In this document: in pieces, positions 1 to 64,000 of the stretch
How positions within the stretch are numbered: the first letter of the stretch is position 1
Layout of the letters: each line of letters begins with the position of its first letter
Assembly: GCF_045037415.1 (NCBI RefSeq)
Contig: NZ_CP173438.1
Length of the DNA: 64,000 nucleotides
Strand: one strand, 5' to 3'
Source: Escherichia coli
GTDB lineage: Bacteria; Pseudomonadota; Gammaproteobacteria; Enterobacterales; Enterobacteriaceae
Made by a program: the position numbers and the translations under genes
Notes under the pieces: generated by a model
What the model was told of the DNA's origin: nothing
Seen by the model: the letters and a program-made list of their open reading frames with translations, nothing else
Databases searched by the model: none

Positions 1-1741
1 CGGGTGTCGAAAGGCCGATATTCATCGCACCGACGATAGCGCCCGTTACCATAGATCCCAGCACAAACGAACCAATAACCCGCAGCGGATCTTCAATCGC
101 CATCGGGATCGCCCCTTCGGTGATACCTGCCAATCCTAACAGCCAGGTGGATTTCCCGGTTTCAATTTCAAACTCTTTAAACAGGCGCGGTGCGAGCATC
201 GTGGAAGCGGTTACGGTAAATGCCGAAACCATTTTGACGGAGGCGAAAATGGCATACGGGCCGTAAACGCCGTTCGCCATTGCCCCCAGACAGAATGCAT
301 AAGCGGCTTTGTTCACTGGCCCACCAAGGTCAAAGGAACACATAAAACCGAGAATGGCGCCCAACAACAGTGCGTTATTTCCTGACAGACCGTTCAGCCA
401 GGCGGTAAGCGAGTTATTGATCCATGCGACAGGTTCCCCTACTACAAACAGCATCAGACTACCCGCCCCCAACGTACCGAGCACCGGGTAGAGATAGAAA
501 GTCAGGAATCCGTTGAATTTACTGCTAAGACGTAGATGATTTTTCACCCAGCGCATCAGATAACCGGCTATCAATCCGCCAACGACCGCGCCGAGAAACC
601 CGGAACCAATCATGTTGGCGGCAAGCCCTGCCGCAAAGCCTGGCGCTAACGCCGGTTTATCAGCCAGTGAATAGGCGGTATAGGCTGCGAGCACCGGTAC
701 CATCAAAATCCCGAGCATCCCGCCGCCCAGCTTGCGGTACATCCACAACCAGGAGTTTTCTTCATTAAACAAATCTTGTAGCCCGAAGATTTGCGACAGT
801 AATACCGCGACCGCCAGCACCGTGCCACCCGCGACAATCAGCGGCACGGCGAAAGAGATCCCGCTCAACAGTGCCTGCTTCAGCTCCGTTTTGACACTTT
901 TCACCGGTTGCGTATCTTGCTGTACGGTACGCGTCTCATCGCTACGCTTGAGGGTAAGCGCTTGTTGAATCAACGCTTCTGCATGGCGAATCGGCTCGGC
1001 AACAGGCACAGAAAGCGCGGGAATGCCGTTAAAACGCTCGCTCTCCTTGATAGCGACTTCCGCCGCAAAAATACAGGCGGTTGCACTATTGAGTTGCTCC
1101 GCCGTTAAACGCTCTTCAATGCCGTTAGCACCTTGCTTTTCAACGTAGATATTCACGCCGAGTTTGCGTCCGGCTTTTTCCAGATATTCCGCAGCCATGT
1201 AGGTGTGAGCAATACCCGCCGGGCAGGCCGTTACGCAGACGATAGTTGGCGCATAAGAAAAAGAGGCAGTATGTTGCGCGTCCCCCTTGTCATCCAGCGC
1301 CGAGAGCAATTCATCGGGCGTCGTTGCCGACTGAATACGCGCCCTGAGCTCATCATCCGCCAGGCGCGTGGTCAGCGCGGTAAGCAGTTTCATATGCGTA
1401 GTACCTGCTTCATTGGGAGGAATGGCCAGCAATACCACTAAATCAACCGCTTCCGGGCCATCCACGCCTTCCCACTGAAGCGGCTCGCTGAGTGTGGCGA
1501 CCGCAAACGCCGCTTCTTTTACCGCAGCAGTTTTGCCATGCGGCACGGCCAGCCCTTCACCTAAGGCGGTCGGGCCGAGGCTTTCACGGCAATACACTTC
1601 TTCCAGAAATTGCTCAGTACTGGAAATTTTCCCCAGAGCAGCAAGACGTTGAGTCAACGCGTGGATGGCCTCTTCACGGCTGGTAAAGCGCACATTCAGA
1701 CACAGCGCATCGCGGTGGGTCAGAGTCGTCAGGTTCATCAT
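1..1741 (-). CDS. mngA: PTS 2-O-alpha-mannosyl-D-glycerate transporter EIIABC, partial (3' end lies beyond window start)
   Basis: Minus-strand frame open to the window edge; reverse complement of 1..60 reads VLGSMVTGAIVGAMNIGLSTP; tandem ATG ATG at about 1736-1741 gives N-terminus MMNLTTLTHRDAL; sits next to mngR. Not in ORF track because it runs off the edge. Confidence 0.8.
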   Translation of the reverse strand, partial: MMNLTTLTHRDALCLNVRFTSREEAIHALTQRLAALGKISSTEQFLEEVYCRESLGPTALGEGLAVPHGKTAAVKEAAFAVATLSEPLQWEGVDGPEAVDLVVLLAIPPNEAGTTHMKLLTALTTRLADDELRARIQSATTPDELLSALDDKGDAQHTASFSYAPTIVCVTACPAGIAHTYMAAEYLEKAGRKLGVNIYVEKQGANGIEERLTAEQLNSATACIFAAEVAIKESERFNGIPALSVPVAEPIRHAEALIQQALTLKRSDETRTVQQDTQPVKSVKTELKQALLSGISFAVPLIVAGGTVLAVAVLLSQIFGLQDLFNEENSWLWMYRKLGGGMLGILMVPVLAAYTAYSLADKPALAPGFAAGLAANMIGSGFLGAVVGGLIAGYLMRWVKNHLRLSSKFNGFLTFYLYPVLGTLGAGSLMLFVVGEPVAWINNSLTAWLNGLSGNNALLLGAILGFMCSFDLGGPVNKAAYAFCLGAMANGVYGPYAIFASVKMVSAFTVTASTMLAPRLFKEFEIETGKSTWLLGLAGITEGAIPMAIEDPLRVIGSFVLGSMVTGAIVGAMNIGLSTP

Positions 1742-1906
1742 GGTTCTCACTTGATCATTTTTATAGTCGCGCAAGTGTGCCTGATAAAACAATACATTTA
1801 CGTGATCACTTTCACTTACAAGATACTATTTGTATTAAATTTGTATTATTTACAAGATGAATTTATCGAGCATAATGGCTAAATTCGTATTAATGAGATA
1901 CTAGAA

Positions 1907-2629
1907 ATGGGACACAAACCCTTATACCGGCAGATTGCCGATCGCATTCGTGAGCAGATTACGTGCGGCGAGCTAAAACCTGGCGATGCGTTACCCACTG
2001 AATCGGCATTACAAACAGAGTTTGGCGTCAGCCGGGTTACGGTGCGCCAGGCTTTGCGCCAGTTAGTCGAGCAGCAGATCCTCGAAAGCATCCAGGGCAG
2101 CGGGACTTACGTCAAAGAAGAGCGGGTCAATTACGATATTTTTCAGTTAACCAGTTTTGATGAAAAACTGTCGGACCGTCACGTCGAAACACATAGTGAA
2201 GTCCTGATATTTGAAGTAATTCCGGCTGACAATTTTCTTCAGCAGCAGCTGCAAATTAGCGAGCAGGATCGTGTGTGGCATGTGAAGCGCGTGCGCTATC
2301 GCAAGCAAAAGCCGGTGGCGCTGGAAGAAACCTGGATGCCGCTTGCATTATTCCCGGATCTCACCTGGCAGGTCATGGAAAATTCGAAATATCACTTTAT
2401 TGAAGAAGTGAAGAAGATGGTTATCGATCGTAGCGAACAGGAGATAATTCCCCTGATGCCCACGGAAGAGATGAGCCGTCTGCTTAATATCAGCCAGACT
2501 AAGCCGATTCTTGAAAAAGTATCGCGTGGATATTTAGTTGATGGCCAGGTGTTTGAATATAGCCGCAACGCTTTTAATACTGATGACTATAAATTTACCC
2601 TGATAGCGCAGCGAAAATCGCCGCGATAA
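1907..2629 (+). CDS. mngR: GntR-family (HutC/UTRA type) transcriptional regulator of mannosyl-glycerate utilisation
   Basis: 240 aa ORF; N-terminal winged HTH (LPTESALQTEFGVSRVTVRQAL); position between mngA and sucD. Confidence 0.9.
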   Translation: MGHKPLYRQIADRIREQITCGELKPGDALPTESALQTEFGVSRVTVRQALRQLVEQQILESIQGSGTYVKEERVNYDIFQLTSFDEKLSDRHVETHSEVLIFEVIPADNFLQQQLQISEQDRVWHVKRVRYRKQKPVALEETWMPLALFPDLTWQVMENSKYHFIEEVKKMVIDRSEQEIIPLMPTEEMSRLLNISQTKPILEKVSRGYLVDGQVFEYSRNAFNTDDYKFTLIAQRKSPR

Positions 2630-2632
2630 GCA

Positions 2633-2656
2633 TAAAAAAGGCCATCATAAGATGGC
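2633..2656 (-). terminator. Intrinsic terminator of the sdh-suc operon
   Basis: GC hairpin followed by a T-run on the minus strand directly downstream of sucD. Confidence 0.5.
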
Positions 2657-2675
2657 CAACCATGTCGAAACCGAC

Positions 2676-2720
2676 AGCCCTTCGCCCTTCCTGTAGGGGG
2701 AAGCGGCGAGGGCTATTTCT
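2676..2720 (+). terminator. Putative mngR terminator hairpin
   Basis: Long imperfect palindrome agcccttcgcc...ggcgagggct followed by a T-rich stretch. Confidence 0.45.
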
Positions 2721-2732
2721 TATTACAGATAT

Positions 2733-3602
2733 TTATTTCAGAACAGTTTTCAGTGCTTCACCGATATCAGCCAGGCTGCGAACGGTTTTCACGCCTGCGG
2801 CTTCCAGAGCAGCGAATTTCTCATCCGCAGTACCTTTACCACCGGCAATGATGGCACCCGCGTGGCCCATACGTTTGCCTTTCGGCGCAGTCACACCAGC
2901 GATGTAACCCACAACTGGCTTGGTGACGTGCTCTTTGATGTACGCAGCCGCTTCTTCTTCAGCGCTACCGCCGATCTCACCGATCATCACGATCGCTTCA
3001 GTCTGCGGATCTTTTTCGAACATTTCGAGAATATCGATAAAGTTAGAGCCAGGGATCGGGTCGCCGCCGATACCAACACAGGTCGACTGACCGAAACCGT
3101 AATCCGTGGTCTGTTTAACCGCTTCATAGGTCAGCGTACCGGAACGGGAAACGATACCCACTTTACCTGGTTTGTGAATGTGACCCGGCTGGATACCGAT
3201 TTTGCATTCCCCCGGGGTGATAACGCCTGGGCAGTTCGGGCCGATCATACGAACGCCTGCTTCATCCAGTTTCACTTTCACCGTCAGCATATCCAGCGTC
3301 GGGATGCCTTCAGTGATGGTGATAATCAGTTTGATGCCTGCATCGATAGCTTCCAGAATGGAGTCTTTGCAGAACGGTGCTGGTACGTAGATAACAGAGG
3401 CGGTAGCGCCAGTGGCAGCAACAGCTTCACGCACGGTGTTAAACACCGGCAGGCCGAGGTGGGTAGTACCGCCTTTACCTGGGGTTACGCCGCCAACCAT
3501 TTTAGTGCCGTATGCAATGGCCTGTTCAGAGTGGAAAGTCCCCTGGCTACCAGTAAAGCCCTGGCAGATAACCTTGGTGTTTTTATCAATTAAAATGGAC
3601 AT
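2733..3602 (-). CDS. sucD: succinyl-CoA synthetase alpha subunit
   Basis: 289 aa; [25 protein letters not shown]-terminus; CoA-binding and His-phosphorylation motifs; start overlaps sucC stop. Confidence 0.97.
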
Positions 3603-4768
3603 TATTTCCCCTCCACTGCGGCAACAACCTGCTGAGCTGCATCCGTCAGACCTTTTGCTGCAATAATATTCAGGCCGCTGTCAGCCAGTTTCTTCGCACC
3701 GAGTTCGGCGTTGTTACCTTCCAGACGTACCACGACCGGTACGTTAACACCCACTTCTGCTACCGCGCCGATGATACCGTCAGCGATCAGGTCGCAACGA
3801 ACGATACCGCCGAAGATGTTAACCAGAACGGCTTTCACTTTGTCGTCAGAGAGGATGATTTTGAACGCTTCGGTTACACGTTCTTTGGTTGCGCCACCGC
3901 CAACGTCCAGGAAGTTAGCCGGTTCGCCGCCGTGCAGTTTAACGATGTCCATCGTACCCATCGCCAGACCTGCGCCGTTAACCATACAACCGATGTTACC
4001 GTCCAGCGCAACGTAGTTCAGTTCCCACTGTGCAGCCTGTGCTTCACGCGGATCTTCCTGCGACTGGTCACGCATTTCACGCAGATCAGGCTGGCGGAAC
4101 AGTGCGTTGCCATCAGCGCCCAGTTTGCCGTCGAGGCAAATCAGATCGCCCTGTTTGGTAATAACCAGCGGGTTGATTTCGATAAGCGCAAGGTCGCGCT
4201 CCAGGAAAATGGTCGCCAGGCCCATGAAGATTTTGGTGAACTGCTGAACCAGTTTACCTTCCAGACCCAGTTTAAACGCCAGCTCGCGTCCCTGATACGG
4301 CATCGGGCCAGTCAGCGGATCAAGCGCAACTTTGTGGATCAGGTGCGGAGTTTCTTCCGCCACTTTTTCGATTTCCACGCCGCCTTCGGTGGAGGCCATA
4401 AAGACCACGCGACGGGAACTACGGTCAACAACGGCACCGAGATACAGCTCTTTAGCGATATCGGTCGCTGCTTCAACCAGAATCTGGTTAACCGGTTGGC
4501 CATTGGCATCTGTTTGATACGTTACCAGACGCTTGCCCAGCCAGTTTTCTGCAAAAGCACGGATGTCTTCTTTGCTGTTTACAACTTTCACACCGCCCGC
4601 TTTACCGCGGCCACCAGCGTGAACCTGACATTTCACTACCCACGGACCGGCACCGATTTTTGAAGCGGCTTCTTCTGCTTCGCGTGGAGTAGTACAGGCA
4701 TAACCCACCGGTGCTGGTAAGCCATAGCGGGCAAAAAGTTGTTTTGCCTGATATTCATGTAAGTTCAT
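3602..4768 (-). CDS. sucC: succinyl-CoA synthetase beta subunit
   Basis: 388 aa; [19 protein letters not shown]-terminus (ATP-grasp). Confidence 0.97.
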
Positions 4769-4808
4769 GTGTTCTGTCCATCCTTCAGTAATCGTTATCT
4801 TTTAAACC

Positions 4809-4839
4809 GTAGACCGACCCCCTATCCACGTCGGTCTAC
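4809..4839. repeat. Inverted repeat / stem-loop in the sucB-sucC intergenic region
   Basis: gtagaccgac ... gtcggtctac, 10-bp arms, about 11-nt loop. Confidence 0.5.
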
Positions 4840-4861
4840 AGTGCAGGTGAAGCTTAAACTA

Positions 4862-6079
4862 CTACACGTCCAGCAGCAGACGCGTCGGATCTTCCAGCAA
4901 CTCTTTGATCGTTACCAGGAAGCCCACGGATTCGCGACCATCGATCAAACGGTGATCGTAGGACAGCGCCAGGTACATCATCGGCAGGATCTCAACCTGG
5001 CCATTCACCGCCATCGGACGATCTTTGATAGCGTGCATACCCAGAATTGCGCTCTGCGGCGGGTTGATGATAGGCGTAGACATCAGGGAACCGAACACAC
5101 CACCGTTGGTGATGGTAAAGTTACCACCAGTCAGATCTTCAACCGTCAGCTTGCCGTCACGGCCTTTAACTGCCAGCTCTTTAATTTTCTTCTCGATGTC
5201 TGCCATGCCGAGGGTATCGACATCACGCAGAACCGGCGTCACCAGGCCGCGCGGCGTAGAAACCGCCATACTGACGTCGAAATAGTTGTGGTAGACCACA
5301 TCATCGCCGTCGATAGACGCATTCACTTCCGGGTAACGTTTCAGGGCTTCAACCACCGCTTTCACGTAGAAGGACATAAAGCCCAGACGGATGCCGTGGC
5401 GTTTTTCAAACGCTTCACCGTACTGCTTACGCAGATCCATAATCGGCTTCATGTTGACTTCGTTGAACGTGGTCAGCATGGCGGTGGAGTTTTTCGCTTC
5501 CAGCAGACGCTCTGCCACACGCTTACGCAGGCGAGTCATCGGCACACGTTTTTCGCTACGTGCAGCCAGGGCCGGTTGCGCCGCCGGAGCAGCCGCTGCC
5601 GGAGCAGACTCTTTCGCCGGGGCTTTCGCCAGATGTTTTTCCACATCTTCACGGGTCAGACGACCACCCACACCCGTGCCTTTAATGGCGCTGGCGTCGA
5701 GGTTATGTTCAGCCAGCAGGCGACGGATCGCCGGGCTTAACGCATCGTTGTTTTGCTCTTCCAGAGACGCCTGCTGGCGTTGCGCCGGAGTGGACGCTTT
5801 CTCTTCAGATTTGGCGCTGGTTTCTTTACCGGCGCTGTTGCCTTCACGCAGGCGACCAAGGATCTGACGAGACGTTACGGTTGTACCTTCATCTTCCAGA
5901 ACCGCATCCAGAATGCCGTCTGCTGATGCCGGTACTTCCAGTACCACTTTGTCAGTTTCGATTTCTACCAGCACTTCATCACGTACGACTACGTCGCCGG
6001 GTTTTTTATGCCAGGTTGCGACGGTGGCATCGGCTACGGATTCAGGCAGGTCAGGGACCAGAATATCTACGCTACTCAT
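4862..6079 (-). CDS. sucB: 2-oxoglutarate dehydrogenase E2, dihydrolipoyllysine succinyltransferase
   Basis: 405 aa; lipoyl domain ([13 protein letters not shown]), Ala/Pro-rich linker, catalytic domain DHRLIDG. Confidence 0.97.
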
Positions 6080-6093
6080 TGTGTATCCTTTAT

Positions 6094-8895
6094 TTATTCG
6101 ACGTTCAGCGCGTCATTAACCAGATCTTGTTGCTGTTTCTGGTGAACGGACATATACCCTACCGCCGGAGAGGCGGAGGCCGGGCGGCCTGCATAACGCA
6201 GAGAAGCCCCAAACGGAATCACTTCACGGAAATGATGCTGGCTGCAGTACCATGCGCCCTGGTTGAGCGGCTCTTCCTGGCACCAGACAAAATCCTTGAC
6301 GTGAGCAAACTGCTGCAACACTTCCTGCATCGCTTTATGCGGGAACGGGTAGAGTTGCTCGATACGCACAATGGCGACATCGTGTTGATTGTTCTTACGA
6401 CGTTGTTCCAGCAGATCGTAATAAACCTTACCAGAACACATCACTACGCGCTTCACGCCCTTCGGATCAAGCTCGTCGATTTCACTGATGGCTGGCAGGA
6501 AGGTGCCGTTCGCCAGTTCTTCGAGGCTGGAAACCGCCAGCGGATGACGCAGCAGGGATTTCGGCGACATCACGACCAGTGGACGACGCATCCCGCGCAA
6601 CGCCTGACGACGCAGCATGTGGTAAACCTGTGCCGGGGTAGAAGGTACGCAAACCTGCATGTTTTGCTCAGCGCAAAGTTGCAGATAACGTTCCAGACGC
6701 GCGGAGGAGTGCTCCGGCCCCTGCCCTTCGTAACCGTGCGGCAGCAACATCACCAGGCCACACATCCGGCCCCATTTCTGTTCGCCAGAGGAGATGAACT
6801 GGTCGATAACCACCTGTGCACCGTTGGCGAAGTCACCGAACTGTGCTTCCCAGATGGTCAGGGTGCGTGGTTCTGCGGTGGCATAACCGTATTCAAACGC
6901 CAGTACGGCTTCTTCAGACAGTACAGAGTCCCAGACGCGGAACGCGCCCTGGCCGTTATGGATATGTTGCAGCGGCGTGTAAGTGGAACCGTTAGACTGG
7001 TTGTGGATCACCGCGTGGCGGTGGAAGAAGGTACCGCGACCGGAGTCTTCACCCGACAGGCGAACCGGAATGCCTTCGTCAACCAACGTGGCGTAAGCGA
7101 GGTTTTCCGCGCCGCCCCAGTCGAACAGTTTCTCACCGGCTGCCATCGCCTGGCGATCGCCATAAATTTTGGCAACGCGAGACTGCATTTCAACCGCTTC
7201 CGGCACCGTGCTGATGCGTTTAGCCAGTTCCTGCAGGCGCTTCATCTCAACTTTGTTCGGGTACTCTTCGTCCCATTCGTGGTTGAGGTACGGCGACCAG
7301 GTGAAAGAGTGCATGTTCATCGGACGCCACTCTGCTACAACGCAATCGCCAGCATCCAGCGCATCGCGGTACAGGTTAACCATCTCGGTGGCATCTTCCA
7401 GCGTCGCGACTTTTTCCTGCTCCAGCTTGTCAGCGTAGATTTTGCGCGGCGTCGGATGTTTTTTGATTTTCTGATACATCAGCGGCTGGGTTGCGCTCGG
7501 CTCGTCGGCTTCGTTGTGGCCGTGACGGCGGTAGCATACCAGGTCGATGAAGACATCACGTTTAAAGGTGTTACGGAAATCGAGCGCCAGACGGGTCACA
7601 AAGGCAACGGCTTCCGGATCATCCGCATTAACGTGGAAAATCGGTGCCTGAACCATCTTACCGATATCAGTACAGTACGGCGTCGAACGGGCATCCAGCG
7701 GGTTAGAGGTGGTGAAGCCAACCTGGTTGTTGATAACGATACGTACCGTACCGCCAACTTCATAACCACGCGCTTTCGACATGTTCAGGGTTTCCTGAAC
7801 TACGCCCTGCCCGGTCACTGCGGCGTCACCATGAATGGTGATTGGCAGCACTTTGTTGCTGCTCGGCTCATCAAGTCTGTCCAGACGGGCACGAACAGAA
7901 CCGATAACGACCGGGCTTACAATCTCAAGGTGAGACGGGTTAAACGCCAGCGCCAGGTGCACCAGGCCGCCATCGGTCTGGAAGTCAGACGAGAAGCCCA
8001 TGTGGTATTTCACGTCGCCCGTGCCGAGGTGTTCTTTATGTTTACCGGCAAACTCGTCGAACAAGTCTTGCGGTTTTTTACCCAGCACGTTCACCAGCAC
8101 GTTCAGACGACCACGGTGCGCCATCCCGAGAACCACTTCGCGGGTGCCGCTGTTGCCAGCGTGGCGGATCATCTCTTTAAGCATCGGGATTAACGCGTCA
8201 CCGCCTTCCAGCGAGAAGCGTTTTGCGCCAGGGAATTTTGCGCCAAGGTAACGTTCAAGGCCTTCAGCGGCGGTCAGTTCGCTTAAGAAGCGTTTTTTCT
8301 CTTCGCTATTGAAAGTCGCGCGACCAGACTCGATACGCTGTTGGATCCAGCGTTTTTCTTCGGTGCTGGTAATGTGCATATACTCGGCACCAATCGGGCC
8401 ACAGTAGGTTTGCTTGAGGGCTTCCAGCAGCTCGCCGAGTTTCATGGTTTCTTTGCCGCTGGCAAATGAACCGACGTTGAAGGTCTCCTGGAAGTCTGCT
8501 TCGGTCAGATCGTGGAAAGACGGATCCAGATCGGCCACTTTATCTTGCTGCCACAGTCCCAGCGGATCGAGATTCGCATGCTGGTGACCACGGAAGCGGT
8601 ATGCGTTAATGAGCTGCAGGACTTTAACCTGCTTCACATTGGTGTCAGGGTCGGAGATCGTTGAAGAGTAACGTGAAGCGTCTTTCGCCAGGCGGCGGAA
8701 ATATTCACGCGTTTGAGAGTGGAATTGATCCGGTTTGACTCCCGTACCAGGTAACTGCTGGAACGTCGAACGCCAGTTAGCGTCAACCGAGTCAGGATCG
8801 GTTAAGAAGTCTTCATAGAGCTGTTCTATCCAGCTCTGGTTTGCGCCAGAGAGGTAAGAAGAGTCCAACCAGGCTTTCAAAGCGCTGTTCTGCAT
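6094..8895 (-). CDS. sucA: 2-oxoglutarate dehydrogenase E1 component
   Basis: 933 aa; [32 protein letters not shown]-terminus. Confidence 0.97.
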
Positions 8896-9068
8896 CGTGA
8901 TCCCTTAAGCATCTTTTTTATGCTTACTTCGCCGTGGATACTACCACGCACATTTCATATCTGATGTGCGTGCCGGGGTTCACTTGTTGCGGACTTGTCG
9001 TGTTTTCTGCGTCCGCTAAGGAACCTTTAAAAACTGTCTTAGTGTCAGGGGCAGTTTTTAAAGATTTC

Positions 9069-9258
9069 CTGCATTTCTTTTGTAGGCCGGATAAGGCATT
9101 CACGCCGCATCCGGCGCTGTTTGCCTGATGCGACGCTTGCGCGTCTTATCAGGCCTACGGTTTCTGCATTTCTTTTGTAGGCCGGATAAGGCGTTCACGC
9201 CGCATCCGGCACTGGTTGCCTGATGCGACGCTTGTGCGTCTTATCAGGCCTACGGTTT
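9069..9258. repeat. Tandem duplication of a roughly 95-bp REP/BIME unit
   Basis: Two near-identical copies of ctgcatttcttttgtaggccggataaggc-ttcacgccgcatccggc...gcctgatgcgacgctt-gcgcgtcttatcaggcctacggttt, abutting the sdhB stop codon. Confidence 0.75.
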
Positions 9259-9973
9259 ACGCATTACGTTGCAACAACATCGACTTGATATGGCCGATGG
9301 CGCGCGTCGGGTTCAGCCCCTTCGGACATACACTGACGCAGTTCATGATGCTGTGACAGCGGAATACACTGAATGCATCGCTCAAACCGTCGAGGCGGCT
9401 GTCAGTCTCGGTATCACGGCTATCGATCAGGAAACGATATGCCGCTAACAAGCCTGCCGGACCGATAAACTTATCGGGATTCCACCAGAAAGACGGACAA
9501 GAGGTTGAACAACATGCGCAGAGAATACATTCATACAACCCGTCGAGTTTTTCGCGCTGCTCTGGCATCTGTAAATGCTCGCGAGCTGGCGGATTTTGTC
9601 CATTATTCAACAGGTAAGGCTTAATTTTCTCATATTGCGCATAGAATTGTCCCATGTCTACCACCAAATCGCGGATCACCGGTAAACCTGGCAGCGGACG
9701 AATCACAATCTTCTTGCCCGGCTGGTTGAGTGCCGAAATCGGGGTAATACAGGCCAGACCATTCTTACCGTTCATGTTCAGACCGTCGGAACCGCACACA
9801 CCTTCACGGCAGGAGCGGCGGAACGACAGGCTGGGATCTTTCTCTTTCAGCTGAATAAGCGCATCCAGCAGCATCATGTCGCGACCTTCTTCCGCTTCCA
9901 GGGTGTAATCCTGCATACGCGGAGCATCATCAACATCCGGGTTATAGCGATAAATTGAAAACTCGAGTCTCAT
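9257..9973 (-). CDS. sdhB: succinate dehydrogenase iron-sulfur subunit
   Basis: 238 aa; Cys clusters for 2Fe-2S, 4Fe-4S and 3Fe-4S. Confidence 0.97.
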   Translation of the reverse strand: MRLEFSIYRYNPDVDDAPRMQDYTLEAEEGRDMMLLDALIQLKEKDPSLSFRRSCREGVCGSDGLNMNGKNGLACITPISALNQPGKKIVIRPLPGLPVIRDLVVDMGQFYAQYEKIKPYLLNNGQNPPAREHLQMPEQREKLDGLYECILCACCSTSCPSFWWNPDKFIGPAGLLAAYRFLIDSRDTETDSRLDGLSDAFSVFRCHSIMNCVSVCPKGLNPTRAIGHIKSMLLQRNA

Positions 9974-9988
9974 TTTCCTGTCTCCGCA

Positions 9989-11755
9989 TTAGTAAGTACG
10001 AATCTTCGGCGGGAATGCCGGGCGCAGTTTCGGTTCCATGTTGACGCTTCGGCGCGTCATGGATTCCGACTCTGGCAGATACAGGGAGTGGCACAGCCAG
10101 TTTTCATCATCACGATCCGGGAAGTCGAAGCGGCTATGCGCGCCACGGCTTTCGGTACGGAAGTTGGCAGAAACAGCCGTTGCATACGCCGTTTCCATCA
10201 GGTTATCCAGTTCCAGGCACTCAACGCGCTGGGTGTTGAACTCGCTGGAAGTGTCATCCAGACGGGCATTTTTCAGACGCTCGCGGATAACTTTCAACTG
10301 CTCAAGCCCTTTCGCCATCGCATCACCTTCACGGAAGACCGAGAAGTTATGCTGCATACATTCTTGCAGTGCTTTACGGATCGCCACCGGATCTTCACCG
10401 TTACGGTTATTGTTCCAGCGGTTCAGGCGATCCAGAGACGCTTCTACATCAGACTCGCTGGCATCGCGCAGTGCGCCCTGCTCGGCGATAGACTCTTGCA
10501 GATGCAGACCTGCCGCACGACCAAATACCACCAGGTCCAGCAGCGAGTTGCCGCCCAGACGGTTAGCGCCGTGTACCGATACACAAGCGATTTCACCAAC
10601 GGCAAACAGCCCCGGAACAACCACATCTTCGCCTTTCTCATTCACCGTCAGCGCCTGACCGGTCACTTTGGTCGGAATACCGCCCATCATGTAGTGACAG
10701 GTTGGGATAACCGGAATCGGCTCTTTCACCGGATCGACGTGAGCGAAGGTACGGGAGAGTTCCAGAATACCCGGCAGACGGGATTCGAGAACTTCTTTCC
10801 CCAGATGGTCAAGTTTCAGTTTTGCGTGTGGCCCCCACGGACCATCACAGCCGCGACCTTCACGGATTTCGATCATGATGGAACGCGCCACCACGTCACG
10901 GCCCGCCAGGTCTTTGGCGTTCGGCGCATAACGCTCCATAAAGCGTTCGCCATGTTTGTTCAGCAGATAACCGCCTTCACCACGGCACCCTTCGGTGACC
11001 AGTACGCCCGCACCGGCAATACCGGTCGGGTGGAACTGCCACATTTCCATATCCTGCACCGGTACGCCTGCACGGATAGCCATGCCGACACCGTCGCCAG
11101 TGTTAATGTGGGCGTTGGTGGTGGACTGATAAATACGCCCTGCCCCGCCAGTCGCCAGCACTGTCGCGCGAGCTTTAAAGTAAACCACTTCACCAGTTTC
11201 GATGCACAGTGCGGTACAACCGACCACTGCGCCATCCTGGTTTTTCACCAGATCCAGCGCATACCACTCGGAGAAAATGGTGGTGTGGTTTTTCAGGTTC
11301 TGCTGATAAAGCGTGTGCAACAGTGCGTGACCGGTACGGTCAGCTGCCGCCGCAGTACGTGCCGCCTGCTCGCCGCCGAAGTTTTTCGACTGACCGCCAA
11401 ACGGACGTTGATAGATACGACCATCATCAAGACGCGAGAACGGCAGGCCCATATGTTCCAGTTCCAGAATCGCTTCCGGCCCGGTTTTACACATATATTC
11501 AATCGCGTCCTGGTCACCGATATAGTCCGACCCTTTTACGGTGTCGTACATATGCCATTCCCAGTTATCTTCATGGGTATTACCCAGCGCAACGGTAATA
11601 CCACCTTGCGCAGAAACGGTATGGGAACGGGTCGGGAAGACCTTAGAGAGCAGCGCACAGGTCTGGCCACTCTGGGAAATTTGCAGCGCCGCGCGCATAC
11701 CTGCGCCGCCAGCACCAATCACAACTGCATCAAATTCTCTGACTGGCAATTTCAT
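9989..11755 (-). CDS. sdhA: succinate dehydrogenase flavoprotein subunit
   Basis: ORF-track frame 9989..11767; start placed at internal Met ([22 protein letters not shown]) where it overlaps the sdhD stop. Confidence 0.95.
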
Positions 11756-12102
11756 CACACACCCCACACCACAACGAATCCATAAATCACGTAAACCACC
11801 AGTGCAACGACAATCACCAGTTGCAGCATCAGGCGCAAGGCCAGCGGTTTAACGTAGTCGGTCAACACCTGCCACATGCCGATCCAGGCATGGATCAAGA
11901 TAGAAAACAGCGCCAGCAGGGTGAACACTTTGGTGAACGCAGAGGCGAAGAAACCAATCCAGACTTCATATGTCAGCTCGCCACTGGTAGCGAAAAAACC
12001 GACCATATAAATGATGTAGAGCGTCAGGACGATAGCGGTAGCACGAACGAGGATGAAATCATGTACGCCATTGCGTCCTAATGCGGAGGCGTTGCTTACC
12101 AT
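11755..12102 (-). CDS. sdhD: succinate dehydrogenase membrane anchor subunit
   Basis: 115 aa hydrophobic protein in the sdhCDAB operon. Confidence 0.95.
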
Positions 12103-12485
12103 ACGAGGACTCCTGCGAGAAGTGAAAGCACGACAGTAATAACAAAGGAGATTTTGGCGGAGCGTTTACCCGCTTCGAATGTTTCTTCCAGATAGCCAAA
12201 ATCCATCATCATGTGGCGAATACCTACGACGACGTGATATGCCAGAGCGGTAAGGATGCCCCACATGATAAATTTGACGAAGAAGCTGCCCATAATCGCG
12301 GAAGCTTGCTCGAAACCTTCAGGGGAAGAGAGGCTGGTACCCAGAAGCCACAGCAGGATGCCCACTGCAACAAAGGTGATCACACCGGAAACGCGATGGA
12401 GAATGGACGCTATCGCCGTGACGGGGAACCGGATGGTCTGTAGGTCCAGATTAACAGGTCTTTGTTTTTTCACATTTCTTATCAT
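12096..12485 (-). CDS. sdhC: succinate dehydrogenase cytochrome b556 subunit
   Basis: ORF-track frame 12096..12500; start placed at [15 protein letters not shown]. Confidence 0.9.
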
Positions 12486-12500
12486 GAATAACGCCCACAT

Positions 12501-13193
12501 GCTGTTCTTATTATTCCCTGGGGACTACGGGCACAGAGGTTAACTTTCTGTTACCAGGAGACGTCGGGATTTCCTTCCTCCGGTCTGCTTGCGGGTCAGA
12601 CAGCGTCCTTTCTATAACTGCGCGTCATGCAAAACACTGCTTCCAGATGCGAAAACGACACGTTACAACGCTGGGTGGCTCGGGATTGCAGGGTGTTCCG
12701 GAGACCTGGCGGCAGTATAGGCTGTTCACAAAATCATTACAATTAACCTACATATAGTTTGTCGGGTTTTATCCCGAACAGTGATCTGCGTCACGATAAC
12801 AACATTTATTTAATTTTTAATCATCTAATTTGACAATCATTCAACAAAGTTGTTACAAACATTACTAGGAAAAGCATATAATGCGTAAAAGTTATGAAGT
12901 CGGTATTTCACCTAAGATTAACTTATGTAACAGTGTGGAAGTATTGACCAATTCATTCGGGACAGTTATTAGTGGTAGACAAGTTTAATAATTCGGATTG
13001 CTAAGTACTTGATTCGCCATTTATTCGTCATCAATAGATCCTTTACCTGCAAGCGCCCAGAGCTCTGTACCCAGGTTTTCCCCTCTTTCACAGAGCGGCG
13101 AGCCAAATAACAAACGGGTAAAGCCAGGTTGATGTGCGAAGGCAAATTTAAGTTCCGGCAGTCTTACGCAATAAGGCGCTAAGGAGACCTTAA
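12501..13193. promoter_or_regulatory. Divergent sdhC / gltA promoter-regulatory region
   Basis: About 690-bp AT-rich non-coding spacer between divergent sdhC and gltA; individual binding sites not mapped here. Confidence 0.7.
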
Positions 13194-14477
13194 ATGGCTG
13201 ATACAAAAGCAAAACTCACCCTCAACGGGGACACAGCTGTTGAACTGGATGTGCTGAAAGGCACGCTGGGTCAAGATGTTATTGATATCCGTACTCTCGG
13301 TTCAAAAGGTGTGTTCACCTTTGACCCAGGCTTCACTTCAACCGCATCCTGCGAATCTAAAATTACTTTTATTGATGGTGATGAAGGTATTTTGCTGCAC
13401 CGCGGTTTCCCGATCGATCAGCTGGCGACCGATTCTAACTACCTGGAAGTTTGTTACATCCTGCTGAATGGTGAAAAACCGACTCAGGAACAGTATGACG
13501 AATTTAAAACTACGGTGACCCGTCATACCATGATCCACGAGCAGATTACCCGTCTGTTCCATGCTTTCCGTCGCGACTCGCATCCAATGGCAGTCATGTG
13601 TGGTATTACCGGCGCGCTGGCAGCGTTCTATCACGACTCGCTGGATGTTAACAATCCTCGTCATCGTGAAATTGCCGCGTTCCGCCTGCTGTCAAAAATG
13701 CCGACCATGGCCGCGATGTGTTACAAGTATTCCATTGGTCAGCCATTTGTTTACCCGCGCAACGATCTCTCCTACGCCGGTAACTTCCTGAATATGATGT
13801 TCTCCACACCGTGCGAACCGTATGAAGTTAATCCGATTCTGGAACGTGCTATGGACCGTATTCTGATCCTGCACGCTGACCATGAACAGAACGCCTCCAC
13901 CTCCACCGTGCGTACCGCTGGCTCTTCGGGTGCGAACCCGTTTGCCTGTATCGCAGCAGGTATTGCTTCACTGTGGGGACCTGCGCACGGTGGTGCTAAC
14001 GAAGCGGCGCTGAAAATGCTGGAAGAAATCAGCTCCGTTAAACACATTCCGGAATTTGTTCGTCGTGCGAAAGACAAAAATGATTCTTTCCGCCTGATGG
14101 GCTTCGGTCATCGCGTGTACAAAAACTACGACCCGCGCGCCACCGTAATGCGTGAAACCTGCCATGAAGTGCTGAAAGAGCTGGGCACCAAAGATGACCT
14201 GCTGGAAGTGGCTATGGAGCTGGAAAACATCGCGCTGAACGACCCGTACTTTATCGAGAAAAAACTGTACCCGAACGTCGATTTCTACTCTGGTATCATC
14301 CTGAAAGCGATGGGTATTCCGTCTTCTATGTTCACCGTGATCTTCGCTATGGCACGTACGGTTGGCTGGATCGCCCACTGGAGCGAAATGCACAGTGACG
14401 GTATGAAGATTGCCCGTCCGCGTCAGCTGTATACCGGCTACGCGCAGCGTGATTTTAAGTCGGATATTAAGAAGTAA
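13194..14477 (+). CDS. gltA: citrate synthase
   Basis: 427 aa; [22 protein letters not shown]-terminus; GFGHRVY active-site motif. Confidence 0.97.
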
Positions 14478-14492
14478 AAATGACACCGACAA

Positions 14493-14521
14493 AACCCTGC
14501 GTGGACACGCAGGGTTTTTAA
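14493..14521. terminator. Bidirectional intrinsic terminator between gltA and the TRAP operon
   Basis: aaaa-ccctgcgtg-gac-acgcaggg-tttttt: perfect hairpin flanked by A-run and T-run. Confidence 0.75.
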
Positions 14522-14523
14522 TT

Positions 14524-15834
14524 CTACACCAGCAGCAAAGATATTGCCGGAATATAGGTAATGACCAACAGAAGTAAAATAAGACTGATCAGTAATGGCA
14601 CCGCTTCACGCATAAATTGCCCGACAGAAACCTGTACGGTATTACATACCAGCAGCATCACCGTTCCGACAGGTGGTGATAACGTTCCTAACGATAAGTT
14701 GAGGATCATAATGATGCCAAAATGCACCGGATCAATGCCAAAATGAGCCACCACGGGTTTAAGTAATGGGACTAATATCAGCAGAATGGCACTACCTTCA
14801 AGGAACATGCCAAGCACCAGCAGCAATAGATTGATAATCAATAAAAAGACGTATTTATTATCGGTCAGAGAAGTTACAAACTCCGCAACCGTGATACCTG
14901 CCCGCTCAAGGGAAAATATCCAGCCCAGCGCGGCACTCGCCATAATGATTAACATGACCGATGCCGTGGAACGCGCCGTCTCAGAGAGTGCTGTAAATAC
15001 ATGGCTGATTTTCAGTTCGCGATAAATTACAAAACCAATAAACATTACCAATAATACTGCTACCGCTCCGGCTTCCGTTGGCGTAAAGATATTTGCCCGA
15101 ATACCACCGATAACCGCAACAATTAAGAACAGTGCTGGCCAGGCCTGCACCAGCGCCACTGACACTTCTTTCGGTTTTGGCCAGTGTTCGCTGGAAGGTT
15201 TTAAACCGCGACGAATAGCCACCAACCATACGGTAACGATCAACATGGCGGAGCACAGCAGACCTGGCAGGATCCCGGCCATAAACATGGAGCCGATGGA
15301 GACATCCGCCACCAGTCCGTAAAGGATCAGTGCAATACCCGGTGGAATAATTGGTGTAATCAGCGAACCACTTGCCGTTATCGCCGCCGCAAAGCCACGG
15401 GAATAACCTTTCTGTTCCATTTCCGGCACCATCATGCGCGATAACATTGCGGCATCCGCCAGATTTGAGGCACTGACACCGCCCATCATGGTACTGACCA
15501 GAATATTAGCCCCACCCAGGCCACCGCGCATTCTGCCAATCAACACGTTGGCAATTTGCAAAATACGCGCGGCAATACCGGTATAGCTCATTAACGTGCC
15601 TAATAAGATAAAAAACGGAATAGCTAACAGCGAAGGGGTTTGCGTCGTGGCAATCAAACGCTGAATTGCCACCATTAACGGCACATTTGAATAGCAAAGG
15701 AAGTAGGTCAGAATGCCGCAAAACATCGCCAGCCATACCGGCATATTGATAAATAAACAGACGAACATAAGCGGAATGATCATCAGCCAGTTATCCAGCC
15801 AGCTTCCCGCCAGTAATTCACTCAATGCTGTCAT
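14524..15834 (-). CDS. TRAP transporter large permease subunit (DctM family)
   Basis: 436 aa polytopic membrane protein; stop/start overlap with the upstream small permease. Confidence 0.85.
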   Translation of the reverse strand: MTALSELLAGSWLDNWLMIIPLMFVCLFINMPVWLAMFCGILTYFLCYSNVPLMVAIQRLIATTQTPSLLAIPFFILLGTLMSYTGIAARILQIANVLIGRMRGGLGGANILVSTMMGGVSASNLADAAMLSRMMVPEMEQKGYSRGFAAAITASGSLITPIIPPGIALILYGLVADVSIGSMFMAGILPGLLCSAMLIVTVWLVAIRRGLKPSSEHWPKPKEVSVALVQAWPALFLIVAVIGGIRANIFTPTEAGAVAVLLVMFIGFVIYRELKISHVFTALSETARSTASVMLIIMASAALGWIFSLERAGITVAEFVTSLTDNKYVFLLIINLLLLVLGMFLEGSAILLILVPLLKPVVAHFGIDPVHFGIIMILNLSLGTLSPPVGTVMLLVCNTVQVSVGQFMREAVPLLISLILLLLVITYIPAISLLLV

Positions 15835-16295
15835 TATTCACCTTCTTTGCGTGGCGTTTTCTTGATCAGTTGTAAGGCAGTAAAACAGGCGACACCGATA
15901 GCGCCAACCGTGACGGCAATATCGATCCAAAACCAGGATATTTTTAATATTTGCGTGGTTTTAAAGGCTGTCCCGGCAGCTAATTTCCATGCTGACCAGG
16001 CCATGACCACCAGCAAAATAATAGACATCAGAGAGACTAAAAACGCTAATATACGTTGCCCGCGTGAAGTAAGTGCATCGGCTAAAAATGGAATCGATAA
16101 ATGGGTATTATCTCGTTCAGCAACAACCGCACCAAACATGACTACCCAAATCATTAATAAACCGGAAACCTCTTCTGTCCACTGTAATGGCATATGAAAA
16201 CAGTAACGCATTATTACCGCAGCAATGGTCATGATTACCAATATAAAGAGCGTTAATACCGCAGCAACTTCAATCATTTTCCCTAAAAGACGCAT
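15834..16295 (-). CDS. TRAP transporter small permease subunit (DctQ family)
   Basis: ORF-track frame 15834..16331; start placed at ATG 16295 (MRLLGKMIEVAAVL, GAGG Shine-Dalgarno); alternative upstream start at 16331. Confidence 0.7.
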   Translation of the reverse strand: MRLLGKMIEVAAVLTLFILVIMTIAAVIMRYCFHMPLQWTEEVSGLLMIWVVMFGAVVAERDNTHLSIPFLADALTSRGQRILAFLVSLMSIILLVVMAWSAWKLAAGTAFKTTQILKISWFWIDIAVTVGAIGVACFTALQLIKKTPRKEGE

Positions 16296-16354
16296 AAACA
16301 CCTCTGCTCTTAACGGTCGGTGCCGAAACACCGACCAGTCCTTATGCCATGAAG

Positions 16355-17323
16355 TTATTTCAGCTGTTGCTGAATAGTGTCATACAAACCAGGGGTCCAT
16401 TCCGGGAATTGTTGATAGACTTTTAAGGCTTTTTCTTTGAAAGGGGCGACGTCAGGATAGATGATTTCCACGCCCTGCTCCTGCATGGTTTTCAACATTG
16501 TCGCATCCTGCTCAGTGGTAATTTTCTGGCTATATAAACCAGCTTCATACGCTGTCTGGTGAATAATATCTAACTGCGCAGGTGTCAGGGTACTGAAAAA
16601 CGCTTCGCCACCCAACCATAATGATGTATTGGTCAGATAGTTCACCATTGACAGATATTTCGCCTGCTCATGCAGCTTTTGCCCATAGAGAACAGAAACC
16701 GGGTTTTCCACACCATCGATCATCCCCTGAGTCAGCGCCGGATAAACATCTCCCAGCGGCATTGGTGTTGGGGTTGCGCCCATCGCTTCGATAGCTTTAA
16801 TCTGCATGACGTTATTCGGCACGCGGATCTTCATCCCTTTCAAGTCTTCAGGTGTACGAATCGGTTTTTTAGCAATGATCTGCCTGGTACCGTACAGATA
16901 GTTGCTCATGACAATATGCACACCTTTTTCCCGTAGTTTCTGTTCTTTTTGTTTAAACCAGTCACTGGCATAAATCGCAAACAGTTTCTGCGGATCTTCG
17001 GTTAAATAAGGCCCAAACAATATTCCCAAGTCTGCATCGTAGTCAGTTAAAAATCCTACATCACTGATGGTGATAATATTCATCCCCATCAACGCTTGTT
17101 CAGTAATATCTTGTTTAGAACCTAACTGTGAACTTGGGTAAAGTTCGAAAACAATATCTCCATTGCTTTTTTTCTTCACAAGTTCTGCCCAGTGCTTCAC
17201 TACTGTATCCGCTGGCTCGCCGGGGTTACTTTCATAGGCGATTTTGATAGTTACCGGTGCGGCATTCAGCATCGGACTAAATAAAGCTAAAAGAAATAAA
17301 AGTGGTGTCAGTAATTTTTTCAT
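16355..17323 (-). CDS. TRAP transporter substrate-binding protein (DctP family)
   Basis: 322 aa; signal peptide MKKLLTPLLFLLALFSPMLNAAPV; periplasmic binding-protein fold. Confidence 0.85.
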   Translation of the reverse strand: MKKLLTPLLFLLALFSPMLNAAPVTIKIAYESNPGEPADTVVKHWAELVKKKSNGDIVFELYPSSQLGSKQDITEQALMGMNIITISDVGFLTDYDADLGILFGPYLTEDPQKLFAIYASDWFKQKEQKLREKGVHIVMSNYLYGTRQIIAKKPIRTPEDLKGMKIRVPNNVMQIKAIEAMGATPTPMPLGDVYPALTQGMIDGVENPVSVLYGQKLHEQAKYLSMVNYLTNTSLWLGGEAFFSTLTPAQLDIIHQTAYEAGLYSQKITTEQDATMLKTMQEQGVEIIYPDVAPFKEKALKVYQQFPEWTPGLYDTIQQQLK

Positions 17324-17350
17324 TATTATTACCTGTAAGAGCTTTATCGA

Positions 17351-18547
17351 TTAACGGGGATCTGCCCGACAGACTGCACTTTTGCTGTAATCAAATGCTT
17401 TATACGTTAAAACAAACTCCTGATGTTCCAGTCGTTCTGCGGCACAATATTGACCGTTGGCGACATGTTCAATCACCTGCATAATATCGTCTGCAATATC
17501 GTCGAGCGTTGCGCCTTCGCTAATTACACGACCGGCATTAACGTCCATATCGTCAGATAAATGCTCCCACGTCTGCGGGTTATTACACACTTTAATAATA
17601 GGAGCGATCACTGAACCAATAACTGAACCGCGACCTGTGGTAAATAACACCATATGACAGCCAGAGGCGATAAGTTCCAGTGCTTCTGAGGAATCGTTAA
17701 TATTCGGATACCCAAAACGAGGTTCACCATCAGGCACCACGTCCATCAACCAAAGCCCAGGAAAGGGCGTTTGTTGCGTCGGCAAAATAACGCCAGCAAT
17801 CAGCGCATCGCCCGACTTGGTATAAGCCCCAAGGGATTTTTCTTCCTGAGTGGTTAAGCCGCCTTCAGCATTACCGTTAGAAAAACTCCCCAGCCCCATC
17901 AAACTGTAATAACGTTCGGCTTTTGTCATTGCCACTTCGATGGCATCACGTGCCTGCGAACTAGCCGCGCGCGACATCATATGCTGCTCACAACCAAGCA
18001 ACTCACCGCTTTCTTCAAAAATACAGGTAGCCCCTTTCTCCAGCAGTTGGTCAAAGGCACGTCCTACTGCCGGGTTACCCGTGATACCACTGGTGCCATC
18101 GGAGCCACCGCAGATAGTACCAACCACCAGGTCGCTCCAGTTCAGGATACAACGCGGTGTATCCGCAAGCTGTTCCAGCATTTCAGCGACCAACTGCTTA
18201 CCCAGAGTAATGGTGTTGGTCGTGCCTTTATTTTCCTGAATGACCAGCGTATGGCACGGTCGCCCACTTTCTCGTACTTCTTGCTCCAGCCGACGGCGAT
18301 CGAAATTCTCGCACCCCAGCGAAATAATCAGTACACCACCTACGTTGCTATGAGTCGCCAGATTTTTCACCAGCCGATAGCCATAATCGCTGGGATAACA
18401 ACCTGAAAAACCAAAATACTGCACGTCGTGACAAGGAAATCCTTCGGCAATCTTTTTAGCGACATGGCTGGCACACTCCACCATAAAGATTACCTGCACA
18501 GTATTACGAATACCTGGTCGACCATTTTGCCGTACATAACCTTCCAT
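17351..18547 (-). CDS. UxaA-family sugar-acid dehydratase, large subunit
   Basis: 398 aa resembling the C-terminal domain of altronate/galactarate dehydratases; 1-nt stop/start overlap with the SAF-domain partner. Confidence 0.8.
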   Translation of the reverse strand: MEGYVRQNGRPGIRNTVQVIFMVECASHVAKKIAEGFPCHDVQYFGFSGCYPSDYGYRLVKNLATHSNVGGVLIISLGCENFDRRRLEQEVRESGRPCHTLVIQENKGTTNTITLGKQLVAEMLEQLADTPRCILNWSDLVVGTICGGSDGTSGITGNPAVGRAFDQLLEKGATCIFEESGELLGCEQHMMSRAASSQARDAIEVAMTKAERYYSLMGLGSFSNGNAEGGLTTQEEKSLGAYTKSGDALIAGVILPTQQTPFPGLWLMDVVPDGEPRFGYPNINDSSEALELIASGCHMVLFTTGRGSVIGSVIAPIIKVCNNPQTWEHLSDDMDVNAGRVISEGATLDDIADDIMQVIEHVANGQYCAAERLEHQEFVLTYKAFDYSKSAVCRADPR

Positions 18548-18855
18548 TATGCTTTTTCCTCTGACTGATAGCCGGCATCATCATGATGAAAAATGGCGAT
18601 GGCATTGCTGGCAAGATTATGGGAATGCACATGTTCACCCATGGCAATATCGCGAGTGGCGTGTCCGATAATGGCGCCGTATTTCAGAATCGAATCACCA
18701 TTGTTCAGCGCTTCGCAGGCCAGTTTGTGCCCCAGGGTAACGGAACTACAGGCCACCATTTCCCCCTCATCCCACCAGACAATATCGCCACTGGCGATGT
18801 CATTCAGCGCGACTACACAGTTATCTTTGGCATGTAGCTTTAACGCACGTTTGCG
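18547..18855 (-). CDS. UxaA-family dehydratase small subunit (SAF domain)
   Basis: ORF-track frame extends to 18963 and would overlap the SDR gene; start placed at internal Met (MRKRALKLHAKDNCVVAL). Confidence 0.65.
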   Translation of the reverse strand, partial: RKRALKLHAKDNCVVALNDIASGDIVWWDEGEMVACSSVTLGHKLACEALNNGDSILKYGAIIGHATRDIAMGEHVHSHNLASNAIAIFHHDDAGYQSEEKA

Positions 18856-18872
18856 CATAATTCCTCCGTACA

Positions 18873-19628
18873 TCAGAAGCCGATCAATGCGCCGCCATCC
18901 ACCACCAGCACCTGACCACTGACAAACGCCGCTGCGTCTGAAGCCAGATAAACCGCAGCCCAACCGATATCCTCCGGCTTGCCGAATTTTTTCATCGGGG
19001 TACGACCCAGGATTTTGTTACGGCGTTCGTCATCACCTTCAATGGCCTTACGCAACATTGGTGTATCGATCCAGCCTGGCGCAATACCATTGACGCGAAT
19101 CCCATGAACGGCAAGCTCCGTGGTCATACCGCGAATCATGCCGAGATAGGCTGACTTCGCTGCGCTGTAGCCAGTAACCAGAGGCTGCCCAAGAAATGAG
19201 GTCATCGATGCAGTAAAAAGCACACAGCCTTTACCGCGTTGTTTCATATGCGGCACCAGCGCTTTGGTTAACGCAAATGCGCCGACTACGTGAACGTCGA
19301 GTACTGACTCAAAATCACTGACGCTCATCTCTTCAATCGGTTTTTTGCAGTGATTGCCTGCGTTATTGACCAGGATATCGATAGCCCCGTGTTCGCTAAT
19401 AAGCACATCAACTTTTTCCTGCGCGGCTGCGGTATCCCCGACATCCATTTGTATCCAACTGGCCTGCGACCCCAATGTTCCGGCGGTCGCTTGCGCCAGC
19501 TCGCCGTTCAGGTCAGCAATAATGACCTTCGCCCCGCTGACTATCATGCATTTCGCCATTGCCAGCCCCAGCCCACTGGCTGCACCGGTGATCAACGCGG
19601 TTTTGTTATGTAAAGAAAAAGCATTCAT
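18873..19628 (-). CDS. SDR-family NAD(P)-dependent oxidoreductase
   Basis: 251 aa; TGAASGLGLA Rossmann motif, YSAAK catalytic motif. Confidence 0.85.
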   Translation of the reverse strand: MNAFSLHNKTALITGAASGLGLAMAKCMIVSGAKVIIADLNGELAQATAGTLGSQASWIQMDVGDTAAAQEKVDVLISEHGAIDILVNNAGNHCKKPIEEMSVSDFESVLDVHVVGAFALTKALVPHMKQRGKGCVLFTASMTSFLGQPLVTGYSAAKSAYLGMIRGMTTELAVHGIRVNGIAPGWIDTPMLRKAIEGDDERRNKILGRTPMKKFGKPEDIGWAAVYLASDAAAFVSGQVLVVDGGALIGF

Positions 19629-19639
19629 GGTGTCGCTCC

Positions 19640-20653
19640 TTAAAGGTCAATGAGGATTTTGGTATACGCGCCGGGATCACTTGCCCAGTCGCTAAAAGCG
19701 TGATCAGCCTGTTCCAGCGGGTAGTGAGCACTCACCAGATTGCTGACCGGATAACGCCCGGACTCCATCAATGCCAGCACGGCACGAAAATCCGCCACGG
19801 TGGCATTGCGCGAACCACGGATATCCAGTTCTTTCATCAGGAACTGCGCACTCTGATAACTCACTGGCTGTTTGGCGTAACCGACATAAACCACACGACC
19901 GCTAAACGCCACCAACCCTGTAGCCTGTTCAATGGTTTGTTGATTACCCACCGCTTCAATCACCACTTCCGGGCCGCGACCGTCATTTAACAGCACCAGT
20001 TCTGCCGCCACGTCACATTGCTGCGAATTAAGAAAACGTTGCGCACCGCATTCCAGGGCAATGTTCCGCTTGCGATCATCAATATCGATAGCAATTACGC
20101 GCGCCCCCATGGCGGATGCCGCGGCGATAGCGCCAAGGCCAATTACCCCACAACCGATAACTGCGACCCATTCACCCACATTAATTTGCGCACGTCTGGC
20201 CGCATGTAGTCCCACGGCCAGCGGTTCTACCAGCGCTAACTCATCAACACTTAAGGCATTACAGACAATGACTTTATGTGCAGGCATCGTCAGTTGTTGC
20301 GCCATCCCCCCCTGACGTTGCACACCAAGAGTTTGGTTGTTTTTACAGGCGTTAGGACGACCGCTCAGACAGGAGCTGCACACGCCACACTCAGTGCAAG
20401 GCAGAACGACCACCCGGTCACCTGGCTTGATCGCCCCTGCCATATCGCCAGTTGCCAGCACCGTGCCGCCAATTTCATGCCCCGGAATACAGGGATAATT
20501 AACCAGCGGATTTAGTCCCCGCCAGGTATTGAGGTCAGAACCACACAGTCCGACACGCTCAACATTGATTAGCACTTCTCCTTTACCGCAGACAGGTTCG
20601 GGGATATCAACAAATCGCGCCTGACTTCCCTGCTCAATGGTTAATGCCTTCAT
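19640..20653 (-). CDS. Zn-dependent medium-chain alcohol/polyol dehydrogenase
   Basis: 337 aa; catalytic zinc motif (GHEIGG), structural-zinc Cys cluster (CTECGVCSSC), GCGVIGLG NAD motif. Confidence 0.85.
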   Translation of the reverse strand: MKALTIEQGSQARFVDIPEPVCGKGEVLINVERVGLCGSDLNTWRGLNPLVNYPCIPGHEIGGTVLATGDMAGAIKPGDRVVVLPCTECGVCSSCLSGRPNACKNNQTLGVQRQGGMAQQLTMPAHKVIVCNALSVDELALVEPLAVGLHAARRAQINVGEWVAVIGCGVIGLGAIAAASAMGARVIAIDIDDRKRNIALECGAQRFLNSQQCDVAAELVLLNDGRGPEVVIEAVGNQQTIEQATGLVAFSGRVVYVGYAKQPVSYQSAQFLMKELDIRGSRNATVADFRAVLALMESGRYPVSNLVSAHYPLEQADHAFSDWASDPGAYTKILIDL

Positions 20654-20665
20654 TCATTGCTCTCC

Positions 20666-21352
20666 TTACATTACGCCGAAGGTTTCAAAGGCCTGTACCG
20701 TGCTCATGCCATCACTGATGGCTTTGCGCACTTCACTTTCAGTTGCCACTTTTTCCAGGGCCTGGGTAATAACTTCTTTCTCAACAACCTGGGGAATAAT
20801 CAGTAATCCGTCACGATCACCAAACACGATATCGCCCGGATTCACTCGCACGCCGTGAAATTCAATAGGTACGCCGAAGTCGATGACCTTGCCGCGCGGA
20901 CCTTGATCCTGTGCGTAAGTGCCATGACAAAAAGTGGGAAATTTCAATTCAAGAATTTCAGCAGAGTCACGGGCGTAACCATCGAGTACCGCACCTGCTG
21001 CTTTCAGATGCATGGCACGGGTAGACATCAACCCGCCCCACAAGGCATAGCGCAGAGAGCTGCCCGTAGTGATGTAAACATCGTTCTCTTTGAGGGCATC
21101 CAGCGCTTCAAACATGATGCCAAACGGTTTTTCGCCAATCGCCGTCTTACCCGACGTCGATTTGGTTTCGTAAACGTCCGACTCCAGCACCGGCATTGCC
21201 CGGCCTGCCACCACCGTATTCACATCCAGCGGCTTGATTGCCGGAGAAACAAACTGGTGCATATAGCCCAGCGTGTCGAGAATATCGCCAACCACGGCGG
21301 TAAATAGCCGGGTTTTCATCAAAGCAAAAAGTTCGTTATCACTCTTCCACAT
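20666..21352 (-). CDS. RraA-family protein (putative 4-hydroxy-2-oxoacid aldolase / oxaloacetate decarboxylase-like)
   Basis: ORF-track frame 20666..21409; start placed at MWKSDNELFALMK; first gene of the catabolic operon. Confidence 0.7.
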   Translation of the reverse strand: MWKSDNELFALMKTRLFTAVVGDILDTLGYMHQFVSPAIKPLDVNTVVAGRAMPVLESDVYETKSTSGKTAIGEKPFGIMFEALDALKENDVYITTGSSLRYALWGGLMSTRAMHLKAAGAVLDGYARDSAEILELKFPTFCHGTYAQDQGPRGKVIDFGVPIEFHGVRVNPGDIVFGDRDGLLIIPQVVEKEVITQALEKVATESEVRKAISDGMSTVQAFETFGVM

Positions 21353-21409
21353 TATTTTCGTCCTGTAAGCCTGTTTAACAGGTTTACAGGGTAAGGAGAA
21401 AAAGCGCAC

Positions 21410-21615
21410 AATACTGCGAAGGGCGTCACGAAAAAGTTGTGTATTTACTATTTCTTCGCCACTCTTTCACACAATATGTCTTTGATTCGCACTGCATGGC
21501 GGGCGCACAGGCGCAGTAGTCTATTGATAATCAAGGGTTCTGGAGGAAAATATGAAGGATACAGTCCCGGTATTCTGGATTTCACCGACCAGGAAAAAGT
21601 ACAACAGGAGTAAAA
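21410..21615. promoter_or_regulatory. Divergent promoter region between the island-A catabolic operon and its GntR regulator
   Basis: 206-bp spacer between divergently oriented genes; contains a 23-codon uORF with a strong Shine-Dalgarno sequence. Confidence 0.45.
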
Positions 21616-22329
21616 ATGAGTGAGAGTGCGTTATTGACCAGCGTAACGTTATCGTCACAGGTCAAAAATCATATTCTTAATCTGATCGCCGAACAAAAAT
21701 TGACACCGGGGATGCCAGTTCCCAGTGAAGTTCAGCTGATTCAGAAATTGGGTGTCAGTCGGGGTATTGTGCGTGAGGCCTATCGTTCACTTGCCGCCCT
21801 GGGGATTCTGGAAACGCACAGCGGTAAAGTGCCACGAATCAAAAAATTTGATGATGAAGTGCTGCGCGTGGTGTTTGGATTTGCCCTGGCGACCGAACAA
21901 GTGACAACAGAGCAAATTCTTCAAGTACGCCGCTGGCTGGAGTTGGGCGTTGTGGAAGCTGCTGCCCGTAATGGCGAAGAGGAAGATTTTGCTAACCTAC
22001 GGGCTGAAATGGCAAAAATCCGCGAACAGTTCAATGATGTTGAAAGCTTTATCACCCATGATATCCGCTTCCATCAGTTACTTGCCGTTGCCTCAAAAAA
22101 TCCGCTTTTTATGATGTTATTGCAGGCATTACATCAGCAGTTGCGGCAATCCATCCAGGAGGGTTTAAACGCCCAAAGCGATCAGAAAGAGTATGGCAAT
22201 CACATCATCACACTACACCAGAAAATCTGCGATGCTGTGTGTGCCAGGGATGTCGAAACGGCGACTCAAGCCATGAAATCACACTTCGACAGCCCGGTCA
22301 GTGCACTGATCAATAATTCCTCGTCATAA
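21616..22329 (+). CDS. GntR/FadR-family transcriptional regulator
   Basis: 237 aa; N-terminal HTH (SEVQLIQKLGVSRGIVREAYRSL) and helical C-terminal effector domain; AGGAG Shine-Dalgarno. Confidence 0.85.
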   Translation: MSESALLTSVTLSSQVKNHILNLIAEQKLTPGMPVPSEVQLIQKLGVSRGIVREAYRSLAALGILETHSGKVPRIKKFDDEVLRVVFGFALATEQVTTEQILQVRRWLELGVVEAAARNGEEEDFANLRAEMAKIREQFNDVESFITHDIRFHQLLAVASKNPLFMMLLQALHQQLRQSIQEGLNAQSDQKEYGNHIITLHQKICDAVCARDVETATQAMKSHFDSPVSALINNSSS

Positions 22330-22508
22330 GACTTATCTCAGTTCAATCGTTTACTCTTCCCTCTTTTACAAACGAGAGGGAGACAACGGTACTTAATACG
22401 CCCTTTAGCCAAAATCTGTCTTTTTCTTGATTACCGCTATTTTTTCGTTGAGGCGCATTCTTTATGCTGTATCGATACACCAAAGGTAAGTTAAACAGGG
22501 AGTGACGG

Positions 22509-23555
22509 ATGCCAGTGCTACAGTGGGGAATGTTATGTGTTCTGTCACTTCTCCTTTCTATTGGCTTCCTCGCTTTACATCTCCCGGCGGCACTCCTGCT
22601 TGGCCCGATGATCGCGGGGATCATCTTCAGTATGCACGGAGTCACTCTGCAACTTCCCCGCTCCGCTTTTCTCGCTGCCCAAGCCATTCTTGGCTGCATG
22701 ATTGCACAAAACCTCACTGGTTCGATTCTCACCACGCTGGCCGTCAACTGGCCGATCGTGCTTGCGATTTTACTGGTGACGCTGCTTTCCAGCGCCATCG
22801 TGGGTTGGTTATTGGTGCGCTATAGCTCACTGCCTGGGAATACCGGGGCCTGGGGTTCTTCTCCTGGCGGCGCGGCGGCAATGGTCGCAATGGCGCAAGA
22901 TTACGGCGCAGATATTCGCCTGGTGGCGTTTATGCAATATCTGCGAGTGCTGTTCGTCGCAGGAGCCGCTGTTCTGGTCACCCGCATGATGCTGGGCGAT
23001 AACGCTGAAGCGGTTAACCAGCAGATCGTCTGGTTCCCGCCAGTGAGCATTAATCTCCTGCTTACGATTTTGCTCGCGGTCGTTGCCGGTACGGCGGGAT
23101 GCTTGCTACGTCTTCCTTCCGGCACGATGCTCATCCCGATGCTGGCGGGCGCAGTGCTCCAGTCTGGTCAGCTCATCACGATTGAACTCCCGGAATGGCT
23201 GCTGGCGATGGCATATATGGCAATTGGCTGGCGGATTGGTCTTGGTTTCGATAAGCAAATATTACTGCGGGCATTGCGCCCGCTACCGCAAATCCTGCTG
23301 TCGATTTTTGCTCTGCTGGCTATTTGTGCGGGCATGGCGTGGGGGCTGACCCGGTTTATGCATATTGATTTTATGACCGCCTACCTCGCCACCAGCCCCG
23401 GCGGGCTTGATACCGTGGCGGTCATCGCCGCAGGGAGCAATGCCGATATGGCGCTCATCATTGCGATGCAAACCCTGCGCCTGTTCAGTATTTTGCTGAC
23501 GGGGCCTGCCATCGCACGGTTTATTTCAACCTATGCGCCGAAGCGTTCGGCCTAG
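22509..23555 (+). CDS. abrB: AbrB-family inner membrane protein
   Basis: 348 aa polytopic membrane protein; 4-bp convergent overlap with nei. Confidence 0.85.
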
Positions 23556-24343
23556 TGCTGGCAGCCTGGGCACCAGTAAAACGGGCGCGATGACAGCGTG
23601 GTTTTCTCAATGATGCCGCCACAGCGTTCGCAAGGTTCGCCATCACGATGAAAAACCTTAAAGCGAAACAGCGCCCCATGATATTTGTTTTCATCCACCT
23701 GCCCCCGCGTAGCGTAAGAAAGTCGCGGAATATCCAGTAACGCGTGTGCGAGTGCATCCAGTTGCGGCGCATTGAGATCTTTCGCTTTATGATTTCCGGT
23801 CAACCCAACCTGCCAGAGGATCTCCACCCGCAAATAATTGCCAAGTCCTGCCAGAAACGCCTGATCGAGCAGTAATCCAGCAAACTGACGGTTACGAAAG
23901 CGCGGCGACAATAATCGTTCCTTTACCACCTCCGGCGTCAGATTCGGATCCAGCACATCGGGACCAACGCGTTGTAAAAACGGATGCGTGGTCAGTTGTT
24001 CCGGAGTCAACATCTCAATATCCGAGGCGCTATAAAGCAGAATGGTTTTGTCAGCCGTTTGCAGTTTTACCCGCAATACTCGCGTGGTCTGCGGCTCTTC
24101 GCCGGTATCAACCACGCGCCAGACGCCGTAAAGCTGATTATGGCTGTAGAGCGTTAAGTCGTTGGAAAAATGAGTTAACAACGCCTTACCACGCGTTTCC
24201 ACATGGGTAACGTGTTGACCGATAAGTCGTGATTGATAAGATTTTAACTGCGGGAAGGCAAACCAGACATCAGTTAGTGGTTTGCCTTTGATCGCCGCCT
24301 CCAGGTTATCCGCTGCACGGCGGATCTCCGGGCCTTCAGGCAT
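23552..24343 (-). CDS. nei: endonuclease VIII (DNA glycosylase / AP lyase)
   Basis: 263 aa; [21 protein letters not shown]-terminus; C-terminal zinc finger CERCGG...CPGCQ. Confidence 0.95.
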
Positions 24344-24378
24344 GGTGATATCCTTTTTTCATTCTTTATTAAGCGGGG

Positions 24379-25113
24379 TTATGCTGCGACAACAATCCCC
24401 TTTTCAGCAAATGTAGCTCGTAATCGGCGGGCGAACGCCAGTGCGTGCTCGCCATCGCCATGTAGGCAGACCGTTTGCGCCGTGACCATTGCCCATTCGC
24501 CGGTGATACTTTTGACTCTGCCGTGTTGCACCATCTCCAACGTTTGCGCCAGCGCCTGTTCTTCGTTTTCAATCAACGCGCCTGGCTGGCTTCGCGGCAC
24601 CAGCGAACCGTCTGCCTGATAACCACGATCGGCAAACACTTCCTCGCGCGTTACCAGGCCATATCGTTCGCCTGCACGAATCAGCTCGCTTCCTGCCAGC
24701 CCGACGAGAATCAATGCCGGATCGCAAGCGTATACCGCTCTGGCGATAGCGTCTGCCAGTTGTGCCTCTTTCGCCGCCTGGTTGTATAACATGCCGTGCG
24801 GTTTGACATGACACATTACGCCGCCTTGCGCACGGGTAATCGCTGCCAGCGCGCCAATTTGATACAGCGTCTGGGCGAAAATGGTTTCTGGCGGCAGCTG
24901 CATGGCGCTGCGACCAAAATTTTCCCTGTCGGGAAAACTCGGGTGAGCGCCAATCGCGACACCATTTTTTATTGCTTCACGCACGCAAGCCTGCATGGTT
25001 TGCGCATCTCCTGCATGAAATCCACAGGCAATATTGGCAGAGGAAACCAGCGTTAATAGCTCTGCGTCGCTGGCGCAGCCTTCGCCCAGATCGGCGTTCA
25101 GGTCAATTTTCAT
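24379..25113 (-). CDS. pxpA: 5-oxoprolinase subunit A (LamB/YcsF family)
   Basis: 244 aa; [13 protein letters not shown]-terminus. Confidence 0.9.
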
Positions 25114-26035
25114 TGTGCAGCCGCCACGCTAATTGTTCGAAATAACGTTGCTGATCTTGCCGCGCTTTCAGTGCCTCTTCCAGTGAACACTGGACAAAAT
25201 GAATCGGCTGACCGAGCGGAATTTGCGCCAGATGGTACATATCAGCCTCAATGATACAGGCAATACGCGGGTAACCACCGGTGGTCTGTGCGTCGTTCAT
25301 CAATACAATCGGCTGGCCGTTATGCGGCACCTGCACCACGCCCGGCAACAAACCGTGAGATAACAGTTCGCGATCGGTGGTGCGTTTTAAAATTTGCCCC
25401 TGTAAGCGATAGCCCATGCGGTTACTTTGCGGGCTAAGCTGCCAGGGCGAACGCCAGAATGCATCCTGCGAGGCGCGATCGAACTCATGATATTCCGGCC
25501 CCGGCAAGGCGCGAATGCGGTTGCCCCAGAGCAGCTGTTTAACGCCCTGCGCTTCCATAAAATCACGCTTCGCTTTGCCAATCGGGAGTCGGTCACCATC
25601 CCTCAGTAAACGGCCTTCCAGCCCGCCAATCCCCACTTTGAGATCGGTGCTGCATGATCCCATTACCGGCGGAACATCAATACCACCCGCGACCGCCAGA
25701 TAACTGCGCATCCCGTGCTGCGGGCGTTTAAGCGTTAAACGCTGGCCTGCTTTCATCGGCAATCGCCAGCCGGTCCAGACGGCATTATCATCCAGCCGCG
25801 CTTCGCAACCGGCACCCGTCAGAGCAAACCACCCATCAGTTTCGAACTCAACCGTTAACTGACCGAGCGTGATCTCCAGCGCGGGGGCATTGGCGTCATT
25901 ACCCACCAGCAGGTTAGCAATGCGTAACGCAGGCATATCCAGTGCGCCACAGTGGCTGATACCAGACTGACGAAAGCCGTGACGGCCGCCATCCTGCACG
26001 GTGGTGTACATGCCCGCACGAATAATCTTCAGCAT
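25103..26035 (-). CDS. pxpC: 5-oxoprolinase subunit C
   Basis: 310 aa; overlaps pxpA and pxpB in an operon arrangement. Confidence 0.9.
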
Positions 26036-26685
26036 ACTCCCTCCTTCTGCGGTACAAAGCGCACGCTGTCTCCCGGACGTAATAAGATGGGTTCGTCACA
26101 CGCCGGATCAAACAGGCTGAGTGAGGTATGACCAATCAACTGCCAGCCACCCGGCGTTGCCAGCGGATAAACACCGGTCTGCGGCCCGCCGATCCCGACA
26201 GAACCTGCCGGAACGTGCAAGCGCGGTTCAGCGCGCCGTGGCGTGTGTAGTTGTTCCGGCAAACTCCCGAGATACGGGAAGCCCGGTTGAAAACCTAAAA
26301 ACCAGACCACGTATTCCACGGAGGAGTGCAATTCAACAACCTGTTTTTCGCTCAATCCACAATGCGCCGCGACCACCGCCAAATCCGGTCCGGCTGCGCC
26401 ACCGTAAACTACCGGAATTTCAATAAAGCGAGACTCCGGCTCCAGCGCCTCACTCTCCTCCCACCAGCGTTGCAAACGCTCTATGGCATCCAGCGCCAGC
26501 GACTCAGGATTACGCAAAATCACTGTGATATTGTTCATGCCAGGAATGGCTTCAACCACATTCGGCATATCCACCAGACGCTGTGCCAGTCGCCAGATCC
26601 GTTTCTGGCTAGCCAGCGTCACCGGCGGTTCCAGTTCCAGTACTACCGCCGTTTCACCTATCAGATAACAACGCGCTCGTTGCAC
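26029..26685 (-). CDS. pxpB: 5-oxoprolinase subunit B
   Basis: 218 aa; operon with pxpC and pxpA. Confidence 0.9.
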
Positions 26686-26707
26686 TTTCGATCCCTCTGA
26701 TTATTCG

Positions 26708-27451
26708 TTATGCAGGATTAGGAATATCAATAAAGGTCACATCAAGATCGGTATTTTCATTCAGCCACTCGCTCAATGCGCGAATACCACCGCGTTCAGT
26801 GGCATGGTGACCCGCAGCATAAAAATGCAATCCCTGCTCGCGGGCTGAATGAATGGTCTGTTCAGAAACTTCGCCAGTAATAAAAGCATCCACGCCAAAA
26901 CGCGCGGCGCTATCGATAAAACTTTGCCCACCCCCCGTGCACCAGGCGACGCGCTGGACCACCTCAGGTCCGGTATCGCCACACCATAACGGCTTACGTC
27001 CCAGACGCGCTTCAATCCAGGAGGCCAGTTCCAGTCCCGGCACAGGCATGGTCAGTTCGCCCCACGGCACCAACGGCTCAATTTCGCCCATGACCGTGAT
27101 CCCCAGTAACGCCGCCAGCTGTGCGTTATTACCCAGCTCCGGATGCGCGTCCAGGGGCAGATGCCAGCCATACAGGTTGATATCATTCGCCAGCAACGTT
27201 TTTAAACGGTTACGCTTCATTCCGCGAATGACCGGAGATTCACCTTTCCAGAAGTAGCCATGATGCACAATGACCGCATCCGCGCCCAGACGCACTGCCT
27301 CATCGAGCAAAGCCTGGCTGGCAGTTACACCGGTAACAATTTTTTGCACCATCTCTTTGCCTTCCACCTGCAAACCATTCGGCGCGTAATCACTAATCGC
27401 CGCGCTGTTCAGTTTTTCGTTAATCAGTTGTTCCAGTTCGGTGTTTTTCAT
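26708..27451 (-). CDS. ybgI: Nif3-family metal-binding protein (GTP cyclohydrolase 1 type 2 homologue)
   Basis: 247 aa; conserved position upstream of pxpB. Confidence 0.9.
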   Translation of the reverse strand: MKNTELEQLINEKLNSAAISDYAPNGLQVEGKEMVQKIVTGVTASQALLDEAVRLGADAVIVHHGYFWKGESPVIRGMKRNRLKTLLANDINLYGWHLPLDAHPELGNNAQLAALLGITVMGEIEPLVPWGELTMPVPGLELASWIEARLGRKPLWCGDTGPEVVQRVAWCTGGGQSFIDSAARFGVDAFITGEVSEQTIHSAREQGLHFYAAGHHATERGGIRALSEWLNENTDLDVTFIDIPNPA

Positions 27452-27538
27452 CTTCGCGCCTTCCGTATTCTGATAGCTACACCGTTAACATAGCGTTACC
27501 TCGCCTGTTCGTCGATAGCCAATCTTTTGACATATTAA

Positions 27539-29203
<1,665 letters not shown>

Positions 29204-29217
29204 TAAGCCAGCACCAT

Positions 29218-29250
29218 GCCTGATAAAACGCTCGCTGCGTTTTATCAGGC
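29218..29250 (+). terminator. Hairpin at the dtpD 3' end (overlaps phr stop)
   Basis: gcctgataaaacgc-tcgct-gcgttttatcaggc inverted repeat. Confidence 0.45.
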
Positions 29251-30663
29251 TCCTTTCCTCGCTTCTTCGTACGCTGCCAGCGTTCGCAGCCTTGCCTCTT
29301 TGTGATCGACTATCGGTTGCGGATAATCCAACGTCACACCTGTTTTCTCTGCCCACTTCCACGGCTCATGCACCGCTTTCCCCGGTACATCGCGCAGCTC
29401 CGGTAGCCACTGGCGGATAAATTCGCCTTCGCGGTCAAATTTCTCGCCCTGAGTTGTCGGGTTGAAAATACGAAAATACGGCGCTGCATCAGTACCCGTA
29501 GAAGCGGCCCACTGCCAGCCACCGTTATTAGCTGCCAAATCACCATCAATCAGCTGCGACATGAAATATCGCTCGCCTTCGCGCCAGTCGATCAACAAAT
29601 CTTTCACCAGAAAACTGGCTGTAATCATCCGTAGCCGGTTATGCATCCAGCCAGTGCTGTTAAGCTGACGCATGGCAGCATCGACAATCGGGTATCCCGT
29701 TTTGCCTTCCTGCCAGGCCTTTAAATGGGCGGGATTACTTTGCCACTGTACACGATCCGTCCAGGCAATAAACGGACGATGTTTACACAGCGAAGGATAA
29801 TACGTCATCAAATGGCGGTAGAACTCGCGCCAGATCAGCTCACTAAGCCAGACACTACCGGCTCCACCGTCCAGCGCCTGCGGCTGTTCCGCCAACAAGC
29901 GATGCAAACACTGGCGAGGCGATAACCCGCCCGTTGCCAGGCTGGCGGACAAACGACTGGTGCCTTCTACTGCCGGAAAATCTCGTTGTTGCTCATACTC
30001 TCCGGCACCGTTCTGGCAAAACTGGCGTAATTGCGCAATCGCCGCTTTTTCTTCCACCGGGAAATGCGCAGTATCGAAAGACTGACGAGGATAATTCAGC
30101 GTAATGGATGGCGCGGGATCTATCGCTCCACTACTACGTACTTTTGGCGCAGCGACGCACTCCGGCATCCCTTCCCGCAGCCGTTTCAGCCAGGCATTCT
30201 TAAAAGGCGTAAAGACTTTGTACATCTCATGATTGCCAGTCATCACCGCCCCCGGCGGCAGGATCACGCTGTCATCAAATCCTTCACACACCACGTTACG
30301 CAGCGCTCTTTCAACTTCCACATCCCGCGCCCGCTCATTTACCTCATACTGATAGTTATAAAAAAGATGAGTAACGCGGTTTTCCGCGCACACCTGTTTA
30401 ACTATTTCGACGCTGGCGGCAAAGTCATCCACTTCACGGAACAATAAAGGAATACCTTTTTCCGCCAGCGCGTTTTGCAGCGCATTAAGTTGTGTATTGA
30501 TAAGTTCAGCCTGACGCGGCGACACATTATGCGCCGCCCACTGGCGTGGGGTAGCGATATACAACGCCAGCACGCGTGCAGACGAATTGCGGCAGGCGGC
30601 AGCCAGTGCGAGATTATCGTGCAGACGTAAATCCTGGCGAAACCAGACCAGATGGGTAGTCAT
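29245..30663 (-). CDS. phr: deoxyribodipyrimidine photolyase
   Basis: 472 aa; MTTHLVWFRQDLRLHDNLAL N-terminus; FAD-binding C-terminal domain. Confidence 0.93.
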   Translation of the reverse strand: MTTHLVWFRQDLRLHDNLALAAACRNSSARVLALYIATPRQWAAHNVSPRQAELINTQLNALQNALAEKGIPLLFREVDDFAASVEIVKQVCAENRVTHLFYNYQYEVNERARDVEVERALRNVVCEGFDDSVILPPGAVMTGNHEMYKVFTPFKNAWLKRLREGMPECVAAPKVRSSGAIDPAPSITLNYPRQSFDTAHFPVEEKAAIAQLRQFCQNGAGEYEQQRDFPAVEGTSRLSASLATGGLSPRQCLHRLLAEQPQALDGGAGSVWLSELIWREFYRHLMTYYPSLCKHRPFIAWTDRVQWQSNPAHLKAWQEGKTGYPIVDAAMRQLNSTGWMHNRLRMITASFLVKDLLIDWREGERYFMSQLIDGDLAANNGGWQWAASTGTDAAPYFRIFNPTTQGEKFDREGEFIRQWLPELRDVPGKAVHEPWKWAEKTGVTLDYPQPIVDHKEARLRTLAAYEEARKGA

Positions 30664-31169
30664 AAAACTCCTGCATGGCGCAAGTTAATCACACGCGGCC
30701 AAAGTTCGAAATAACGCTGCCCTGAAAGCCAGGCGTCAGGATAAAGCGCCATATAGTGTTTGATACGCATCAGCGGCGCAAGAAGCGATTGCTCGCCACG
30801 GCGATAACTGTCGATAAGCGCCGCCAGCTGCTGGCGTTCTGTGGAATCAATATGTGGGCGAAAATATCCCTGAACGTGCATCAAAACGTTAGTATGATCA
30901 CGCCGGTTGGCAGGGTGAGAAAGCAAAACAATCACGCGTTGGCGGTACTGGTTGTAATAGTCATCCAGACTTTGCCACCGGTGAATATCAGCCACAAACG
31001 GGCCAAGTTTGCGGTACTCCGGCTGAGAATGCGCCAGAAAGACGAGTTTATAGCGGCTGTGATAATCGAGAAGCGCCCCGCGCGTTAGTCCTCGATCTTT
31101 GAGATTGTGTAACTCATGCAAAGCAAAAATGCGGATAAGGGTGCTGTCATCAAAAAGTTGTTGATTCAT
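30660..31169 (-). CDS. ybgA: DUF1722-family protein co-transcribed with photolyase
   Basis: 169 aa; 4-bp overlap with phr start. Confidence 0.85.
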   Translation of the reverse strand: MNQQLFDDSTLIRIFALHELHNLKDRGLTRGALLDYHSRYKLVFLAHSQPEYRKLGPFVADIHRWQSLDDYYNQYRQRVIVLLSHPANRRDHTNVLMHVQGYFRPHIDSTERQQLAALIDSYRRGEQSLLAPLMRIKHYMALYPDAWLSGQRYFELWPRVINLRHAGVL

Positions 31170-31210
31170 TACTGCTCCTGAACGGTTTACAGGAGTAAGT
31201 GTAGACGCCG

Positions 31211-31250
31211 AAAAAAGAAAACCGCCAGCGTTTCCACCGGCGGTTTTCTT
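31211..31250. terminator. Bidirectional terminator between ybfA and ybgA
   Basis: aaaaaagaaaaccgcc...ggcggttttcttt hairpin flanked by A-run and T-run. Confidence 0.5.
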
Positions 31251-31269
31251 TAAACGTCATGTTTGGCAA

Positions 31270-31476
31270 TCAGTAAAAATCACCGGTTGCCTTTTCGGCC
31301 TGATCCATCCACACCGGTTTATCGCTGGTTTTCGACCAGACGCGGTGCAGGTAGCTATAAAAGCGGGCGCGGTCTTTCCAGAAAAGCATGAAAGGCAGCG
31401 CCAGAACGCCCGCTGCAACCGCACAAGTACGGCGTAAAAAGATAAGCCATGCAGGATATTCTTTGTAGAGTTCCAT
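31270..31476 (-). CDS. ybfA: small DUF2517-family protein
   Basis: 68 aa; [17 protein letters not shown]-terminus. Confidence 0.8.
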
Positions 31477-31687
31477 ACTTTTCTCCCCCTTTTGTATCTA
31501 CCCGGTGAATAGCACCGGAAAAATGAATTCGTTTATCTGATGAAAATAGTACCGCTGTTTGTGTAATTTTACTACTCATCCGACCACTTATTTTTGCTTA
31601 TTGATGGTTTATTTATATTCACCGTGTAATTAAGTTACATAAAAGTTAAATTAATACTAAACATTAGTTAAATCATTGCTTTTGCCA

Positions 31688-31708
31688 TTTTTATACTTTT
31701 TTTACACC
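31688..31708 (+). promoter_or_regulatory. KdpE response-regulator binding site of the kdpFABC promoter
   Basis: tttttatactttttttacacc about 80 bp upstream of kdpF, matching the known T-rich KdpE operator. Confidence 0.6.
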
Positions 31709-31788
31709 ACGCCCGCAGATTTTTGCGAAATCTTTGCAGCCAGAACTCTACCCTTCCGGTATCACTTTTAGGCCACTGGAGGTGCACT

Positions 31789-31878
31789 GTGAGTGCAGGC
31801 GTGATAACCGGCGTGTTGCTGGTGTTTTTATTACTGGGTTATCTGGTTTATGCCCTGATCAATGCGGAGGCATTCTGA
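31789..31878 (+). CDS. kdpF: K+-transporting ATPase small subunit F (29 aa)
   Basis: GTG-initiated ORF reading [29 protein letters not shown]; stop overlaps kdpA ATG (TGATG); below ORF-track size cutoff. Confidence 0.8.
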
Positions 31879-33551
31879 TGGCTGCGCAAGGGTTCTTACT
31901 GATTGCCACGTTTTTACTGGTATTAATGGTGCTGGCGCGTCCCTTAGGTAGCGGGCTGGCGCGGCTGATTAATGATATTCCTCTTCCTGGTACGACGGGC
32001 GTTGAACGCGTACTCTTTAGCGCGCTTGGCGTCTCTGACCGCGAGATGAACTGGAAGCAGTATCTCTCAGCCATTCTTGGCCTGAATATACTGGGGCTGG
32101 CGGTGCTGTTTTTTATGTTGCTCGGTCAGCACTATCTGCCGCTTAATCCACAGCAGTTGCCAGGGCTGTCGTGGGATCTGGCGCTCAATACCGCCGTCAG
32201 CTTTGTCACCAATACCAACTGGCAATCTTATAGCGGTGAAACCACGTTGAGCTATTTCAGCCAGATGGCGGGCTTAACGGTACAAAACTTTCTTTCTGCC
32301 GCCAGCGGGATTGCGGTGATTTTTGCCCTCATTCGTGCATTTACCCGCCAGAGCATGAGCACACTCGGGAATGCCTGGGTCGATCTGCTACGCATCACGT
32401 TATGGGTGCTAGTCCCTGTGGCGTTGTTGATCGCACTGTTTTTTATTCAACAAGGTGCGCTGCAAAACTTTCTGCCCTATCAGGCGGTGAATACCGTTGA
32501 AGGAGCACAACAGCTGTTACCCATGGGGCCAGTAGCTTCTCAGGAAGCGATCAAAATGCTCGGAACTAACGGCGGTGGCTTTTTTAATGCCAACTCGTCG
32601 CATCCGTTTGAAAACCCAACCGCACTGACCAACTTCGTGCAAATGCTGGCGATTTTCTTGATCCCAACAGCGCTGTGCTTTGCCTTTGGTGAAGTGGCGG
32701 GCGATCGTCGCCAGGGGCGCATGTTGCTGTGGGCGATGTCGGTGATTTTTGTCATCTGCGTAGGCGTAGTGATGTGGGCAGAAGTTCAGGGTAATCCTCA
32801 TCTGCTGGCGCTCGGCGCGGACAGCAGCATCAATATGGAAGGTAAAGAGAGCCGTTTCGGCGTGCTGGTCAGTAGCCTGTTTGCGGTCGTGACTACGGCG
32901 GCTTCCTGCGGCGCGGTGATTGCGATGCATGATTCGTTTACCGCTCTTGGTGGCATGGTGCCGATGTGGTTGATGCAAATTGGTGAAGTGGTATTCGGCG
33001 GCGTCGGTTCCGGCCTTTACGGCATGATGCTGTTTGTCCTGCTGGCGGTGTTTATTGCCGGGCTGATGATTGGTCGTACACCGGAATATCTGGGTAAAAA
33101 AATCGACGTACGCGAGATGAAACTGACTGCACTGGCGATTCTGGTCACCCCGACGCTGGTGCTGATGGGCGCGGCGCTGGCAATGATGACCGACGCCGGA
33201 CGTAGCGCCATGCTCAACCCTGGCCCGCATGGTTTTAGCGAAGTGCTGTACGCCGTGTCATCCGCCGCTAACAACAACGGCAGCGCCTTTGCCGGATTAA
33301 GCGCCAACTCTCCATTCTGGAACTGTTTACTGGCGTTGTGCATGTTTGTCGGGCGCTTCGGGGTGATTATCCCGGTGATGGCAATTGCCGGTTCGCTGGT
33401 GAGTAAAAAGAGCCAACCCGCCAGCTCCGGCACATTGCCAACGCACGGCCCGCTGTTTGTTGGCCTGTTAATCGGCACCGTGTTGCTGGTTGGCGCACTG
33501 ACCTTTATCCCTGCCCTGGCGCTTGGTCCGGTGGCGGAATATCTCTCCTGA
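31878..33551 (+). CDS. kdpA: K+-transporting ATPase subunit A
   Basis: ORF-track frame 31734..33551; start placed at [14 protein letters not shown] overlapping the kdpF stop. Confidence 0.95.
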
Positions 33552-33573
33552 TGATATTGAGTGAGCACTGAAT

Positions 33574-35622
33574 ATGAGTCGTAAACAACTGGCGCTATTC
33601 GAACCAACACTTGTCGTTCAGGCGCTGAAAGAAGCGGTGAAAAAATTAAACCCGCAGGCGCAATGGCGCAATCCGGTGATGTTTATCGTCTGGATCGGCA
33701 GTCTGCTGACCACCTGTATTAGCATCGCGATGGCAAGCGGTGTGATGCCTGGTAATGCGCTGTTTAGCGCGGCAATTAGCGGCTGGCTGTGGGTCACCGT
33801 ACTGTTCGCTAATTTCGCCGAGGCGTTGGCAGAAGGCCGCAGTAAAGCGCAGGCCAACAGTCTGAAAGGGGTGAAAAAAACCGCTTTTGCTCGCAAGCTG
33901 CGCGAACCGAAATATGGCGCTGTGGCAGACAAAGTTCCTGCCGATCAACTGCGTAAAGGCGATATCGTACTGGTAGAAGCTGGCGATATTATCCCCTGCG
34001 ATGGTGAAGTCATTGAAGGCGGCGCATCGGTCGATGAAAGCGCCATCACCGGGGAATCGGCTCCGGTGATCCGTGAATCCGGCGGTGATTTTGCCTCCGT
34101 CACTGGCGGCACGCGTATTCTTTCTGACTGGCTGGTGATTGAGTGCAGCGTTAACCCCGGCGAGACATTTCTGGATCGGATGATCGCGATGGTGGAAGGT
34201 GCGCAGCGACGTAAAACGCCGAACGAGATTGCCCTGACCATTCTCCTGATTGCCCTGACTATCGTCTTTTTACTGGCAACCGCCACGCTGTGGCCGTTTT
34301 CCGCGTGGGGCGGTAATGCAGTCAGCGTAACGGTACTGGTGGCACTGCTGGTCTGTCTGATCCCAACCACTATTGGCGGCCTGTTGTCAGCGATTGGCGT
34401 CGCCGGGATGAGTCGGATGCTGGGCGCGAATGTTATTGCCACCAGCGGGCGTGCAGTTGAAGCGGCGGGCGACGTGGACGTCCTGCTGCTGGATAAAACC
34501 GGCACCATCACACTCGGTAACCGTCAGGCGTCGGAGTTTATCCCTGCGCAGGGCGTGGATGAAAAAACGCTGGCTGACGCCGCACAACTGGCTTCGCTGG
34601 CTGATGAAACGCCGGAAGGCCGCAGTATTGTGATCCTCGCCAAGCAGCGTTTTAACCTGCGCGAGCGCGATGTGCAGTCGCTCCATGCCACCTTTGTACC
34701 GTTTACTGCGCAAAGCCGGATGAGCGGGATCAACATCGACAACCGCATGATCCGTAAAGGTTCTGTCGATGCCATTCGCCGCCATGTTGAGGCTAACGGC
34801 GGTCACTTCCCTGCCGATGTTGATCAAAAAGTCGATCAAGTTGCGCGTCAGGGAGCCACGCCGCTGGTGGTGGTGGAAGGTTCTCGTGTGCTGGGCGTTA
34901 TTGCGCTGAAAGATATCGTCAAAGGCGGTATTAAAGAGCGCTTCGCCCAGCTGCGTAAAATGGGCATTAAAACGGTGATGATTACCGGCGATAACCGTCT
35001 GACTGCCGCCGCGATTGCCGCGGAAGCGGGCGTCGATGATTTTCTCGCCGAAGCAACACCGGAGGCCAAGCTGGCGTTGATTCGTCAGTATCAGGCAGAA
35101 GGCCGTTTAGTGGCGATGACCGGCGATGGCACCAACGATGCTCCGGCGCTGGCGCAGGCGGATGTCGCGGTGGCGATGAACTCCGGCACCCAGGCGGCGA
35201 AAGAAGCAGGCAATATGGTGGATCTCGACTCCAACCCGACCAAGTTGATCGAGGTGGTGCACATTGGCAAACAGATGCTGATGACCCGTGGCTCGTTGAC
35301 CACCTTCAGCATTGCCAACGATGTGGCGAAATACTTCGCCATTATTCCAGCGGCGTTCGCGGCAACGTATCCGCAGTTAAATGCGCTGAACATCATGCGC
35401 CTGCATTCGCCCGACTCCGCCATTCTCAGTGCGGTCATTTTCAACGCCTTGATTATCGTCTTTTTGATTCCCCTGGCGTTAAAAGGCGTGAGTTATAAAC
35501 CGCTTACCGCTTCTGCCATGTTGCGCCGTAACTTATGGATTTACGGTCTGGGTGGGCTGCTGGTGCCGTTTATTGGTATCAAAGTCATTGATTTACTGCT
35601 AACCGTTTGCGGTCTGGTGTGA
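33574..35622 (+). CDS. kdpB: K+-transporting ATPase subunit B (P-type ATPase)
   Basis: 682 aa; DKTGTIT phosphorylation motif, [10 protein letters not shown] motif. Confidence 0.97.
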
Positions 35623-35630
35623 GGTTTACC

Positions 35631-36203
35631 ATGAGTGGATTACGTCCGGCATTATCGACATTTCTCTTTCTGTTATTGATTACTGGCGGCGTTTACCCGC
35701 TGCTGACCACCGCACTGGGGCAATGGTGGTTTCCCTGGCAGGCCAACGGTTCATTGATTCGTGAAGGTGATACGGTGCGCGGTTCGGCATTAATCGGGCA
35801 AAATTTTACCGGCAACGGCTATTTTCATGGTCGCCCGTCGGCAACAGCAGAAATGCCCTATAATCCACAGGCTTCTGGCGGGAGCAATCTGGCAGTCAGT
35901 AACCCGGTGCTGGATAAACAGATAGCCGCACGCGTTGCCGCATTACGGGCCGCTAACCCGGACGCCAGCACGAGCGTTCCGGTTGAACTGGTGACAGCGT
36001 CAGCAAGCGGGCTGGACAATAATATTACCCCGCAAGCGGCGGCCTGGCAGATCCCACGCGTGGCGAAAGCGCGTAATCTCAGCGTTGAACAGCTCACGCA
36101 ACTGATCGCAAAATACAGCCAACAACCGCTGGTGAACTATATCGGCCAGCCGGTCGTCAACGTTGTAGAACTCAATCTGGCGCTGGATAAGCTTGATGAA
36201 TAA
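35631..36203 (+). CDS. kdpC: K+-transporting ATPase subunit C
   Basis: ORF-track frame from 35607; start placed at [11 protein letters not shown]. Confidence 0.93.
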
Positions 36204-38880
36204 CGAACCCTTACGTCCCGACCCCGATCGTCTGCTGGAACAAACTGCCGCGCCGCATCGGGGGAAGCTGAAAGTTTTCTTCGGTGCCTGCGCAGGCGTC
36301 GGAAAGACCTGGGCGATGCTGGCAGAAGCCCAGCGACTGCGGGCGCAAGGGCTGGATATTGTGGTTGGCGTGGTAGAAACCCACGGGCGGAAAGATACCG
36401 CCGCAATGCTGGAAGGTCTGGCTGTTCTGCCGCTGAAACGCCAGGCGTACCGTGGGCGGCATATCAGCGAGTTTGATCTCGATGCCGCCCTCGCCCGCCG
36501 TCCGGCACTGATCTTAATGGACGAACTGGCGCACAGTAATGCGCCAGGTTCTCGTCATCCTAAACGCTGGCAGGACATCGAAGAGCTGCTGGAAGCAGGC
36601 ATTGATGTTTTCACTACCGTCAACGTTCAGCATCTGGAAAGCCTGAACGATGTGGTCAGTGGCGTAACCGGAATTCAGGTTCGGGAAACCGTGCCCGATC
36701 CTTTTTTCGATGCCGCCGACGACGTAGTACTGGTGGACTTGCCCCCGGACGATCTGCGCCAACGACTGAAAGAAGGCAAAGTCTATATTGCCGGGCAGGC
36801 AGAACGCGCCATTGAGCATTTTTTCCGCAAAGGCAATCTGATCGCCCTGCGCGAGCTGGCGCTACGCCGTACTGCCGATCGCGTAGATGAGCAAATGCGC
36901 GCGTGGCGGGGGCATCCTGGCGAAGAGAAAGTCTGGCACACGCGCGACGCGATCCTTTTATGCATCGGGCATAACACCGGCAGTGAGAAACTGGTCCGCG
37001 CGGCGGCGCGGCTGGCGTCGCGCCTGGGCAGTGTCTGGCACGCGGTGTATGTTGAAACCCCTGCCCTGCATCGCTTACCGGAGAAAAAACGTCGGGCAAT
37101 TCTCAGCGCCTTACGTCTGGCGCAGGAGTTGGGCGCGGAGACGGCAACACTTTCTGATCCAGCGGAAGAAAAAGCAGTAGTGCGTTATGCCCGTGAACAT
37201 AATCTCGGCAAGATTATTCTCGGTCGCCCGGCCTCGCGCCGCTGGTGGCGTCGGGAAACGTTTGCTGACCGGCTGGCGCGCATCGCCCCCGATCTCGATC
37301 AGGTACTGGTCGCGCTTGATGAACCACCCGCCCGCACGATTAATAACGCGCCGGATAGCCGCTCTTTTAAAGACAAGTGGCGGGTACAGATTCAGGGATG
37401 CGTGGTTGCCGCCGCGTTATGCGCCGTTATCACCTTAATTGCCATGCAGTGGCTGATGGCGTTTGATGCCGCCAACCTGGTGATGCTGTATCTGCTTGGC
37501 GTGGTTGTGGTGGCACTATTTTACGGACGCTGGCCTTCGGTGGTTGCGACCGTCATTAATGTGGTGAGTTTCGATCTCTTTTTTATCGCCCCACGCGGCA
37601 CGCTCGCCGTCTCTGATGTGCAATATCTGCTGACCTTCGCGGTGATGTTAACCGTCGGGCTGGTGATCGGGAACCTTACTGCTGGCGTGCGTTATCAGGC
37701 GCGGGTAGCCCGTTACCGCGAACAACGCACACGGCACTTATATGAAATGTCCAAAGCTCTGGCTGTGGGCCGTAGTTCGCAGGATATCGCCGCCACCAGC
37801 GAACAGTTTATTGCCTCCACGTTTCATGCCCGTAGCCAGGTGTTGCTGCCTGATGACAACGGTAAATTGCAGCCTTTAACACATCCGCAAGGAATGACGC
37901 CGTGGGACGATGCCATCGCGCAGTGGAGTTTTGATAAAGGCCTGCCTGCGGGCGCGGGCACCGACACGTTACCCGGTGTACCGTACCAGATTTTGCCGCT
38001 AAAAAGCGGCGAGAAAACCTACGGACTGGTGGTGGTGGAACCGGGGAATCTGCGCCAGTTGATGATCCCGGAACAGCAGCGCCTGCTGGAGACGTTTACG
38101 CTGTTAGTCGCCAATGCCCTTGAGCGACTGACACTGACCGCCAGCGAAGAACAGGCGCGGATGGCAAGCGAACGTGAACAGATCCGCAACGCCCTGCTGG
38201 CGGCGCTTTCGCATGATTTACGCACGCCGCTTACGGTGCTGTTCGGTCAGGCAGAAATCTTAACGCTCGATCTGGCAAGCGAAGGATCGCCCCACGCCCG
38301 CCAGGCCAGCGAGATTCGTCAGCATGTGCTGAACACCACCCGACTGGTGAATAATCTACTGGATATGGCGCGAATTCAGTCCGGCGGCTTTAATTTGAAG
38401 AAAGAGTGGTTAACGCTGGAAGAAGTGGTCGGCAGCGCGCTGCAAATGCTGGAACCGGGTTTATCGTCGCCCATCAATCTTTCTCTGCCAGAGCCGCTGA
38501 CCTTAATCCACGTTGACGGGCCACTCTTTGAACGGGTGCTGATTAACCTGCTGGAGAACGCGGTGAAATATGCGGGGGCGCAGGCCGAAATTGGTATCAA
38601 TGCCCACATCGAGGGCGAAAATCTACAACTGGATGTCTGGGATAACGGCCCCGGTCTTCCACCAGGCCAGGAGCAGACGATATTTGATAAGTTTGCTCGC
38701 GGGAATAAAGAGTCGGCGGTACCGGGTGTAGGGCTTGGGTTGGCAATTTGTCGGGCGATAGTGGATGTACACGGCGGCACCATTACCGCATTCAACCGAC
38801 CGGAAGGTGGTGCCTGTTTTCGTGTTACACTTCCCCAGCAAACAGCCCCTGAACTTGAAGAATTTCATGAGGATATGTGA
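36196..38880 (+). CDS. kdpD: sensor histidine kinase KdpD
   Basis: About 894 aa; N-terminal KdpD and Usp domains, membrane segments, C-terminal HisKA/HATPase ([10 protein letters not shown]). Confidence 0.95.
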
Positions 38881-39554
38881 CAAACGTTCTGATTGTTGAA
38901 GATGAACAGGCTATTCGTCGCTTTCTGCGCACGGCGCTGGAGGGCGATGGGATGCGCGTCTTTGAGGCCGAAACGCTGCAACGCGGCTTGCTGGAAGCGG
39001 CTACCCGTAAGCCAGATTTGATTATTCTCGATCTCGGCCTGCCCGATGGTGATGGGATTGAGTTTATCCGCGACCTGCGCCAGTGGAGCGCGGTGCCGGT
39101 GATTGTGCTTTCCGCACGTAGCGAAGAGAGCGACAAAATCGCCGCGCTGGATGCCGGAGCGGATGATTATCTGAGTAAGCCGTTTGGCATTGGCGAATTG
39201 CAGGCCCGTCTGCGCGTCGCTTTACGTCGCCACTCCGCCACCGCCGCGCCCGATCCGCTGGTGAAATTTTCCGATGTTACCGTCGATTTAGCCGCCCGCG
39301 TTATCCATCGGGGCGAGGAAGAGGTGCATCTCACCCCGATTGAGTTCCGCCTGCTGGCAGTGTTGCTCAACAACGCCGGAAAAGTGCTCACCCAGCGCCA
39401 GTTACTCAATCAGGTGTGGGGACCAAACGCGGTCGAACACAGCCACTATTTGCGTATTTATATGGGGCATCTGCGACAAAAACTGGAGCAAGATCCCGCC
39501 CGCCCCCGCCATTTTATTACTGAAACCGGTATTGGGTATCGGTTTATGCCATGA
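38877..39554 (+). CDS. kdpE: response regulator KdpE (OmpR family)
   Basis: 225 aa; receiver domain (LIILDLGLPDGDG) and winged-helix domain; overlaps kdpD stop. Confidence 0.95.
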   Translation: MTNVLIVEDEQAIRRFLRTALEGDGMRVFEAETLQRGLLEAATRKPDLIILDLGLPDGDGIEFIRDLRQWSAVPVIVLSARSEESDKIAALDAGADDYLSKPFGIGELQARLRVALRRHSATAAPDPLVKFSDVTVDLAARVIHRGEEEVHLTPIEFRLLAVLLNNAGKVLTQRQLLNQVWGPNAVEHSHYLRIYMGHLRQKLEQDPARPRHFITETGIGYRFMP

Positions 39555-39598
39555 ATTATTATTCAATAAATACGCTTAAATAATTATTAATTTATTAT

Positions 39599-39640
39599 TA
39601 AACCTGCCCCGAAAATTATTATTTGGCAGGTTTAATTTCT
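39599..39640 (+). terminator. Intrinsic terminator downstream of kdpE
   Basis: aacctgcc...ggcaggtt hairpin followed by a T-rich tract. Confidence 0.55.
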
Positions 39641-39828
39641 TAATGAAAATACAACCCACAAAATTGCAACATTTAAACAACAAAACAGCATCTAATATGG
39701 CGCTATTCATCATTAATGATTTATTATTTGGGATATGATCGTTTTTTGTTGATCTTCTTCACAGATTATAGCCATTTCATGGATAGAATAACCCTACCTT
39801 CAACTGACACAGAAAAAGGTAAAGGTAA

Positions 39829-39933
39829 ATGGAAAATAATAACCGCTTAATGCCTCATATAAGGCGGACAACCCATATCATGAAGTTTGCCCATCGTAAT
39901 AGTTTTGACTTTCATTTTTTTAATGCCCGCTAG
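39829..39933 (+). CDS. speFL: speF leader / ornithine-sensing ribosome arrest peptide (34 aa)
   Basis: ORF MENNNRLMPHIRRTTHIMKFAHRNSFDFHFFNAR* about 300 bp upstream of speF; matches the known SpeFL leader including the C-terminal HFFNAR-type arrest region; below ORF-track cutoff. Confidence 0.8.
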   Translation: MENNNRLMPHIRRTTHIMKFAHRNSFDFHFFNAR

Positions 39934-40242
39934 TCTTCTGACTAAAGGGCACCCCAGCGTACAGGTCTCCCTGACTTTAAGCATTACAGGTTAATACCTG
40001 TATCCCTCGGTGCTCATATACTGCTAACCCTTTTAAACTCTAAATAATTCGAGTCGCAGCACATGCAACTTGAAGTATGACGAGTATAGCCAGTTACCGG
40101 GCTGGTCTGGGTTATTGCATCTGCAAAAAGCAAACTACTGATTTATTTATCAGCGGTGGGGTTTTGCTTTTTTCCGGCGTGATCAATTTCTCCTTTGAGA
40201 AATTGAGGACCTGCTATTACCTGAAATAAAGAGATGAACAAA

Positions 40243-42441
40243 ATGTCAGAATTAAAAATTGCCGTTAGCCGTTCTTGCCCGGATTGTTTTTCCACTCATC
40301 GTGAATGCGTGAATATTGACAAAAGTAATTATATTGACGTTGCCGCCATTATTTTATCAGTCAATGATGTTGAACATGGAAAACTCGATGAAATAGACGC
40401 TACTGGCTATGGCATTCCTGTTTTTATTGCAACGGAAAATGAAGAACGTGTACCAGCAGAATATCTGCCACGTATTTCTGGTGTCTTCGAGCATTGCGAA
40501 TCACGGAAAGAGTTTTATGGACGTCAGTTAGAAACCGCTGCCAGCCATTATGAAACGCAACTGCGCCCGCCCTTCTTCCGCGCACTGGTCGATTATGTCA
40601 ATCAGGGCAATAGCGCTTTTGACTGCCCGGGTCATCAGGGAGGTGAGTTTTTCCGTCGCCATCCGGCAGGCAATCAGTTCGTGGAATATTTTGGCGAAAT
40701 GCTCTTCCGCTCCGACTTGTGTAATGCCGACGTTGCAATGGGCGATCTACTGATTCATGAAGGTGCGCCATGCATTGCACAGCAACATGCGGCTAAAGTG
40801 TTTAATGCCGATAAAACGTACTTTGTTTTAAACGGCACATCCTCCTCCAACAAAGTGGTTTTAAACGCCCTGCTGACACCGGGTGATCTGGTGCTGTTTG
40901 ACCGTAATAACCATAAGTCTAACCACCACGGAGCGTTGCTACAGGCTGGTGCAACACCGGTTTATCTGGAAACAGCACGTAACCCGTATGGTTTTATCGG
41001 TGGCATTGATGCGCACTGCTTCGAAGAAAGTTATCTGCGTGAACTGATTACAGAAGTTGCACCGCAACGGGCAAAAGAGGCGCGTCCGTTCCGCCTCGCT
41101 GTGATTCAGTTAGGCACCTACGACGGTACTATTTATAACGCCCGCCAGGTGGTGGATAAAATCGGCCATCTGTGTGACTACATCCTGTTTGACTCCGCAT
41201 GGGTCGGCTATGAACAGTTTATTCCGATGATGGCGGACTGTTCGCCGCTGCTACTGGAGCTTAATGAGAACGATCCGGGTATTCTGGTTACGCAATCTGT
41301 GCATAAACAACAGGCTGGTTTTTCTCAGACTTCACAAATTCATAAAAAAGACAGCCATATCAAAGGGCAACAGCGTTATGTACCGCACAAACGCATGAAC
41401 AACGCCTTTATGATGCACGCCTCCACCAGCCCGTTCTATCCGCTGTTTGCCGCACTGGATATCAACGCCAAAATGCATGAAGGTGTCAGCGGTCGTAATA
41501 TGTGGATGGATTGTGTGGTTAACGGTATTAATGCCCGCAAATTGATCCTCGATAACTGCCAGCACATTCGCCCGTTCGTTCCTGAACTGGTGGATGGTAA
41601 ACCCTGGCAGTCGTATGAAACAGCGCAAATTGCGGTTGATCTGCGCTTCTTTAAATTTGTACCCGGTGAGCACTGGCATTCTTTTGAAGGCTACGCAGAG
41701 AACCAATACTTTGTCGATCCGTGCAAACTGTTGCTGACAACTCCAGGTATTGATGCACGTAACGGCGAATATGAAGCGTTCGGTGTACCCGCAACGATTC
41801 TTGCTAACTTCCTGCGCGAAAATGGCGTAGTGCCGGAAAAATGCGATCTTAACTCCATCCTCTTCCTGCTGACTCCGGCAGAAGATATGGCCAAACTGCA
41901 GCAACTTGTTGCCCTGCTGGTACGCTTCGAAAAACTACTGGAAGCTGATGCGCCTCTGGCGGAAGTACTGCCTTCCATCTACAAACAGCATGAAGAGCGC
42001 TACGCCGGTTATACCCTGCGTCAGTTGTGCCAGGAAATGCATGATTTGTATGCCCGTCACAACGTGAAACAACTGCAAAAAGAGATGTTCCGTAAGGAAC
42101 ACTTCCCTCGCGTCAGCATGAATCCGCAAGAAGCCAACTACGCCTACTTACGCGGTGAAGTGGAGCTGGTTCGTCTGCCGGATGCAGAAGGCCGTATCGC
42201 TGCCGAAGGTGCGCTTCCTTATCCTCCGGGTGTGCTGTGTGTTGTTCCTGGTGAAATCTGGGGTGGTGCTGTTCTGCGTTACTTCAGCGCTCTGGAAGAA
42301 GGCATCAACCTGCTGCCAGGTTTTGCACCGGAGCTGCAGGGTGTCTATATCGAAGAACATGATGGTCGTAAGCAAGTTTGGTGCTATGTCATCAAGCCTC
42401 GTGATGCGCAAAGCGCCCTGTTGAAAGGGGAAAAATTATGA
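40243..42441 (+). CDS. speF: inducible ornithine decarboxylase
   Basis: Large PLP-dependent decarboxylase; ORF-track start 40234 (MNKMSELKIAV...) with an alternative ATG at 40243 that has better Shine-Dalgarno spacing; overlaps potE start. Confidence 0.93.
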   Translation: MSELKIAVSRSCPDCFSTHRECVNIDKSNYIDVAAIILSVNDVEHGKLDEIDATGYGIPVFIATENEERVPAEYLPRISGVFEHCESRKEFYGRQLETAASHYETQLRPPFFRALVDYVNQGNSAFDCPGHQGGEFFRRHPAGNQFVEYFGEMLFRSDLCNADVAMGDLLIHEGAPCIAQQHAAKVFNADKTYFVLNGTSSSNKVVLNALLTPGDLVLFDRNNHKSNHHGALLQAGATPVYLETARNPYGFIGGIDAHCFEESYLRELITEVAPQRAKEARPFRLAVIQLGTYDGTIYNARQVVDKIGHLCDYILFDSAWVGYEQFIPMMADCSPLLLELNENDPGILVTQSVHKQQAGFSQTSQIHKKDSHIKGQQRYVPHKRMNNAFMMHASTSPFYPLFAALDINAKMHEGVSGRNMWMDCVVNGINARKLILDNCQHIRPFVPELVDGKPWQSYETAQIAVDLRFFKFVPGEHWHSFEGYAENQYFVDPCKLLLTTPGIDARNGEYEAFGVPATILANFLRENGVVPEKCDLNSILFLLTPAEDMAKLQQLVALLVRFEKLLEADAPLAEVLPSIYKQHEERYAGYTLRQLCQEMHDLYARHNVKQLQKEMFRKEHFPRVSMNPQEANYAYLRGEVELVRLPDAEGRIAAEGALPYPPGVLCVVPGEIWGGAVLRYFSALEEGINLLPGFAPELQGVYIEEHDGRKQVWCYVIKPRDAQSALLKGEKL

Positions 42442-43757
42442 GTCAGGCGAAATCGAACAAAATGGGTGTCGTTCAGTTAACCATACTGACGATGGTCAAC
42501 ATGATGGGCTCCGGTATCATCATGCTGCCGACAAAGCTTGCCGAAGTCGGGACAATCTCAATTATCTCCTGGCTGGTGACAGCCGTAGGCTCAATGGCAC
42601 TGGCATGGGCATTCGCAAAATGCGGTATGTTCAGCCGTAAATCAGGAGGTATGGGCGGTTATGCCGAGTATGCTTTCGGTAAATCCGGTAACTTTATGGC
42701 GAACTATACCTACGGCGTCTCGCTGCTGATTGCTAACGTCGCGATTGCTATTTCGGCGGTTGGTTACGGCACCGAACTGCTCGGCGCGAGTTTGTCGCCA
42801 GTGCAGATTGGTCTTGCGACCATCGGGGTGCTGTGGATTTGTACCGTGGCTAACTTTGGTGGTGCGCGCATTACCGGGCAAATCAGTAGCATTACCGTGT
42901 GGGGGGTCATTATTCCGGTGGTAGGCCTGTGCATTATCGGCTGGTTCTGGTTTAGCCCGACGCTTTACGTTGATTCCTGGAATCCGCATCATGCACCCTT
43001 CTTCAGTGCGGTAGGTTCTTCCATCGCTATGACGCTGTGGGCTTTTCTTGGTCTGGAGTCTGCGTGTGCGAATACTGATGTAGTGGAAAACCCGGAACGT
43101 AATGTGCCAATCGCGGTACTCGGCGGTACGTTAGGTGCGGCGGTGATTTATATCGTCTCCACCAACGTGATTGCCGGGATTGTGCCAAATATGGAGCTGG
43201 CAAATTCAACGGCACCATTTGGTCTGGCCTTCGCGCAGATGTTCACGCCGGAAGTGGGTAAAGTCATTATGGCGCTGATGGTGATGTCCTGCTGCGGTTC
43301 GCTGCTTGGCTGGCAGTTCACCATTGCCCAGGTGTTTAAATCTTCATCTGATGAAGGCTACTTCCCTAAAATTTTCTCCCGTGTAACCAAAGTGGATGCA
43401 CCGGTGCAGGGAATGTTGACCATTGTGATTATCCAGAGCGGGTTGGCGCTGATGACGATTAGCCCGTCGCTAAACAGTCAGTTCAACGTGCTGGTTAACC
43501 TGGCCGTGGTGACTAATATCATTCCGTATATTCTGTCAATGGCGGCATTAGTCATTATTCAGAAGGTCGCTAATGTGCCCCCCTCAAAAGCGAAAGTTGC
43601 AAACTTTGTTGCTTTTGTTGGCGCGATGTACAGCTTTTATGCGCTGTACTCATCCGGGGAAGAAGCCATGCTATACGGTTCCATCGTGACCTTCCTCGGT
43701 TGGACACTGTATGGTCTGGTCTCACCACGCTTTGAACTGAAAAATAAACACGGTTAA
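42438..43757 (+). CDS. potE: putrescine-ornithine antiporter (APC family)
   Basis: 439 aa; MSQAKSNKMGVVQLTILTMVNMMGSGIIMLP N-terminus. Confidence 0.95.
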   Translation: MSQAKSNKMGVVQLTILTMVNMMGSGIIMLPTKLAEVGTISIISWLVTAVGSMALAWAFAKCGMFSRKSGGMGGYAEYAFGKSGNFMANYTYGVSLLIANVAIAISAVGYGTELLGASLSPVQIGLATIGVLWICTVANFGGARITGQISSITVWGVIIPVVGLCIIGWFWFSPTLYVDSWNPHHAPFFSAVGSSIAMTLWAFLGLESACANTDVVENPERNVPIAVLGGTLGAAVIYIVSTNVIAGIVPNMELANSTAPFGLAFAQMFTPEVGKVIMALMVMSCCGSLLGWQFTIAQVFKSSSDEGYFPKIFSRVTKVDAPVQGMLTIVIIQSGLALMTISPSLNSQFNVLVNLAVVTNIIPYILSMAALVIIQKVANVPPSKAKVANFVAFVGAMYSFYALYSSGEEAMLYGSIVTFLGWTLYGLVSPRFELKNKHG

Positions 43758-43766
43758 TTAAGCAAA

Positions 43767-43802
43767 GCAAAAAAGGGCGATCTTCCGACCGCCCTTTTTC
43801 TT
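43767..43802. terminator. Bidirectional terminator between potE and pgm
   Basis: aaaaagggcg...cgccctttttc hairpin with flanking A-run and T-run. Confidence 0.6.
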
Positions 43803-43813
43803 ATTTGATATGT

Positions 43814-45454
43814 TTACGCGTTTTTCAGAACTTCGCTAACAATTTCAACCGCTTCTTTCTCAATCTGCTTGCGATGTTCTTCACCAAGGAAGCTTTCGCA
43901 GTAGATCTTATATGCGTCTTCCGTGCCTGACGGACGCGCGGCGAACCAGCCGTTGTCAGTCATCACTTTCAGACCGCCGATAGAAGCGCCATTACCCGGT
44001 GCCGCCGTCAGACGCGCGGTGATCGGGTCACCTGCCAGGGTGCTGGCGCTCACCATTTCCGGAGACAGCTTAGACAACGCCGCTTTTTGTGCGGAAGTCG
44101 CTGCTGCCTGCAAACGGTTATAGCTCGGCGCACCAAAGCGTTTTGCCAGTTCGTTATAGTGTTCCTGCGGGTTCTTACCGGTGACAGCGGTGATTTCCGC
44201 CGCCAGCAGACACATAATGATGCCGTCTTTATCGGTGGACCACGGCGTGCCGTCGAAACGCAGGAAGGAAGCCCCTGCGCTCTCTTCGCCGCCAAAGCCG
44301 AAGCTGCCGTCGAACAGACCATCAACAAACCATTTGAAACCTACCGGGACTTCTACCAGCTTACGGCCCAAGTCATTGACCACACGGTCGATCATCGCAG
44401 ATGAAACCAGCGTTTTACCGACAGCAACATCTTTGCCCCACTGCGGACGATGCTGGAACAGGTAATTGATCGCCACCGCCAGGTAGTGGTTCGGATTCAT
44501 CAAACCTGCCGGAGTGACGATACCGTGACGGTCATAATCCGGGTCGTTAGCAAACGCCAGATCGAACTTATCACGCAGTGCCAGCAGGCCCGCCATCGCA
44601 CACTCGGAGGAGCAGTCCATACGGATCGCGCCGTCTTTATCAAGGTGCATAAAGCGGAAGGTTTGATCGACCTGATCGTTAACAATAGTCAGGTTGAGGT
44701 TGTAATACTCGCCAATACGCTTCCAGTATTCGATACCGGAACCGCCCAGCGGATCAACGCCAAGCGTCAGGCCCGCTTTCTGAATCGCCGCCATATCAAC
44801 GATATCGGCCAGCCCTTCCACAAACGGCTGCACCAGATCCTGCTCTTTCACATGACCGGATGCCATCGCTTCGTCGAGGGAGATACGCTTCACGCCTTTC
44901 AGGCCATCAGCCAGCAGTGCGTTTGCTCTGTCTTCCACCACTTTAGTGACGTTGGTATCAGCCGGGCCACCATTTGGCGGATTGTACTTGATACCACCAT
45001 CTTCCGGCGGGTTATGGGACGGTGTAATCACGATACCGTCTGCCAGCGGGCCACCTTTTTTATTGTGAACCAGAATGGCATTGGAAATGGCAGGTGTCGG
45101 AGTGAAGCCATTGTTTTCCTGCACAATGACATCAACGCCGTTCGCTGCCAGCACTTCCAGTACGGAAATGAACGCAGGCTCGGACAGGGCGTGAGTATCT
45201 TTACCCACATAGCAAGGGCCAGTGATGCCGTTTTTCGCACGTTCTTCAGCAATTGCCTGAGCGATCGCCAGAATGTGCGGCTCGTTAAAGCTGTGGCGCG
45301 CTGCACTGCCACGGTGACCGGAAGTACCGAATTTCACCGCGTGCTCCGCATTCCCTGCTTCTGGTTTCAGTACATAATATTGCGCCGTCAGTTGGGCGAC
45401 GTTAATCAAATCACTCTGTTGTGCAGGTTGGCCTGCACGATTGTGGATTGCCAT
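43814..45454 (-). CDS. pgm: phosphoglucomutase
   Basis: ORF-track frame to 45505; start placed at [16 protein letters not shown]; active-site TSGHRG and phosphosugar-binding motifs. Confidence 0.95.
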
Positions 45455-45479
45455 TGCTTTGTCCTTTGTCTGCAACGTT

Positions 45480-46025
45480 TTAGATAGTTCCGCAAACCTT
45501 CTCAATCAATTCCGCCGGGAATTGCATCGACTGCATGATGTGTTCGATCATGCTGCATTTACGGCCGGTGTTGGTGTTGGTGATCACCCAATACGGCGTA
45601 CCAGGCACATGTTTCGGCTTGGTCTGATTACCATTTTTCAGCAGCGTTTGTTCATCTGCCGCAAAGTAAACGCGTGTACGACCGTGCAACGATTCCGTTG
45701 CTTCGGCAAACGCCTGGGCGTCAAGAGAATATAGTGTAGACAACAGCAGCATAAAGCGATTGACCGCTCGCTTTTGCTCTGCGTATTCGTCCGAAAGCAG
45801 AAGTTCACGCATTGCGCGAACCTTGTCTTTAATCGTTTTGACCGGCTTCGCTTCGACGATAGCAGGTGACGCAACGCGAACCTCTTTCGTCACCGGAGCA
45901 GCAGGCTGTGATGCGGCGGTAAATTTCAACATACGCCGTAAAATGTCGGATGCGCTCTCGCCGATATGCTTAGTGTGGCTGGCAATATAGCTGTAGAGTT
46001 CATCATCAACTTCAATCGTTTTCAT
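45480..46025 (-). CDS. seqA: replication initiation negative regulator SeqA
   Basis: ORF-track frame to 46160; start placed at [22 protein letters not shown]. Confidence 0.93.
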
Positions 46026-46209
46026 CTTAATCCAGTGCAGTGTCTTAGCTGAATACAAGTCGCCAGGAGTATATGAATAAATCCCGGCAGCGGATAGCGT
46101 CAAGCCTGGCTTGCAGAAAAACTCGGAATAAACCTTATTTGTTGCAGCCCTGTGGCACAATGGTCAACATAATACCCTAACCCGACAACGCGAAAAAAAG
46201 AACTTTGCC

Positions 46210-46974
46210 ATGAAATTGAATATCCGCGCGCAAACTGCACAAAACCAGCACAATAATTCTCCCATCGTTCTTGTCCATGGTCTGTTTGGCAGCCTCGACA
46301 ACCTTGGCGTACTGGCTCGCGATCTGGTAAACGATCACAATATCATCCAGGTTGATATGCGTAACCACGGTCTTTCACCGAGAGATCCGGTAATGAATTA
46401 CCCGGCGATGGCGCAGGATCTTGTTGATACCCTGGATGCACAGCAGATCGACAAAGCAACATTTATCGGTCACTCCATGGGCGGTAAAGCGGTAATGGCT
46501 CTTACTGCACTAGCCCCTGATCGCATTGACAAGCTGGTGGCGATTGATATTGCGCCGGTCGATTATCACGTTCGCCGTCATGATGAGATTTTCGCGGCCA
46601 TCAACGCAGTCAGTGAATCAGACGCACAAACACGCCAGCAAGCAGCGGCAATAATGCGCCAGCATCTTAATGAAGAAGGGGTGATTCAGTTTCTGTTGAA
46701 ATCTTTTGTTGACGGGGAGTGGCGCTTTAACGTGCCAGTATTGTGGGATCAGTATCCGCATATTGTGGGTTGGGAGAAAATCCCGGCATGGGATCATCCT
46801 ACCCTGTTTATCCCTGGCGGCAATTCTCCGTATGTTAGCGAGCAGTACCGTGATGATTTACTGGCACAATTTCCACAGGCTCGGGCGCATGTGATTGCAG
46901 GCGCGGGTCACTGGGTCCATGCTGAAAAACCGGATGCGGTATTACGCGCTATCCGTCGCTATCTCAATGATTAA
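46210..46974 (+). CDS. ybfF: alpha/beta-hydrolase-fold esterase
   Basis: 254 aa; GHSMGG nucleophile-elbow motif. Confidence 0.9.
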   Translation: MKLNIRAQTAQNQHNNSPIVLVHGLFGSLDNLGVLARDLVNDHNIIQVDMRNHGLSPRDPVMNYPAMAQDLVDTLDAQQIDKATFIGHSMGGKAVMALTALAPDRIDKLVAIDIAPVDYHVRRHDEIFAAINAVSESDAQTRQQAAAIMRQHLNEEGVIQFLLKSFVDGEWRFNVPVLWDQYPHIVGWEKIPAWDHPTLFIPGGNSPYVSEQYRDDLLAQFPQARAHVIAGAGHWVHAEKPDAVLRAIRRYLND

Positions 46975-47113
46975 CGCAACTGATTAAAAACCCAGCGTCC
47001 GCGTCGCTTTCCGCGCGTGGACGTTGGCGTGACTCATCGCGCTGATGTATTATGGCGCGCTATCCATCCGGGCAGAGGCCTGGCTGATTGTTTCCCCCGA
47101 AGTCACCAAGATC

Positions 47114-47407
47114 ATGGCCAAAGAACAAACGGACCGTACGACATTAGATCTGTTCGCGCACGAGCGTCGACCGGGACGACCGAAAACTAATCCGCTTTCG
47201 CGCGATGAACAGCTGCGTATTAATAAACGCAACCAACTAAAACGCGACAAAGTACGTGGCCTTAAGCGTGTCGAACTGAAGCTGAACGCGGAAGCTGTCG
47301 AGGCGCTGAACGAGCTGGCGGAATCGCGTAATATGAGCCGTAGCGAACTGATCGAAGAGATGTTAATGCAGCAACTGGCGGCGCTGCGTAGTCAGGGCAT
47401 CGTTTAA
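47114..47407 (+). CDS. ybfE: CopG/ribbon-helix-helix family protein
   Basis: ORF-track frame from 47045; start placed at [14 protein letters not shown]. Confidence 0.8.
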
Positions 47408-47546
47408 ATTTCCACTTTCATGTAGCACAGTGTGCAGTCCTGCTCGTTTGCTGATTCCGCAAGACTGCCTGTTCTGCTATGATTGCCTTTATCCGTGGGC
47501 AATTTTCCACCCCCATTTCAATAAGTTTCAAGAGGTTATTTCACTC

Positions 47547-48077
47547 ATGGCTATCACTGGCATCTTTTTCGGCAGCGACACCGGTAATACCGAAAATATC
47601 GCAAAAATGATTCAAAAACAGCTTGGTAAAGACGTTGCCGATGTCCATGACATTGCAAAAAGCAGCAAAGAAGATCTGGAAGCATATGACATTCTGCTGC
47701 TGGGCATCCCAACCTGGTATTACGGCGAAGCGCAGTGTGACTGGGATGACTTCTTCCCGACTCTCGAAGAGATTGATTTTAATGGTAAACTGGTTGCGCT
47801 GTTTGGTTGTGGCGACCAGGAAGATTACGCAGAATACTTCTGCGATGCATTGGGCACCATCCGCGACATCATTGAACCGCGCGGCGCAACTATCGTTGGT
47901 CACTGGCCAACCGCGGGCTACCACTTCGAAGCGTCAAAAGGTCTGGCTGATGATGACCACTTTGTCGGTCTGGCTATCGACGAAGATCGTCAGCCGGAAC
48001 TGACCGCTGAACGTGTAGAAAAATGGGTTAAACAAATTTCTGAAGAGCTGCATCTCGACGAAATTCTCAATGCCTGA
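47547..48077 (+). CDS. fldA: flavodoxin 1
   Basis: ORF-track frame from 47430; start placed at [20 protein letters not shown] (FMN-binding loop). Confidence 0.95.
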
Positions 48078-48282
48078 TGTGATGCGGCGTAGACTCATGT
48101 CTACGCCGTATTAATAGATAATGCCAATCAAAATAATTGCTACAAATTTGTAACTTTTGCTGTTGTACCTGTACAATGTCCCGGTGTTCAAGTGGCCTTG
48201 CCGTTGTAAATGTAAGCTGTGCCACGTTTTTATTAACAATATTTGCCAGGGACTTGTAGTTTTCATTTAGGCGTGGCAATTC

Positions 48283-48301
48283 TATAATGATACGCATTAT
48301 C
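48283..48301 (+). promoter_or_regulatory. Fur box in the uof-fur promoter
   Basis: tataatgatacgcattatc matches the Fur consensus GATAATGATAATCATTATC at about 16 of 19 positions; overlaps the uof start. Confidence 0.65.
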
Positions 48302-48373
48302 TCAAGAGCAAATTCTGTCACTTCTTCTAATGAAGTGAACCGCTTAGTAACAGGACAGATTCCGCATGACTGA
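48287..48373 (+). CDS. uof: fur leader peptide (28 aa)
   Basis: ORF MIRIISRANSVTSSNEVNRLVTGQIPHD* ending just inside the fur start; below ORF-track cutoff. Confidence 0.7.
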   Translation: MIRIISRANSVTSSNEVNRLVTGQIPHD

Positions 48374-48812
48374 TAACAATACCGCCCTAAAGAAAGCTGG
48401 CCTGAAAGTAACGCTTCCTCGTTTAAAAATCCTGGAAGTTCTTCAGGAGCCGGACAACCATCACGTCAGTGCGGAAGATTTATACAAACGTCTGATCGAT
48501 ATGGGTGAAGAAATTGGTCTGGCTACGGTATATCGCGTACTGAACCAGTTTGACGACGCTGGTATCGTCACCCGCCACAATTTTGAAGGCGGTAAATCCG
48601 TATTTGAACTGACACAGCAACATCACCACGATCACCTGATCTGCCTCGACTGCGGTAAGGTTATCGAATTTAGTGATGATTCCATCGAAGCGCGTCAGCG
48701 TGAAATCGCCGCAAAACATGGCATTCGCCTGACTAACCACAGTCTCTATCTTTACGGTCACTGTGCCGAAGGCGATTGCCGCGAAGATGAGCACGCGCAC
48801 GAAGGCAAATAA
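48366..48812 (+). CDS. fur: ferric uptake regulator
   Basis: 148 aa; MTDNNTALKKAGLKVTLPRLKILEVL N-terminus; HHHDH and CxxC metal sites. Confidence 0.97.
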   Translation: MTDNNTALKKAGLKVTLPRLKILEVLQEPDNHHVSAEDLYKRLIDMGEEIGLATVYRVLNQFDDAGIVTRHNFEGGKSVFELTQQHHHDHLICLDCGKVIEFSDDSIEARQREIAAKHGIRLTNHSLYLYGHCAEGDCREDEHAHEGK

Positions 48813-48826
48813 GCCAGCCTGAACGA

Positions 48827-48856
48827 GAAAAGCCAACCTGCAGGTTGGCTTTTTTA
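48827..48856 (+). terminator. Intrinsic terminator downstream of fur
   Basis: aaaagccaacctg-caggttggctttttt: perfect hairpin followed by a T-run. Confidence 0.75.
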
Positions 48857-48895
48857 TACAAGGGAAATAAGAAAAGCGAGAGTTACAGCTCTCAC

Positions 48896-49222
48896 TTATT
48901 TGTTATTACTGCGAATTTCCTGCCAGACCTTATCACAATCGGCTTTCACCGCCTGATCATTTCCGGTTTGCGTTGCCTGAATGCACTGCTGATAATCCAG
49001 TACGCGGACACTTTCCTGCTCGGCAAACTGCTGATGTTGTTTCTCTTTCTTCAGCACGTTTAACACGCTCTGGCAGGCTTCAATTTTTTCCGGCGAACCT
49101 TGCGCGGTGTTGATACAGGCGCTGTAAGCCTCTTTCAGACGACTGTCTTCCTGTGGCGCGGTTGATTGCGCACAAGCCACCAGCCCCGATGCCATCATGG
49201 CGATGAGAATCAGTTTTTTCAT
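48896..49222 (-). CDS. chiQ: small lipoprotein co-transcribed with the chitoporin
   Basis: 108 aa; lipobox MKKLILIAMMASGLVAC. Confidence 0.85.
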   Translation of the reverse strand: MKKLILIAMMASGLVACAQSTAPQEDSRLKEAYSACINTAQGSPEKIEACQSVLNVLKKEKQHQQFAEQESVRVLDYQQCIQATQTGNDQAVKADCDKVWQEIRSNNK

Positions 49223-49271
49223 AGCAAATTCCTCAAACGTGCGGCAGGCACAAAACCTGCCGCATCGGGCA

Positions 49272-50678
49272 TCAGAAGATGGTGAATGGTGCGATTACCA
49301 TAAATTTCACGTCACGCTCATCCTGGAAGATGTTGCCATAACCACCGCCCCAGCTTGGGATGTCGGAGTGGTTGTCGTATTCGGTGAAGTGCAGTTTGAA
49401 CATCGTGCCTTTGGCGCGGCCGTCCTGAATGGTGTAGACCGCATCCAGGCTGTAGGCAGACTCTTCAATAGTCCGGTTTTTGTCGTAGTACGCATCCGGA
49501 TTGCTCTGCCAGGTAGCGGGTTTAGCATCCCATGCGTAAACGTAGGAGGCGCCGATGGCAAAACCTGGAAGATTCCAGTTTTTCAGGTCATACATCGCGC
49601 CGAAGAAGACCGCTTTTTCGCCGTTGGCGTTGAAGTCAGAACGGTTATCCCACCAGATATCCAGGCGACCGTTCGAGGAAGCGTAGGTTGGTGTCATACG
49701 TTGCAGGAAGTATCCCTGCTGACCGTCGGCTTTAACCCAGGTGCCTTCCAGACGCAAATCCACTACGTCAGCCGCCCGGTAACCAAAGGTCAACGCCTGC
49801 AGCCAGGCGGTGCCGTCATAAAGATCGTTGGCGCTGCGATCGTCAACTTTATCGCGCGTGCCATAGAACTGGTAGCTGGTGGTTAACGGGCTACCGGCGA
49901 TATCAAATTTGTAGCTGGCTTTGGCAAAATATTGATCGATATACCCTTCGGCCTGACCAAACGCCGCTTCCAGTACGAAGTTATTTTTGAAGTCGTACTT
50001 CGCCCCAAGGGAGTGTAGATAATCAACTTTGGTGGTTTTATCGTTCTGATAAAACTCATCCATTTCCAGATGCCACGGTGCTTTGTATTCGTTGGTCCAC
50101 ATGTAGGAGAAACTCAACGCACCAGCATCGCCGTAATCAAAATTCGCCCCGGCCTCCGCCCCCTGATAAGTACCCGGCATAAAGCTCCAGTGTGGCGCTA
50201 ACAGCGTCTGACCGGTTGGCTGAATATAACCTGCCCTCGCCCAAACCGGACCGTATTTAAATTTGGCCGCTGCTTTATACAGGCTTATACCGCTTTTATC
50301 GCCGGACCAGTCTTCGTCATAGGCTTTATTACTTTTTGAAAACGCGATTTCGTTCGGGTGAGAGCTGTCGCCGTTTTCCGCCATTTCAATCGCCGTAAAC
50401 GCGGCAATATCAAGGCCGAACATATCAGCAGCATAACCAGACTGAAAATCGAGGTTGGCGTTCCAGGTGGAGTGAGAAAGGTTGGTTTTGTATTTATCGC
50501 CGTCGGTAACATCTTTACGGTCGCGTTCACGCTGCCAGTAATAGATACCGCCGGTTAAGGTTGAATCGTCGATGAATCCTTCGGCGCGAGCCTCCGGAAT
50601 TGCCATAAAGCCCGACATAGCTGTAACACCGGCGATAGCCAGCGCCAGCGTACTACGTTTGCCACTAAACGCACGCAT
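49272..50678 (-). CDS. chiP: chitooligosaccharide-specific outer-membrane porin (OprD family)
   Basis: 468 aa; signal peptide; C-terminal aromatic residue typical of beta-barrels. Confidence 0.9.
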
Positions 50679-51030
50679 GGGTTAATCCTCTTTGACGTAT
50701 AAATTGCTGCACCAAAGGTGAACAGCGAAAAAAATAAAAATTAAAAAAGTAGCGTTGAGAAAAGTCTCGCTGACTACAGGAACAGACTATTTTTCGCGAC
50801 GCGAATTATCAATCTCTTTCTGTAACCAGAATGTAAGAACATGAGCAACCGCACATATTTTGATGATTTTTGTTACAAGGCTTAAGTTTGCAGTTGAAAG
50901 GCTTGCAGAAGAATAAAAACGTGAAATTCCAGCAAGATGAAAGCGGTTACATTTTATTTAATTATGTTTTGTGATTTTAAATTTATTTTATGGATAAATT
51001 GCGAAGCGGAATTAATTCGCGAAGAAAAGC

Positions 51031-51058
51031 AGAAAAAAACGCCGCAGAGCGCGGCGTT
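51031..51058 (-). terminator. Intrinsic terminator downstream of glnS
   Basis: aacgccgc-agag-gcggcgtt hairpin with a U-run on the minus strand. Confidence 0.6.
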
Positions 51059-51080
51059 TGGGATAATTTGCATATTTCTT

Positions 51081-51110
51081 GCCGGATGCGGCGTAAACGC
51101 TCTATCCGAC
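51081..51110. repeat. REP-like palindromic element
   Basis: gccggatgcggcgtaaacgctctatccgac resembles the REP consensus. Confidence 0.4.
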
Positions 51111-51119
51111 AACGTAAAC

Positions 51120-52784
51120 TTACTCGCCTACTTTCGCCCAGGTATCACGCAGCCCAACGGTGCGGTTAAATACCGGTTTTTCCGCCGTAGAATGGCGGCT
51201 GTCGAGGCAGAAGTAACCTTCACGCTCAAACTGGAATGCTTTACCCGCAACCGCATCTTTCAGCGACGGTTCAGCAAAGCCCTGTTTGATCACCAGCGAT
51301 TCCGGGTTAATCACCGACAGGAAATCATCCGCAGCACCAGGGTTCGGCACGCTGAACAGACGGTCATACAAACGGATTTCAACCGGCAGCGCATGTGCCG
51401 CGCTCACCCAGTGAATAACACCTTTGACTTTACGACCATCTGCCGGATCTTTGCTTAAGGTGTCGGCGTCATAAGTACAGAAGATGGTGGTGATATTGCC
51501 TTCGGCATCTTTCTCCACGCGTTCTGCCTTAATGACGTAAGCATTACGCAGACGCACTTCTTTACCCAGCACCAGACGTTTGTACTGCTTGTTAGCTTCT
51601 TCGCGGAAATCGGCGCGATCGATCCAAATCTCACCGCTAAATGGCACCTGACGGCTGCCCATTTCCGGTTTATTCGGATGGTTCGGCATGGTAACCATTT
51701 CGCCTTCGCCCTGGTAGTTTTCGATAACCAGTTTCACCGGATCGATAACCGCCATTGCGCGCGGCGCATTTTCGTTGAGATCTTCACGGATGCAGGATTC
51801 CAGTGACGCCATCTCAATGGTGTTGTCCTGCTTGGTCACACCAATGCGTTTGCAGAACTCACGAATAGAAGCCGCAGTGTAACCACGACGACGCAGACCA
51901 GAAATGGTCGGCATACGCGGGTCATCCCAGCCTTCAACGTGCTTGTCGGTCACCAGCAGGTTCAGCTTACGCTTGGACATCACAGTGTATTCCAGATTCA
52001 GGCGCGAGAATTCGTACTGGCGCGGGTGAACAGGAATGGTGATGTTGTCCAGTACCCAGTCGTACAGACGACGGTTGTCCTGGAACTCAAGCGTACACAG
52101 AGAGTGCGTAATACCTTCCAGCGCATCGCTGATGCAGTGGGTGAAGTCGTACATCGGGTAGATGCACCACTTGTTGCCAGTCTGGTGGTGTTCAGCAAAC
52201 TTAATGCGGTACAGCACCGGATCGCGCATCACGATAAACGGCGAAGCCATGTCGATTTTCGCACGCAGGCAGGCTTTACCTTCTTCAAAACCGCCGGTAC
52301 GCATTTTCTCGAACAGCGCCAGGTTCTCTTCAACGCTGCGATCGCGGTACGGGCTGTTTTTACCCGGCTGCGTCAAGGTGCCGCGGTATTCGCGGATCTG
52401 TTCCGGCGTCAGTTCATCAACGTACGCCAGGCCTTTATTGATCAGTTCGATCGCATAGGCGTGGAGCTGATCAAAATAATCGGAGGAGTAACGGACGTTA
52501 CCAGACCAGTGAAAACCTAACCACTCTACGTCGTTTTTGATCGAATCGACATACTCGATATCTTCTTTTACCGGGTTAGTGTCGTCGAAACGCAGGTTGC
52601 ACTGGCCTTTATAGTCCTGGGCGATCCCGAAGTTCAGGCAGATAGATTTCGCATGGCCAATATGCAGATAGCCATTCGGCTCCGGCGGGAAACGGGTGTG
52701 TACTGTGGTGTGCTTACCACTGGCCAGATCTTCATCGATGATCTGACGGATAAAGTTAGTCGGGCGGGCTTCTGCCTCACTCAT
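51120..52784 (-). CDS. glnS: glutaminyl-tRNA synthetase
   Basis: 554 aa; class I HIGH motif ([14 protein letters not shown]) and MSK motif. Confidence 0.97.
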
Positions 52785-53003
52785 CGTGGATTCCTCAAAG
52801 CGTAAACAACGTATAACGGCGTATGATCTTATAAGCGGGACAGGCTGACAACTGTTAGTTAGCGAAAAAATGGTTTTGCGTAAGATATTGGGGCGTTTTC
52901 TGCGCTACTGCCAGCAGATCCTCGCGCTGGAAACGTAAGGCCAAACGTCGCCAGCCTGACGCATTTATTAAATTTCCGGATGAGCTGGCCGCAGAGTCGT
53001 AGA

Positions 53004-53765
53004 TTAGTCGGCTATGATTAAACGCGTCGACAAGGACGCAAGCGTTCTACGCGTCTGCCCATCAAGCTGACTATCCGTAATAATCTCTGTCAGTTCATTA
53101 AGATGCGCGATATTAAACAGCGACCATGAACCGTATTTTGAGCTGTCAGCCAGGAGAATTTTGCGCGAAGCATGCGCGATAAGATCGCGTTTTAGTGCGG
53201 CTTTCTCTTCCGTGGGTGCTGTAATACCCTTTTCAAGATCCCAGCTGTTACAGCTTAAAAATGCCACGTCCGGCCAGGTATTTTGCAGCAATTTACGACC
53301 ATGTTCGCCAATGCAGGACTGGCTGGAGTCGTCAATACGTCCGCCGATAATCGTCACTTCAATTTGCTTGAATTCAGCCAAAAAAAGCGCGATATGCAGG
53401 TCGCTTGTGATCACGCGAAGCGGTAAATGTGTAATCTGCCGCGCAAGTTCAATCATTGTCGTACCGGCATCAAGGACGACGGAATCCCCCGCTTTGACCA
53501 TTGACGCCGCTGCGCTGGCGATGGCATGTTTTTCCGCCAGGCTGCGCTGCATTTTCTCATGGGTAGTCGGTTGGGTAGGAATAAACCGGTTGAGAGTCAC
53601 ACCGCCGTGTGTACGGCTGATAACACCCTGCTCATCGAGTTTTATCAGGTCTCGACGAATCGTAGCCGGCGACGCATTGGTTACCGCCACCAGCTCATCT
53701 ACGGTGACCAGATTATGGCTTTTCAGGTAATCCATGATCTGCTCTAACCGGTTATATCCCTTCAT
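53004..53765 (-). CDS. DeoR-family transcriptional regulator
   Basis: 253 aa; N-terminal HTH ([17 protein letters not shown]) and C-terminal sugar-phosphate sensor domain. Confidence 0.85.
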
Positions 53766-53766
53766 T

Positions 53767-54753
53767 TTATTCTCGCGAAATCTGCATTGCTAACTGGATG
53801 GAAACTGCCATGCTCTCAGACTTGGCTTTTCCTGTCCAGGCAATATCAAACGCGGTGCCGTGGTCGGCAGAAGTGCGAATAAATGGCAACCCGGCGGTGA
53901 TATTCACCCCATCATAAAATCCAAGCAGTTTTAAAGGGATATGCCCCTGATCGTGGTACATAGCCACTACCATATCGAATAGCCCTTCATGGCATTGCAT
54001 AAACACGGTATCTGGCGGGCACGGGCCAGTAACATCAATATCTTCGGCCTGCATTGCTTCAATCGCAGGCGCGATAATCTCGATTTCCTCAGTGCCGAAT
54101 AAACCATGTTCCCCTGCATGTGGATTTACACCCGCCACGGCAATACGCGGACGCTCAATACCAACACGTTTCAGGAAGTGGTTCGCAACTCGAATAACCG
54201 TTTTGACCCTTTCACCATTCAAAGTATCCAGGAATTTACGCAGTGAGATGTGAGTCGAAATATGGATAACCTTGAGCTTCTCGGTATAGAGCACCATCGC
54301 GTACTCTTTGCTGCCGGTAAGATGGGCCAGCAATTCCGTATGCCCCGGATAGTTATGCCCGCCAAGATGCAGCGCTTCTTTATTCAGCGGCGCAGTGGCT
54401 ATGGCTTTCACCTCGCCTGATAAGGCCAGAGCCGTTGCACGTTTGATACAGCGATACGCTAAATCGCCTGCCACAGCCTGTACCACTCCGGGTGTCAGCG
54501 CATCGGGGTTAGCCAGCGGCTCATCCATCACGTTAATCACGCCGGGAGCAAAATGGGCGTCGCACACCTTTTGAATGACGCGTAACTCTGCCTGCGGCGT
54601 GATATTCATCGCCATAATACGTCGCAGCGTGCGCACACAGCCCACCACCACCACCGGGGCACCAGCAAGCCCGGCTTCGCTCAGGGATTTAATAATGATC
54701 TCCGGGCCAATACCCGCCGGATCGCCCATCGTTACCGCAATAATATTATTCAC
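53767..54753 (-). CDS. PdxA-family NAD-dependent dehydrogenase (PdxA2-like, 4-phospho-hydroxy-acid oxidative decarboxylase type)
   Basis: 328 aa; [21 protein letters not shown]-terminus typical of PdxA; 8-nt overlap with the upstream kinase. Confidence 0.85.
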
Positions 54754-55984
54754 TACGCTTCTCCTCGATAAAATTCAGAACCTGATGCAACGTGGTCTCA
54801 TCGCCAAACCCACCGGCTTTCGTCATCACCGAACGGGACCAGACGCCGCCCAGAAAGTGACCGTATGGAACGCATTGCGCCACCTTCCCCGTAATACGAA
54901 ATCCGGTCGCGCCTAACGCACTGGCTGTTGCCATTGCGACATCACCACCAGAGAGATAAAGCGCATCGGGCATTGCGCAAAGCAGAACTTGCCGGGTAAG
55001 TTCGCCAAGAAACCGGCAAATTTTTTCCCCAAGTGCAGCGCGACTCATCTGCCAACGCTGGCAAAGGGTGTCGATCTGATGCCTTGCTACAGAATCGTTA
55101 CAGGTGTGGACAATACAGTGGTCGCCTTTCTGCAAGGCCTGCACAATACGCGCGTCATAGTCACTGGCATTGCCTGCCAGAATGTGTTCAACATCGACGT
55201 ATATCTGTGTGATACGTGGGTGTGAATGAAGTGTGGCGATCTGCCGTTGAGCGATTTCGCTCATTGAACCAATAATGGCCAGCACGGTGGGTGGCGGCAT
55301 AATCGCGGAGCGCCGGGCAACGGCATCACAAATACCAGCGGAGCCGACCAGCAGCAGCGGTTGTTTAGCCTGCATCACAGCGGCAGCGATGCGATCCAGG
55401 TCGCTGTCCGTCTGCGCATCTATCACGCCAATCCACGGTTGCTCATAAGACAAATGGCTGAGCTGAGAAACCGTAACGGGCTGGCATGGAATGGCCGTCT
55501 GCAACCGGATGATGTCCGCAATTCGGGCGCTCAATACCGGGGTTTTCGGATCGCTAGCAAACTCGGTTTCCGTTATCCGCACACCGTTTACCCAACACTC
55601 ACCGGCCACTGTGGTCCTTCCCGCCTGAGGAAATGCGGGGGCAACCACTGCGCCCGTTATACCGCATGCCTTCATCAGGGCTTCAATTTCTGCGCCGATA
55701 TTGCCTCGCAGCGTGGAATCTATCTTTTTAATCACGAGCGGCGGGTTATTCGCCAGAGGGAGATGACTCATCAGCGAGGTTATTTTCATCGCCGCCAGCT
55801 TAGGATCCATCGCCCGACTGTCGCTGTTAATCACCCATACGCTGGCATCACCGCGATAAGGCATTTCAAAGGCCACATCAACTGTATGCCCCACCTGCGC
55901 CAGGCTTACCCCCGCGTCGTTGGCTCCCGTGAAATCATCGGCAACGATGAGAATGCTCGGCTTAGTGATTCCCTTTTCCATCAT
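54746..55984 (-). CDS. DUF1537-family four-carbon acid-sugar kinase
   Basis: ORF-track frame to 56023 (TTG); start placed at tandem Met MMEKGITKPSILIVADDFTGANDAG, typical of the family. Confidence 0.8.
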   Translation of the reverse strand: MMEKGITKPSILIVADDFTGANDAGVSLAQVGHTVDVAFEMPYRGDASVWVINSDSRAMDPKLAAMKITSLMSHLPLANNPPLVIKKIDSTLRGNIGAEIEALMKACGITGAVVAPAFPQAGRTTVAGECWVNGVRITETEFASDPKTPVLSARIADIIRLQTAIPCQPVTVSQLSHLSYEQPWIGVIDAQTDSDLDRIAAAVMQAKQPLLLVGSAGICDAVARRSAIMPPPTVLAIIGSMSEIAQRQIATLHSHPRITQIYVDVEHILAGNASDYDARIVQALQKGDHCIVHTCNDSVARHQIDTLCQRWQMSRAALGEKICRFLGELTRQVLLCAMPDALYLSGGDVAMATASALGATGFRITGKVAQCVPYGHFLGGVWSRSVMTKAGGFGDETTLHQVLNFIEEKRSE

Positions 55985-56019
55985 CACTCCAGGTTGTTTT
56001 ATGATAACAATGATTATAT

Positions 56020-56033
56020 TCAATCATGATTGA
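56020..56033. promoter_or_regulatory. Perfect 14-bp palindrome TCAATCA|TGATTGA, candidate operator
   Basis: Located about 35 bp upstream of the kinase start in the divergent intergenic region. Confidence 0.4.
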
Positions 56034-56116
56034 TTAAATGTGAGCAAGCTCAAGTTATTAATCACTCGAATAAATTATAAAATTAGACCATGTTACGTAG
56101 GCTACGGCATTTTGAA

Positions 56117-56132
56117 TGATTGAATTCAATCA
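56117..56132. promoter_or_regulatory. Perfect 16-bp palindrome TGATTGAA|TTCAATCA, candidate operator
   Basis: Same half-site as 56020..56033 in opposite arrangement; about 20 bp upstream of the Fe-ADH start. Confidence 0.4.
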
Positions 56133-56150
56133 CCAGAAGAGAGGTTATTT

Positions 56151-57308
56151 GTGGTAATTATCAATAGCACGATACTGAGCGGCGCAGGCGCTATCCCTTC
56201 CCTGACGTCGCTCTTACCCGACATCAGAAAAATGCTGCTGGTCACTGACCGTAATATTGCGCAGCTCGACGGTGTGCAGCAGATTCGCGCCTTACTGGAA
56301 AAGCACTGCCCGCAGGTTAACGTTATCGATAATGTGCCCGCAGAGCCCACGCATCATGATGTGCGCCAGCTAATGGATGCCCTTGGCGATGCCTCTTTTG
56401 ATGTGGTGGTCGGGATCGGCGGTGGCAGCGTGTTGGATGTGGCGAAGCTGCTATCGGTGCTTTGCCATCCACAATCACCGGGGCTGGATGCGCTGCTTGC
56501 GGGTGAAAAACCGACTCAGCGGGTGCAATCATGGTTGATTCCTACAACCGCCGGAACCGGCTCAGAAGCCACGCCGAATGCGATTCTGGCAATCCCTGAG
56601 CAAAGCACGAAGGTGGGTATTATTTCCCAGGTGCTGTTACCAGACTATGTGGCGCTTTTCCCGGAACTGACCACCAGTATGCCCGCGCATATTGCGGCGT
56701 CCACGGGCATTGATGCTCTTTGCCACTTACTGGAGTGTTTTACCGCGACCGTGGCAAATCCGGTCAGCGATAACGCGGCGCTGACTGGGTTAAGTAAACT
56801 TTTCCGGCACATTCAACCCGCCGTGAACGATCCTCAGGATCTGCGCGCAAAACTGGAAATGCTGTGGGCGTCTTACTATGGCGGCGTAGCGATAACCCAT
56901 GCGGGCACGCATCTCGTTCATGCGCTCTCCTACCCGTTAGGTGGCAAATATCATCTGCCGCATGGCGTCGCGAATGCCATCTTGCTGGCGCCGTGCATGG
57001 CGTTTGTTCGCCCCTGGGCGGTCGAGAAATTTGCCCAGGTCTGGGATTGCATTCCCGATGCGGAAACCGCCCTGAGCGCGGAAGAAAAATCTCATGCCCT
57101 GGTGACCTGGTTACAGGCATTAGTCAATCAACTCAAGCTACCCAACAATCTCGCGGATCTCGGCGTACCGCCAGAGGATATTGCCTCTCTGAGCGAGGCG
57201 GCACTGAACGTGAAGCGCCTTATGAACAATGTGCCGTGCCAGCTTGATCTACAGGACGTACAGGCCATTTACCAAACACTGTTTCCGCAACATCAATTTA
57301 AGGAATAA
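56151..57308 (+). CDS. iron-containing (group III) alcohol dehydrogenase
   Basis: 385 aa; GTG start with GAGAGG Shine-Dalgarno; GGGSVLD and metal-binding His motifs. Confidence 0.85.
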   Translation: MVIINSTILSGAGAIPSLTSLLPDIRKMLLVTDRNIAQLDGVQQIRALLEKHCPQVNVIDNVPAEPTHHDVRQLMDALGDASFDVVVGIGGGSVLDVAKLLSVLCHPQSPGLDALLAGEKPTQRVQSWLIPTTAGTGSEATPNAILAIPEQSTKVGIISQVLLPDYVALFPELTTSMPAHIAASTGIDALCHLLECFTATVANPVSDNAALTGLSKLFRHIQPAVNDPQDLRAKLEMLWASYYGGVAITHAGTHLVHALSYPLGGKYHLPHGVANAILLAPCMAFVRPWAVEKFAQVWDCIPDAETALSAEEKSHALVTWLQALVNQLKLPNNLADLGVPPEDIASLSEAALNVKRLMNNVPCQLDLQDVQAIYQTLFPQHQFKE

Positions 57309-57311
57309 ATC

Positions 57312-58199
57312 ATGCCGAAAACCATTGAAGGTGTATTAACCGCTATCGTCACCCCGTTTACCGCGACCGGCAGTCTGAATATCCCGGCGTTAAAAGTGCA
57401 GGTGAATCGTCAACTGGAAGCGGGTAACGCGATTTTTTGCGGCGGCACCAACGGCGAGTTTTTTGTGTTGAATGAACAGGAGAAGCTCAGCGTTACGCAA
57501 ACCTGCGTGGATGAAGTGGCTGGTCGTGCGCCAGTCGTGGCACACATTGGCGAGATCTCTACGCGCGAAACGATTCGTCTGGGTCAGCAGATTGAAAAAC
57601 TTGGCGTAGATGCCGTGTCGGTCATTGCCCCTTACTTCGTACCGCTGAAACAGGAAGAGTTGATTGCGCATTACAGCGCAATTGCCGACACACTGAGCAT
57701 TCCGATGTTTCTCTATAACATCCCGGCCCGCACTGGCAATACGATCCAGCCAGAAACCGCGCGTGCTCTGGCGTCGCACCCCAATATCATTGGGATTAAA
57801 GACAGCGACGGAAGCGACGAAAGCCTGAAGGGTTTTCTCGATGCGGTGCGCGACATTGACGGCTTTAATGTGCTCAACGGCCCGGATTCGCTGATCCATA
57901 AAGGGTTTGTCGAGGGATGTTCAGCCTGTATCTCTGGGCTCGCCAACGTCGCGCCGCGAGAAATCAATGCCATCTGGTCTCGCTTCCATGCCGGTGATAT
58001 TGAAGGGTCTTATGAAGCACAGGAGAGTGTAACGGGCCTGCGTACCGATCTTTATAAAGTAGCATTCTCCCCGGCTGCGGTGAAAAAAGCGTTGCAGCTT
58101 ATGGGGCATGATGTTGGTGATAGCCGCTACGCGGTTAATTTCACGCCTGAACAGATCAGCGAGATTCAACAAATTATTCGTCATTATAACATTAATTAA
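57312..58199 (+). CDS. DapA/NanA-family class I aldolase (pyruvate-lyase type)
   Basis: 295 aa; GTNGEF motif, Schiff-base lysine in IIGIKDS, Tyr in LYNIP. Confidence 0.85.
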   Translation: MPKTIEGVLTAIVTPFTATGSLNIPALKVQVNRQLEAGNAIFCGGTNGEFFVLNEQEKLSVTQTCVDEVAGRAPVVAHIGEISTRETIRLGQQIEKLGVDAVSVIAPYFVPLKQEELIAHYSAIADTLSIPMFLYNIPARTGNTIQPETARALASHPNIIGIKDSDGSDESLKGFLDAVRDIDGFNVLNGPDSLIHKGFVEGCSACISGLANVAPREINAIWSRFHAGDIEGSYEAQESVTGLRTDLYKVAFSPAAVKKALQLMGHDVGDSRYAVNFTPEQISEIQQIIRHYNIN

Positions 58200-58258
58200 A
58201 TTAACTCTATTATCCAGCCCGCTATAAAGTTTAGATAAAGAGAATAAAGGATTACCCC

Positions 58259-59017
58259 ATGTTTTTGTGGTTTATGCAGCCAGATATCTGGCTCACTTTA
58301 ATTACCCTCACCTTTCTGGAAATTATTCTTGGGGTGGATAATATTATTTTTCTTTCACTGGTGGTGGCAAAACTTCCGTTATCACAACAAAATATGGCGC
58401 GTAAACTGGGTTTAAGCTGCGCGATGATTATGCGGATATTATTGCTGATATCCATTGCGTGGCTTTCACATATTACCCAGCCGCTTTTTACCGTGCTGAC
58501 GCTGGAGATTTCGTTCCGCACGTTGATTCTGCTCGGGGGCGGGCTGTTCCTGATTTATAAAGCGATACAGGAGATACGCGAAGAGCTGTCGCCCGCGCAG
58601 GAAGACGAACATGGCAGCGGATCGCGGCAACTGTCGTTGTGCGGTGCCATTGTACAGATAATGCTGCTCGATATCGTGTTTAGCCTGGATTCGGTGATCA
58701 CCGCCGTCGGCCTTTCTCAGCATATATTTATCATGATTGCCGCCGTAATGATTGCCGTCGGTGTCATGATGTTTGCGGCGAAAACAATTGGTGATTTCGT
58801 TAACGCCACGCCGTCAATAAAAATACTGGCGTTAACCTTTTTATTGTTTGTCGGTGTATTGCTGGTTGCCGATAGTCTCAACATTCATATTGCCAAAGAG
58901 TATCTCTACTTCGCGATATTTTTCTCATTAAGTGTTGAGACACTCAATATTATCCGTGAAAGAAAAAATAAAAAAGTTTCGACATTGATCGAAACGCATG
59001 AATCGCACTCGCATTAA
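58259..59017 (+). CDS. TerC-family integral membrane protein (YgdQ-like)
   Basis: 252 aa; LGVDNIIFLSLVVAKLP and QIMLLDIVFSLDSVITAVGL motifs. Confidence 0.8.
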   Translation: MFLWFMQPDIWLTLITLTFLEIILGVDNIIFLSLVVAKLPLSQQNMARKLGLSCAMIMRILLLISIAWLSHITQPLFTVLTLEISFRTLILLGGGLFLIYKAIQEIREELSPAQEDEHGSGSRQLSLCGAIVQIMLLDIVFSLDSVITAVGLSQHIFIMIAAVMIAVGVMMFAAKTIGDFVNATPSIKILALTFLLFVGVLLVADSLNIHIAKEYLYFAIFFSLSVETLNIIRERKNKKVSTLIETHESHSH

Positions 59018-59052
59018 TAAATCTATTACCAACTTTAAGATGGAGTCTAACT

Positions 59053-60222
59053 ATGTCTGTAGCCCTTATTCGTGACGGCGTCATCCGTCCATCCGAAAAC
59101 GATTCGCATGTGCTTACCGCCATGCTGCCCTCGTCCTGCCCGCAAAACCACGCGGCGAATATTCTGCCTTTGCCGGATGGCGCGTTAATGTGCGTCTGGT
59201 TTGCGGGAACGCAGGAAGGTATTGCCGATATTTCTGTCTGGGGATCGCGATTGCCCGCTGGCGGAATGCAGTGGAGCGATGCGGCCAAACTTTCCCACGA
59301 TGACACGCGTTCAGAGCAAAACCCGGTGCTGTTTCTCGCGCCGGATAACGTGCTGTGGCTCCTATGGACCGCACAAATATCCGGTAATCAGGACACCGCC
59401 ATCGTCCGCTACCGTAAGTCAGACGACCTCGGACAAACCTGGGGCGAGATTGCCACCCTGCTTGATAAACCCGGTACGTTCATTCGACAGCCAATCACGG
59501 TGCTTGATAACGGCAACTGGCTGCTGCCCGTCTTTTATTGCCGTACCCAACCCGGCGAAAAATGGGTCGGCAATGATGATATCAGCGCAGTGAAAATTTC
59601 CGCTGACGGTGGTCACTCCTGGCGCGATGTCGAGGTGCCGCAAAGTCTCGGCTGTGTTCATATGAATATCACAATGTTGCACGACGGTACGTTGGTTGCT
59701 CTCTTTCGCAGCCGTTGGGCAGACAACATCTATATCAGCCATTCAGTGGACAACGGCGAGAGTTGGTCGGTGCCGCAAGCAACCGAATTGCCCAACAACA
59801 ATTCGTCTATTCAGGTAACGACGCTTGCCAGCGGCGAACTGGCGCTGGTGTACAACGCGATGAGTGCGGCAGGCGCAGTAGAACGTCGCGCGTCGCTTTA
59901 TGACGAAATCGACGATGGCGACGACAGCCGCAAAGAACCGACAGCCGTCGGACGCTCCGCTTTCTGGGGTGCCCCACGCGCGCCGATGACGGTAGCGATT
60001 TCTGCCGATGGTGGGAAAAGCTGGTCGTGGCGGCGCAATCTCGATGAAGGCGACGGCTACTGCATGACCAACAATTCCCTGGAAAAGCTAAATCGTGAGT
60101 TCTCCTACCCCAGCATCAAACAAAGCCCGGACGGTACGCTACATATCGCTTACACCTGGTGGCGTCAGGCCATCAAGTACGTACGCATCTCCCCCGAGTG
60201 GGTTAAGGGGCAGGCATCATGA
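59053..60222 (+). CDS. BNR/Asp-box repeat protein, sialidase-like beta-propeller, no signal peptide
   Basis: 389 aa; four Asp-boxes (SDDLGQTW, SADGGHSW, SVDNGESW, SADGGKSW); N-terminus not hydrophobic. Confidence 0.8.
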   Translation: MSVALIRDGVIRPSENDSHVLTAMLPSSCPQNHAANILPLPDGALMCVWFAGTQEGIADISVWGSRLPAGGMQWSDAAKLSHDDTRSEQNPVLFLAPDNVLWLLWTAQISGNQDTAIVRYRKSDDLGQTWGEIATLLDKPGTFIRQPITVLDNGNWLLPVFYCRTQPGEKWVGNDDISAVKISADGGHSWRDVEVPQSLGCVHMNITMLHDGTLVALFRSRWADNIYISHSVDNGESWSVPQATELPNNNSSIQVTTLASGELALVYNAMSAAGAVERRASLYDEIDDGDDSRKEPTAVGRSAFWGAPRAPMTVAISADGGKSWSWRRNLDEGDGYCMTNNSLEKLNREFSYPSIKQSPDGTLHIAYTWWRQAIKYVRISPEWVKGQAS

Positions 60223-60689
60223 TTATCGGTAATCTCAACCATTTGTCGCTGGCGGGGCTTCCTGCCTGGGTGAGAAATATTCTGCTGCGCCCGGAGTGTT
60301 CGTTATCGGCGTTATCCACCAGAGAGGACGGTCGCTGGCAACCTGAAGGATGTCGGTGGTTCTGCTCGCTGGGAACTTCAGACACGCAACCCGCCGAACT
60401 TCGCCATACGGAGTATCACCATCTATGGGCCGATATACAGGTGGTGATTACTGGTTGTGAGGGCATTAATGCGGGAACGCGGCCCATCGCTCGCGAAAAC
60501 GATGAAGAACGTAAGCCCGATCTGTTTATCGCCCCATCCCCTGAAAACAGTGTCGCCATCACCCTACACGCCGGTGATTTCGCCGTCTTTATGCCTGAGG
60601 AACCTCACCAGGCACTGTGCGCAATTGGCACGGCTACTTCAATACGCAAAGCGGTCTTTAAAGTACCGCGCGACATGCTGGAAGCCTAA
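60219..60689 (+). CDS. YhcH/YjgK/YiaL-family (DUF386) protein
   Basis: 156 aa; ATGA start/stop overlap with the BNR gene. Confidence 0.75.
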   Translation: MIIGNLNHLSLAGLPAWVRNILLRPECSLSALSTREDGRWQPEGCRWFCSLGTSDTQPAELRHTEYHHLWADIQVVITGCEGINAGTRPIARENDEERKPDLFIAPSPENSVAITLHAGDFAVFMPEEPHQALCAIGTATSIRKAVFKVPRDMLEA

Positions 60690-60702
60690 AAGGAGAGAAA
60701 AA

Positions 60703-61983
60703 ATGACAATGGAAATGATCCTGGCATTAGGAATACTGGTCCTGATGATCGTGCTGATCATGTCGGACAAAATGCCTTTTGGCGCACCGCCACTGCTTGC
60801 GTGTTTATTGCTGGTTGTATCGGGACTTTCGACCGTTCAACAGGCTTTTGCCGGATTCGTCAATCCAAGCGTGGTGATGATTGCAGGGTTTATGGTGGTC
60901 ATGGCGGCGCTACAAAAAACCCGGCTTATCAGCAACGTTAAATCTGCGATGATAAGCCTGGTCAATAAAGGCAGTTACCGCAGCTATGGGCTGTTATTAG
61001 TCATTGTTATGCTGGGTGCCAGTCTTGCCGGCACCGGAGCGACCGGTTATTACGTGCTAATTCTGTCGCTGGTATCCACCATTCCGTACAGTAAAAAGCT
61101 ACCAACATCGAAATTAATGATGCCCCTGGGATTTGCCACCAACCACCCGCTTCTTCCTATCAATCTCGCGCTTCTCTTTGGCGTTACGGCGACCGTACTC
61201 GAAACCGCGGGGTTTCATCAGGCGATTTCGATGGGGCGCTTTGCGCTGGTGAATCTCATCATGTCAGCGGCTTTCCTCGCATGGAGTCTTATTGCCTACC
61301 GTTTTCTTCCGGATCATCCCATTGCGGATGCTTCCGAGGATGCGCTGGCGGCACGCGAGGAAACGTTTAACGCCCTTCCTGCCTGGAAAGAATATTGCAC
61401 TATTGCCGCATTCGCTGTCAGCGTTATCGGCATGATGCTAATGAACATTCTGGGAAATATCGCCTTCGTTATTCCGGGTCTTGCGGGTGCGTTTGTTCTG
61501 ATGATCGATGTACTGGACTTCAAAGAAGTTCGCGATCATATGGGGGCTCCGGTCATTTTAATGATGGCGGGGGTGATCGGTGTAGCTGATGCACTGGCGG
61601 GCACCGGCTTTACGGCGATGGTTGGCGATGCCGTTGCAGGTGTGCTCGGTTCTGGCGTCTCACCGTTTGTATTTATTGTCGCCTTTGCTTTGCTTACCAG
61701 TACCTGCGCCACCTTCACGGGTTCGAATATGGGGTCAGTATATATTTTTGCCCCCATCGCCATTGCCGCCTGTACTAGCCTTGGGCTTAACCCGACCGCT
61801 GCCGCGATTGCGGTGGTGATTTCTGGCTGGAATGGCGGCTATATGCCTATTGACGGAATGCCAGCCATGATCCTCGGAATGGGGAAATACAAACTTCCCG
61901 AATTCTGGGTGTTCTCTGTACCAATGTATCTCATCCGCATTCTGGCGCTTTGTGCAGGCGCTGTTTTTATCTTCCCAATGTAA
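60703..61983 (+). CDS. polytopic permease, ion-transporter superfamily (DASS/CitMHS-like), substrate unknown
   Basis: ORF-track frame from 60457 overlaps upstream genes; start placed at ATG 60703 (MTMEMILALGILVL) after AAGGAGAG Shine-Dalgarno. Confidence 0.75.
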   Translation: MTMEMILALGILVLMIVLIMSDKMPFGAPPLLACLLLVVSGLSTVQQAFAGFVNPSVVMIAGFMVVMAALQKTRLISNVKSAMISLVNKGSYRSYGLLLVIVMLGASLAGTGATGYYVLILSLVSTIPYSKKLPTSKLMMPLGFATNHPLLPINLALLFGVTATVLETAGFHQAISMGRFALVNLIMSAAFLAWSLIAYRFLPDHPIADASEDALAAREETFNALPAWKEYCTIAAFAVSVIGMMLMNILGNIAFVIPGLAGAFVLMIDVLDFKEVRDHMGAPVILMMAGVIGVADALAGTGFTAMVGDAVAGVLGSGVSPFVFIVAFALLTSTCATFTGSNMGSVYIFAPIAIAACTSLGLNPTAAAIAVVISGWNGGYMPIDGMPAMILGMGKYKLPEFWVFSVPMYLIRILALCAGAVFIFPM

Positions 61984-61991
61984 TCTCAGAC

Positions 61992-62027
61992 AAAAAAAGC
62001 GGCAGAGAAGATCCCTGCCGCTTTTTA
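61992..62027 (+). terminator. Intrinsic terminator of the island-B plus-strand operon
   Basis: aaaaaaagcggcag-agaagatcc-ctgccgcttttt hairpin with a T-run. Confidence 0.65.
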
Positions 62028-62032
62028 TTGTT

Positions 62033-62057
62033 GGATGCGACGCTGCCGCGTCGCATC
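62033..62057. repeat. REP-like palindrome between the island-B operon and nagE
   Basis: ggatgcgacgc-tgc-cgcgtcgcatc. Confidence 0.4.
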
Positions 62058-62071
62058 AGACATAAAGCAGA

Positions 62072-64000
62072 TTACTTTTTGATTTCATACAGCGGTGTTT
62101 GACCCGCCACAACATGGCCCTGAGCTTTAATGATAAGGCCGCTGAAATCATCGATATTGCTGCAAACCACCGGGCTAATCATCGAACGGGCGTTAGCGTT
62201 CAGGTAATCCAGATCCATTTCCAGAATCGGTTGCCCTGCGCTTACCTGCGCGCCCTCTTCCACCAGACGTTTAAAGCCTTTACCTTCCAGCGCTACGGTG
62301 TCGATACCCATATGGACGACGATCTCCGCGCCTTTTTCGGTTTCCAGACAGAACGCGTGGTTGGTGTTGAAGATTTTCACGATTGTTCCTGCGGCTGGTG
62401 ATACGACGATTTTATCTGTCGGTTTCACCGCCACACCGTCACCCACCGCTTTGCTGGCGAATGCTTCGTCAGGAATCTGATCCAGTGCCACAACATCCCC
62501 GGTAATCGGCGATACCAGCTCCGCGATAGATACCGCGTTTGGTACAGCCTGCGGTTTTGCTACAGGAGCGGCAGTTGCCGGAGTTGCTTCAGCTGACGCA
62601 GCGGCTACCGGACCACGGGCAACGACTTTCTTCATCGCATCGCCGATGGATTCTGCTTTCGCGCCAACAATCACCTGAATAGTCTGTTTGTTCAGTTTTA
62701 CTACCCCAGAAGCACCCAGACGTTTACACATCGCATCGTTGACGCGAGCTGAGTCAACCACGGTAAGGCGCAGACGAGTAATACAGGCGTCAATGGCTTT
62801 CAGGTTGTCAGTACCGCCAACCGCAGCAATATAGTTGGTTGCCAGTTGATTGAGACCTTCTTCAGTATTGCTGTTAGCCTCTTCAGTAACGATCTCGTCT
62901 TCTTTATCTTCACGACCCGGCGTTTTCAGGTTGAACATGCGGATAACCAAACTGAACACCACGAAGTAGATAGCGAAGAAGACAACCCCCATCACCAGCA
63001 GCATCCAGACGTTCTGGCTGGCGGCCGGCAGGTTATACATCAACGCGTAGTCGATAGCCCCCGCAGAGAAAGAGAAGCCGGCATGGATACCCAGCAACGT
63101 TGCCACAAACAGGCTGATACCGGTCAGCAGTGCGTGCAGGAGGTACAGCAGCGGTGCAAGGAACATGAACAGGAATTCCAGCGGCTCAGTCACACCGGTC
63201 AGGAACGCAGTAACAGCAACAGAAAGCAGCATCCCGCCAACCATCGGACGACGCTCTTTCGGTGCTGCGAAGTACATCGCCAGCGCCGCACCCGGCAGGC
63301 CGAACATCATAATCGGGAAGAAGCCGGACATGAACATCCCCGCGGTGCCGTCACCGGCATAGAAGCGGTTGATATCACCGTGGAAAACCGTTCCCGCCGC
63401 GTTGGTGAATTCACCAATCTGGAACCAGGCGATGGTGTTCAGCACCTGATGCAGACCGGTTGGGATCAGCAGACGGTTGATGAAACCAAAGATACCGGAA
63501 CCCAGCGCGCCCGCAGAAACGATCCACTCGCCGCCTGCATGGATAGCGTGCTGTACCGGTGGCCAGACGTAACCAAAAATGGCCGCCAGCACCAGACAGA
63601 AGAAGCCGGTGGCTATCGGCACAAAGCGTTTGCCGCCGAAGAAGCTCAGGAAGTCCGGCAGTTTAATATCGGACCAACGGTTATAGGCTGCGCCACCAAC
63701 CAGACCGGTAATGATACCCGCCAGTACACCCATGTTAATTTCTGGGTTGATGGTCACCATCGCTTTGGTTAACACAAAGTAACCTACCGCACCCGCCAGT
63801 GCCGCCGCACCTGCGCTGTCTTTCGACCAGCTGGATGCCACGCCGATGGCGAATATTAATGCGAGGTTATCAAAAATCGCACCGCCCGCCTGGGCAATAA
63901 ACGCAACGTTAAGTAAATCTGGCTGACCGAATCGCAGCAACAGCGCCGCCACCGGCAGCACCGCGATAGGGAGCTGTAACGCCCTACCGAGTCGCTGGAA
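62072..64000 (-). CDS. nagE: PTS N-acetylglucosamine-specific EIICBA, partial (5' end beyond window end)
   Basis: ORF-track protein begins within the N-terminal region (LPVAALLLRFGQPDLLNVAF...); frame stays open to the window edge. Confidence 0.95.
   Translation of the reverse strand, partial: FQRLGRALQLPIAVLPVAALLLRFGQPDLLNVAFIAQAGGAIFDNLALIFAIGVASSWSKDSAGAAALAGAVGYFVLTKAMVTINPEINMGVLAGIITGLVGGAAYNRWSDIKLPDFLSFFGGKRFVPIATGFFCLVLAAIFGYVWPPVQHAIHAGGEWIVSAGALGSGIFGFINRLLIPTGLHQVLNTIAWFQIGEFTNAAGTVFHGDINRFYAGDGTAGMFMSGFFPIMMFGLPGAALAMYFAAPKERRPMVGGMLLSVAVTAFLTGVTEPLEFLFMFLAPLLYLLHALLTGISLFVATLLGIHAGFSFSAGAIDYALMYNLPAASQNVWMLLVMGVVFFAIYFVVFSLVIRMFNLKTPGREDKEDEIVTEEANSNTEEGLNQLATNYIAAVGGTDNLKAIDACITRLRLTVVDSARVNDAMCKRLGASGVVKLNKQTIQVIVGAKAESIGDAMKKVVARGPVAAASAEATPATAAPVAKPQAVPNAVSIAELVSPITGDVVALDQIPDEAFASKAVGDGVAVKPTDKIVVSPAAGTIVKIFNTNHAFCLETEKGAEIVVHMGIDTVALEGKGFKRLVEEGAQVSAGQPILEMDLDYLNANARSMISPVVCSNIDDFSGLIIKAQGHVVAGQTPLYEIKK

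Follow-up and report, generated by a model that had tools for sequence, protein, structure and literature searches.

The compact ybfA-ybgA junction of a phylogroup B2 Escherichia coli corresponds to the K-12 rhsC site without its Rhs element

We analysed a 64-kb stretch of Escherichia coli DNA (hereafter the window) in which, according to the list of open reading frames, dtpD on the plus strand is followed by phr, ybgA and ybfA on the minus strand and then by kdpFABC on the plus strand. The gene ybfA (31270..31476, minus strand; stop codon at 31270-31272) is predicted from the open reading frame list and annotation to encode a DUF2517 protein of 68 aa. It is followed in tandem by ybgA (30660..31169, minus strand), named as such in the record of strain SK1144 and predicted to encode a DUF1722 protein of 169 aa, with an ATG that ends at 31169. 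The third gene of the tandem array is the photolyase gene phr (29245..30663, minus strand), an intact open reading frame of 472 aa supported by the open reading frame list, the SK1144 and K-12 annotations, and tblastn. There is an overlap of 4 bp between phr and the stop of ybgA, suggesting that phr is the second gene of a ybgA-phr operon. The SK1144 record carries the same gene annotation as the window, including the spacer between ybfA and ybgA. In SK1144, which is 99.99% identical to the window, phrB is annotated as frameshifted, and the lone gap between the two sequences is probably located in phr. The initial annotation of this DNA had placed ybfA and ybgA about 100 bp apart; the spacer (31170..31269) is exactly 100 bp long and is fully accounted for by a predicted terminator, a putative -10 box, and a leader.

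The most prominent feature of the spacer is a perfect 13-nt inverted repeat (31214-31226 and 31239-31251). In the sense of ybfA, the RNA is predicted to fold into a 17-bp stem with a GAAA loop (31231-31234) followed by UUUUCUUUUUU (-30.1 kcal/mol, z = -7.4), and none of 200 shuffled sequences folded as well. The whole spacer folds at -42.7 kcal/mol (z -6.8). The hairpin begins 18 nt past the ybfA stop codon and has the GC stem (core at 31222-31230 and 31235-31243), short loop, and U-run of an intrinsic terminator. As predicted, this terminator spans 31211..31251 on the minus strand, with the stem-loop at 31214-31251 and the U-tract running from 31221 to 31211. Pairing is kept in 10 sequences from four genera, with two pairs changed on both sides. 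A consensus scan for terminators did not call the hairpin on either strand, likely because the flanking A and T runs pair and are counted into the stem. The case for a terminator is instead based on folding and conservation. An Rfam scan of 30600-31900 at E <= 1 returned only sub-threshold chance matches to the hairpin and no known RNA family.

The hairpin had initially been described as a bidirectional terminator. A strong hairpin is indeed present in the spacer, but its bidirectionality was not borne out. Both neighbouring genes lie in tandem on the minus strand, so there is no convergent transcript that would need to be terminated, and we found neither convergent units nor a competent hairpin with a U-run on both strands. 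If the hairpin were truly bidirectional, it would also stop antisense transcription on the plus strand that came from the dtpD side through phr and ybgA, before it reached ybfA and the kdp promoter. The A-tract on one side and the T-tract on the other give this impression, and the plus-strand form still folds at -19.4 kcal/mol (z -4.5) with UUUUCUUU after it. However, the apparent bidirectionality comes from this symmetry and nothing more. The plus-strand hairpin is weakened by A.C mismatches in place of G.U pairs, upper stem pairs are lost, and the 3' side offers only UUUUCUUUAAA, a short and interrupted U-run. Moreover, dtpD (27722-29203), the nearest plus-strand gene on that side, ends ~2 kb away, and in K-12 and O157, where an Rhs element is present, the hairpin still follows ybfA, as expected of a ybfA terminator. 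We therefore regard a bidirectional function as improbable; the hairpin is best described as a predicted terminator of ybfA.

Between this hairpin and ybgA lies the block TCTACACTTA (31196..31205, minus strand), a putative sigma-S-type extended -10 element of the ybgA-phr promoter with the hexamer TACACT at 31198-31203 and a C at -13. The extended -10 element of sigma-S promoters resembles TCTATACTTAA with C at -13, and a -35 element is dispensable. This consensus is said to go back to work by Weber and colleagues in 2005 and by Typas and colleagues in 2007. Compared with this consensus, TCTACACTTAC at 31205->31195 has 9 of 11 matches, including C(-13). Across Escherichia, Citrobacter, Enterobacter, and Trabulsiella, this block changes little or not at all, in contrast to the variable spacer around it, and it is present in every Rhs-occupied genome examined. 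The motif TCTAYRCTTA has a single match in the window, which is the ybgA -10 block, against 0.19 expected, and 18 of 100 shuffles of the window gave at least one match. Thus, the putative -10 motif alone is statistically unremarkable, and its support comes from conservation across genera and from a promoter model for K-12. A consensus scan called no ybgA promoter in the spacer.

The sigma-38 promoters listed for K-12 (preprint 10.1101/2020.02.05.936344, supplement files 11 and 33) include ybgAp1. The information-theory model of sigma-38 promoters in that study takes this same TACACT hexamer as the -10 of ybgAp1, which is one of only two sigma-38 promoters with a -35 site found by the -35 model of the preprint (10.1101/2020.02.05.936344). 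Expression of ybgA and phrB rises in O157 in early stationary phase (PMC2241611). The ybgA gene has also been used as a reporter gene for the RpoS regulon. Downstream of the -10 block, the 5' leader of ybgA (31175..31195, minus strand) contains the Shine-Dalgarno sequence AGGAG (31175-31179), which is included in one arm of a weak 6-bp hairpin (CUCCUG, a 9-nt loop, CAGGAG; -8.7 kcal/mol, z -2.6). AGGAG is conserved across genera, whereas the leader hairpin is kept within Escherichia only and not in Citrobacter. From these sequence features we infer both terminator and promoter activity at the spacer.

In K-12 MG1655 (NC_000913.3), ybfA ends at 729340 and ybgA starts at 739001. The gap of 9,660 bp contains rhsC, ybfB, ybfO, ybfC, ybfQ, ybfL, and ybfD, compared with the 100 bp seen here. 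It had been claimed for the window that rhsC is absent and the junction compact. The K-12 alignment was checked for the same short junction and does not show one, so that the claim stands. Alignment of the window with the K-12 stretch by blastn gave three colinear blocks. Homology on the ybfA side reaches window position 31218 (K-12 729392) and homology on the ybgA side resumes at 31207 (K-12 738963), with identities of 96.3% in the kdp-ybfA flank and 93.8% in the ybgA-phr flank. Thus, K-12 has 9,570 bp where the window has 10 bp. Searches with RhsC and YbfD by tblastn gave zero matches in the 64-kb window, which holds no Rhs core or H-repeat coding sequence.

Both the blastn breakpoints and alignments of the junctions place the element of Rhs-occupied genomes in the interval 31208..31217, which reads CTTTTTTCGG on the minus strand; the breakpoint is resolvable only to these T-rich ~10 bp. 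Reading from ybfA to ybgA, the empty site is ...GCTGGCGGTTTTCTTTTTTCGGCGTCTACACTTACTCC..., the left junction of K-12 is ...GCTGGCGGTTTTTT / GTATCAGGAAG..., and the right junction is ...CACAAATATCATTTCTCAA / CGTCTACACTTACTCC..., where the slash marks the breakpoint. These sequences place the element in the T-rich stretch of ~10 bp that separates the ybfA terminator from the block CGTCTACAC. We looked for a target-site duplication at the junctions and found none that was convincing. The left side of K-12 (...GGCGGTTTTTT / GTATCAGG) and its right side (...ATATCATTTCTCAA / CGTCTACAC) have only T-richness in common with the empty site GGCGGTTTTCTTTTTTCGGCGTCTACAC.

We determined how often each state occurs among 5,426 complete E. 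coli genomes (5,424 matching genomes for the compact count). The compact junction was present in one piece in 1,308-1,310 genomes (24%), and the K-12-type junction of ybfA, terminator, and rhs in 3,704 (68%). A different left junction, of the type found in strain MEI003, occurred in 198 genomes, and the remainder of about 210 genomes includes decayed remnants. The site is therefore variable in nature, with compact, K-12-type, and other Rhs states, as had been proposed initially. A minority of the compact genomes have K-12-like alleles in the flanks, for example CP52E and an O145:H28 strain. The MEI003-type element (MEI003 locus 8372-16004) comprises a 4,650-bp RHS gene, a gene for a SymE-family toxin that adjoins ybgA, and a DcrB-related fragment. 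At the left junction of this element, the ybfA terminator has been replaced. The ybgA leader variant of this type, CTCCTGTTAATATC, is common to Escherichia sp. E1V33, and this shared leader hints at exchange of the locus between species. In strain HH97 there is a frameshifted and truncated 2.8-kb RHS pseudogene between ybfA and ybgA (HH97 locus 12526-15318), suggesting that decay of an element in situ leaves remnants, unlike the clean junction of the window.

A short junction could in principle be an assembly artefact in which a repeated Rhs element was collapsed or skipped. Rhs repeats do break draft assemblies, and the contig of E. albertii stops 123 bp, that of Escherichia sp. MOD1-EC7003 397 bp, upstream of ybgA. 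However, the junction is shared by the ~1,310 compact genomes, all of them complete, and 1,084 of these match the window at 99% or higher identity across the 211-bp junction. It is also colinear base by base with other genera, and a collapse would leave sequence of the element, of which none is present. We consider the chance of an artefact to be negligible.

We aligned the spacers of the window, CP52E, E69, SCPM-O-B-8794, four Citrobacter species, one Enterobacter, and Trabulsiella; E69 and SCPM-O-B-8794 are compact representatives of two Escherichia species other than E. coli. The order is the same throughout: the ybfA stop, ~20 variable bases, the hairpin (AAAACCGCC...GGCGGTTTTTTT), ~10 variable bases, the near-invariant -10 block, ~15 bases, AGGAG, and ATG. 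We looked in this alignment for a scar of deletion in the window junction and found none, the junction being colinear with the outgroup genera. Citrobacter, Enterobacter, and Trabulsiella likewise have the gene order kdpA-ybfA-ybgA-phr and only a short distance between ybfA and ybgA: in the representatives of six Citrobacter species, in Enterobacter, and in Trabulsiella, ybfA lies ~100-165 bp upstream of ybgA. In most representatives of Erwinia, Dickeya, Budvicia, Pragia, and Samsonia, ybfA lies ~0.5-2.2 kb upstream of ybgA. The gene order in the outgroups indicates that the compact architecture is ancestral.

An ancestral architecture need not mean that the site was never occupied in this lineage, since Jackson et al. 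(2009) inferred from E. albertii that the ancestor of E. coli already had an Rhs gene at this locus (PMC2935791). A homologous right junction, ...CACAAAnnTCATTnnCnAnCGTCTACAC, is common to all the occupied sites examined, namely those of K-12, O157, MEI003, E. albertii, E. whittamii, and two Escherichia sp., which points to one old insertion. In a tree of ybgA-phr, compact and occupied states are interspersed, so that several gains, losses, or recombinational swaps are required. It is unlikely that the window lineage simply lost an element by deletion, since its junction agrees with that of the outgroups at every base and genuine decay leaves traces of the element.

It is conceivable, although we give it somewhat less than an even chance, that the compact junction is secondary and that the Rhs element was lost not by deletion but when homologous recombination, through the flanking ybfA and ybgA, brought in the empty allele of a donor. 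The ancestral presence proposed by Jackson et al. (PMC2935791) and the age of the insertion, seen in the same right junction in E. albertii, E. whittamii, cryptic-clade Escherichia, and most E. coli, are consistent with such a loss. So is CP52E, a compact genome that falls within a set of occupied E. coli on the tree of ybgA-phr and is 97% identical to K-12; its terminator nevertheless differs from that of K-12 at four stem-loop positions, as expected of an imported empty allele. Against this, the window junction is scarless and colinear with Citrobacter and Enterobacter, in-situ decay leaves remnants as in HH97, and the compact state of E69 and SCPM-O-B-8794 indicates that empty alleles persisted in the genus, making simple retention equally possible. 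Over the whole of 23-42 kb, the window differs from K-12, O157, and CP52E by 2-8%, and identity is lower, at ~92%, only in the bin of the non-coding spacer. Our search of 23-42 kb for a divergence peak at the junction gave no clear signal apart from this bin, and no recombination tract is thus visible against K-12. An old linked polymorphism or recombination tract signalled by such a peak had been a candidate and was dropped for lack of a clear signal. B2 would either have kept the empty allele throughout or have regained it by homologous recombination.

These results lead us to propose the following picture. In the compact form, ybfA would end in its own rho-independent terminator, the activity of which is predicted, and ~8 bp downstream would lie the -10 core of the sigma-S ybgA-phr promoter, followed by the ribosome-binding site and the start of ybgA. 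In the majority of the remaining E. coli, and in several further species of Escherichia, the ~10-bp T-rich gap between terminator and -10 holds an Rhs toxin element. The element keeps both signals intact and replaces all DNA upstream of the -10, in line with a single old Rhs insertion that slipped between terminator and promoter core and destroyed neither. With the element between the terminator and the -10 box, the sequence ahead of the -10 in occupied strains would come from the element. In K-12, it is the end of the Rhs element that lies upstream of the ybgAp1 -10, with a -35-like hexamer TTCACA 19 bp upstream (locus ~15945-15975), suggesting that the -35 of ybgAp1 would be derived from the insertion in this strain. 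At the position of TTCACA, the window has the 3' arm and T-run of the predicted ybfA terminator.

It is tempting to speculate that the presence or absence of Rhs rewires expression of the photolyase operon, such that levels of ybgA-phr and their dependence on RpoS could differ systematically between B2 and other phylogroups. Compact B2 strains have the terminator 3' arm and T-run upstream of the -10, possibly with read-through from ybfA. On the same reading, Escherichia may have maintained empty and occupied alleles by recombination as an old trans-species polymorphism. We consider this reading as a whole rather unlikely. The locus offers a concrete example in which a polymorphic toxin element alters what lies upstream of a DNA-repair operon.

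Over all 64 kb, the window is 99.99% identical to SK1144, with five mismatches and one gap, and ~565 genomes are at least 99% identical to it over 24 kb. The ECOR survey of Hill and colleagues from 1995 reportedly found the RhsA-B-C-F type element to be absent in the B2 clonal group. SK1144 is listed as phylogroup B2 (PMC12366417), which bears out the earlier suggestion that the junction informs on strain background. The compact junction is also found in Nissle (99.2% identity over the 1,051-bp query) and in an O127:H6 genome (96.7% over the 211-bp junction query). Jackson et al. (2009) defined Rhs locus 5 between kdpA and phr and counted 0 rhs genes in CFT073, 536, APEC O1, and E2348/69 (PMC2935791). 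Thus, the window comes from a strain of phylogroup B2, a group known to lack Rhs genes, and the compact junction is therefore a marker of lineage and not a new feature. We are highly confident that it is the unoccupied form of the K-12 rhsC site (locus 5), with the ancestral layout and value as a B2 lineage marker. As such, it is an ordinary example of an already documented presence/absence polymorphism. It has little importance beyond typing, for which it is a clean marker of strain background: a compact junction with this allele indicates a B2-like strain, and an occupied one points to most strains of phylogroups A, B1, and E.

The window contains other variable or probably variable sites. 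Between gltA and abrB (~14524-22329), the SK1144 annotation has genes for a TRAP C4-dicarboxylate transporter, two UxaA-family hydrolases, an SDR oxidoreductase, a zinc alcohol dehydrogenase, an RraA-family protein, and a GntR regulator. Among the matches listed in the 24-kb search, all but one of the genomes outside the lineage of the window match only from ~22420. K-12 presumably has the ybgOPQD fimbrial genes at this site. Judged from these sequence matches, the gltA-abrB region is a second lineage-variable site. A ~9-kb cluster between glnS and nagE (~53004-61983) contains genes for a DeoR regulator, D-threonate 4-phosphate dehydrogenase, D-threonate kinase, an iron alcohol dehydrogenase, a DHDPS-family protein, TerC, a sialidase-family protein, a YhcH-family protein, and an SLC13 permease. 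As glnS and nagE are adjacent in K-12, this cluster is probably another strain-variable island.

Among known systems, the RhsC element of K-12 at locus 5 has the same chromosomal site and the same flanks, ybfA and ybgA, and its breakpoints fall in the same T-rich interval, ~38-48 bp upstream of the ybgA start codon. By contrast, the window is without the Rhs core, core extension, immunity gene, and H-repeat/ISAs1 of that element. The MEI003-type element, also absent from the window, resembles that of K-12 in having the same right junction adjoining CGTCTACAC. Citrobacter, Enterobacter, and Trabulsiella are like the window in gene order, spacer length class, hairpin, -10 block, and AGGAG. They differ in that the hairpin loop and upper stem and the rest of the spacer diverge, and in Citrobacter the alignment implies a ybgA frame that starts earlier relative to the Escherichia protein. 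The Rhs-free B2 genomes CFT073, 536, APEC O1, and E2348/69 share with the window the same absence of the RhsA-B-C-F type element, with no difference of substance. To earlier descriptions of B2, our analysis adds the junction at the level of single bases, the comparison with outgroups, and the counts in 5,426 genomes.

Follow-up and report, generated by a model that had tools for sequence, protein, structure and literature searches.

The gap between kdpE and speF in an Escherichia coli genome holds the ornithine-sensing leader gene speFL in an allele distinct from that of K-12

Introduction

What, if anything, is encoded in the long gap between kdpE and the speF-potE operon of Escherichia coli, and does this gap hold the parts by which ornithine could control the operon? 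We investigated this question in a 64,000-nucleotide stretch of E. coli DNA (contig NZ_CP173438.1, hereafter called the window). Two published systems serve as references, namely SpeFL of E. coli K-12 (b4803, formerly within the ybfK region; PDB 6TBV/6TC3; Herrero del Valle et al., bioRxiv 10.1101/604074) and orf34 of Salmonella Typhimurium (Ben-Zvi et al. 2019, PMC6386406). Cryo-EM and toeprint analyses established that SpeFL captures ornithine directly and with high specificity, and ornithine-dependent, puromycin-resistant stalling at codons 33/34 was shown for the K-12 peptide only (10.1101/604074). Rho-dependent (bicyclomycin-sensitive) premature termination was demonstrated in both K-12 (10.1101/604074) and Salmonella (PMC6386406).

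Results

Identity of the open reading frame between kdpE and speF

The gap measures 688 bp, from the end of kdpE at position 39554 to the start of speF at 40243, and an earlier note on this DNA, which put it at roughly 680 bp, had described a 34-codon, SpeFL-like frame there that the open reading frame (ORF) track does not display. Both the frame and the reason for its absence from the track were recovered in our analysis: a 34-residue product falls under the usual length cut-off (the default minimum of our ORF listing is 60 residues), and lowering the minimum to 20 residues revealed an ATG-initiated, TAG-terminated ORF of 34 codons at exactly 39829 to 39933 on the plus strand (Table 1). The speF start used here is the one annotated by RefSeq in a strain with an identical spacer; an ATG at 40234 shares the reading frame of speF in the window but not in K-12, and 40243 was therefore taken as the true start.

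The mere presence of a 34-codon ORF is uninformative, since chance yields about a dozen ORFs of at least 20 residues overlapping this AT-rich gap in the same listing. Its identity is instead indicated by (i) the 679-bp spacer, which is 100% identical to that of E. coli strain 4/1-1, where RefSeq annotates speFL ('leader peptide SpeFL', WP_001312672.1) between kdpE and speF-potE; (ii) a match of residues 7-33 to the Pfam family PF10940 (SpeFL / DUF2618), at 27.9 bits against a gathering cut-off of 25 (E 2.1e-6); and (iii) a match to the SpeFL chain of PDB 6TBV/6TC3 (E 1.7e-18), with residues 8-34 all identical to those in 6TBV. Furthermore, the gene order kdpE-speFL-speF-potE is the same in the window and in K-12, and SpeFL homologues sit upstream of speF even next to unrelated upstream neighbours. 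Among the flanking proteins of the window, Pfam assigns KdpE to the response regulators, finds all three Orn/Lys/Arg decarboxylase domains in SpeF, and identifies PotE as an amino-acid permease; speF begins 309 nt 3' of speFL on the same strand and potE follows. An NCBIfam scan of the 34-residue peptide matched no family, so the RefSeq name must derive from some other route, and the missing match does not count against the SpeFL identity.

We conclude, with a probability of roughly 0.94, that the ORF of the window is speFL, the gene for the ornithine-sensing ribosome-arrest leader peptide of speF-potE, in the form that most E. coli carry. As such it is a known gene, annotated in RefSeq genomes including that of K-12, with a solved mechanism, and is neither hidden nor new; the gap only seemed empty, and leader peptides encoded by ORFs this short call for a dedicated search pass.

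Table 1. Coordinates of speFL, its leader elements, and the downstream operon in the window
Feature	Position	Strand	Basis
Conserved block TGGATAGAATA with probable -10 hexamer TAGAAT (39784-39789)	39780..39790	+	Homology
Shine-Dalgarno (SD) region of speFL, AAAGG at 39815-39819 with repeat at 39821-39825	39815..39825	+	Direct sequence reading
speFL coding sequence, 34 codons plus TAG, MENNNRLMPHIRRTTHIMKFAHRNSFDFHFFNAR	39829..39933	+	RefSeq WP_001312672.1 'leader peptide SpeFL'
Codons 10-16, ornithine-recognition motif HIRRTTH (HIRRXXH)	39856..39876	+	Protein identical to K-12
Codons 20-34, effector domain (F20, F26, F28, F30, F31, N32, A33, R34), blocks RF1	39886..39930	+	Identical to K-12
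[quoted passage not shown]
Hairpin around the last speFL codons and UAG, proposed RNA polymerase pause hairpin	39924..39951	+	Predicted, -15.8 kcal/mol
GGCACCCCAGCG, match to the pause consensus G-11 G-10 ... Y-1 G+1 (GGN8YG)	39948..39959	+	Regular expression; also in K-12
Conserved leader hairpin TACAGGT-TAAT-ACCTGTA	39985..40002	+	Alignment, fold
Short-form ERIC (IRU) repeat, 52 bp, in the speFL-speF spacer	40038..40089	+	Identity to the ends of a full-length copy
Leader 3' end: hairpin CAATTTCTC-CTTT-GAGAAATTG, then GAGGACCTGCTATTACCTGAAATAAAGAGATGAACAAA with the speF RBS	40185..40242	+	Alignment
speF, inducible ornithine decarboxylase, regulated gene	40243..42441	+	OKR_DC_1_N, OKR_DC_1, OKR_DC_1_C domains
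potE, putrescine-ornithine antiporter, co-transcribed with speF	42438..43757	+	RefSeq annotation, Pfam

Selection on the SpeFL peptide

Alignment with K-12 SpeFL, which the earlier note had proposed as a check, showed 32 of the 34 residues to be identical and the arrest motif to be in frame and intact. The suspicion that positions 4-8 differ from K-12 was well founded, in that the two exchanges, S5N and T7L, lie there and are the only ones. At the DNA level the two genes are far less alike than their products, with 16 of the 105 nucleotides differing (84.8% identity). Thirteen of these differences fall on third codon positions, and the affected codons comprise 12 synonymous and 2 non-synonymous changes. 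When 16 random substitutions with the observed transition/transversion mix were placed in the gene, none of 200,000 simulations gave two or fewer amino-acid changes (p < 5e-6). The other two reading frames contain stops and 13-14 positions that differ from K-12. Both the third-position bias and the simulations indicate that the SpeFL peptide itself is under strong purifying selection.

This result bears directly on the reading that the ORF arose by chance within an AT-rich untranslated leader whose role is that of an RNA only. Such a reading could appeal to the many other short ORFs of the gap and to the significant structure of the leader RNA, but it is already refuted by the synonymous bias of the substitutions, and it is further opposed by (i) the matches of the ORF to a Pfam family and a PDB chain, (ii) the conservation of the peptide beside speF in unrelated genomic contexts, and (iii) the absence of stalling with a frameshifted speFL (10.1101/604074). 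We regard a chance frame as next to impossible, and the ORF is treated below as speFL.

In the 14 representative SpeFL homologues obtained in a full-library HMMER search, the peptide opens with MENNNR and continues with L, F, A, or K. Natural variation thus falls on positions 5 and 7, with MENNNR as the family norm and the S5 and T7 of K-12 as the exception.

Functional residues and codons

In K-12 SpeFL, E2 and N3 of the N-terminal sensor hairpin touch uL4 and 23S rRNA; the ornithine pocket is lined by P9, R12, and R13; H10, I11, R12, R13, and H16 of the HIRRXXH loop are individually essential; and the effector domain comprises F20, F26, F28, F30, and F31, with N32 displacing U2585 and thereby inactivating RF1 (10.1101/604074). 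Every one of these residues, as well as the UAG stop, is intact in the window, where Pro9 directly precedes HIRRTTH. The rare arginine codons 12-13 (AGG at 39862-39864 and CGG at 39865-39867) are likewise the same as in K-12, where they hold trailing ribosomes off the rut site (10.1101/604074), and as in a Salmonella-type leader from our comparison set (L012), so called by its match to published features and not by a taxonomic label. The window resembles K-12 in locus, length, and UAG stop, in the ornithine-binding and RF1-blocking residues, and in the rare arginine codons, the stop-codon hairpin, and the pause consensus, with the promoter-proximal region being only about 60-75% identical between the two. 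Salmonella orf34 shares with it the 34 codons, the HIRRTTHIM core, and the AGG-CGG pair, and its Rho-dependent termination just past the stop-codon hairpin and long-range helix to the speF RBS are predicted for the window as well; its peptide differs from that of the window by L7F and K19M.

The exact conservation of the AGG-CGG pair invites a different view of the main signal, in which arginine supply rather than ornithine matters, and ribosome speed at these two codons selects between leader folds, one of which is degraded by RNase G, as modelled for Salmonella orf34. Arginine repression in Salmonella indeed requires both these codons and RNase G (PMC6386406). This model is, however, not exclusive of ornithine sensing, since ornithine induction was seen in the same Salmonella study (PMC6386406); SpeFL captures ornithine directly and specifically in cryo-EM and toeprint experiments (10.1101/604074); and the conserved Phe-rich C-terminal domain is accounted for by arrest and not by codon pacing. 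Arginine as the main signal is accordingly very improbable in our estimation, and the arginine-responsive layer that acts in Salmonella via rare codons and RNase G (PMC6386406) is compatible with the ornithine mechanism and no true rival to it.

Promoter and RNA elements of the leader

Upstream of speFL, the promoter block is conserved in the window, K-12, leader L010, and the Salmonella-type leader, and reads TGGATAAAATA in the last two. The Salmonella speF transcription start was mapped 31 nt 5' of the orf34 AUG (PMC6386406), and in the Salmonella-type leader the homologous hexamer ends 7 nt before this mapped start. By alignment with that leader, transcription of speF-potE in the window would start near 39796 and yield a leader of about 447 nt, in keeping with the earlier proposal that speFL accounts for the long 5' leader of the operon. 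A simple sigma-70 scan found no canonical -35/-10 pair where the speF promoter is expected. The SD region of the window aligns with the GAAAGG of K-12 and of the Salmonella-type leader; the SD of Salmonella orf34 is AGGA (PMC6386406). In genomes with the haplotype of the window, RefSeq/PGAP annotates a 44-residue 'hypothetical protein' (WP_001295874.1, 39716-39850), which overlaps both the promoter and the start codon of speFL. No Pfam family matches it, and the corresponding K-12 region, 60-70% identical with indels, carries no annotated gene; the call is probably spurious.

The 3' part of speFL may serve the RNA as well as the peptide. In Salmonella, the proposed rut element is a CU-rich segment at mRNA nt 112-124 (PMC6386406), and by homology the pyrimidine-rich tract of the window would act as rut and as the 5' strand of a long-range helix. 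This tract is poorer in C than its K-12 equivalent (CUUUCAUUUUUUU versus CUUUCACUUCUUC), and the C-over-G bias of the window, no stronger than about 0.28 versus 0.18, is suggestive of a rut site at most. A cluster of synonymous TTC-to-TTT and CAC-to-CAT changes relative to K-12 lowers the C count of the tract from 5 to 2 and goes with a stronger predicted helix; these changes are silent for the peptide, yet could affect the RNA.

Farther downstream, the stop-codon hairpin is predicted in all four leaders (window, K-12, L010, and Salmonella-type), with differing loops. [quoted passage not shown] 4 of the same study (10.1101/604074). The premature 3' end predicted from its match in the window, position 39958, agrees with the Rho-dependent termination mapped about 20 nt beyond the orf34 stop in Salmonella (PMC6386406). 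A terminator scan of the leader region detected no intrinsic terminator on the plus strand, which is consistent with Rho-dependent control. The scan also passed over an inverted repeat at 39600-39640, just 3' of kdpE (AAACCTGCC...GGCAGGTTT followed by AATTTCTT), owing to its 16-nt loop. This repeat, which is likely the terminator of the kdp operon, overlaps a sub-threshold Rfam STnc370 match (26.9 versus 54 bits) and is mostly absent from K-12. Across 39400-40400, Rfam gave nothing at gathering level, and the leader thus has no curated RNA family.

Two further elements lie in the spacer between speFL and speF. The first is the conserved leader hairpin, in which K-12 and L010 have GGC/GCC and the window has GGT/ACC, a compensatory exchange between U-A and C-G. 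The second is the leader 3' end, which is nearly invariant in the four leaders and pairs with the 3' codons of speFL in predicted folds. In Salmonella, this long-range helix between the orf34 3' codons and the speF RBS was proven by compensatory mutations (PMC6386406). The corresponding duplex of the window is predicted at -23.3 kcal/mol (z = -2.3; 8 of 300 shuffles as good) and is also present in the minimum-free-energy fold, the whole-leader fold having a z score of -3.7. With values of -27.8 kcal/mol (z = -3.3) for the Salmonella-type leader and, short of significance, -16.1 kcal/mol for K-12, the predicted helix of the window is closer to the Salmonella type than the K-12 helix is.

Two haplotypes of the speF leader in E. 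coli

Among 5426 complete E. coli genomes, speFL DNA was at least 95% identical to that of the window in 3335 (about 61%) and 80-90% identical in 1704 (about 31%), with only 4 at 90-95%. The former class includes O157:H7, ATCC 25922, and UPEC strains, and the latter includes K-12 and MC4100. The window thus carries the majority haplotype, and K-12 the minority allele. The divergence extends beyond the gene, since identity to K-12 is 60-90% over a tract that begins near 39190, in the 3' third of kdpE, and ends near 41200, some 1 kb inside speF, and returns to 98-100% in the flanks; within the first 61 codons of speF alone there are 22 synonymous and 14 non-synonymous changes. Salmonella-like and L010-like outgroup leaders stand at much the same distance (79-82%) from either haplotype. 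These equal distances point to no Salmonella-like or L010-like donor for a recent import of one haplotype, and the pair may reflect either ancient polymorphism or an import.

K-12 also carries ybfI, a fragment of the kdpE 3' end. Its identity to the kdpE 3' end is 87-88% in either haplotype and, because of this equidistance, gives no sign of which haplotype is older. Between potE and pgm, K-12 has ybfI, ybfG, and ybfP (L002 1722-1871), and the window runs from potE to pgm across a 56-bp spacer (43758-43813). This is another structural difference between the two loci, and it hints at how speF-potE was inserted beside kdpE.

The speFL-speF spacer is 309 nt long in the window and 257 nt long in K-12, which has an empty site, the difference being due to the ERIC insert. 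Each half of the insert matches one end of a full-length copy of ~127 bp between dxs and yajO (L003) at every position (17/17 and 35/35). That copy contains both ERIC-PCR primer sites (ERIC1R and ERIC2), with a single mismatch in each, and a 72-bp internal deletion has removed the core from the insert. An E. coli genome has a repeat of this kind at a median of 4 places. A weak Rfam isrH match at 40032-40088 (24.2 versus 45 bits) is explained by the ERIC repeat. The Salmonella-type leader has a 380-nt spacer with a different, lineage-specific insertion of ~122 nt (L012 ~1700-1825) in the loop of the conserved leader hairpin (TTACAGG...CCTGTA), and lacks a GGN8YG match; the first 16 nt of this insertion, CTAAATAACTCGAATTG, resemble the left end of ERIC. 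Evidently, the speF leader tolerates insertions.

These differences raise the question of whether the speFL of the window, while sharing descent with that of K-12, behaves unlike it, with a shifted basal level of speF-potE or a shifted ornithine threshold or, in the extreme case, with sensing abolished. S5N and T7L fall in the N-terminal hairpin, and deletion of residues 1-7 abolishes stalling in K-12 (10.1101/604074). Moreover, several of the 12 synonymous changes lie within the CU-rich tract proposed as rut and helix strand, the predicted RBS helix is significant in the window but not in K-12, and the ERIC insert lengthens the spacer. However, the MENNNRL of the window is the common family form, and the Salmonella-type MENNNRF leader responds to ornithine (PMC6386406); all contact residues are retained; the allele is intact and almost invariant in more than 3300 genomes, which argues for a maintained function; and an even larger insertion is tolerated by the Salmonella-type leader. 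A departure from K-12 behaviour is therefore unlikely, and an ornithine-sensing SpeFL remains the preferred reading.

We suggest only tentatively that the control region of speF, from the kdpE 3' end through the promoter, speFL, and the leader to ~1 kb into speF, exists as an ancient haplotype pair of which the majority member may set another basal level or ornithine threshold, and a measurable regulatory difference between the two leader haplotypes seems doubtful to the same degree. Were it real, it would constitute a natural regulatory polymorphism in a pathway tied to acid stress and to the growth of uropathogens on ornithine. The K-12 allele is the one studied in the mechanistic and structural work on SpeFL, and the window-type leader differs from it by 15-40% in places and by the ERIC insert; where conclusions on speF regulation are to be extended to pathogenic lineages (B2, O157), the allele of the window is the suitable one.

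Proposed mechanism in the window

The mechanism has been demonstrated in K-12 and Salmonella, and for the window we infer it from the intact parts described above. Transcription would begin about 33 nt 5' of speFL, and RNA polymerase would pause just past the hairpin enclosing the speFL stop codon. At low ornithine, the leading ribosome would terminate at the UAG and depart, and the AGG-CGG pair would delay the following ribosomes, so that the pyrimidine-rich rut site becomes exposed and Rho could terminate the paused polymerase about 25 nt beyond the speFL stop. At high ornithine, one ornithine molecule would be held between the 23S rRNA and the nascent peptide, at the HIRRXXH loop of the latter, and the Phe-rich C-terminal domain would compact, displacing U2585 and excluding RF1. 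The ribosome stalled on codons 33/34, together with the queue behind it, would then cover the rut site and let transcription reach speF-potE; in addition, translation of the 3' codons of speFL would open the long-range helix and free the speF RBS.

The closest parallel outside the family is TnaC, the tryptophan-sensing arrest peptide of the tnaCAB operon, a short leader peptide that likewise captures a free amino acid within the exit tunnel, with the release factor blocked at the stop codon and the stalled ribosome hiding a rut site and thereby preventing Rho termination (10.1101/604074). TnaC is no member of the SpeFL family, however, and differs in its sequence, ligand, binding pocket, and operon.

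Disrupted speFL alleles in other E. coli genomes

In CFT073 (L004 4995-5036), a 63-bp in-frame deletion removes codons 3-23, and with them the whole ornithine-sensor domain, leaving MENSFDFHFFNAR; in RefSeq, this stretch bears the mistaken label of a partial TonB-dependent receptor. Being unique among the 5426 genomes, the deletion was rejected as a common third allele, and it represents either a predicted loss of ornithine sensing in a much-used UPEC reference or a sequencing error in the 2002 assembly.

A second disruption is an IS1 element in K-12-type speFL after codon 10/11, flanked by the 9-bp target duplication GCCCCATAT (L007 745-1530; also in L006). Present in 18 contigs, it parts the promoter, the SD, and the N-terminus from the HIRR motif. 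Gene callers report from this allele a chimeric 34-residue 'SpeFL' (MNKLESLPPHIRR...; P0008) whose start lies within the IS1 end, and which we rejected as a natural N-terminal variant on account of the insertion and its target duplication.

Follow-up and report, generated by a model that had tools for sequence, protein, structure and literature searches.

The 56-bp spacer between potE and pgm in the window, as the whole 64,000-nucleotide stretch of Escherichia coli DNA analysed here is called, is an ordinary, already annotated core-genome junction and the commonest form of this site in E. coli; most likely it is the scar left by a clean deletion that ran from one of two twin terminators to the other. 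The explanation that best accounts for the observations as a whole, and that is considered fairly probable, combines a bidirectional terminator shared by the two convergent genes with an origin of the short allele by deletion, probably recurrent, between two near-identical hairpins, T1 and T2, both of which are found in the longer K-12 allele.

Anatomy of the junction and its hairpin

The genes potE (42438-43757, plus strand), coding for a putrescine-ornithine antiporter, and pgm (43814-45454, minus strand), coding for phosphoglucomutase and convergent with potE, were identified from the list of open reading frames (ORFs), the RefSeq annotation of strain SK1144 and tblastn. The potE frame ends ...K N K H G TAA, and direct reading and the ORF list agree in placing its TAA stop codon at 43755-43757; the pgm stop codon occupies 43814-43816 on the minus strand. 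The intervening 56 bp (43758-43813), a length already given by the first-pass annotation, are confirmed by both and represent the short allele of a multi-allelic structural polymorphism. potE is the last gene of the speFL-speF-potE operon, which ends at the hairpin described below and whose upstream genes, encoding the speFL leader peptide (39829-39933, plus strand) and speF (40243-42441, plus strand), were placed by the SK1144 annotation and tblastn. A match to isrH in the long speF leader downstream of speFL (40032-40088, plus strand; 24.2 bits against a gathering score of 45, E-value 0.0012) was rejected as an RNA gene because it is sub-threshold, and it probably reflects chance or leader structure.

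The window is 99.99% identical to SK1144 across all 64 kb, with five substitutions and one indel, and a 1-kb junction segment is 99.9% identical to that of SE15. The 1-bp indel lies at 30249, and coordinates of the SK1144 locus are converted to those of the window by subtracting 1 for features upstream of this position. In the window phrB (29245-30663) is an intact ORF of 472 aa, while the SK1144 record is without one C at 30249 and has phrB annotated as frameshifted; the discrepancy is either a true strain difference or an assembly error in the SK1144 record.

The sole structure in the spacer is one inverted repeat of the A-tract/GC-stem/T-tract type at 43769-43800, readable on both strands, with the left arm AAAAAAGGGCGATC (43769-43782), the loop TTCC (43783-43786) and the right arm GACCGCCCTTTTTC (43787-43800). 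The terminator scan reported it on the minus strand as a 14-pair stem with six G-C pairs and a 4-nt loop. The 71-nt region folds with -19.5 kcal/mol (z -2.65) on the plus strand and with -23.4 kcal/mol (z -4.12) on the minus strand, where 0 of 200 shuffles fold as well; an A.C mismatch in the plus-strand RNA, which may make potE termination weaker than with the T1 hairpin, becomes a G-U pair in the minus-strand RNA. The distance from the hairpin to the stop codon is 11 nt on the potE side and 13 nt on the pgm side. The plus-strand T-tract TTTTTCTTATTTG (43795-43799 and on through 43807) provides the U-tract for potE transcripts, while pgm transcripts reach the hairpin and then UUUUUUGCUUUGCUU, the minus-strand U-tract being TTTTTTGCTTTGCTT, the complement of 43760-43774. 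Each strand therefore presents a G+C-rich stem-loop with a U-rich tract 3' of the stem, in one element situated between convergent stop codons and having an A-tract upstream and a T-tract downstream. Lying between two stop codons and flanked by A and T tracts, the element has the textbook context of an intrinsic terminator. From these features the hairpin is very probably an intrinsic terminator with terminator activity, and it would serve both convergent transcripts, that of potE at the end of speFL-speF-potE and that of pgm at the end of seqA-pgm. The earlier description of the spacer as essentially one bidirectional terminator is supported by the single hairpin, which looks terminator-like on both strands.

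A quite different nature of the palindrome, mainly as a REP-type element, a small RNA gene or a protein-binding site, is very improbable. It could appeal to weak matches to MicX on both strands of the hairpin and to the REP/BIME elements that occupy this interval in other alleles. The MicX matches, however, reach only 23.2 and 20.9 bits against a gathering score of 75, cover only the terminator-like hairpin and were rejected as an RNA gene; the Rfam scan of 39000-46500 at a permissive E-value found no family at gathering score in the spacer. The REP consensus palindrome (of the GCCGGATGCGGCG / CGCCTTATCCGGCCTAC type) is absent from 43758-43813, whereas it is present in the spacers of K-12, E69 and three further loci (L003, L004 and L010). 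The promoter scan found no promoter-like site in the spacer or near it, and 56 bp are too few to hold a gene. Small ORFs that extend across the spacer (43570-43770 on the minus strand and 43805-43930 on the plus strand) were dismissed: they fall within potE and pgm or run antisense to them, and the SK1144 annotation does not include them.

A preprint (bioRxiv 10.1101/2022.10.23.513370), referring to the SEnd-seq study of Ju et al. 2019, describes bidirectional terminators that lie between pairs of convergent genes in E. coli; according to this source, many such elements are unlike canonical intrinsic terminators, and RNA polymerase collisions are involved. Like the elements of Ju et al. 2019, the window has a single palindrome between convergent stops, a hairpin with a U-tract on both strands and a short, 56-bp spacer. 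Unlike many of them, its hairpin looks canonical intrinsic on both strands.

The K-12 long allele and the hybrid hairpin

In MG1655, 1,747 bp separate the stop codon of potE from that of pgm, and comparison with K-12 thus does not return the same 56-bp junction; the interval carries ybfP and the ybfG/ybfH remnants that the first-pass annotation attributed to K-12. The order of the K-12-type allele is potE-T1-REP-kdpE'-ybfG(DUF2625)-ybfP-BIME-T2-pgm. On the potE side, T1 is a perfect hairpin, AAAAAAGGGCGATTGAATGATCGCCCTTT, and K-12's own potE hairpin, after which come a REP with its flank and, just after T1, the kdpE' remnant, a copy of the last 145 bp of kdpE (38877-39554, plus strand, in the window; about 90-91% identity in local alignment). 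The remnant is absent from the window. In the K-12 locus (L001, 3378-3522; 716722-716856 of the K-12 record) this 145-bp kdpE 3' copy is annotated only as a winged-helix fragment, namely a 'winged helix-turn-helix, missing N-terminus' pseudogene. It is followed by ybfG/ybfH, a DUF2625 pseudogene with an internal stop, by the lipoprotein gene ybfP, by a BIME between ybfP and T2, and by the second hairpin T2, AAAAAAGGGCGATCTTGCGACCGCCCTTTTTT, beside pgm. A kdpE' copy is also found, further diverged, in HS4 and E06, and the remnant may be a footprint of the joining of speF-potE to the ybfG-ybfP islet. For YbfP a Pfam family was not found and for YbfG only DUF2625, so that function gives no clue to the origin of the islet.

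The G+C content of the K-12 segment is low (43.7% versus 50-55% in the flanking genes), as acquired DNA often has, which would suit a scenario in which the 56-bp junction is ancestral and was never occupied and the K-12-type 1.7-kb segment was inserted later, with duplication of the terminator. This scenario, to which the comparison with relatives below is also relevant, is on the whole unlikely. The insertion must duplicate 31 nt of the terminator, but mobility genes and att-like features were not found: the segment and its borders are free of integrase and transposase genes and of tRNAs (tRNA scan of 38000-47000), and it looks neither like a self-mobile insert nor like the insertion or excision site of a mobile element.

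The preferred reading, a deletion between the twin hairpins, is based in part on the structure of the repeats. T1 and T2 are near-identical (25 of 31 nt), and in K-12 a direct repeat, D2, of 31 nt and 81% identity, which includes 15 identical bases, GTAAAAAAGGGCGAT, brackets the 1,747-bp spacer as GTAAAAAAGGGCGAT...CGCCCTTT. Both hairpins contain GTAAAAAAGGGCGAT and CGCCCTTT and differ in their centres, which read T/CGAATGATC in T1 and CTT(C/G)(C/T)GACC in T2. The window and K-12 have in common the flanking genes, the stretch from the potE stop as far as GGGCGAT and the T2 hairpin beside pgm; they differ in that K-12 has a separate T1, REP, kdpE', DUF2625 pseudogene, ybfP and BIME, whereas the window has only a T1/T2 hybrid.

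The hairpin of the window is such a hybrid, in which the left flank and arm of T1 are joined to the loop, right arm and flank of T2. Its T1-derived part (43758-43782, plus strand) comprises the potE-proximal flank and the shared left arm, and aligns with the sequence that follows the potE stop in K-12, HS4, E06, E69 and Escherichia albertii up to GGGCGAT, beyond which it diverges. Its T2-derived part (43783-43813, plus strand), consisting of the loop, the right arm and the pgm-proximal flank TTCCGACCGCCCTTTTTCTTATTTGATATGT, matches the pgm-side and not the potE-side hairpin of long and potE-lacking alleles (L003, L004, L093, L009 and L010). The inferred crossover zone is the 15-17-nt stretch (A)AG[T/C]AAAAAAGGGCGAT[C] in the left arm. 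The base-level comparison covered only about a dozen junctions, and all of the short E. coli junctions among them (the window, SK1144, E2348/69, P666, O103, O157, EC18, NB4833, Rb-50 and TCM3e1) show the potE-side flank of T1 followed by the centre and pgm-side flank of T2.

The long allele thus has repeats at the boundaries of the deletion and the short allele has kept one hybrid copy, the arrangement of a direct-repeat deletion scar. Deletions between short direct repeats occur by slipped mispairing or short-homology recombination, and the deletion hotspots of lacI are classical. As in lacI-type deletions, the end points lie in a direct repeat, here of 15-17 nt, one hybrid copy is left and the repeats are hairpin-forming; unlike those hotspots, the potE-pgm deletion is deduced from comparative sequence alone. 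Deletion between the identical 15-17-nt left arms of T1 and T2 would yield the short junction with a loss of about 1.7 kb or, if it started from a T1-BIME-T2 intermediate, of about 170 bp, and would probably have taken place more than once in E. coli.

Distribution of the alleles, and direction and recurrence of the proposed deletion

The short junction is the majority allele, present in about 3,160-3,196 of 5,426 complete E. coli genomes (~59%), the higher figure counting genomes in which the end of potE and that of pgm are collinear at a single site and the lower one those detected by a 155-nt junction probe. Each of the full-coverage matches listed spans the query length within one base, and these are therefore short junctions. 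The K-12-type segment is a minority allele, found in 1,851 of the 5,426 genomes (34%) at a coverage of at least 80%, and forms deep sub-lineages, with groups of at least 99% and of about 94.6% identity. Among the long alleles, that of HS4 has an intact DUF2625 gene, and those of E06 (L005, 4546-5004) and MS1679 (L100, 7661-8119) have IS200C, a secondary insertion, directly beside T2 in place of the BIME. The short junction was found in SE15, E2348/69, O157:H7 and O103, and also in NB4833, the Pgm protein accession of which equals that of K-12; the phylogroups represented by these strains are B2, E and B1, along with a K-12-like background. Since it is the majority form and occurs in unrelated backgrounds, it does not define a lineage. 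This prevalence, which includes SE15 and E2348/69, taken here to be phylogroup B2 strains, is also what an ancestral short junction would lead one to expect.

At least 80% of the length of speF-potE is covered in 5,037 of the 5,426 genomes, and at least 254 genomes carry the order kdpE-BIME-ybfP-BIME-T2-pgm without speF-potE. The potE-less alleles (as in S1-ISR-02-A and LHM10-1) resemble the window in the T2 hairpin and the pgm flank, including an identical TTCC loop variant; unlike the window, they have neither speFL-speF-potE nor T1 and have kept ybfP. About 5-7% of complete E. coli genomes are without speF-potE, and the presence of this operon between kdpE and pgm is polymorphic across genera of Enterobacteriaceae too; loss of the inducible ornithine decarboxylase/antiporter operon could matter for the prediction of phenotypes in acid and polyamine physiology. 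A kdpE-like piece in the potE-less strain 2018-05-2CC (L004, 3892-4190) was rejected as a relic of the K-12 kdpE', as in this strain the final 79 bp of kdpE, together with the following BIME, are locally duplicated in tandem.

In a pgm-anchored scan of one genome per species (80 loci, 77 of them not titled E. coli), tblastn detected no ybfP or ybfG homologues next to pgm in the 77 non-E. coli loci. In Enterobacteriaceae pgm is convergent with potE where speF-potE is present, or directly with kdpE where it is absent, and the spacer is usually short. An A-tract/GC-stem/T-tract hairpin, as recognised by a crude classifier, occupies this site in 22 of the 40 other Enterobacteriaceae species with a spacer of 25-110 bp, though the stem sequences differ; a shared terminator of the bidirectional type thus appears to be the normal solution at the 3' junction of pgm. 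Compact junctions with one hairpin in E. albertii and many other genera, together with the restriction of ybfP/ybfG to E. coli loci, favour an ancestral short junction, and outgroup parsimony alone would take compactness as the ancestral state.

The hairpin of E. albertii argues the other way. In E. albertii (L008, NBRC 107761) the 57-bp spacer has, like that of the window, a single A-tract/stem/T-tract hairpin with identical stem arms (AAAAAAGGGCGATC / CGCCCTTTT), but its loop and inner stem are of the T1 type (GATCGAATGATC), whereas those of the window are of the T2 type (GATCTTCCGACC), so that the compact junctions are not collinear descendants of one hairpin copy. The match to E. albertii lies in the potE-side copy of the long alleles and not in the short-allele hairpin: the T1 core GGGCGATCGAATGATCGCCC of E69 is the same as that of the only hairpin in E. 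albertii, while K-12 and HS4 depart from it by 1 nt. As this core matches E. albertii and yet adjoins a potE of the E. coli type, whose divergence from the E. albertii gene is 11%, T1 appears to be the inherited potE-side terminator, orthologous to the E. albertii hairpin, and the short alleles would have lost its loop and right arm. The diagnostic centre is about 9 nt long and unconstrained spacer positions are highly diverged between E. coli and E. albertii, and the assignment of T1 as the orthologue consequently rests on few characters.

E69 (L009) has a spacer of 222 bp with the order T1-BIME-T2 and without ybfP. Its KdpD and KdpE are 99% identical to those of the window, while SpeF and PotE are only 95% identical at the protein level and the potE DNA is 11.7% diverged, as far as that of E. 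albertii, which suggests that speF-potE of E69 was replaced from a divergent Escherichia lineage.

The age of the long allele bears on the direction as well. The kdpE' copies of K-12 and of HS4/E06 differ by 7-9% and the whole inserts by about 5%, and the two potE clades of E. coli are 5-6% apart; the divergence of the remnant and the insert thus matches the split of the potE clades, which dates the long allele to this split or earlier. An allele diverged as deeply as potE fits poorly with late insertion into an unoccupied site, and so does the occurrence of both alleles, with matching T2 variants, on both potE clades: one clade includes the long allele of K-12 and the short ones of the window, O103, O157 and NB4833, and the other the long alleles of HS4 and E06 and the short ones of Rb-50 and TCM3e1. 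Taken together, a change from long to short, the short allele being derived by deletion between T1 and T2, is likely, and the short junction would thus represent a state of loss, as these data suggest, and not a site that was never occupied.

Recurrence of the deletion is probable, although somewhat less certain than its direction. Three loop variants of T2 occur among the short alleles, each identical to one in a long or potE-less allele: TTGC with its flank in O103, EC18 and NB4833 equals the T2 of K-12, TTCT in Rb-50 equals the T2 of HS4, and TTCC in the window equals that of E06, E69 and the potE-less alleles, L003 among them. This does not agree well with a single origin of the short allele, whether by one deletion between T1 and T2 or otherwise, followed by its spread through homologous recombination with crossovers close to the junction. 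Over the last 360 bp of potE, moreover, Rb-50 shows 0-1 mismatches per 120 bp to the long-allele strain HS4, and a transfer would need one crossover to either side of the hairpin, both no more than a few tens of bases away from it. A single origin is accordingly doubted, but two observations speak for it. All short alleles have the left-arm crossover: a short allele with a T1-type loop, as a right-arm crossover would leave, was found in none of the 5,426 genomes (best match to the construct 96.1%), and recurrent deletion might occasionally make one. The region is also strongly mosaic between the window and K-12, the 5' part of speF being 12-13% diverged and potE 1.6%, and with heavy homologous recombination at speF the links between alleles and haplotypes could be shuffled without recurrent deletion. 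The divergent part of speF is the 5' 400 bp of the compared region, which starts from codon 74, while other 200-bp blocks differ by 1-7%, and this mosaicism suggests imported segments.

The position of the kdpE' remnant directly after T1 suggests the conjecture that the long allele arose when a speF-potE haplotype and a kdpE-ybfG-ybfP haplotype became fused at a single illegitimate junction within kdpE. A wider and quite tentative proposal is that the kdpE-pgm interval is an ancient multi-allelic hotspot, in which the twin hairpins are the footprint of a fusion of a speF-potE haplotype with a potE-less ybfG-ybfP haplotype by homology-facilitated illegitimate recombination inside kdpE, which left the 145-bp kdpE'; the twins could then have become the substrate of excision, with the islet lost at least three times and always leaving the same 56-bp terminator.

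Accessory DNA of the region and significance

The first-pass annotation had linked the compact junction, together with missing rhsC and ybgOPQD loci and the gain of two catabolic islands, to a lineage with a streamlined backbone. The absences are borne out, as ybfA and ybgA are adjacent and gltA-abrB is without ybgOPQD, and both islands are present, one with TRAP and UxaA genes in gltA-abrB and a second one in glnS-nagE. The notion of a streamlined backbone is not supported: from the start of mngA to the stop of nagE the window measures about 60,335 bp versus 60,155 bp in K-12, and the short junction is common to most E. coli. Accessory DNA has been swapped, not reduced, about 17 kb of K-12-specific sequence being replaced by about 17 kb of other sequence.

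The gltA-abrB island (14524-22329), located where K-12 has the ybgOPQD fimbrial operon, comprises nine genes, encoding a TRAP transporter (three genes), a split UxaA-family hydrolase (two genes), an SDR oxidoreductase, a Zn alcohol dehydrogenase, an RraA-family protein and a GntR regulator. The glnS-nagE island (53004-61983), at a place where the gap in K-12 is 203 bp, encodes a DeoR regulator, D-threonate 4-phosphate dehydrogenase, D-threonate kinase, an Fe-alcohol dehydrogenase, DHDPS-family, TerC-family and sialidase-family proteins, a YhcH/YjgK/YiaL protein and an SLC13 permease. ybfA (31269-31475) and ybgA (30660-31169) are about 100 bp apart in the window, and in K-12 they are separated by about 9.6 kb containing rhsC, ybfB, an Rhs fragment, ybfC and ISAs1-family transposase pseudogenes.

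A literature search on ybfP/ybfG and speF/potE/kdpE/pgm did not find a paper on this junction. What the present analysis adds is modest, consisting of the argument on polarity, the evidence for recurrence and the 5-7% of complete genomes without speF-potE, and its importance is otherwise small. At the potE-pgm site K-12 is an atypical reference, and the absence of a K-12 gene need not mark a special lineage. The junction offers a concrete, testable case of repeat-mediated deletion that would regenerate a putative bidirectional terminator, and it illustrates how a small accessory islet that lies between near-identical twin terminators can become liable to be lost cleanly, with both neighbouring operons still properly terminated.

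Follow-up and report, generated by a model that had tools for sequence, protein, structure and literature searches.

A putative acid-sugar catabolic island between glnS and nagE in Escherichia coli

Introduction

Pathways built on DUF1537 kinases, including the D-threonate pair DtnK and PdxA2, were reportedly described by Zhang et al. in PNAS in 2016. The E. coli K-12 ygbJKLMN-type tetronate (OtnK) and D-apionate (OiaK) pathways share with the locus studied here the DUF1537 superfamily and the phosphorylation of small acid sugars, and they use isomerases, decarboxylases or RuBisCO-like proteins instead of PdxA2; apiose is also a sugar of pectin rhamnogalacturonan-II (RG-II). Among the closest known systems we further name BT_1020 (PDB 5mqs), which we take to be the RG-II side-chain D enzyme of Bacteroides thetaiotaomicron, a Dha hydrolase of CAZy family GH143 that releases Dha (3-deoxy-D-lyxo-heptulosaric acid), a rare sugar of pectin. 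The route from D-threonate through 4-phospho-D-threonate to DHAP is established (PMC10079672), the DtnK and PdxA2 pathway has been summarised (PMC10079672, PMC7954711), and a permease with enzymes of the DtnK/PdxA2 type is enough for growth on D-threonate (PMC10079672). RG-II has both Dha and Kdo, and no pathway by which other microbes use such secreted products of RG-II has been described (preprint 10.64898/2026.03.13.711244). A breakdown route for Dha was not found in the literature searched, and heptulosaric acid catabolism was not an apparent topic in the titles and abstract openings of papers that mention heptulosaric acid.

Results

The window is a stretch of 64,000 nucleotides of E. coli DNA (contig NZ_CP173438.1). 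Against the glnS-nagE locus of a K-12 derivative, BLASTN homology stops at 52860 and restarts at 61989; the two genes are adjacent there, as the original prediction had stated, with a 202-bp spacer of which 43 bp is replaced by the island. The predicted location between glnS and nagE thus stands, but the predicted extent (52785-62071) is that of the whole intergenic interval, and the insert is the shorter stretch listed below. Likewise, the hairpin terminator that had been read as the end of the island is found in the K-12 spacer, as is the REP-like palindrome, which does lie at the right border but is no part of the island; because both occur in K-12, they are backbone elements outside it.

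52861..61988, inserted island, 9,128 bp, relative to the K-12 derivative locus (BLASTN junctions)
52897..52930, 34-bp remnant similar to a LysR-family gene (BLASTN, 82-88% identity to a LysR gene region)
53004..53765, minus strand, DeoR/GlpR-family regulator (ORF and RefSeq name)
53767..54753, minus strand, PdxA2, D-threonate 4-phosphate dehydrogenase (NCBIfam NF002891)
54746..55981, minus strand, DUF1537 four-carbon acid-sugar kinase, annotated DtnK (D-threonate kinase; NCBIfam NF047819)
55982..56150, divergent control region with two TGATT-N6-AATCA palindromes
56151..57308, plus strand, iron-containing alcohol dehydrogenase, Fe-ADH (NCBIfam matches below cut-off, PDB neighbours)
57312..58199, plus strand, DHDPS/NanA-family class I aldolase with a DapA-type arginine (NCBIfam matches below cut-off, conserved residues)
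58259..59017, plus strand, TerC-family membrane protein (NCBIfam match below cut-off; Pfam TerC on orthologues)
59053..60222, plus strand, sialidase-fold (BNR_2) protein with an altered catalytic set (RefSeq sialidase family name)
60219..60689, plus strand, YhcH/YjgK/YiaL-family protein (TIGR00022)
60703..61983, plus strand, SLC13/ion-transporter-superfamily permease (RefSeq name; Pfam on orthologues)
61994-62026, hairpin terminator, backbone (inverted-repeat search)
62029-62062, REP-like palindrome, backbone (inverted-repeat search)

All nine ORFs are intact and agree with the genes annotated by RefSeq in an E. coli genome that is identical, and they form the two divergent units that had been predicted. 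The gaps within the units are 1, -8, 3, 59, 35, -4 and 13 nt, and a purine-rich Shine-Dalgarno-like stretch precedes every start codon, which bears out the predicted tight coupling. The island ORF list holds no integrase or transposase and a search of the island found no tRNA gene, as had been expected; no Rfam model matched the island, and no direct repeats were found at its junctions. Consensus promoter and terminator scans gave no enrichment over shuffled sequence. The LysR-like remnant matches loci L003, L088, L089, L056 and others by BLASTN, and a LysR-family gene flanks the related cluster in Salmonella, Citrobacter and Klebsiella; as the match is short, it is only a hint of the origin of the island.

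Among 5,426 complete genomes of E. coli, 1,046 (about one in five) have the island, always on the chromosome, and its carriers include the ST131 pandemic clone. The island is unbroken in 1,046 of the 1,048 genomes that hold any part of it, so that the claim of an intact accessory island is confirmed. A comparative paper of 2026 names the region 'GR 6 nagE..glnS' and places it among uncharacterised features (PMC12928451). We found no function assigned to the six plus-strand genes in the literature searched, and no identical nine-gene cluster with an experimentally supported function in the sources searched, in keeping with the view that the combination is not a described pathway. A non-mobile, intact accessory system for acid-sugar catabolism, without a described pathway, is thus supported.

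Family models divide the island into two parts, with the kinase and PdxA2 passing curated cut-offs and none of the six plus-strand proteins reaching an NCBIfam equivalog cut-off. The description of the whole system as uncharacterised therefore holds for the plus-strand genes, but the kinase/PdxA-like pair is the known D-threonate module by its equivalogs. PdxA2 scores 679 bits against NF002891 (cut-off 583), passes the cut-off of the generic PdxA model TIGR00557 (369 bits) as well, and shares 75.4% identity with P58718, a characterised enzyme (PMC12928451 Table 5). The kinase scores 531 bits against NF047819 (cut-off 450) and just 104 (<350) and 27.6 bits (<700) against the OtnK (3-oxo-tetronate kinase) and OiaK models; its identity with the characterised Q8ZRS5 is only 40.4% (PMC12928451), so that D-erythronate or another C4/C5 acid stays a candidate substrate. 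Like the known pair, the two island genes are translationally coupled (8-nt coding overlap) and adjoined by a DeoR gene, with DHAP and CO2 as the expected output; unlike it, they are tied to six more genes with a common operator, the kinase is distant from the characterised enzyme, and a dedicated KdgT-type D-threonate permease is absent.

The regulator, whose best NCBIfam matches (AgaR, GlpR, YgbI) all fall under cut-off, is presumed to repress both operons. Two copies of TGATT-N6-AATCA lie in the divergent spacer (56011-56026 and 56117-56132), three matches occur in the window against 0.38 expected, and the palindrome is also found in the corresponding spacer of 43 loci from other genera. 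From its sequence and position it is a candidate DeoR operator, and its recurrence in this spacer argues for one regulon.

Genome-neighbourhood analysis covered 84 loci, namely those with the nearest relatives of the sialidase-fold gene, which do not make up an unbiased sample; near that gene, the aldolase recurs in 62, PdxA2 in 60, Fe-ADH in 59 and the DUF1537 kinase in 58, and the DeoR regulator is present in 46. Gene order is shuffled across these gamma-, beta- and alphaproteobacterial and Firmicutes loci, and the hosts are mainly plant-associated or pectin-degrading genera. The commonest cluster form has an SSF symporter and an extra SDR, the latter absent from the E. coli form. Other hosts carry SSF, TAXI-TRAP, MFS (D-galactonate-transporter family) or SLC13-type carriers, and a KdgM-family porin accompanies the cluster in Aeromonas. 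Carboxylates are the typical cargo of the TRAP, MFS and SLC13 types; the nearest, weak family matches of the SSF symporter are pantothenate and acetate carriers (mono-carboxylate). GH28 genes lie near the cluster in seven loci, none of them with the operator, and in Bacillus an unrelated ABC system separates them from the cluster, so that the pectin link from neighbours is weak.

The aldolase has DapA as its top-scoring family model (188.9 bits, under the cut-off of 206.15) and best PDB neighbour, and scores 142 bits against the NanA model (<281). It retains the Schiff-base Lys, Tyr and Thr: among 62 orthologues, K163 and Y135 are conserved in 62, T46 in 60 and R140 in 55. In the alignment R140 matches the Arg of 'YNVPSRT', a motif of true DapA sequences, and in DapA this arginine binds the carboxylate of aspartate semialdehyde, a 4-carbon aldehyde-acid; NanA has a leucine (Leu142) there. 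DapA joins pyruvate and such a four-carbon aldehyde-acid to a seven-carbon diacid in lysine biosynthesis, whereas the island context is catabolic and inducible and the presumed direction is cleavage. A further difference is that the second Tyr of the DapA 'PYY' motif, a member of the DapA catalytic triad, is Phe in the island aldolase. The best NCBIfam matches of Fe-ADH are ErcA, lactaldehyde reductase and 4-hydroxybutyrate dehydrogenase (213-222 bits, all under cut-off), its PDB neighbours are methanol dehydrogenases, lactaldehyde reductases and 1,3-propanediol oxidoreductase, and its cofactor and metal motifs (GGGS and D188/H192/H257/H271) are invariant in 59 orthologues.

The sialidase-fold protein, named 'sialidase family protein / exo-alpha-sialidase' in RefSeq, folds as a GH33-like propeller in which two Arg and a Tyr are aligned, and it shares this fold with BT_1020, whose solved chain is labelled 'Sialidase'. 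Two residues of the canonical catalytic set, its first Arg and its Glu, are apparently replaced by His, and the chemistry may thus not be hydrolysis. No signal-peptide-like hydrophobic stretch was seen by eye at its N-terminus, and the enzyme looks cytoplasmic. The YhcH-type protein scores 94.9 bits against TIGR00022 (>45.5) and 90.6 against the NanQ anomerase model (<160), and E65, H67, D72, E81 and H130 are invariant among 50 orthologues. The TerC protein reaches 85 bits against the YkoY subfamily model (<138.5), with Pfam TerC detected on its orthologues; its gene (GC 0.44) takes the place that the SSF symporter has in the common cluster form and co-travels with the SLC13-type permease among related loci. 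That permease scores 55.6 bits against the DASS model, far under its cut-off of 198.6, which weakens the argument for a dicarboxylate carrier; its orthologues match Pfam Na_sulph_symp and CitMHS.

In logic and folds the island resembles the nan system, having a carrier, a sialidase-fold enzyme, a YhcH-family protein and a class I pyruvate lyase. However, no island protein meets a Nan equivalog cut-off, nanK and nanE are lacking, the aldolase has Arg140 in place of Leu142, the sialidase-fold enzyme is seemingly cytoplasmic with an altered catalytic set, and the downstream fragment is treated as a C4 acid.

Discussion

We propose, tentatively and at slightly less than an even chance, that all nine genes belong to a single regulon under DeoR control, through which a sialic-acid-like acid sugar is imported and converted to pyruvate, DHAP and CO2. 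On gene content and stereochemistry only, the most likely substrate is Dha from RG-II. The SLC13-type permease, proposed as the importer, possibly with TerC, would take up a seven-carbon 3-deoxy-2-ulosaric acid, with Dha as the best candidate, or the same compound in bound or anhydro form. In the least certain step, the cytoplasmic sialidase-fold enzyme may free or convert this substrate to a plain keto-acid sugar, and the YhcH-type protein, by analogy with NanQ acting on sialic acid, is proposed to be the anomerase or ring-opener for the aldolase. Judging from its conserved residues, the DapA-like class I aldolase would then cleave between C3 and C4 to give pyruvate and a four-carbon aldehyde-acid, which Fe-ADH, as a proposed aldehyde-acid reductase, would convert to D-threonate. 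Finally, by known chemistry and curated homology, DtnK would phosphorylate D-threonate and PdxA2 would oxidatively decarboxylate 4-phospho-D-threonate to DHAP and CO2. Stereochemical reasoning fits this route, since after C3-C4 cleavage of Dha the configuration at C5 and C6 is D-threo, so that the reduced aldehyde-acid is D-threonate specifically.

Two further points sit against the Dha scheme: the extra SDR of the commonest cluster form has no place in it, and a cytoplasmic glycosidase-like enzyme stands awkwardly behind carriers suited to monosaccharide-sized molecules.

The island could instead combine two separate units, in which the kinase, PdxA2, DeoR and an SLC13-type permease importing D-threonate make up one module and the rest is an unrelated operon for another sialic-acid-like compound. 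Simple permease and two-enzyme systems do suffice for D-threonate (PMC10079672), and some loci of Pantoea and Bradyrhizobium have the sialidase-fold gene, the SSF symporter and the SDR but neither kinase nor PdxA2 close by. We nevertheless regard this as unlikely: the linkage recurs across many lineages despite shuffled gene orders, a single conserved operator lies in the common divergent spacer, Citrobacter keeps Fe-ADH and aldolase beside the kinase and PdxA2 despite missing the sialidase-fold and YhcH genes, and Ralstonia has a kinase-PdxA2 fusion embedded between Fe-ADH and symporter. An ulosonic mono-acid (Kdo, 3-deoxy-heptulosonic acid or a KDN-like compound) also seems improbable as the substrate. 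The aldolase would then free a neutral sugar, to be reduced by Fe-ADH or oxidised by another enzyme, and the cluster could encode the long-orphan Kdo aldolase (EC 4.1.2.23), an activity cited with no gene named (PMC12199768). Bacteroides and Flavobacteria release RG-II Kdo that other microbes consume by unknown routes (preprint 10.64898/2026.03.13.711244), the SSF symporter is the commonest carrier, and the extra SDR might turn a tetrose into tetronate by oxidation. However, Kdo cleavage yields D-arabinose, which as a C5 sugar does not lead into a four-carbon acid kinase with PdxA2, the oxidative route needs the SDR that E. coli lacks, and the aldolase retains the carboxylate-binding Arg missing in NanA.

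Vitamin B6 metabolism, in which the kinase and PdxA2 would recycle 4-hydroxy-L-threonine into the PLP pathway instead of serving catabolism, is the reading of the BEN2908 paper after Thiaville 2016 (PMC12928451). Although 4-hydroxythreonine can be phosphorylated by DUF1537 kinases (PMC7954711) and PdxA2 also passes the generic PdxA cut-off, we consider this very unlikely, as the narrower model for D-threonate-4-phosphate dehydrogenase gives a far higher score, PdxA2 has since been treated as a catabolic enzyme (PMC9997740), and B6 salvage does not explain co-regulation with a carrier, aldolase and reductase. A true sialidase in a Neu5Ac-scavenging island for host-glycan foraging or virulence in ExPEC, as the RefSeq name, the GH33-like fold and the YhcH-type and NanA-like partners might suggest, is scarcely credible given the N-terminus, the apparently replaced Arg and Glu, the NanA and NanQ scores under cut-off, the absence of nanK and nanE, the Arg in the aldolase pocket and the largely plant and soil hosts.

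The E. coli genes make up a minority variant of a far more widespread cluster, found mainly in plant-associated bacteria, and the island is probably an old acquisition of this one variant that has been stably inherited.

Layout and distribution of the island

The nine open reading frames (ORFs) between glnS and nagE belong to the families originally assigned to them, and their coordinates agree, base for base, with those that RefSeq annotates on an identical E. coli chromosome:

51120-52784, minus, glnS (left flank)
53004-53765, minus, DeoR regulator
53767-54753, minus, PdxA-like dehydrogenase (PdxA2)
54746-55981, minus, DUF1537 kinase
56151-57308, plus, Fe-ADH
57312-58199, plus, DHDPS-family protein (aldolase)
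58259-59017, plus, TerC-family membrane protein
59053-60222, plus, BNR/sialidase-family protein
60219-60689, plus, YhcH-family protein
60703-61983, plus, SLC13-type permease
62072 onwards, minus, nagE (right flank)

The intergenic gaps of the island are 1, -8, 3, 59, 35, -4 and 13 nt, and a Shine-Dalgarno-like stretch precedes every gene start. Homology to a K-12 derivative ends at 52860 and restarts at 61989; thus, the insert spans 52861-61988 (9,128 bp) and replaces 43 bp of K-12. The hairpin terminator and REP-like palindrome that had been read as the end of the island are both found in the K-12 spacer as well, and therefore belong to the backbone. As predicted, no integrase, transposase or tRNA gene occurs among the island ORFs or in the RefSeq annotation, and the tRNA search was empty; direct repeats were searched for at the island junctions and none was found. 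The island accordingly shows none of the hallmarks of a mobile element (integrase or transposase, tRNA target, flanking direct repeats). There is no Rfam match at the island, and consensus promoter and terminator scans of the window were uninformative. The GC content is near that of the flanks except in the TerC gene (58259-59017), at 0.44 against 0.50-0.56 in its eight neighbours.

The island is present in 1,046 of 5,426 complete E. coli genomes (about 19%), always on the chromosome, and in 1,035 genomes it is at least 99% identical to the copy studied here. It is complete in 1,046 of the 1,048 genomes holding any part of it, with the genes not disrupted, in line with the intact system that had been expected. 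At 100% identity, the window matches O25b:H4-ST131 genomes such as EC958, and carriers include ST131 (EC958) and other extraintestinal pathogenic strains. A 2026 paper on BEN2908 lists the island as 'GR 6 nagE..glnS' under uncharacterised features, present in seven of seven comparison strains: APEC O1, IMT5155, RS218, IHE3034, 78-Pyelo, CFT073 and AIEC LF82 (PMC12928451). In the literature searched, this is the only paper to list the island, no function is described for it, and the identical cluster carries no assigned, supported function; its description as an uncharacterised acid-sugar system is thus upheld, with refinements. The original prediction had also held that each family is known and that the combination is not recognisable as a described pathway. 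The six-gene operon and the composite pathway are indeed not described in the sources searched; what needs amending is that two genes, the kinase and PdxA2, can be named by homology through equivalogs. Already known, then, are the island as an uncharacterised region and these two genes by homology.

A predicted D-threonate module

The kinase scores 531.3 bits against the D-threonate kinase equivalog NF047819 (cut-off 450), and PdxA2 scores 679.2 bits against the D-threonate 4-phosphate dehydrogenase equivalog NF002891 (cut-off 583). The two genes have a stop-start overlap of 8 nt and lie side by side in most related loci. PdxA2 is 75.4% identical to the characterised P58718, and the kinase only 40.4% identical to the characterised Salmonella Q8ZRS5 (PMC12928451, Table 5). 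By curated homology, the two proteins would form a D-threonate catabolic pair, the substrate of the kinase being predicted at 40% identity. The route from D-threonate through 4-phospho-D-threonate to DHAP is established, and together with a permease it is enough for growth (PMC10079672).

Between E. coli and Klebsiella or Salmonella (related loci L003, L008, L014 and L088), the kinase is 51-53% identical, and its operon partners stand at 78% (PdxA2), 82-86% (sialidase-fold protein) and 79-86% (DeoR); judged by these identities, the kinase evolves much faster than the partners of its own operon. On the Ralstonia solanacearum megaplasmid (locus L091, 6115-8415), kinase and PdxA2 are fused within the cluster into one ORF of 766 aa, annotated as 'hypothetical protein'.

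The plus-strand enzymes and carriers

None of the six plus-strand proteins reaches an NCBIfam equivalog cut-off. The aldolase falls below the DapA equivalog TIGR00674 (188.9 bits, cut-off 206.15) and the NanA lyase models NF003164 (142 bits, cut-off 281) and TIGR00683 (108.6 bits, cut-off 382). Its best alignment is with true DapA enzymes: K163, Y135, T46 and R140 match the residues of S. aureus and M. tuberculosis DapA, and are conserved in 62, 62, 60 and 55 of 62 orthologues, respectively. The DapA counterpart of K163 is the Schiff-base lysine, and the Lys, Tyr and Thr have catalytic roles; R140 aligns with the arginine of the DapA 'YNVPSRT' motif, which binds the carboxylate of aspartate semialdehyde. 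In contrast, a solved NanA has Leu142 ('YNIPALSG') where the island enzyme has Arg140 ('YNIPARTG'), at identical spacing to the Lys, and the second Tyr of the DapA 'PYY' is replaced by Phe109 in the island aldolase. DapA joins pyruvate and a four-carbon aldehyde-acid to form a seven-carbon diacid; from its residues, the island aldolase looks built for the reverse of this reaction, on a hydroxylated analogue.

The Fe-ADH keeps the GGGS motif and the D/H/H/H positions, which we take to be metal ligands, in 59 of 59 orthologues; lactaldehyde reductase and 4-hydroxybutyrate dehydrogenase are among the families to which it has weak matches. The YhcH-family protein passes TIGR00022 (94.9 bits, cut-off 45.5) and lies below the NanQ equivalog (90.6 bits, cut-off 160). 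No member of nanK or nanE (ManNAc kinase and epimerase) is found among the nine island genes. The permease scores 55.6 bits against the DASS model TIGR00785 (cut-off 198.6), and its orthologues match Pfam at superfamily level only. No riboswitch was found upstream of TerC.

The sialidase-fold protein

The BNR protein has the six-bladed beta-propeller fold of GH33 exo-alpha-sialidases; however, its similarity to GH33 is at profile level only (E = 4e-13, 12-19% identity) and falls short of sequence-level membership. No NCBIfam family covers it, and a single-sequence search returned no PDB relative. Of the arginine triad by which sialidases bind the sugar carboxylate, two members align with R219 and R309; the N-terminal 'RIP' strand is outside the alignment, and the first sialidase Arg probably corresponds to H33, an invariant residue in 'QNHAAN'. 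In the alignment, Y352 falls on the Tyr of the sialidase stretch 'AYSEM', and the Glu position of 'VEATV' reads 'VHM', whose H203 is invariant (83 of 83 orthologues), so that the Tyr-Glu pair is lacking. In GH33, the Tyr serves as nucleophile, with the Glu as its partner. Each of the twelve candidate active-site residues examined is invariant in the family. The altered catalytic set hints at a non-canonical chemistry, for example one in which an anhydro, ene or lactone form is hydrated or opened.

Identity of the protein is 76-86% in genera that include Klebsiella, Kosakonia, Pantoea, Yersinia and Aeromonas, and 60-70% in Bacillus, Paenibacillus, Bradyrhizobium, Methylobacterium, Propionivibrio, Gilliamella, Lonepinella and Vibrio. 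A homologue is carried by 322 plasmids or chromids, the majority from Rhizobium, Sinorhizobium, Pantoea, Ralstonia and Agrobacterium.

Conservation of the cluster and a candidate operator

Genomes were scanned for relatives of the sialidase-fold protein with a 12-sequence alignment, and the ORFs of 84 loci were clustered. In these loci, which are the closest relatives of the gene and not a random sample, it is accompanied by the aldolase in 62, PdxA2 in 60, Fe-ADH in 59, a 227-aa SDR in 59, the DUF1537 kinase in 58, an SSF symporter in 56, YhcH in 50, DeoR in 46, and TerC and the SLC13-type permease in 6 each; restricting the count to the 65 loci with full flanks gives similar proportions. Most often, DeoR, PdxA2 and the kinase lie on one strand, followed on the other by Fe-ADH, aldolase, SSF, BNR, YhcH and SDR. 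The E. coli form has TerC in the SSF slot and the SLC13-type permease in the SDR slot, without an SDR, and is common to Klebsiella michiganensis, K. spallanzanii, Salmonella enterica subsp. salamae, Kluyvera and, rearranged, Aeromonas; TerC thus fills the place of the symporter, and in other genera it accompanies the SLC13-type permease. The nearest family matches of SSF, which are weak, are mono-carboxylate carriers.

Other variants exchange parts of the cluster. In Citrobacter, the kinase, PdxA2 and DeoR face Fe-ADH, the aldolase, a D-2-hydroxyacid dehydrogenase and an MFS carrier of the D-galactonate-transporter family, and BNR and YhcH are absent; this suggests that the same core pathway has a second point of entry. 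The reduced variant of Citrobacter werkmanii lies at 4404-8832 of locus L089. Ralstonia combines aldolase, Fe-ADH, fused kinase::PdxA2, SSF, BNR, DeoR and SDR. The Aeromonas cluster has an extra KdgM-family porin. The carrier is a TAXI-TRAP system in Vibrio and Lonepinella and a Dpp-type ABC system with a family-5 binding protein in S. meliloti, whose cluster genes were located by tblastn; from accession order, we infer that SMb20144 is the putative binding protein of that cluster, and in the locus-tag literature it bears the generic label 'carbohydrates, org. acids, alcohols' alone. The Citrobacter, Ralstonia and carrier variants together argue that the aldolase and Fe-ADH belong with the kinase and PdxA2. 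By gene content, the sialidase-fold protein and YhcH make up the putative front end, and the carrier is interchangeable.

Two copies of a palindrome lie in the 169-bp divergent spacer, a perfect one at 56117-56132 (TGATTGAATTCAATCA) and another at 56011-56026 (TGATTATATTCAATCA). Allowing up to three mismatches, the palindrome has 3 matches in the window against 0.38 expected. The core TGATT-N6-AATCA occurs in the kinase/Fe-ADH spacer of 43 loci, whose hosts range from Enterobacterales to Vibrio, Gilliamella, Tolumonas and Aeromonas, and by phylogenetic footprinting it is presumably the shared operator of the DeoR protein. Its presence in these loci argues that both operons serve one pathway.

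A proposed pathway and its alternatives

We propose that the front end follows the logic of sialic-acid catabolism, with a carrier, the sialidase-fold enzyme, a YhcH-type ring-opener and a class I pyruvate lyase, and that the D-threonate pathway forms the back end. A 3-deoxy-hept-2-ulosaric acid would be the simplest molecule to connect the two: its aldol cleavage would yield pyruvate and a four-carbon aldehyde-acid, and reduction of the aldehyde would yield a tetronate. In 3-deoxy-D-lyxo-heptulosaric acid (Dha), C5 and C6 are D-threo, and by our own stereochemical derivation the product would therefore be D-threonate specifically. To our knowledge, Dha is the sole natural heptulosaric acid, and for this reason the match with D-threonate is non-trivial. 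The Citrobacter variant can be accommodated in the scheme as well: speculatively, oxidation of an imported 3-deoxy-aldaric acid at C2 might produce the same keto-diacid in open-chain form. We rate the overall scheme, a front end and D-threonate back end acting on a heptulosaric acid, at somewhat less than an even chance, and name Dha itself as the substrate only tentatively.

Dha occurs in pectin rhamnogalacturonan-II (RG-II) as part of side chain D (Araf-Dha). This side chain is freed by mild heat, from an RG-II oligosaccharide, or by acid, and is removed in Bacteroides by BT1020; treatment of Araf-Dha with BT1020 yields L-arabinose, and no route by which other microbes use such acidic by-products of RG-II has been described (preprint 10.64898/2026.03.13.711244). 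Among the listed papers that mention heptulosaric acid, none appears from its title and the opening of its abstract to treat the catabolism of the compound. The hosts of the cluster include soft-rot and epiphytic Enterobacterales, rhizobia, Ralstonia, Bacillus, Paenibacillus and the bee-gut Gilliamella, itself a pectin degrader, and this range is in keeping with a substrate from the plant wall. In 7 loci, GH28 genes are found close to the cluster, and they lack the operator; in Bacillus, an iron/B12-type ABC system stands between them and the cluster. In Pectobacterium and Dickeya, the flanks are choline lyase and chemoreceptor genes. The link to pectin through neighbouring genes is weak. The SDR of the majority form, absent from E. 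coli, has no place in the scheme, and neither has TerC; the apparent cytoplasmic setting of a glycosidase-fold enzyme, the mono-carboxylate leaning of the SSF symporter and the low DASS score of the permease fit it poorly.

Several other explanations have to be weighed. The two strands could be independent units, with the permease importing free D-threonate; the shared candidate operator and the recurrent linkage speak against this reading, and we consider it unlikely. A mono-acid ulosonic substrate such as Kdo is attractive because Kdo is a known RG-II by-product and a Kdo aldolase has been cited without a gene (PMC12199768); however, its cleavage would give a C5 sugar that the kinase/PdxA2 back end could not use, and we hold it to be similarly improbable. 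Considered on paper, the Kdo route supplies no four-carbon acid for these two enzymes, and neither do the hexarate (tartronate semialdehyde) and aceric-acid routes. A role in vitamin-B6 salvage, as put forward in the BEN2908 paper (PMC12928451), seems to us very improbable. A true Neu5Ac sialidase with scavenging is scarcely credible, as it is contradicted by the missing GH33 Tyr-Glu pair, the sub-threshold NanA scores and the lack of nanK and nanE.

If the scheme on Dha holds, the island would be the first catabolic pathway for Dha, a heptulosaric acid known only from RG-II. It would explain the natural source of D-threonate, provide phylogroup-B2/ST131-type E. coli with a private nutrient, and define a new reaction, non-canonical for the fold, of a cytoplasmic sialidase-fold enzyme in which two catalytic residues have become His. 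We regard this as possible but doubtful. A gap in the final mineralisation of RG-II, described as the most complex plant polysaccharide (preprint 10.64898/2026.03.13.711244), would be filled, and the existence of D-threonate catabolic genes accounted for. The nutrient would be freed from dietary pectin by Bacteroides or by cooking, suggesting a diet-dependent niche for successful gut-colonising lineages. Six central genes in about 19% of complete E. coli genomes are without an assigned function, and even with the substrate wrong, the comparative data define a widespread conserved module and a sialidase-fold family.

Origin and genomic sites

At the left junction, a 34-bp remnant (52897-52930) resembles the LysR-family gene found at the cluster border in Salmonella, Citrobacter and Klebsiella, and the DNA of the island is only about 70-76% identical to the copies in these genera. 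Taken together, the two features suggest that the island was acquired long ago from an enterobacterial locus adjacent to mar. The cluster has a fixed chromosomal site in Klebsiella, Enterobacter, Leclercia, Kosakonia, Citrobacter and Salmonella salamae (loci L003, L008-L015, L019-L024, L028, L088 and L089), with the marC/marRAB side on one hand and the LysR gene and then an aldehyde-dehydrogenase gene on the other. A glutaminase gene comes next in Salmonella and Citrobacter; the E. coli cluster occupies a different site.

In Pantoea stewartii/ananatis (loci L007 and L016, plasmid hits H31-H33), the kinase and DeoR are not detectable, and PdxA2 and the plus-strand genes are kept; homologous Pantoea copies lie on large plasmids of about 270-300 kb. 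A trio of SSF, sialidase-fold and SDR genes, without aldolase, Fe-ADH, kinase or PdxA2 within 10 kb, occurs in Pantoea (L029, L030, L032, L033 and L063) and Bradyrhizobium (L073-L086), and the Pantoea trio adjoins a tartrate/D-malate dehydrogenase gene and its LysR regulator.

In E. coli genomes without the island, the glnS-nagE spacer sometimes holds IS200C or ISApl1, and many annotations show a small 'hypothetical protein' in it; the spacer seems permissive for insertions.

Follow-up and report, generated by a model that had tools for sequence, protein, structure and literature searches.

Bacteria are already known to degrade D-threonate through a branch formed by the kinase DtnK and the dehydrogenase PdxA2 (Zhang et al. 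2016 PNAS, according to the summary in PMC10971088). In the sialic-acid (nan) system of E. coli, whose substrate is freed by sialidase, SiaT/NanT serves transport, NanQ/YhcH is the anomerase, and NanA, a class I pyruvate lyase from the NanA/DapA family, breaks the 2-keto-3-deoxy sugar acid down to pyruvate and an aldehyde. The glucarate/galactarate enzymes GarL (aldolase), GarR (tartronate-semialdehyde reductase), and GarK (glycerate kinase) take a keto-deoxy diacid to pyruvate and an aldehyde-acid; reduction of the latter to a hydroxy-acid precedes phosphorylation. The HpaI/HpcH 4-hydroxy-2-oxoheptanedioate aldolase splits a C7 2-keto-4-hydroxy diacid into pyruvate and the C4 aldehyde-acid succinate semialdehyde. 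Also among the closest described systems is the rhamnogalacturonan-II (RG-II) utilization locus of Bacteroides thetaiotaomicron, whose BT1020 protein (GH143) is a Dha hydrolase (bioRxiv 10.64898/2026.03.13.711244).

An accessory island between glnS and nagE

We analyzed a 64-kb stretch of E. coli DNA (hereafter, the window), which contains a nine-gene accessory island of 9,128 bp (~9.1 kb) between glnS and nagE (Table 1). BLAST comparison of the K-12 glnS–nagE spacer with the window indicates that 43 bp of that spacer are replaced by the island. The island is an all-or-none feature, present in 1048 of 5426 complete E. coli genomes at an identity of at least 98.6%; its carriers, about one-fifth of strains, include uropathogens and Nissle 1917.

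The minus-strand unit encodes a DeoR regulator, PdxA2, and a DUF1537 kinase, whereas the divergent unit comprises the six plus-strand genes of Table 1. The ORFs named in an earlier note on this DNA are real and intact, matching PGAP proteins in 100%-identical E. coli genomes, but the interval it drew (53004–57308) ends 4 bp short of the DapA-family gene that it cites. It correctly placed Fe-ADH and DapA-family genes in the divergent operon but left out the four further plus-strand genes, encoding the TerC, BNR, YhcH/NanQ-like, and permease proteins. Gene starts follow PGAP for the kinase (411 aa; a 425-aa TTG ORF reaching 56023 is over-extended) and for the permease (a 508-aa ORF from 60457 is an over-extension).

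Table 1. Features of the island, in window coordinates.
Feature	Position	Strand	Basis or location
Accessory island, B2-type E. coli	52861..61988	.	BLAST and presence in complete genomes
DeoR/GlpR-family regulator	53004..53765	-	ORF, NCBIfam
PdxA2, D-threonate-4-phosphate dehydrogenase (decarboxylating), product DHAP + CO2	53767..54753	-	NF002891, PDB 6E85
DUF1537 kinase DtnK (D-threonate kinase)	54746..55981	-	NF047819, PDB 4XFM
Operator-like inverted repeat 1, TGATTATATTCAATCA	56011..56026	.	30 bp upstream of kinase start codon
Operator-like inverted repeat 2, TGATTGAATTCAATCA	56117..56132	.	19 bp upstream of Fe-ADH start codon
Iron-containing alcohol dehydrogenase (Fe-ADH)	56151..57308	+	Family matches, motifs
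DapA/NanA-family class I pyruvate aldolase	57312..58199	+	Family scores, conserved residues
TerC-family membrane protein	58259..59017	+	YkoY/YjbE subfamily matches under cut-off
Cytoplasmic sialidase-fold BNR_2 protein, six-bladed beta-propeller	59053..60222	+	Fold
YhcH/YjgK/YiaL-family protein, NanQ-like	60219..60689	+	TIGR00022
CitMHS/SLC13 (DASS-type) anion permease	60703..61983	+	Pfam, PGAP start

Predicted functions and regulation

PdxA2 scores 679 bits against NCBIfam NF002891 (D-threonate 4-phosphate dehydrogenase; cut-off 583) and 581 bits against PDB 6E85, which is titled "D-threonate 4-phosphate dehydrogenase." The kinase, whose gene overlaps pdxA2 by 8 bp, scores 531 bits against NF047819 (D-threonate kinase; cut-off 450). 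Because these curated equivalog cut-offs are exceeded, both proteins belong, by their sequences, to the D-threonate enzyme families, which bears out the earlier assignment of the pair to four-carbon acid-sugar catabolism. The best solved relative of the kinase, PDB 4XFM (316 bits), is the 93%-identical ortholog of the kinase in a Pectobacterium cluster of the same type. The island kinase is only ≈40% identical to the Salmonella enzyme (PMC12928451) and ≈40 to 44% identical to characterized or crystallized DtnK proteins (PMC12928451 and our comparison).

The Fe-ADH matches lactaldehyde reductase, 4-hydroxybutyrate dehydrogenase, and other models, all under their equivalog cut-offs, and carries a GGGS motif along with Asp/His metal-ligand motifs. 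We predict that it reduces the C4 aldehyde-acid 2,3-dihydroxy-4-oxobutanoate to D-threonate. The DapA-family protein, a predicted ulosaric-acid lyase, also falls under every equivalog cut-off (DapA, 188.9 versus 206; NanA, 142 versus 281) and keeps the Schiff-base Lys163 and Tyr135. Its Arg140 aligns with DapA Arg138, which in DapA holds the carboxylate group of aspartate semialdehyde, a C4 aldehyde-acid; NanA has a leucine at this position.

The BNR protein has a sialidase fold and is predicted to be a ketosidase for an ulosaric acid. Overlapping its gene by 4 bp is that of the YhcH-family protein, which exceeds the TIGR00022 cut-off (94.9 bits versus 45.5), scores 90.6 against the NanQ equivalog, under the cut-off of 160, and may act as an anomerase or ring opener. 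The permease, the predicted importer, matches Pfam CitMHS (2.5e-21) and Na_sulph_symp (9e-12). The TerC gene, found in 2 of 80 related loci, is restricted to the type of cluster found in E. coli and Kluyvera, and a search for a riboswitch in connection with it detected none.

The DeoR protein, the sole regulator within the island, matches the AgaR, GlpR, and YgbI families in NCBIfam, all under equivalog cut-offs. Exact TGATT-N6-AATCA occurs twice in the window, both times inside the 169-bp spacer between the kinase and Fe-ADH genes, with the two repeats 106 bp apart. The motif is kept in 12 of 12 orthologous spacers, across genera, and is ≈98-fold enriched there relative to the remainder of the loci. 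Through these two putative operators, the DeoR protein is probably the repressor of both divergent promoters.

Related clusters and a candidate pathway

For comparison, we used the BNR protein to retrieve 80 species loci and counted partner genes within 10 kb. PdxA is present in 61 of these loci, the kinase in 52, an aldolase in 62, and an aldehyde reductase in 63, with all four functions together in 47; a DeoR-family gene (38 loci) and a YhcH-family gene (18 loci) are also found. These genes co-occur with the BNR gene across Proteobacteria, Firmicutes, and Actinobacteria, forming one co-directional operon in Bacillus, Paenibacillus, Burkholderia, and Pseudomonas. BNR, DapA-like, Fe-ADH, and PdxA genes are found on S. 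meliloti pSymB, R. etli p42b, and A. fabrum pAt and in Ralstonia and Pantoea, with the DUF1537 kinase gene listed as well in all but Pantoea, and Ralstonia (766 aa) and Arthrobacter (813 aa) carry kinase–PdxA fusions within operons of this kind. In 12 loci, the BNR gene has no other pathway gene within 10 kb, and some of these are BNR–SSS–SDR modules. An SDR oxidoreductase and an SSS transporter accompany most related clusters and are absent from the E. coli island; the permease is replaced in other taxa by SSS, family-5 ABC, or TctC/TTT transporters.

The co-occurrence of all four functions, the co-directional operons and fusions, and the conserved operator-like pair strongly support, by comparative genomics, the functional link between the divergent units that the earlier note proposed, and the two very probably constitute one pathway. 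Both the aldolase and the reductase have substitutes: DapA-like aldolases (50 loci) and GarL/HpaI-type class II aldolases (12 loci) never share a locus, Fe-ADH (53 loci) gives way to an aldo-keto reductase in 11, and in Actinobacteria the non-homologous GarL/HpaI-type aldolase and aldo-keto reductase stand in for both. GarL and HpaI split 2-keto-3-deoxy dicarboxylates into pyruvate and an aldehyde-acid. This independent exchange for non-homologous enzymes of the same predicted function supports the reading that a C7 keto-deoxy acid is split into pyruvate and a C4 fragment, as suggested earlier for an acid of seven or more carbons. We infer such a split; no other carbon arithmetic would connect a pyruvate aldolase with a C4 kinase. 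The BNR, YhcH, and permease genes sharpen this guess to a sialic-acid-like ulosaric acid, and the use of CitMHS/SLC13 or TctC-type carboxylate transporters in some loci fits the proposed roles.

In the proposed pathway, the permease would import a sialic-acid-like 2-keto-3-deoxy sugar acid, either free or as a small glycoside; the BNR protein would free the acid from its ketoside in the cytoplasm, with the YhcH/NanQ-like protein speeding anomer interconversion or ring opening. The aldolase would then cut between C3 and C4 to give pyruvate and a four-carbon aldehyde-acid, Fe-ADH would reduce the latter to D-threonate, and DtnK would phosphorylate D-threonate at C4 for oxidative decarboxylation by PdxA2 to DHAP and CO2. 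The net yield would be pyruvate, DHAP, and CO2, and the route would be redox-neutral because the NAD(P)H consumed by Fe-ADH is regenerated by PdxA2. The order from aldolase through reductase to D-threonate, including the direction of the reductase, appears fairly likely.

The most likely substrate is Dha (3-deoxy-D-lyxo-hept-2-ulosaric acid), a ketosidically linked C7 diacid of pectic rhamnogalacturonan-II, an assignment that we make tentatively, as close to an even call. To our knowledge, Dha is the only natural C7 2-keto-3-deoxy diacid. By Fischer-projection derivation, its C5 and C6 have the D-threo configuration, so cleavage and reduction would give D-threonate rather than L-threonate or erythronate; the same reasoning applied to Kdo correctly gives D-arabinose. 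Homologs are concentrated in Rhizobium, Sinorhizobium, Agrobacterium, Ralstonia, Pantoea, Pectobacterium, Dickeya, Erwinia, Gilliamella, Paenibacillus, and the Klebsiella oxytoca group, and six loci have GH28, pectinesterase, or GH127 genes next to the cluster, a plant and pectin link that argues for Dha. Dha is attached to the galacturonan backbone by a β-2,3 linkage, and brief heating releases side chain D (PMC12282258; bioRxiv 10.64898/2026.03.13.711244). Counting against the proposal as a whole are the modest identity of the kinase to characterized DtnK proteins, the 12 loci in which the BNR gene lacks pathway partners, and the equivalent of Arg140, which is a lysine in Ralstonia and is missing in a divergent R. 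etli paralog. Import of free Dha would make a cytoplasmic ketosidase needless, and import of a glycoside would leave an aglycone to account for. The SDR of most related clusters is given no role in the Dha model, and SSS transporters, which usually serve monocarboxylic sugars (for example, sialic acid), count against it. In the literature searched, we found no paper on this pathway or on a route of Dha breakdown.

The same architecture could instead be fed by another plant or algal acid, ulosaric or uronic and possibly not yet described, and all support for the pathway logic fits it equally; the SDR partner and SSS transporters even hint at chemistry that Dha does not require. We nevertheless consider it unlikely, given the pectinase neighbors, the plant-associated host range, and the match between the D-threo tail of Dha and the D-threonate enzymes. 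More doubtful still is the earlier note's literal version, in which a monocarboxylic 3-deoxy-heptulosonic acid yields pyruvate and a free tetrose that is oxidized to tetronate before entering the kinase/PdxA2 steps. Sialic-acid-type SSS transporters (34 of 61 core loci) and SDRs with glucose- or rhamnose-1-dehydrogenase-like matches in most clusters suit this version, but the E. coli island has neither an SDR nor an aldehyde dehydrogenase, only Fe-ADH. The conserved redox partner is of the aldehyde reductase type (Fe-ADH/AKR) and co-varies with the aldolase, whose alternative, the GarL/HpaI type, acts on diacids. No natural heptulosonate ending in a D-threo tail is known to us, and DAH would yield erythrose.

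That two unrelated modules, a Salmonella-type D-threonate unit and a separate sialic-acid-like sugar unit, merely abut is improbable. The units are divergently transcribed in E. coli, and the Salmonella deoR-pdxA2-dtnK unit of Zhang et al. 2016 reportedly acts, with its own GntP permease, on imported D-threonate. However, no permease belongs to the minus-strand unit of E. coli, many phyla have the genes interleaved or in a common operon, with kinase–PdxA fusions inside those operons, the operator-like pair is shared and conserved, and the island is all-or-none in 1048 genomes. A role for the kinase and PdxA2 in vitamin B6 (PLP) synthesis or 4-hydroxy-L-threonine detoxification has been proposed for this region (PMC12928451). 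DUF1537/PdxA2 pairs are able to supply PLP synthesis with 4-hydroxythreonine phosphate (Thiaville et al. 2016, as relayed in PMC12928451, PMC10971088, and PMC9997740), and PdxA2 also exceeds the cut-off of the general PdxA model TIGR00557. Yet PdxA2 is regarded as a catabolic paralog (PMC9997740), the D-threonate equivalogs are the best matches of the pair, and the pair sits in accessory DNA with a transporter, regulator, aldolase, and reductase in a catabolic-style cluster, making this role very improbable. As the best explanation overall, we lean toward a single inducible catabolic pathway with Dha as its most likely substrate.

Relation to known systems

Like the DtnK/PdxA2 module, the island passes the curated D-threonate models and has adjacent, overlapping genes with a DeoR regulator alongside, but it lacks a GntP-type D-threonate permease and joins an upstream aldolase/reductase/BNR unit that would make D-threonate intracellularly. 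With the nan system, it shares the cleavage chemistry and the kinds of components, namely the class I lyase, the YhcH-family protein, a GH33-like β-propeller, and, in the clusters of other taxa, the SSS transporter. In contrast, the island lyase and YhcH protein lie under the equivalog cut-offs for NanA and NanQ, the propeller protein is cytoplasmic, and the NanK, NanE, and NagA/B steps are all absent, the aldehyde going instead to the predicted reductase and the C4 kinase/PdxA2 pair. For Dha itself, BT1020 (GH143) was reportedly assigned as the hydrolase of the B. thetaiotaomicron RG-II locus by Ndeh et al. in 2017. Dha is the 5,6-dihydroxy analogue of the HpaI/HpcH substrate, and in 12 of 80 loci a member of that family takes the place of the DapA-like gene; the E. 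coli island aldolase, however, is of class I (Schiff-base), and the HpaI pathway serves aromatic catabolism. The proposed logic is identical to that of the Gar enzymes, and the actinobacterial versions of the cluster use a GarL/HpaI-family aldolase, whereas the aldolase, reductase, and kinase of the E. coli island come from different protein families. The proposed island route would be one carbon longer (C7 to C3 plus C4) and would additionally require oxidative decarboxylation by PdxA2 to reach triose phosphate.

The glnS–nagE island and its divergent spacer

The island is a nine-gene accessory block on the E. coli chromosome, and the 9.2 kb around its kinase, PdxA2, and Fe-ADH genes are 100% identical in ST131-like and other human isolates. 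Relative to K-12, the island (9,128 bp) stands in place of 43 bp of the glnS–nagE spacer, and its flanks hold neither an integrase nor repeats. All nine genes of the PGAP annotation in this interval are intact in the window. The island is an all-or-none feature, found in 1048 of 5426 complete E. coli genomes, among them UTI89, F11, and Nissle 1917; 1047 of these copies are full-length, at an identity of at least 98.6%. A 2026 comparative study refers to the region as "GR 6 nagE..glnS," common to ExPEC strains and uncharacterised there (PMC12928451). Just beyond the right border, downstream of nagE, lies a REP-like palindrome (GGATGCGACGC...GCGTCGCATC) that is also kept in K-12, with the island/core junction approximately 30 bp ahead of it.

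The genes are tightly packed: pdxA2 and dtnK overlap by 8 bp, the gene for the iron-containing alcohol dehydrogenase (Fe-ADH) is 3 bp from that for the dihydrodipicolinate-synthase-family (DapA-like) protein, and the genes for the sialidase-fold (BNR) protein and the YhcH-like protein overlap by 4 bp. These small overlaps and gaps suggest translational coupling, and the adjacent kinase and pdxA2 genes, on one strand, are predicted to be co-transcribed. Two open reading frames extend beyond the annotated starts of the permease and kinase genes. An Rfam scan of the island gave no match and no riboswitch ahead of the TerC gene.

Two 16-bp inverted repeats lie 106 bp from each other in the 169 bp that separate the kinase and Fe-ADH genes; no other site in the 64-kb window matches TGATT-N6-AATCA exactly. 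Each of the 12 orthologous spacers that we compared (from Kluyvera, Lelliottia, Enterobacter, Cedecea, Pectobacterium, Dickeya, Erwinia, Pantoea, Budvicia, Gilliamella, and Vibrio) has the same motif, usually in two copies, and there it is ≈98-fold enriched relative to the rest of the loci. Because the island has only one DeoR-family gene, the simplest reading is that a single DeoR-family repressor would act on both promoters through these candidate operators. A scan for sigma-70 promoters and terminators stayed at background level and placed no promoter in the divergent spacer.

Genes and sites of the island and features of related loci (positions refer to the window unless another locus is named)
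Feature	Position	Strand	Annotation or remark
Island	52861-61988		
deoR		-	PGAP: DeoR regulator
pdxA2		-	PGAP: D-threonate 4-phosphate dehydrogenase
pdxA2/dtnK overlap	54746-54753	-	
dtnK (DUF1537 kinase)	annotated start 55981	-	PGAP: dtnK D-threonate kinase
Over-extended kinase ORF	54746-56023	-	425 aa, TTG; covers inverted repeat 1
Inverted repeat 1	56011-56026		TGATTATATTCAATCA
Inverted repeat 2	56117-56132		TGATTGAATTCAATCA
Fe-ADH	56151-57308	+	PGAP: iron-containing alcohol dehydrogenase
DapA-like	57312-58199	+	PGAP: dihydrodipicolinate-synthase-family protein
TerC		+	PGAP: TerC-family protein
BNR protein	59053-60222	+	PGAP: sialidase family protein
YhcH-like	60219-60689	+	PGAP: YhcH/YjgK/YiaL-family protein
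Permease	annotated start 60703	+	PGAP: SLC13-family permease
Over-extended permease ORF	60457-61983	+	508 aa, GTG; runs into yhcH
REP-like palindrome	62020-62060		
Bosea L058, TctC-family gene	8894-9886		directly upstream of BNR gene
Comamonas L079, TctC-family gene	8813-9805		directly upstream of BNR gene
Pantoea L012, mini-module	4698-11850		SSS-BNR-SDR
Bacillus swezeyi L022, mini-module	6754-10174		SSS-BNR-SDR
Paenibacillus ginsengihumi L033	11337-12611		SLC13/CitMHS permease
Agrobacterium fabrum pAt plasmid L005	16592-21158		genes beside the cluster

The D-threonate branch and its linkage to the divergent operon

An earlier note on this DNA had read the pairing of a DUF1537 kinase with a PdxA-family protein as a signature of four-carbon acid-sugar catabolism, and curated models bear this out. 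The kinase scores 531.1 bits against the D-threonate kinase equivalog NF047819 (cut-off 450), the runner-up model being 3-oxo-tetronate kinase at 103.6 versus 350. PdxA2 scores 679.2 bits against the D-threonate 4-phosphate dehydrogenase equivalog NF002891 (cut-off 583) and 581 bits against PDB 6E85, an entry named D-threonate-4-phosphate dehydrogenase. The predicted activities, as annotated, are ATP-dependent phosphorylation of D-threonate and subsequent NAD-dependent formation of DHAP and CO2. This D-threonate branch is already known, the kinase/PdxA2 module having been characterised on the free C4 acid. The closest solved structure for the kinase is 4XFM (316 bits), which we take to be the P. 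atrosepticum DtnK of Zhang et al. 2016; its chain is 93% identical to the kinase of a Pectobacterium locus (L011), whose gene lies approximately 4 kb away from that for the BNR protein, so this very cluster type was the source of the protein that was crystallised. DtnK and DenK have been described as DUF1537 kinases acting on four-carbon acid sugars (PMC10971088), and PdxA2 as a catabolic paralog of PdxA (PMC9997740).

For neighbourhood comparison, we chose the BNR protein as the marker, since its gene is the most distinctive of the island. Close homologs (76-85% identical) occur in the Klebsiella oxytoca group, Kosakonia, Pantoea, Pluralibacter, and Yersinia, and plasmid-borne homologs are overwhelmingly from Rhizobium, Sinorhizobium, Pantoea, Ralstonia, and Agrobacterium. 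One gene set, made up of DapA-family, sialidase-family, Fe-ADH, PdxA, and four-carbon-acid-kinase genes, recurs on S. meliloti pSymB, R. etli p42b, and the A. fabrum pAt plasmid. The core genes in annotated neighbourhoods are interleaved, not split into two units; the Ralstonia operon, for example, runs dapA-adh-[766-aa protein]-SSS-BNR-deoR, the 766-aa protein being a DUF1537-PdxA fusion. Such kinase-PdxA fusions are found in both Ralstonia and Arthrobacter relatives.

One scan of species genomes contained at least 579 BNR relatives. With a 12-sequence BNR alignment and a single genome for each species, a related-locus scan gave 80 loci, from proteobacteria (Enterobacterales, Vibrio, Gilliamella, Burkholderiales, Pseudomonas, Rhizobiales, and Azospirillum) as well as from Bacillus, Paenibacillus, Negativicutes, Streptomyces, Nonomuraea, and Arthrobacter. 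Gene content within 10 kb of the BNR gene was assessed from GC3-filtered ORFs and by tblastn, since longest-ORF calling yields spurious antisense "families" in high-GC loci. By tblastn, PdxA was present in 61 of the 80 loci, the DUF1537 kinase in 52, an aldolase in 62, and an aldehyde reductase in 63, with all four functions together in 47. In Bacillus, Paenibacillus, Burkholderia, Pseudomonas, and others, the genes lie on a single strand in the order DapA-FeADH-DtnK-PdxA-SSS-BNR. The proposal that the divergent operon is functionally tied to the kinase/PdxA2 branch thus held up, on the interleaved and single-strand gene orders, the fusions, and the 47 complete loci. Gene context could hardly make a stronger case for one system, and the earlier interpretation is supported and open to sharpening.

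The genes around this core vary. The island permease is of the CitMHS/Na-sulfate-symporter type; among 61 core loci from other taxa, the transporter slot is filled by SSS (34), family-5 ABC (9), TctC/TTT (6), or CitMHS (2) proteins. The TctC/TTT assignment derives from a Pfam TctC match (2e-64), and in Bosea and Comamonas a gene for a TctC-family binding protein directly precedes the BNR gene; the TctC-family (tripartite tricarboxylate) transporter is a fourth, unrelated class recruited to the cluster. In Paenibacillus ginsengihumi, the SLC13/CitMHS permease is 76% identical to that of the island, and its neighbours are much more distant (BNR 63%, PdxA 49%, DapA-like 41%, and Fe-ADH 38%), which suggests recent cross-phylum transfer of the permease gene alone.

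An SSS transporter gene precedes the BNR gene in 41 of the 80 loci, and a FabG-like SDR (≈225-250 aa) is tblastn-positive in 64 (including L007, L011, L014, L026, L038, L041, L063, and L084); in most related clusters, it follows the BNR and YhcH genes. The E. coli and Kluyvera clusters have TerC and the CitMHS/SLC13 permease in the SDR and SSS positions, and the SDR is absent from the island.

The aldolase and reductase slots and a candidate substrate

The DapA-like protein retains the Schiff-base Lys163 and Tyr135 in alignment with reference sequences. It falls below the equivalog models for DapA (TIGR00674, 188.9 versus 206.15) and for NanA (NF003164, 142.3 versus 281; TIGR00683, 108.6 versus 382). 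We ruled out that its gene is the housekeeping dapA on the basis of this score and its location: a gene on accessory DNA that four fifths of E. coli genomes lack cannot be the essential one. Like DapA, the protein has an arginine (Arg140) in the YN(I/V)P(A/S)RTG motif, where NanA has leucine. The DapA arginine holds the carboxylate group of a C4 aldehyde-acid, aspartate semialdehyde, and Arg140 is a weak but consistent hint of C4 aldehyde-acid chemistry.

In the Arthrobacter cluster L084, which encodes an 813-aa fused kinase-PdxA, a family-5 ABC transporter, the BNR protein, and an SDR, Fe-ADH gives way to an aldo-keto reductase (AKR) and the DapA-like gene to a class II aldolase of the GarL/HpaI family. 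Among all 80 loci, the aldolase types are mutually exclusive (DapA-like in 50, GarL/HpaI-type in 12, both in none), and the reductases nearly so (Fe-ADH in 53, AKR in 11, together once only). Because unrelated protein families fill the same slot, there is good evidence that the predicted slot functions are those of a pyruvate aldolase and an aldehyde reductase. Both GarL and HpaI split 2-keto-3-deoxy (4-hydroxy-2-oxo) dicarboxylates into pyruvate and an aldehyde-acid, which is tartronate semialdehyde for GarL and succinate semialdehyde for HpaI.

For a pyruvate aldolase to supply a C4 acid kinase, the substrate would have to be a C7 2-keto-3-deoxy acid. Since a reductase, not an oxidase, stands between the aldolase and the kinase, the C4 fragment would be an aldehyde-acid and the substrate a C7 diacid, and the sialidase-fold enzyme together with the NanQ-like (YhcH-like) protein would point to a ketosidically bound, ring-forming ulosonic or ulosaric acid. 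Kdo, KDN, and Neu5Ac were ruled out because the aldoses that they yield on aldol cleavage are C5 or C6 and could not supply a C4 acid kinase. To our knowledge, the sole natural compound that fits a C7 ring-forming ketosidic diacid is 3-deoxy-D-lyxo-hept-2-ulosaric acid (Dha), a sugar almost unique to rhamnogalacturonan-II (RG-II) and some green-algal walls, which makes it our candidate substrate. The DapA-like aldolase would cleave Dha to pyruvate and D-threuronate, a C4 aldehyde-acid, which Fe-ADH, in an assumed reductive direction, would convert to D-threonate; the net conversion of Dha to pyruvate, DHAP, and CO2 would be redox-neutral.

The stereochemistry agrees in our own Fischer derivation. 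The D-lyxo configuration places the hydroxyls left, left, and right at C4, C5, and C6; the C4 centre is lost on cleavage, leaving D-threuronate, and after reduction and renumbering from the carboxylate, C2-OH left and C3-OH right define D-threonate. The same procedure applied to Kdo as a control correctly gave D-arabinose. As the Dha tail gives D-threonate, the predicted C4 product is the stereoisomer annotated for the kinase and PdxA2.

Some features sit less easily with the Dha route. The SDR does not fit, as the proposed pathway assigns it no role. In Pantoea (L012 and L013) and Bacillus swezeyi, there are SSS-BNR-SDR mini-modules whose surrounding 10 kb hold no gene for an aldolase, a reductase, the kinase, or PdxA; the Pantoea mini-module adjoins a PglB-like GH28 polygalacturonase, a tartrate dehydrogenase (TIGR02089, 573 versus 470), and a TtdR-like LysR regulator, and hints at an alternative route for the C4 diacid skeleton through tartrate. 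A cytoplasmic ketosidase also seems superfluous if free Dha is imported, and candidates for the imported species are the free acid, Dha-GalA, and an anhydro or unsaturated form.

The sialidase-fold protein, ecology, and relation to known systems

The BNR protein matches Pfam BNR_2 and has no signal peptide. Its AF2 model (pLDDT 94.6) shows the GH33-type fold, a six-bladed β-propeller with Asp-box (BNR) repeats. A single-sequence search of the PDB returned Asp-box matches only, and we therefore used a profile search and the predicted structure. GH33 enzymes share an arginine triad that includes the N-terminal (F/Y)RIP Arg, a Tyr/Glu nucleophile pair, and an Asp acid/base. A profile alignment puts Arg219/221, Arg309, and Tyr352 opposite Arg and Tyr residues of sialidases; the protein lacks the N-terminal RIP motif and has an invariant "NHA" (His33) in that region.

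The cluster is found mainly in plant-associated and pectinolytic bacteria, plus gut organisms. GH28 polygalacturonase-like genes adjoin it in Pantoea (L012, L013), Erwinia (L015), and Bacillus (L026, L030), the Bacillus L026 locus also having a pectinesterase-like gene. On the A. fabrum pAt plasmid, the genes immediately beside the cluster encode a LacI regulator, a sugar ABC transporter, and a member of GH127. That family comprises β-L-arabinofuranosidases and the RG-II aceric-acid hydrolase, and the plasmid-encoded member would suit removing the β-L-Araf cap from RG-II side chain D. In RG-II, Dha is β-2,3-linked to the galacturonan backbone and bears this cap (PMC12282258; bioRxiv 10.64898/2026.03.13.711244). 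Side chain D is freed by brief heating, and for several RG-II sugars secreted by B. thetaiotaomicron, the fate in other gut microbes is unconfirmed (bioRxiv 10.64898/2026.03.13.711244).

The open-access literature that we searched yielded no catabolic route for Dha, no link between an ulosaric acid and threonate, and no description of the function of this cluster or its proteins; the coupling of a sialic-acid-like front end to D-threonate generation is not described there. That the cluster encodes the first Dha catabolic pathway, including a new clade of cytoplasmic sialidase-fold "Dha-ketosidases," and so accounts for the natural source of D-threonate, is a serious possibility that we place slightly below an even chance. 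If true, concrete functions could be given to a widespread unannotated cluster and to a new clade within the sialidase superfamily. In the gut, B2 E. coli (ExPEC and Nissle 1917), the Klebsiella oxytoca group, and Megasphaera would feed on a pectin fragment supplied by Bacteroides or by cooking, a trait linked to diet and cross-feeding that would set B2/ExPEC and Nissle-type E. coli apart from K-12-like strains; in soil and plants, the pathway would serve rhizobia, Ralstonia, Pectobacterium, and Dickeya.

The island differs from each of the systems that it resembles. From the Nan sialic-acid cluster it is set apart by the aldolase, which falls below the NanA equivalogs, and by the YhcH-like protein, which falls below that for NanQ (NF040884, 90.6 versus 160) and matches the general YhcH/YjgK/YiaL model (94.9 versus 45.5). 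No NanK/NanE or other amino-sugar branch is present among the island genes, and the neighbouring nagE-nagBACD are core E. coli genes beyond the insertion. The propeller domain of the GH143 Dha hydrolase (BT1020 type) is not the closest structural or sequence relative of the BNR protein. Because the GarL/HpcH aldolase, GarR-type reductase, and GarK kinase families are absent from the E. coli island, its resemblance to the glucarate-type pathway is one of logic only, whereas related actinobacterial clusters carry a GarL/HpaI-family aldolase, which scores 143 bits against the 2-dehydro-3-deoxyglucarate aldolase model (cut-off 393).
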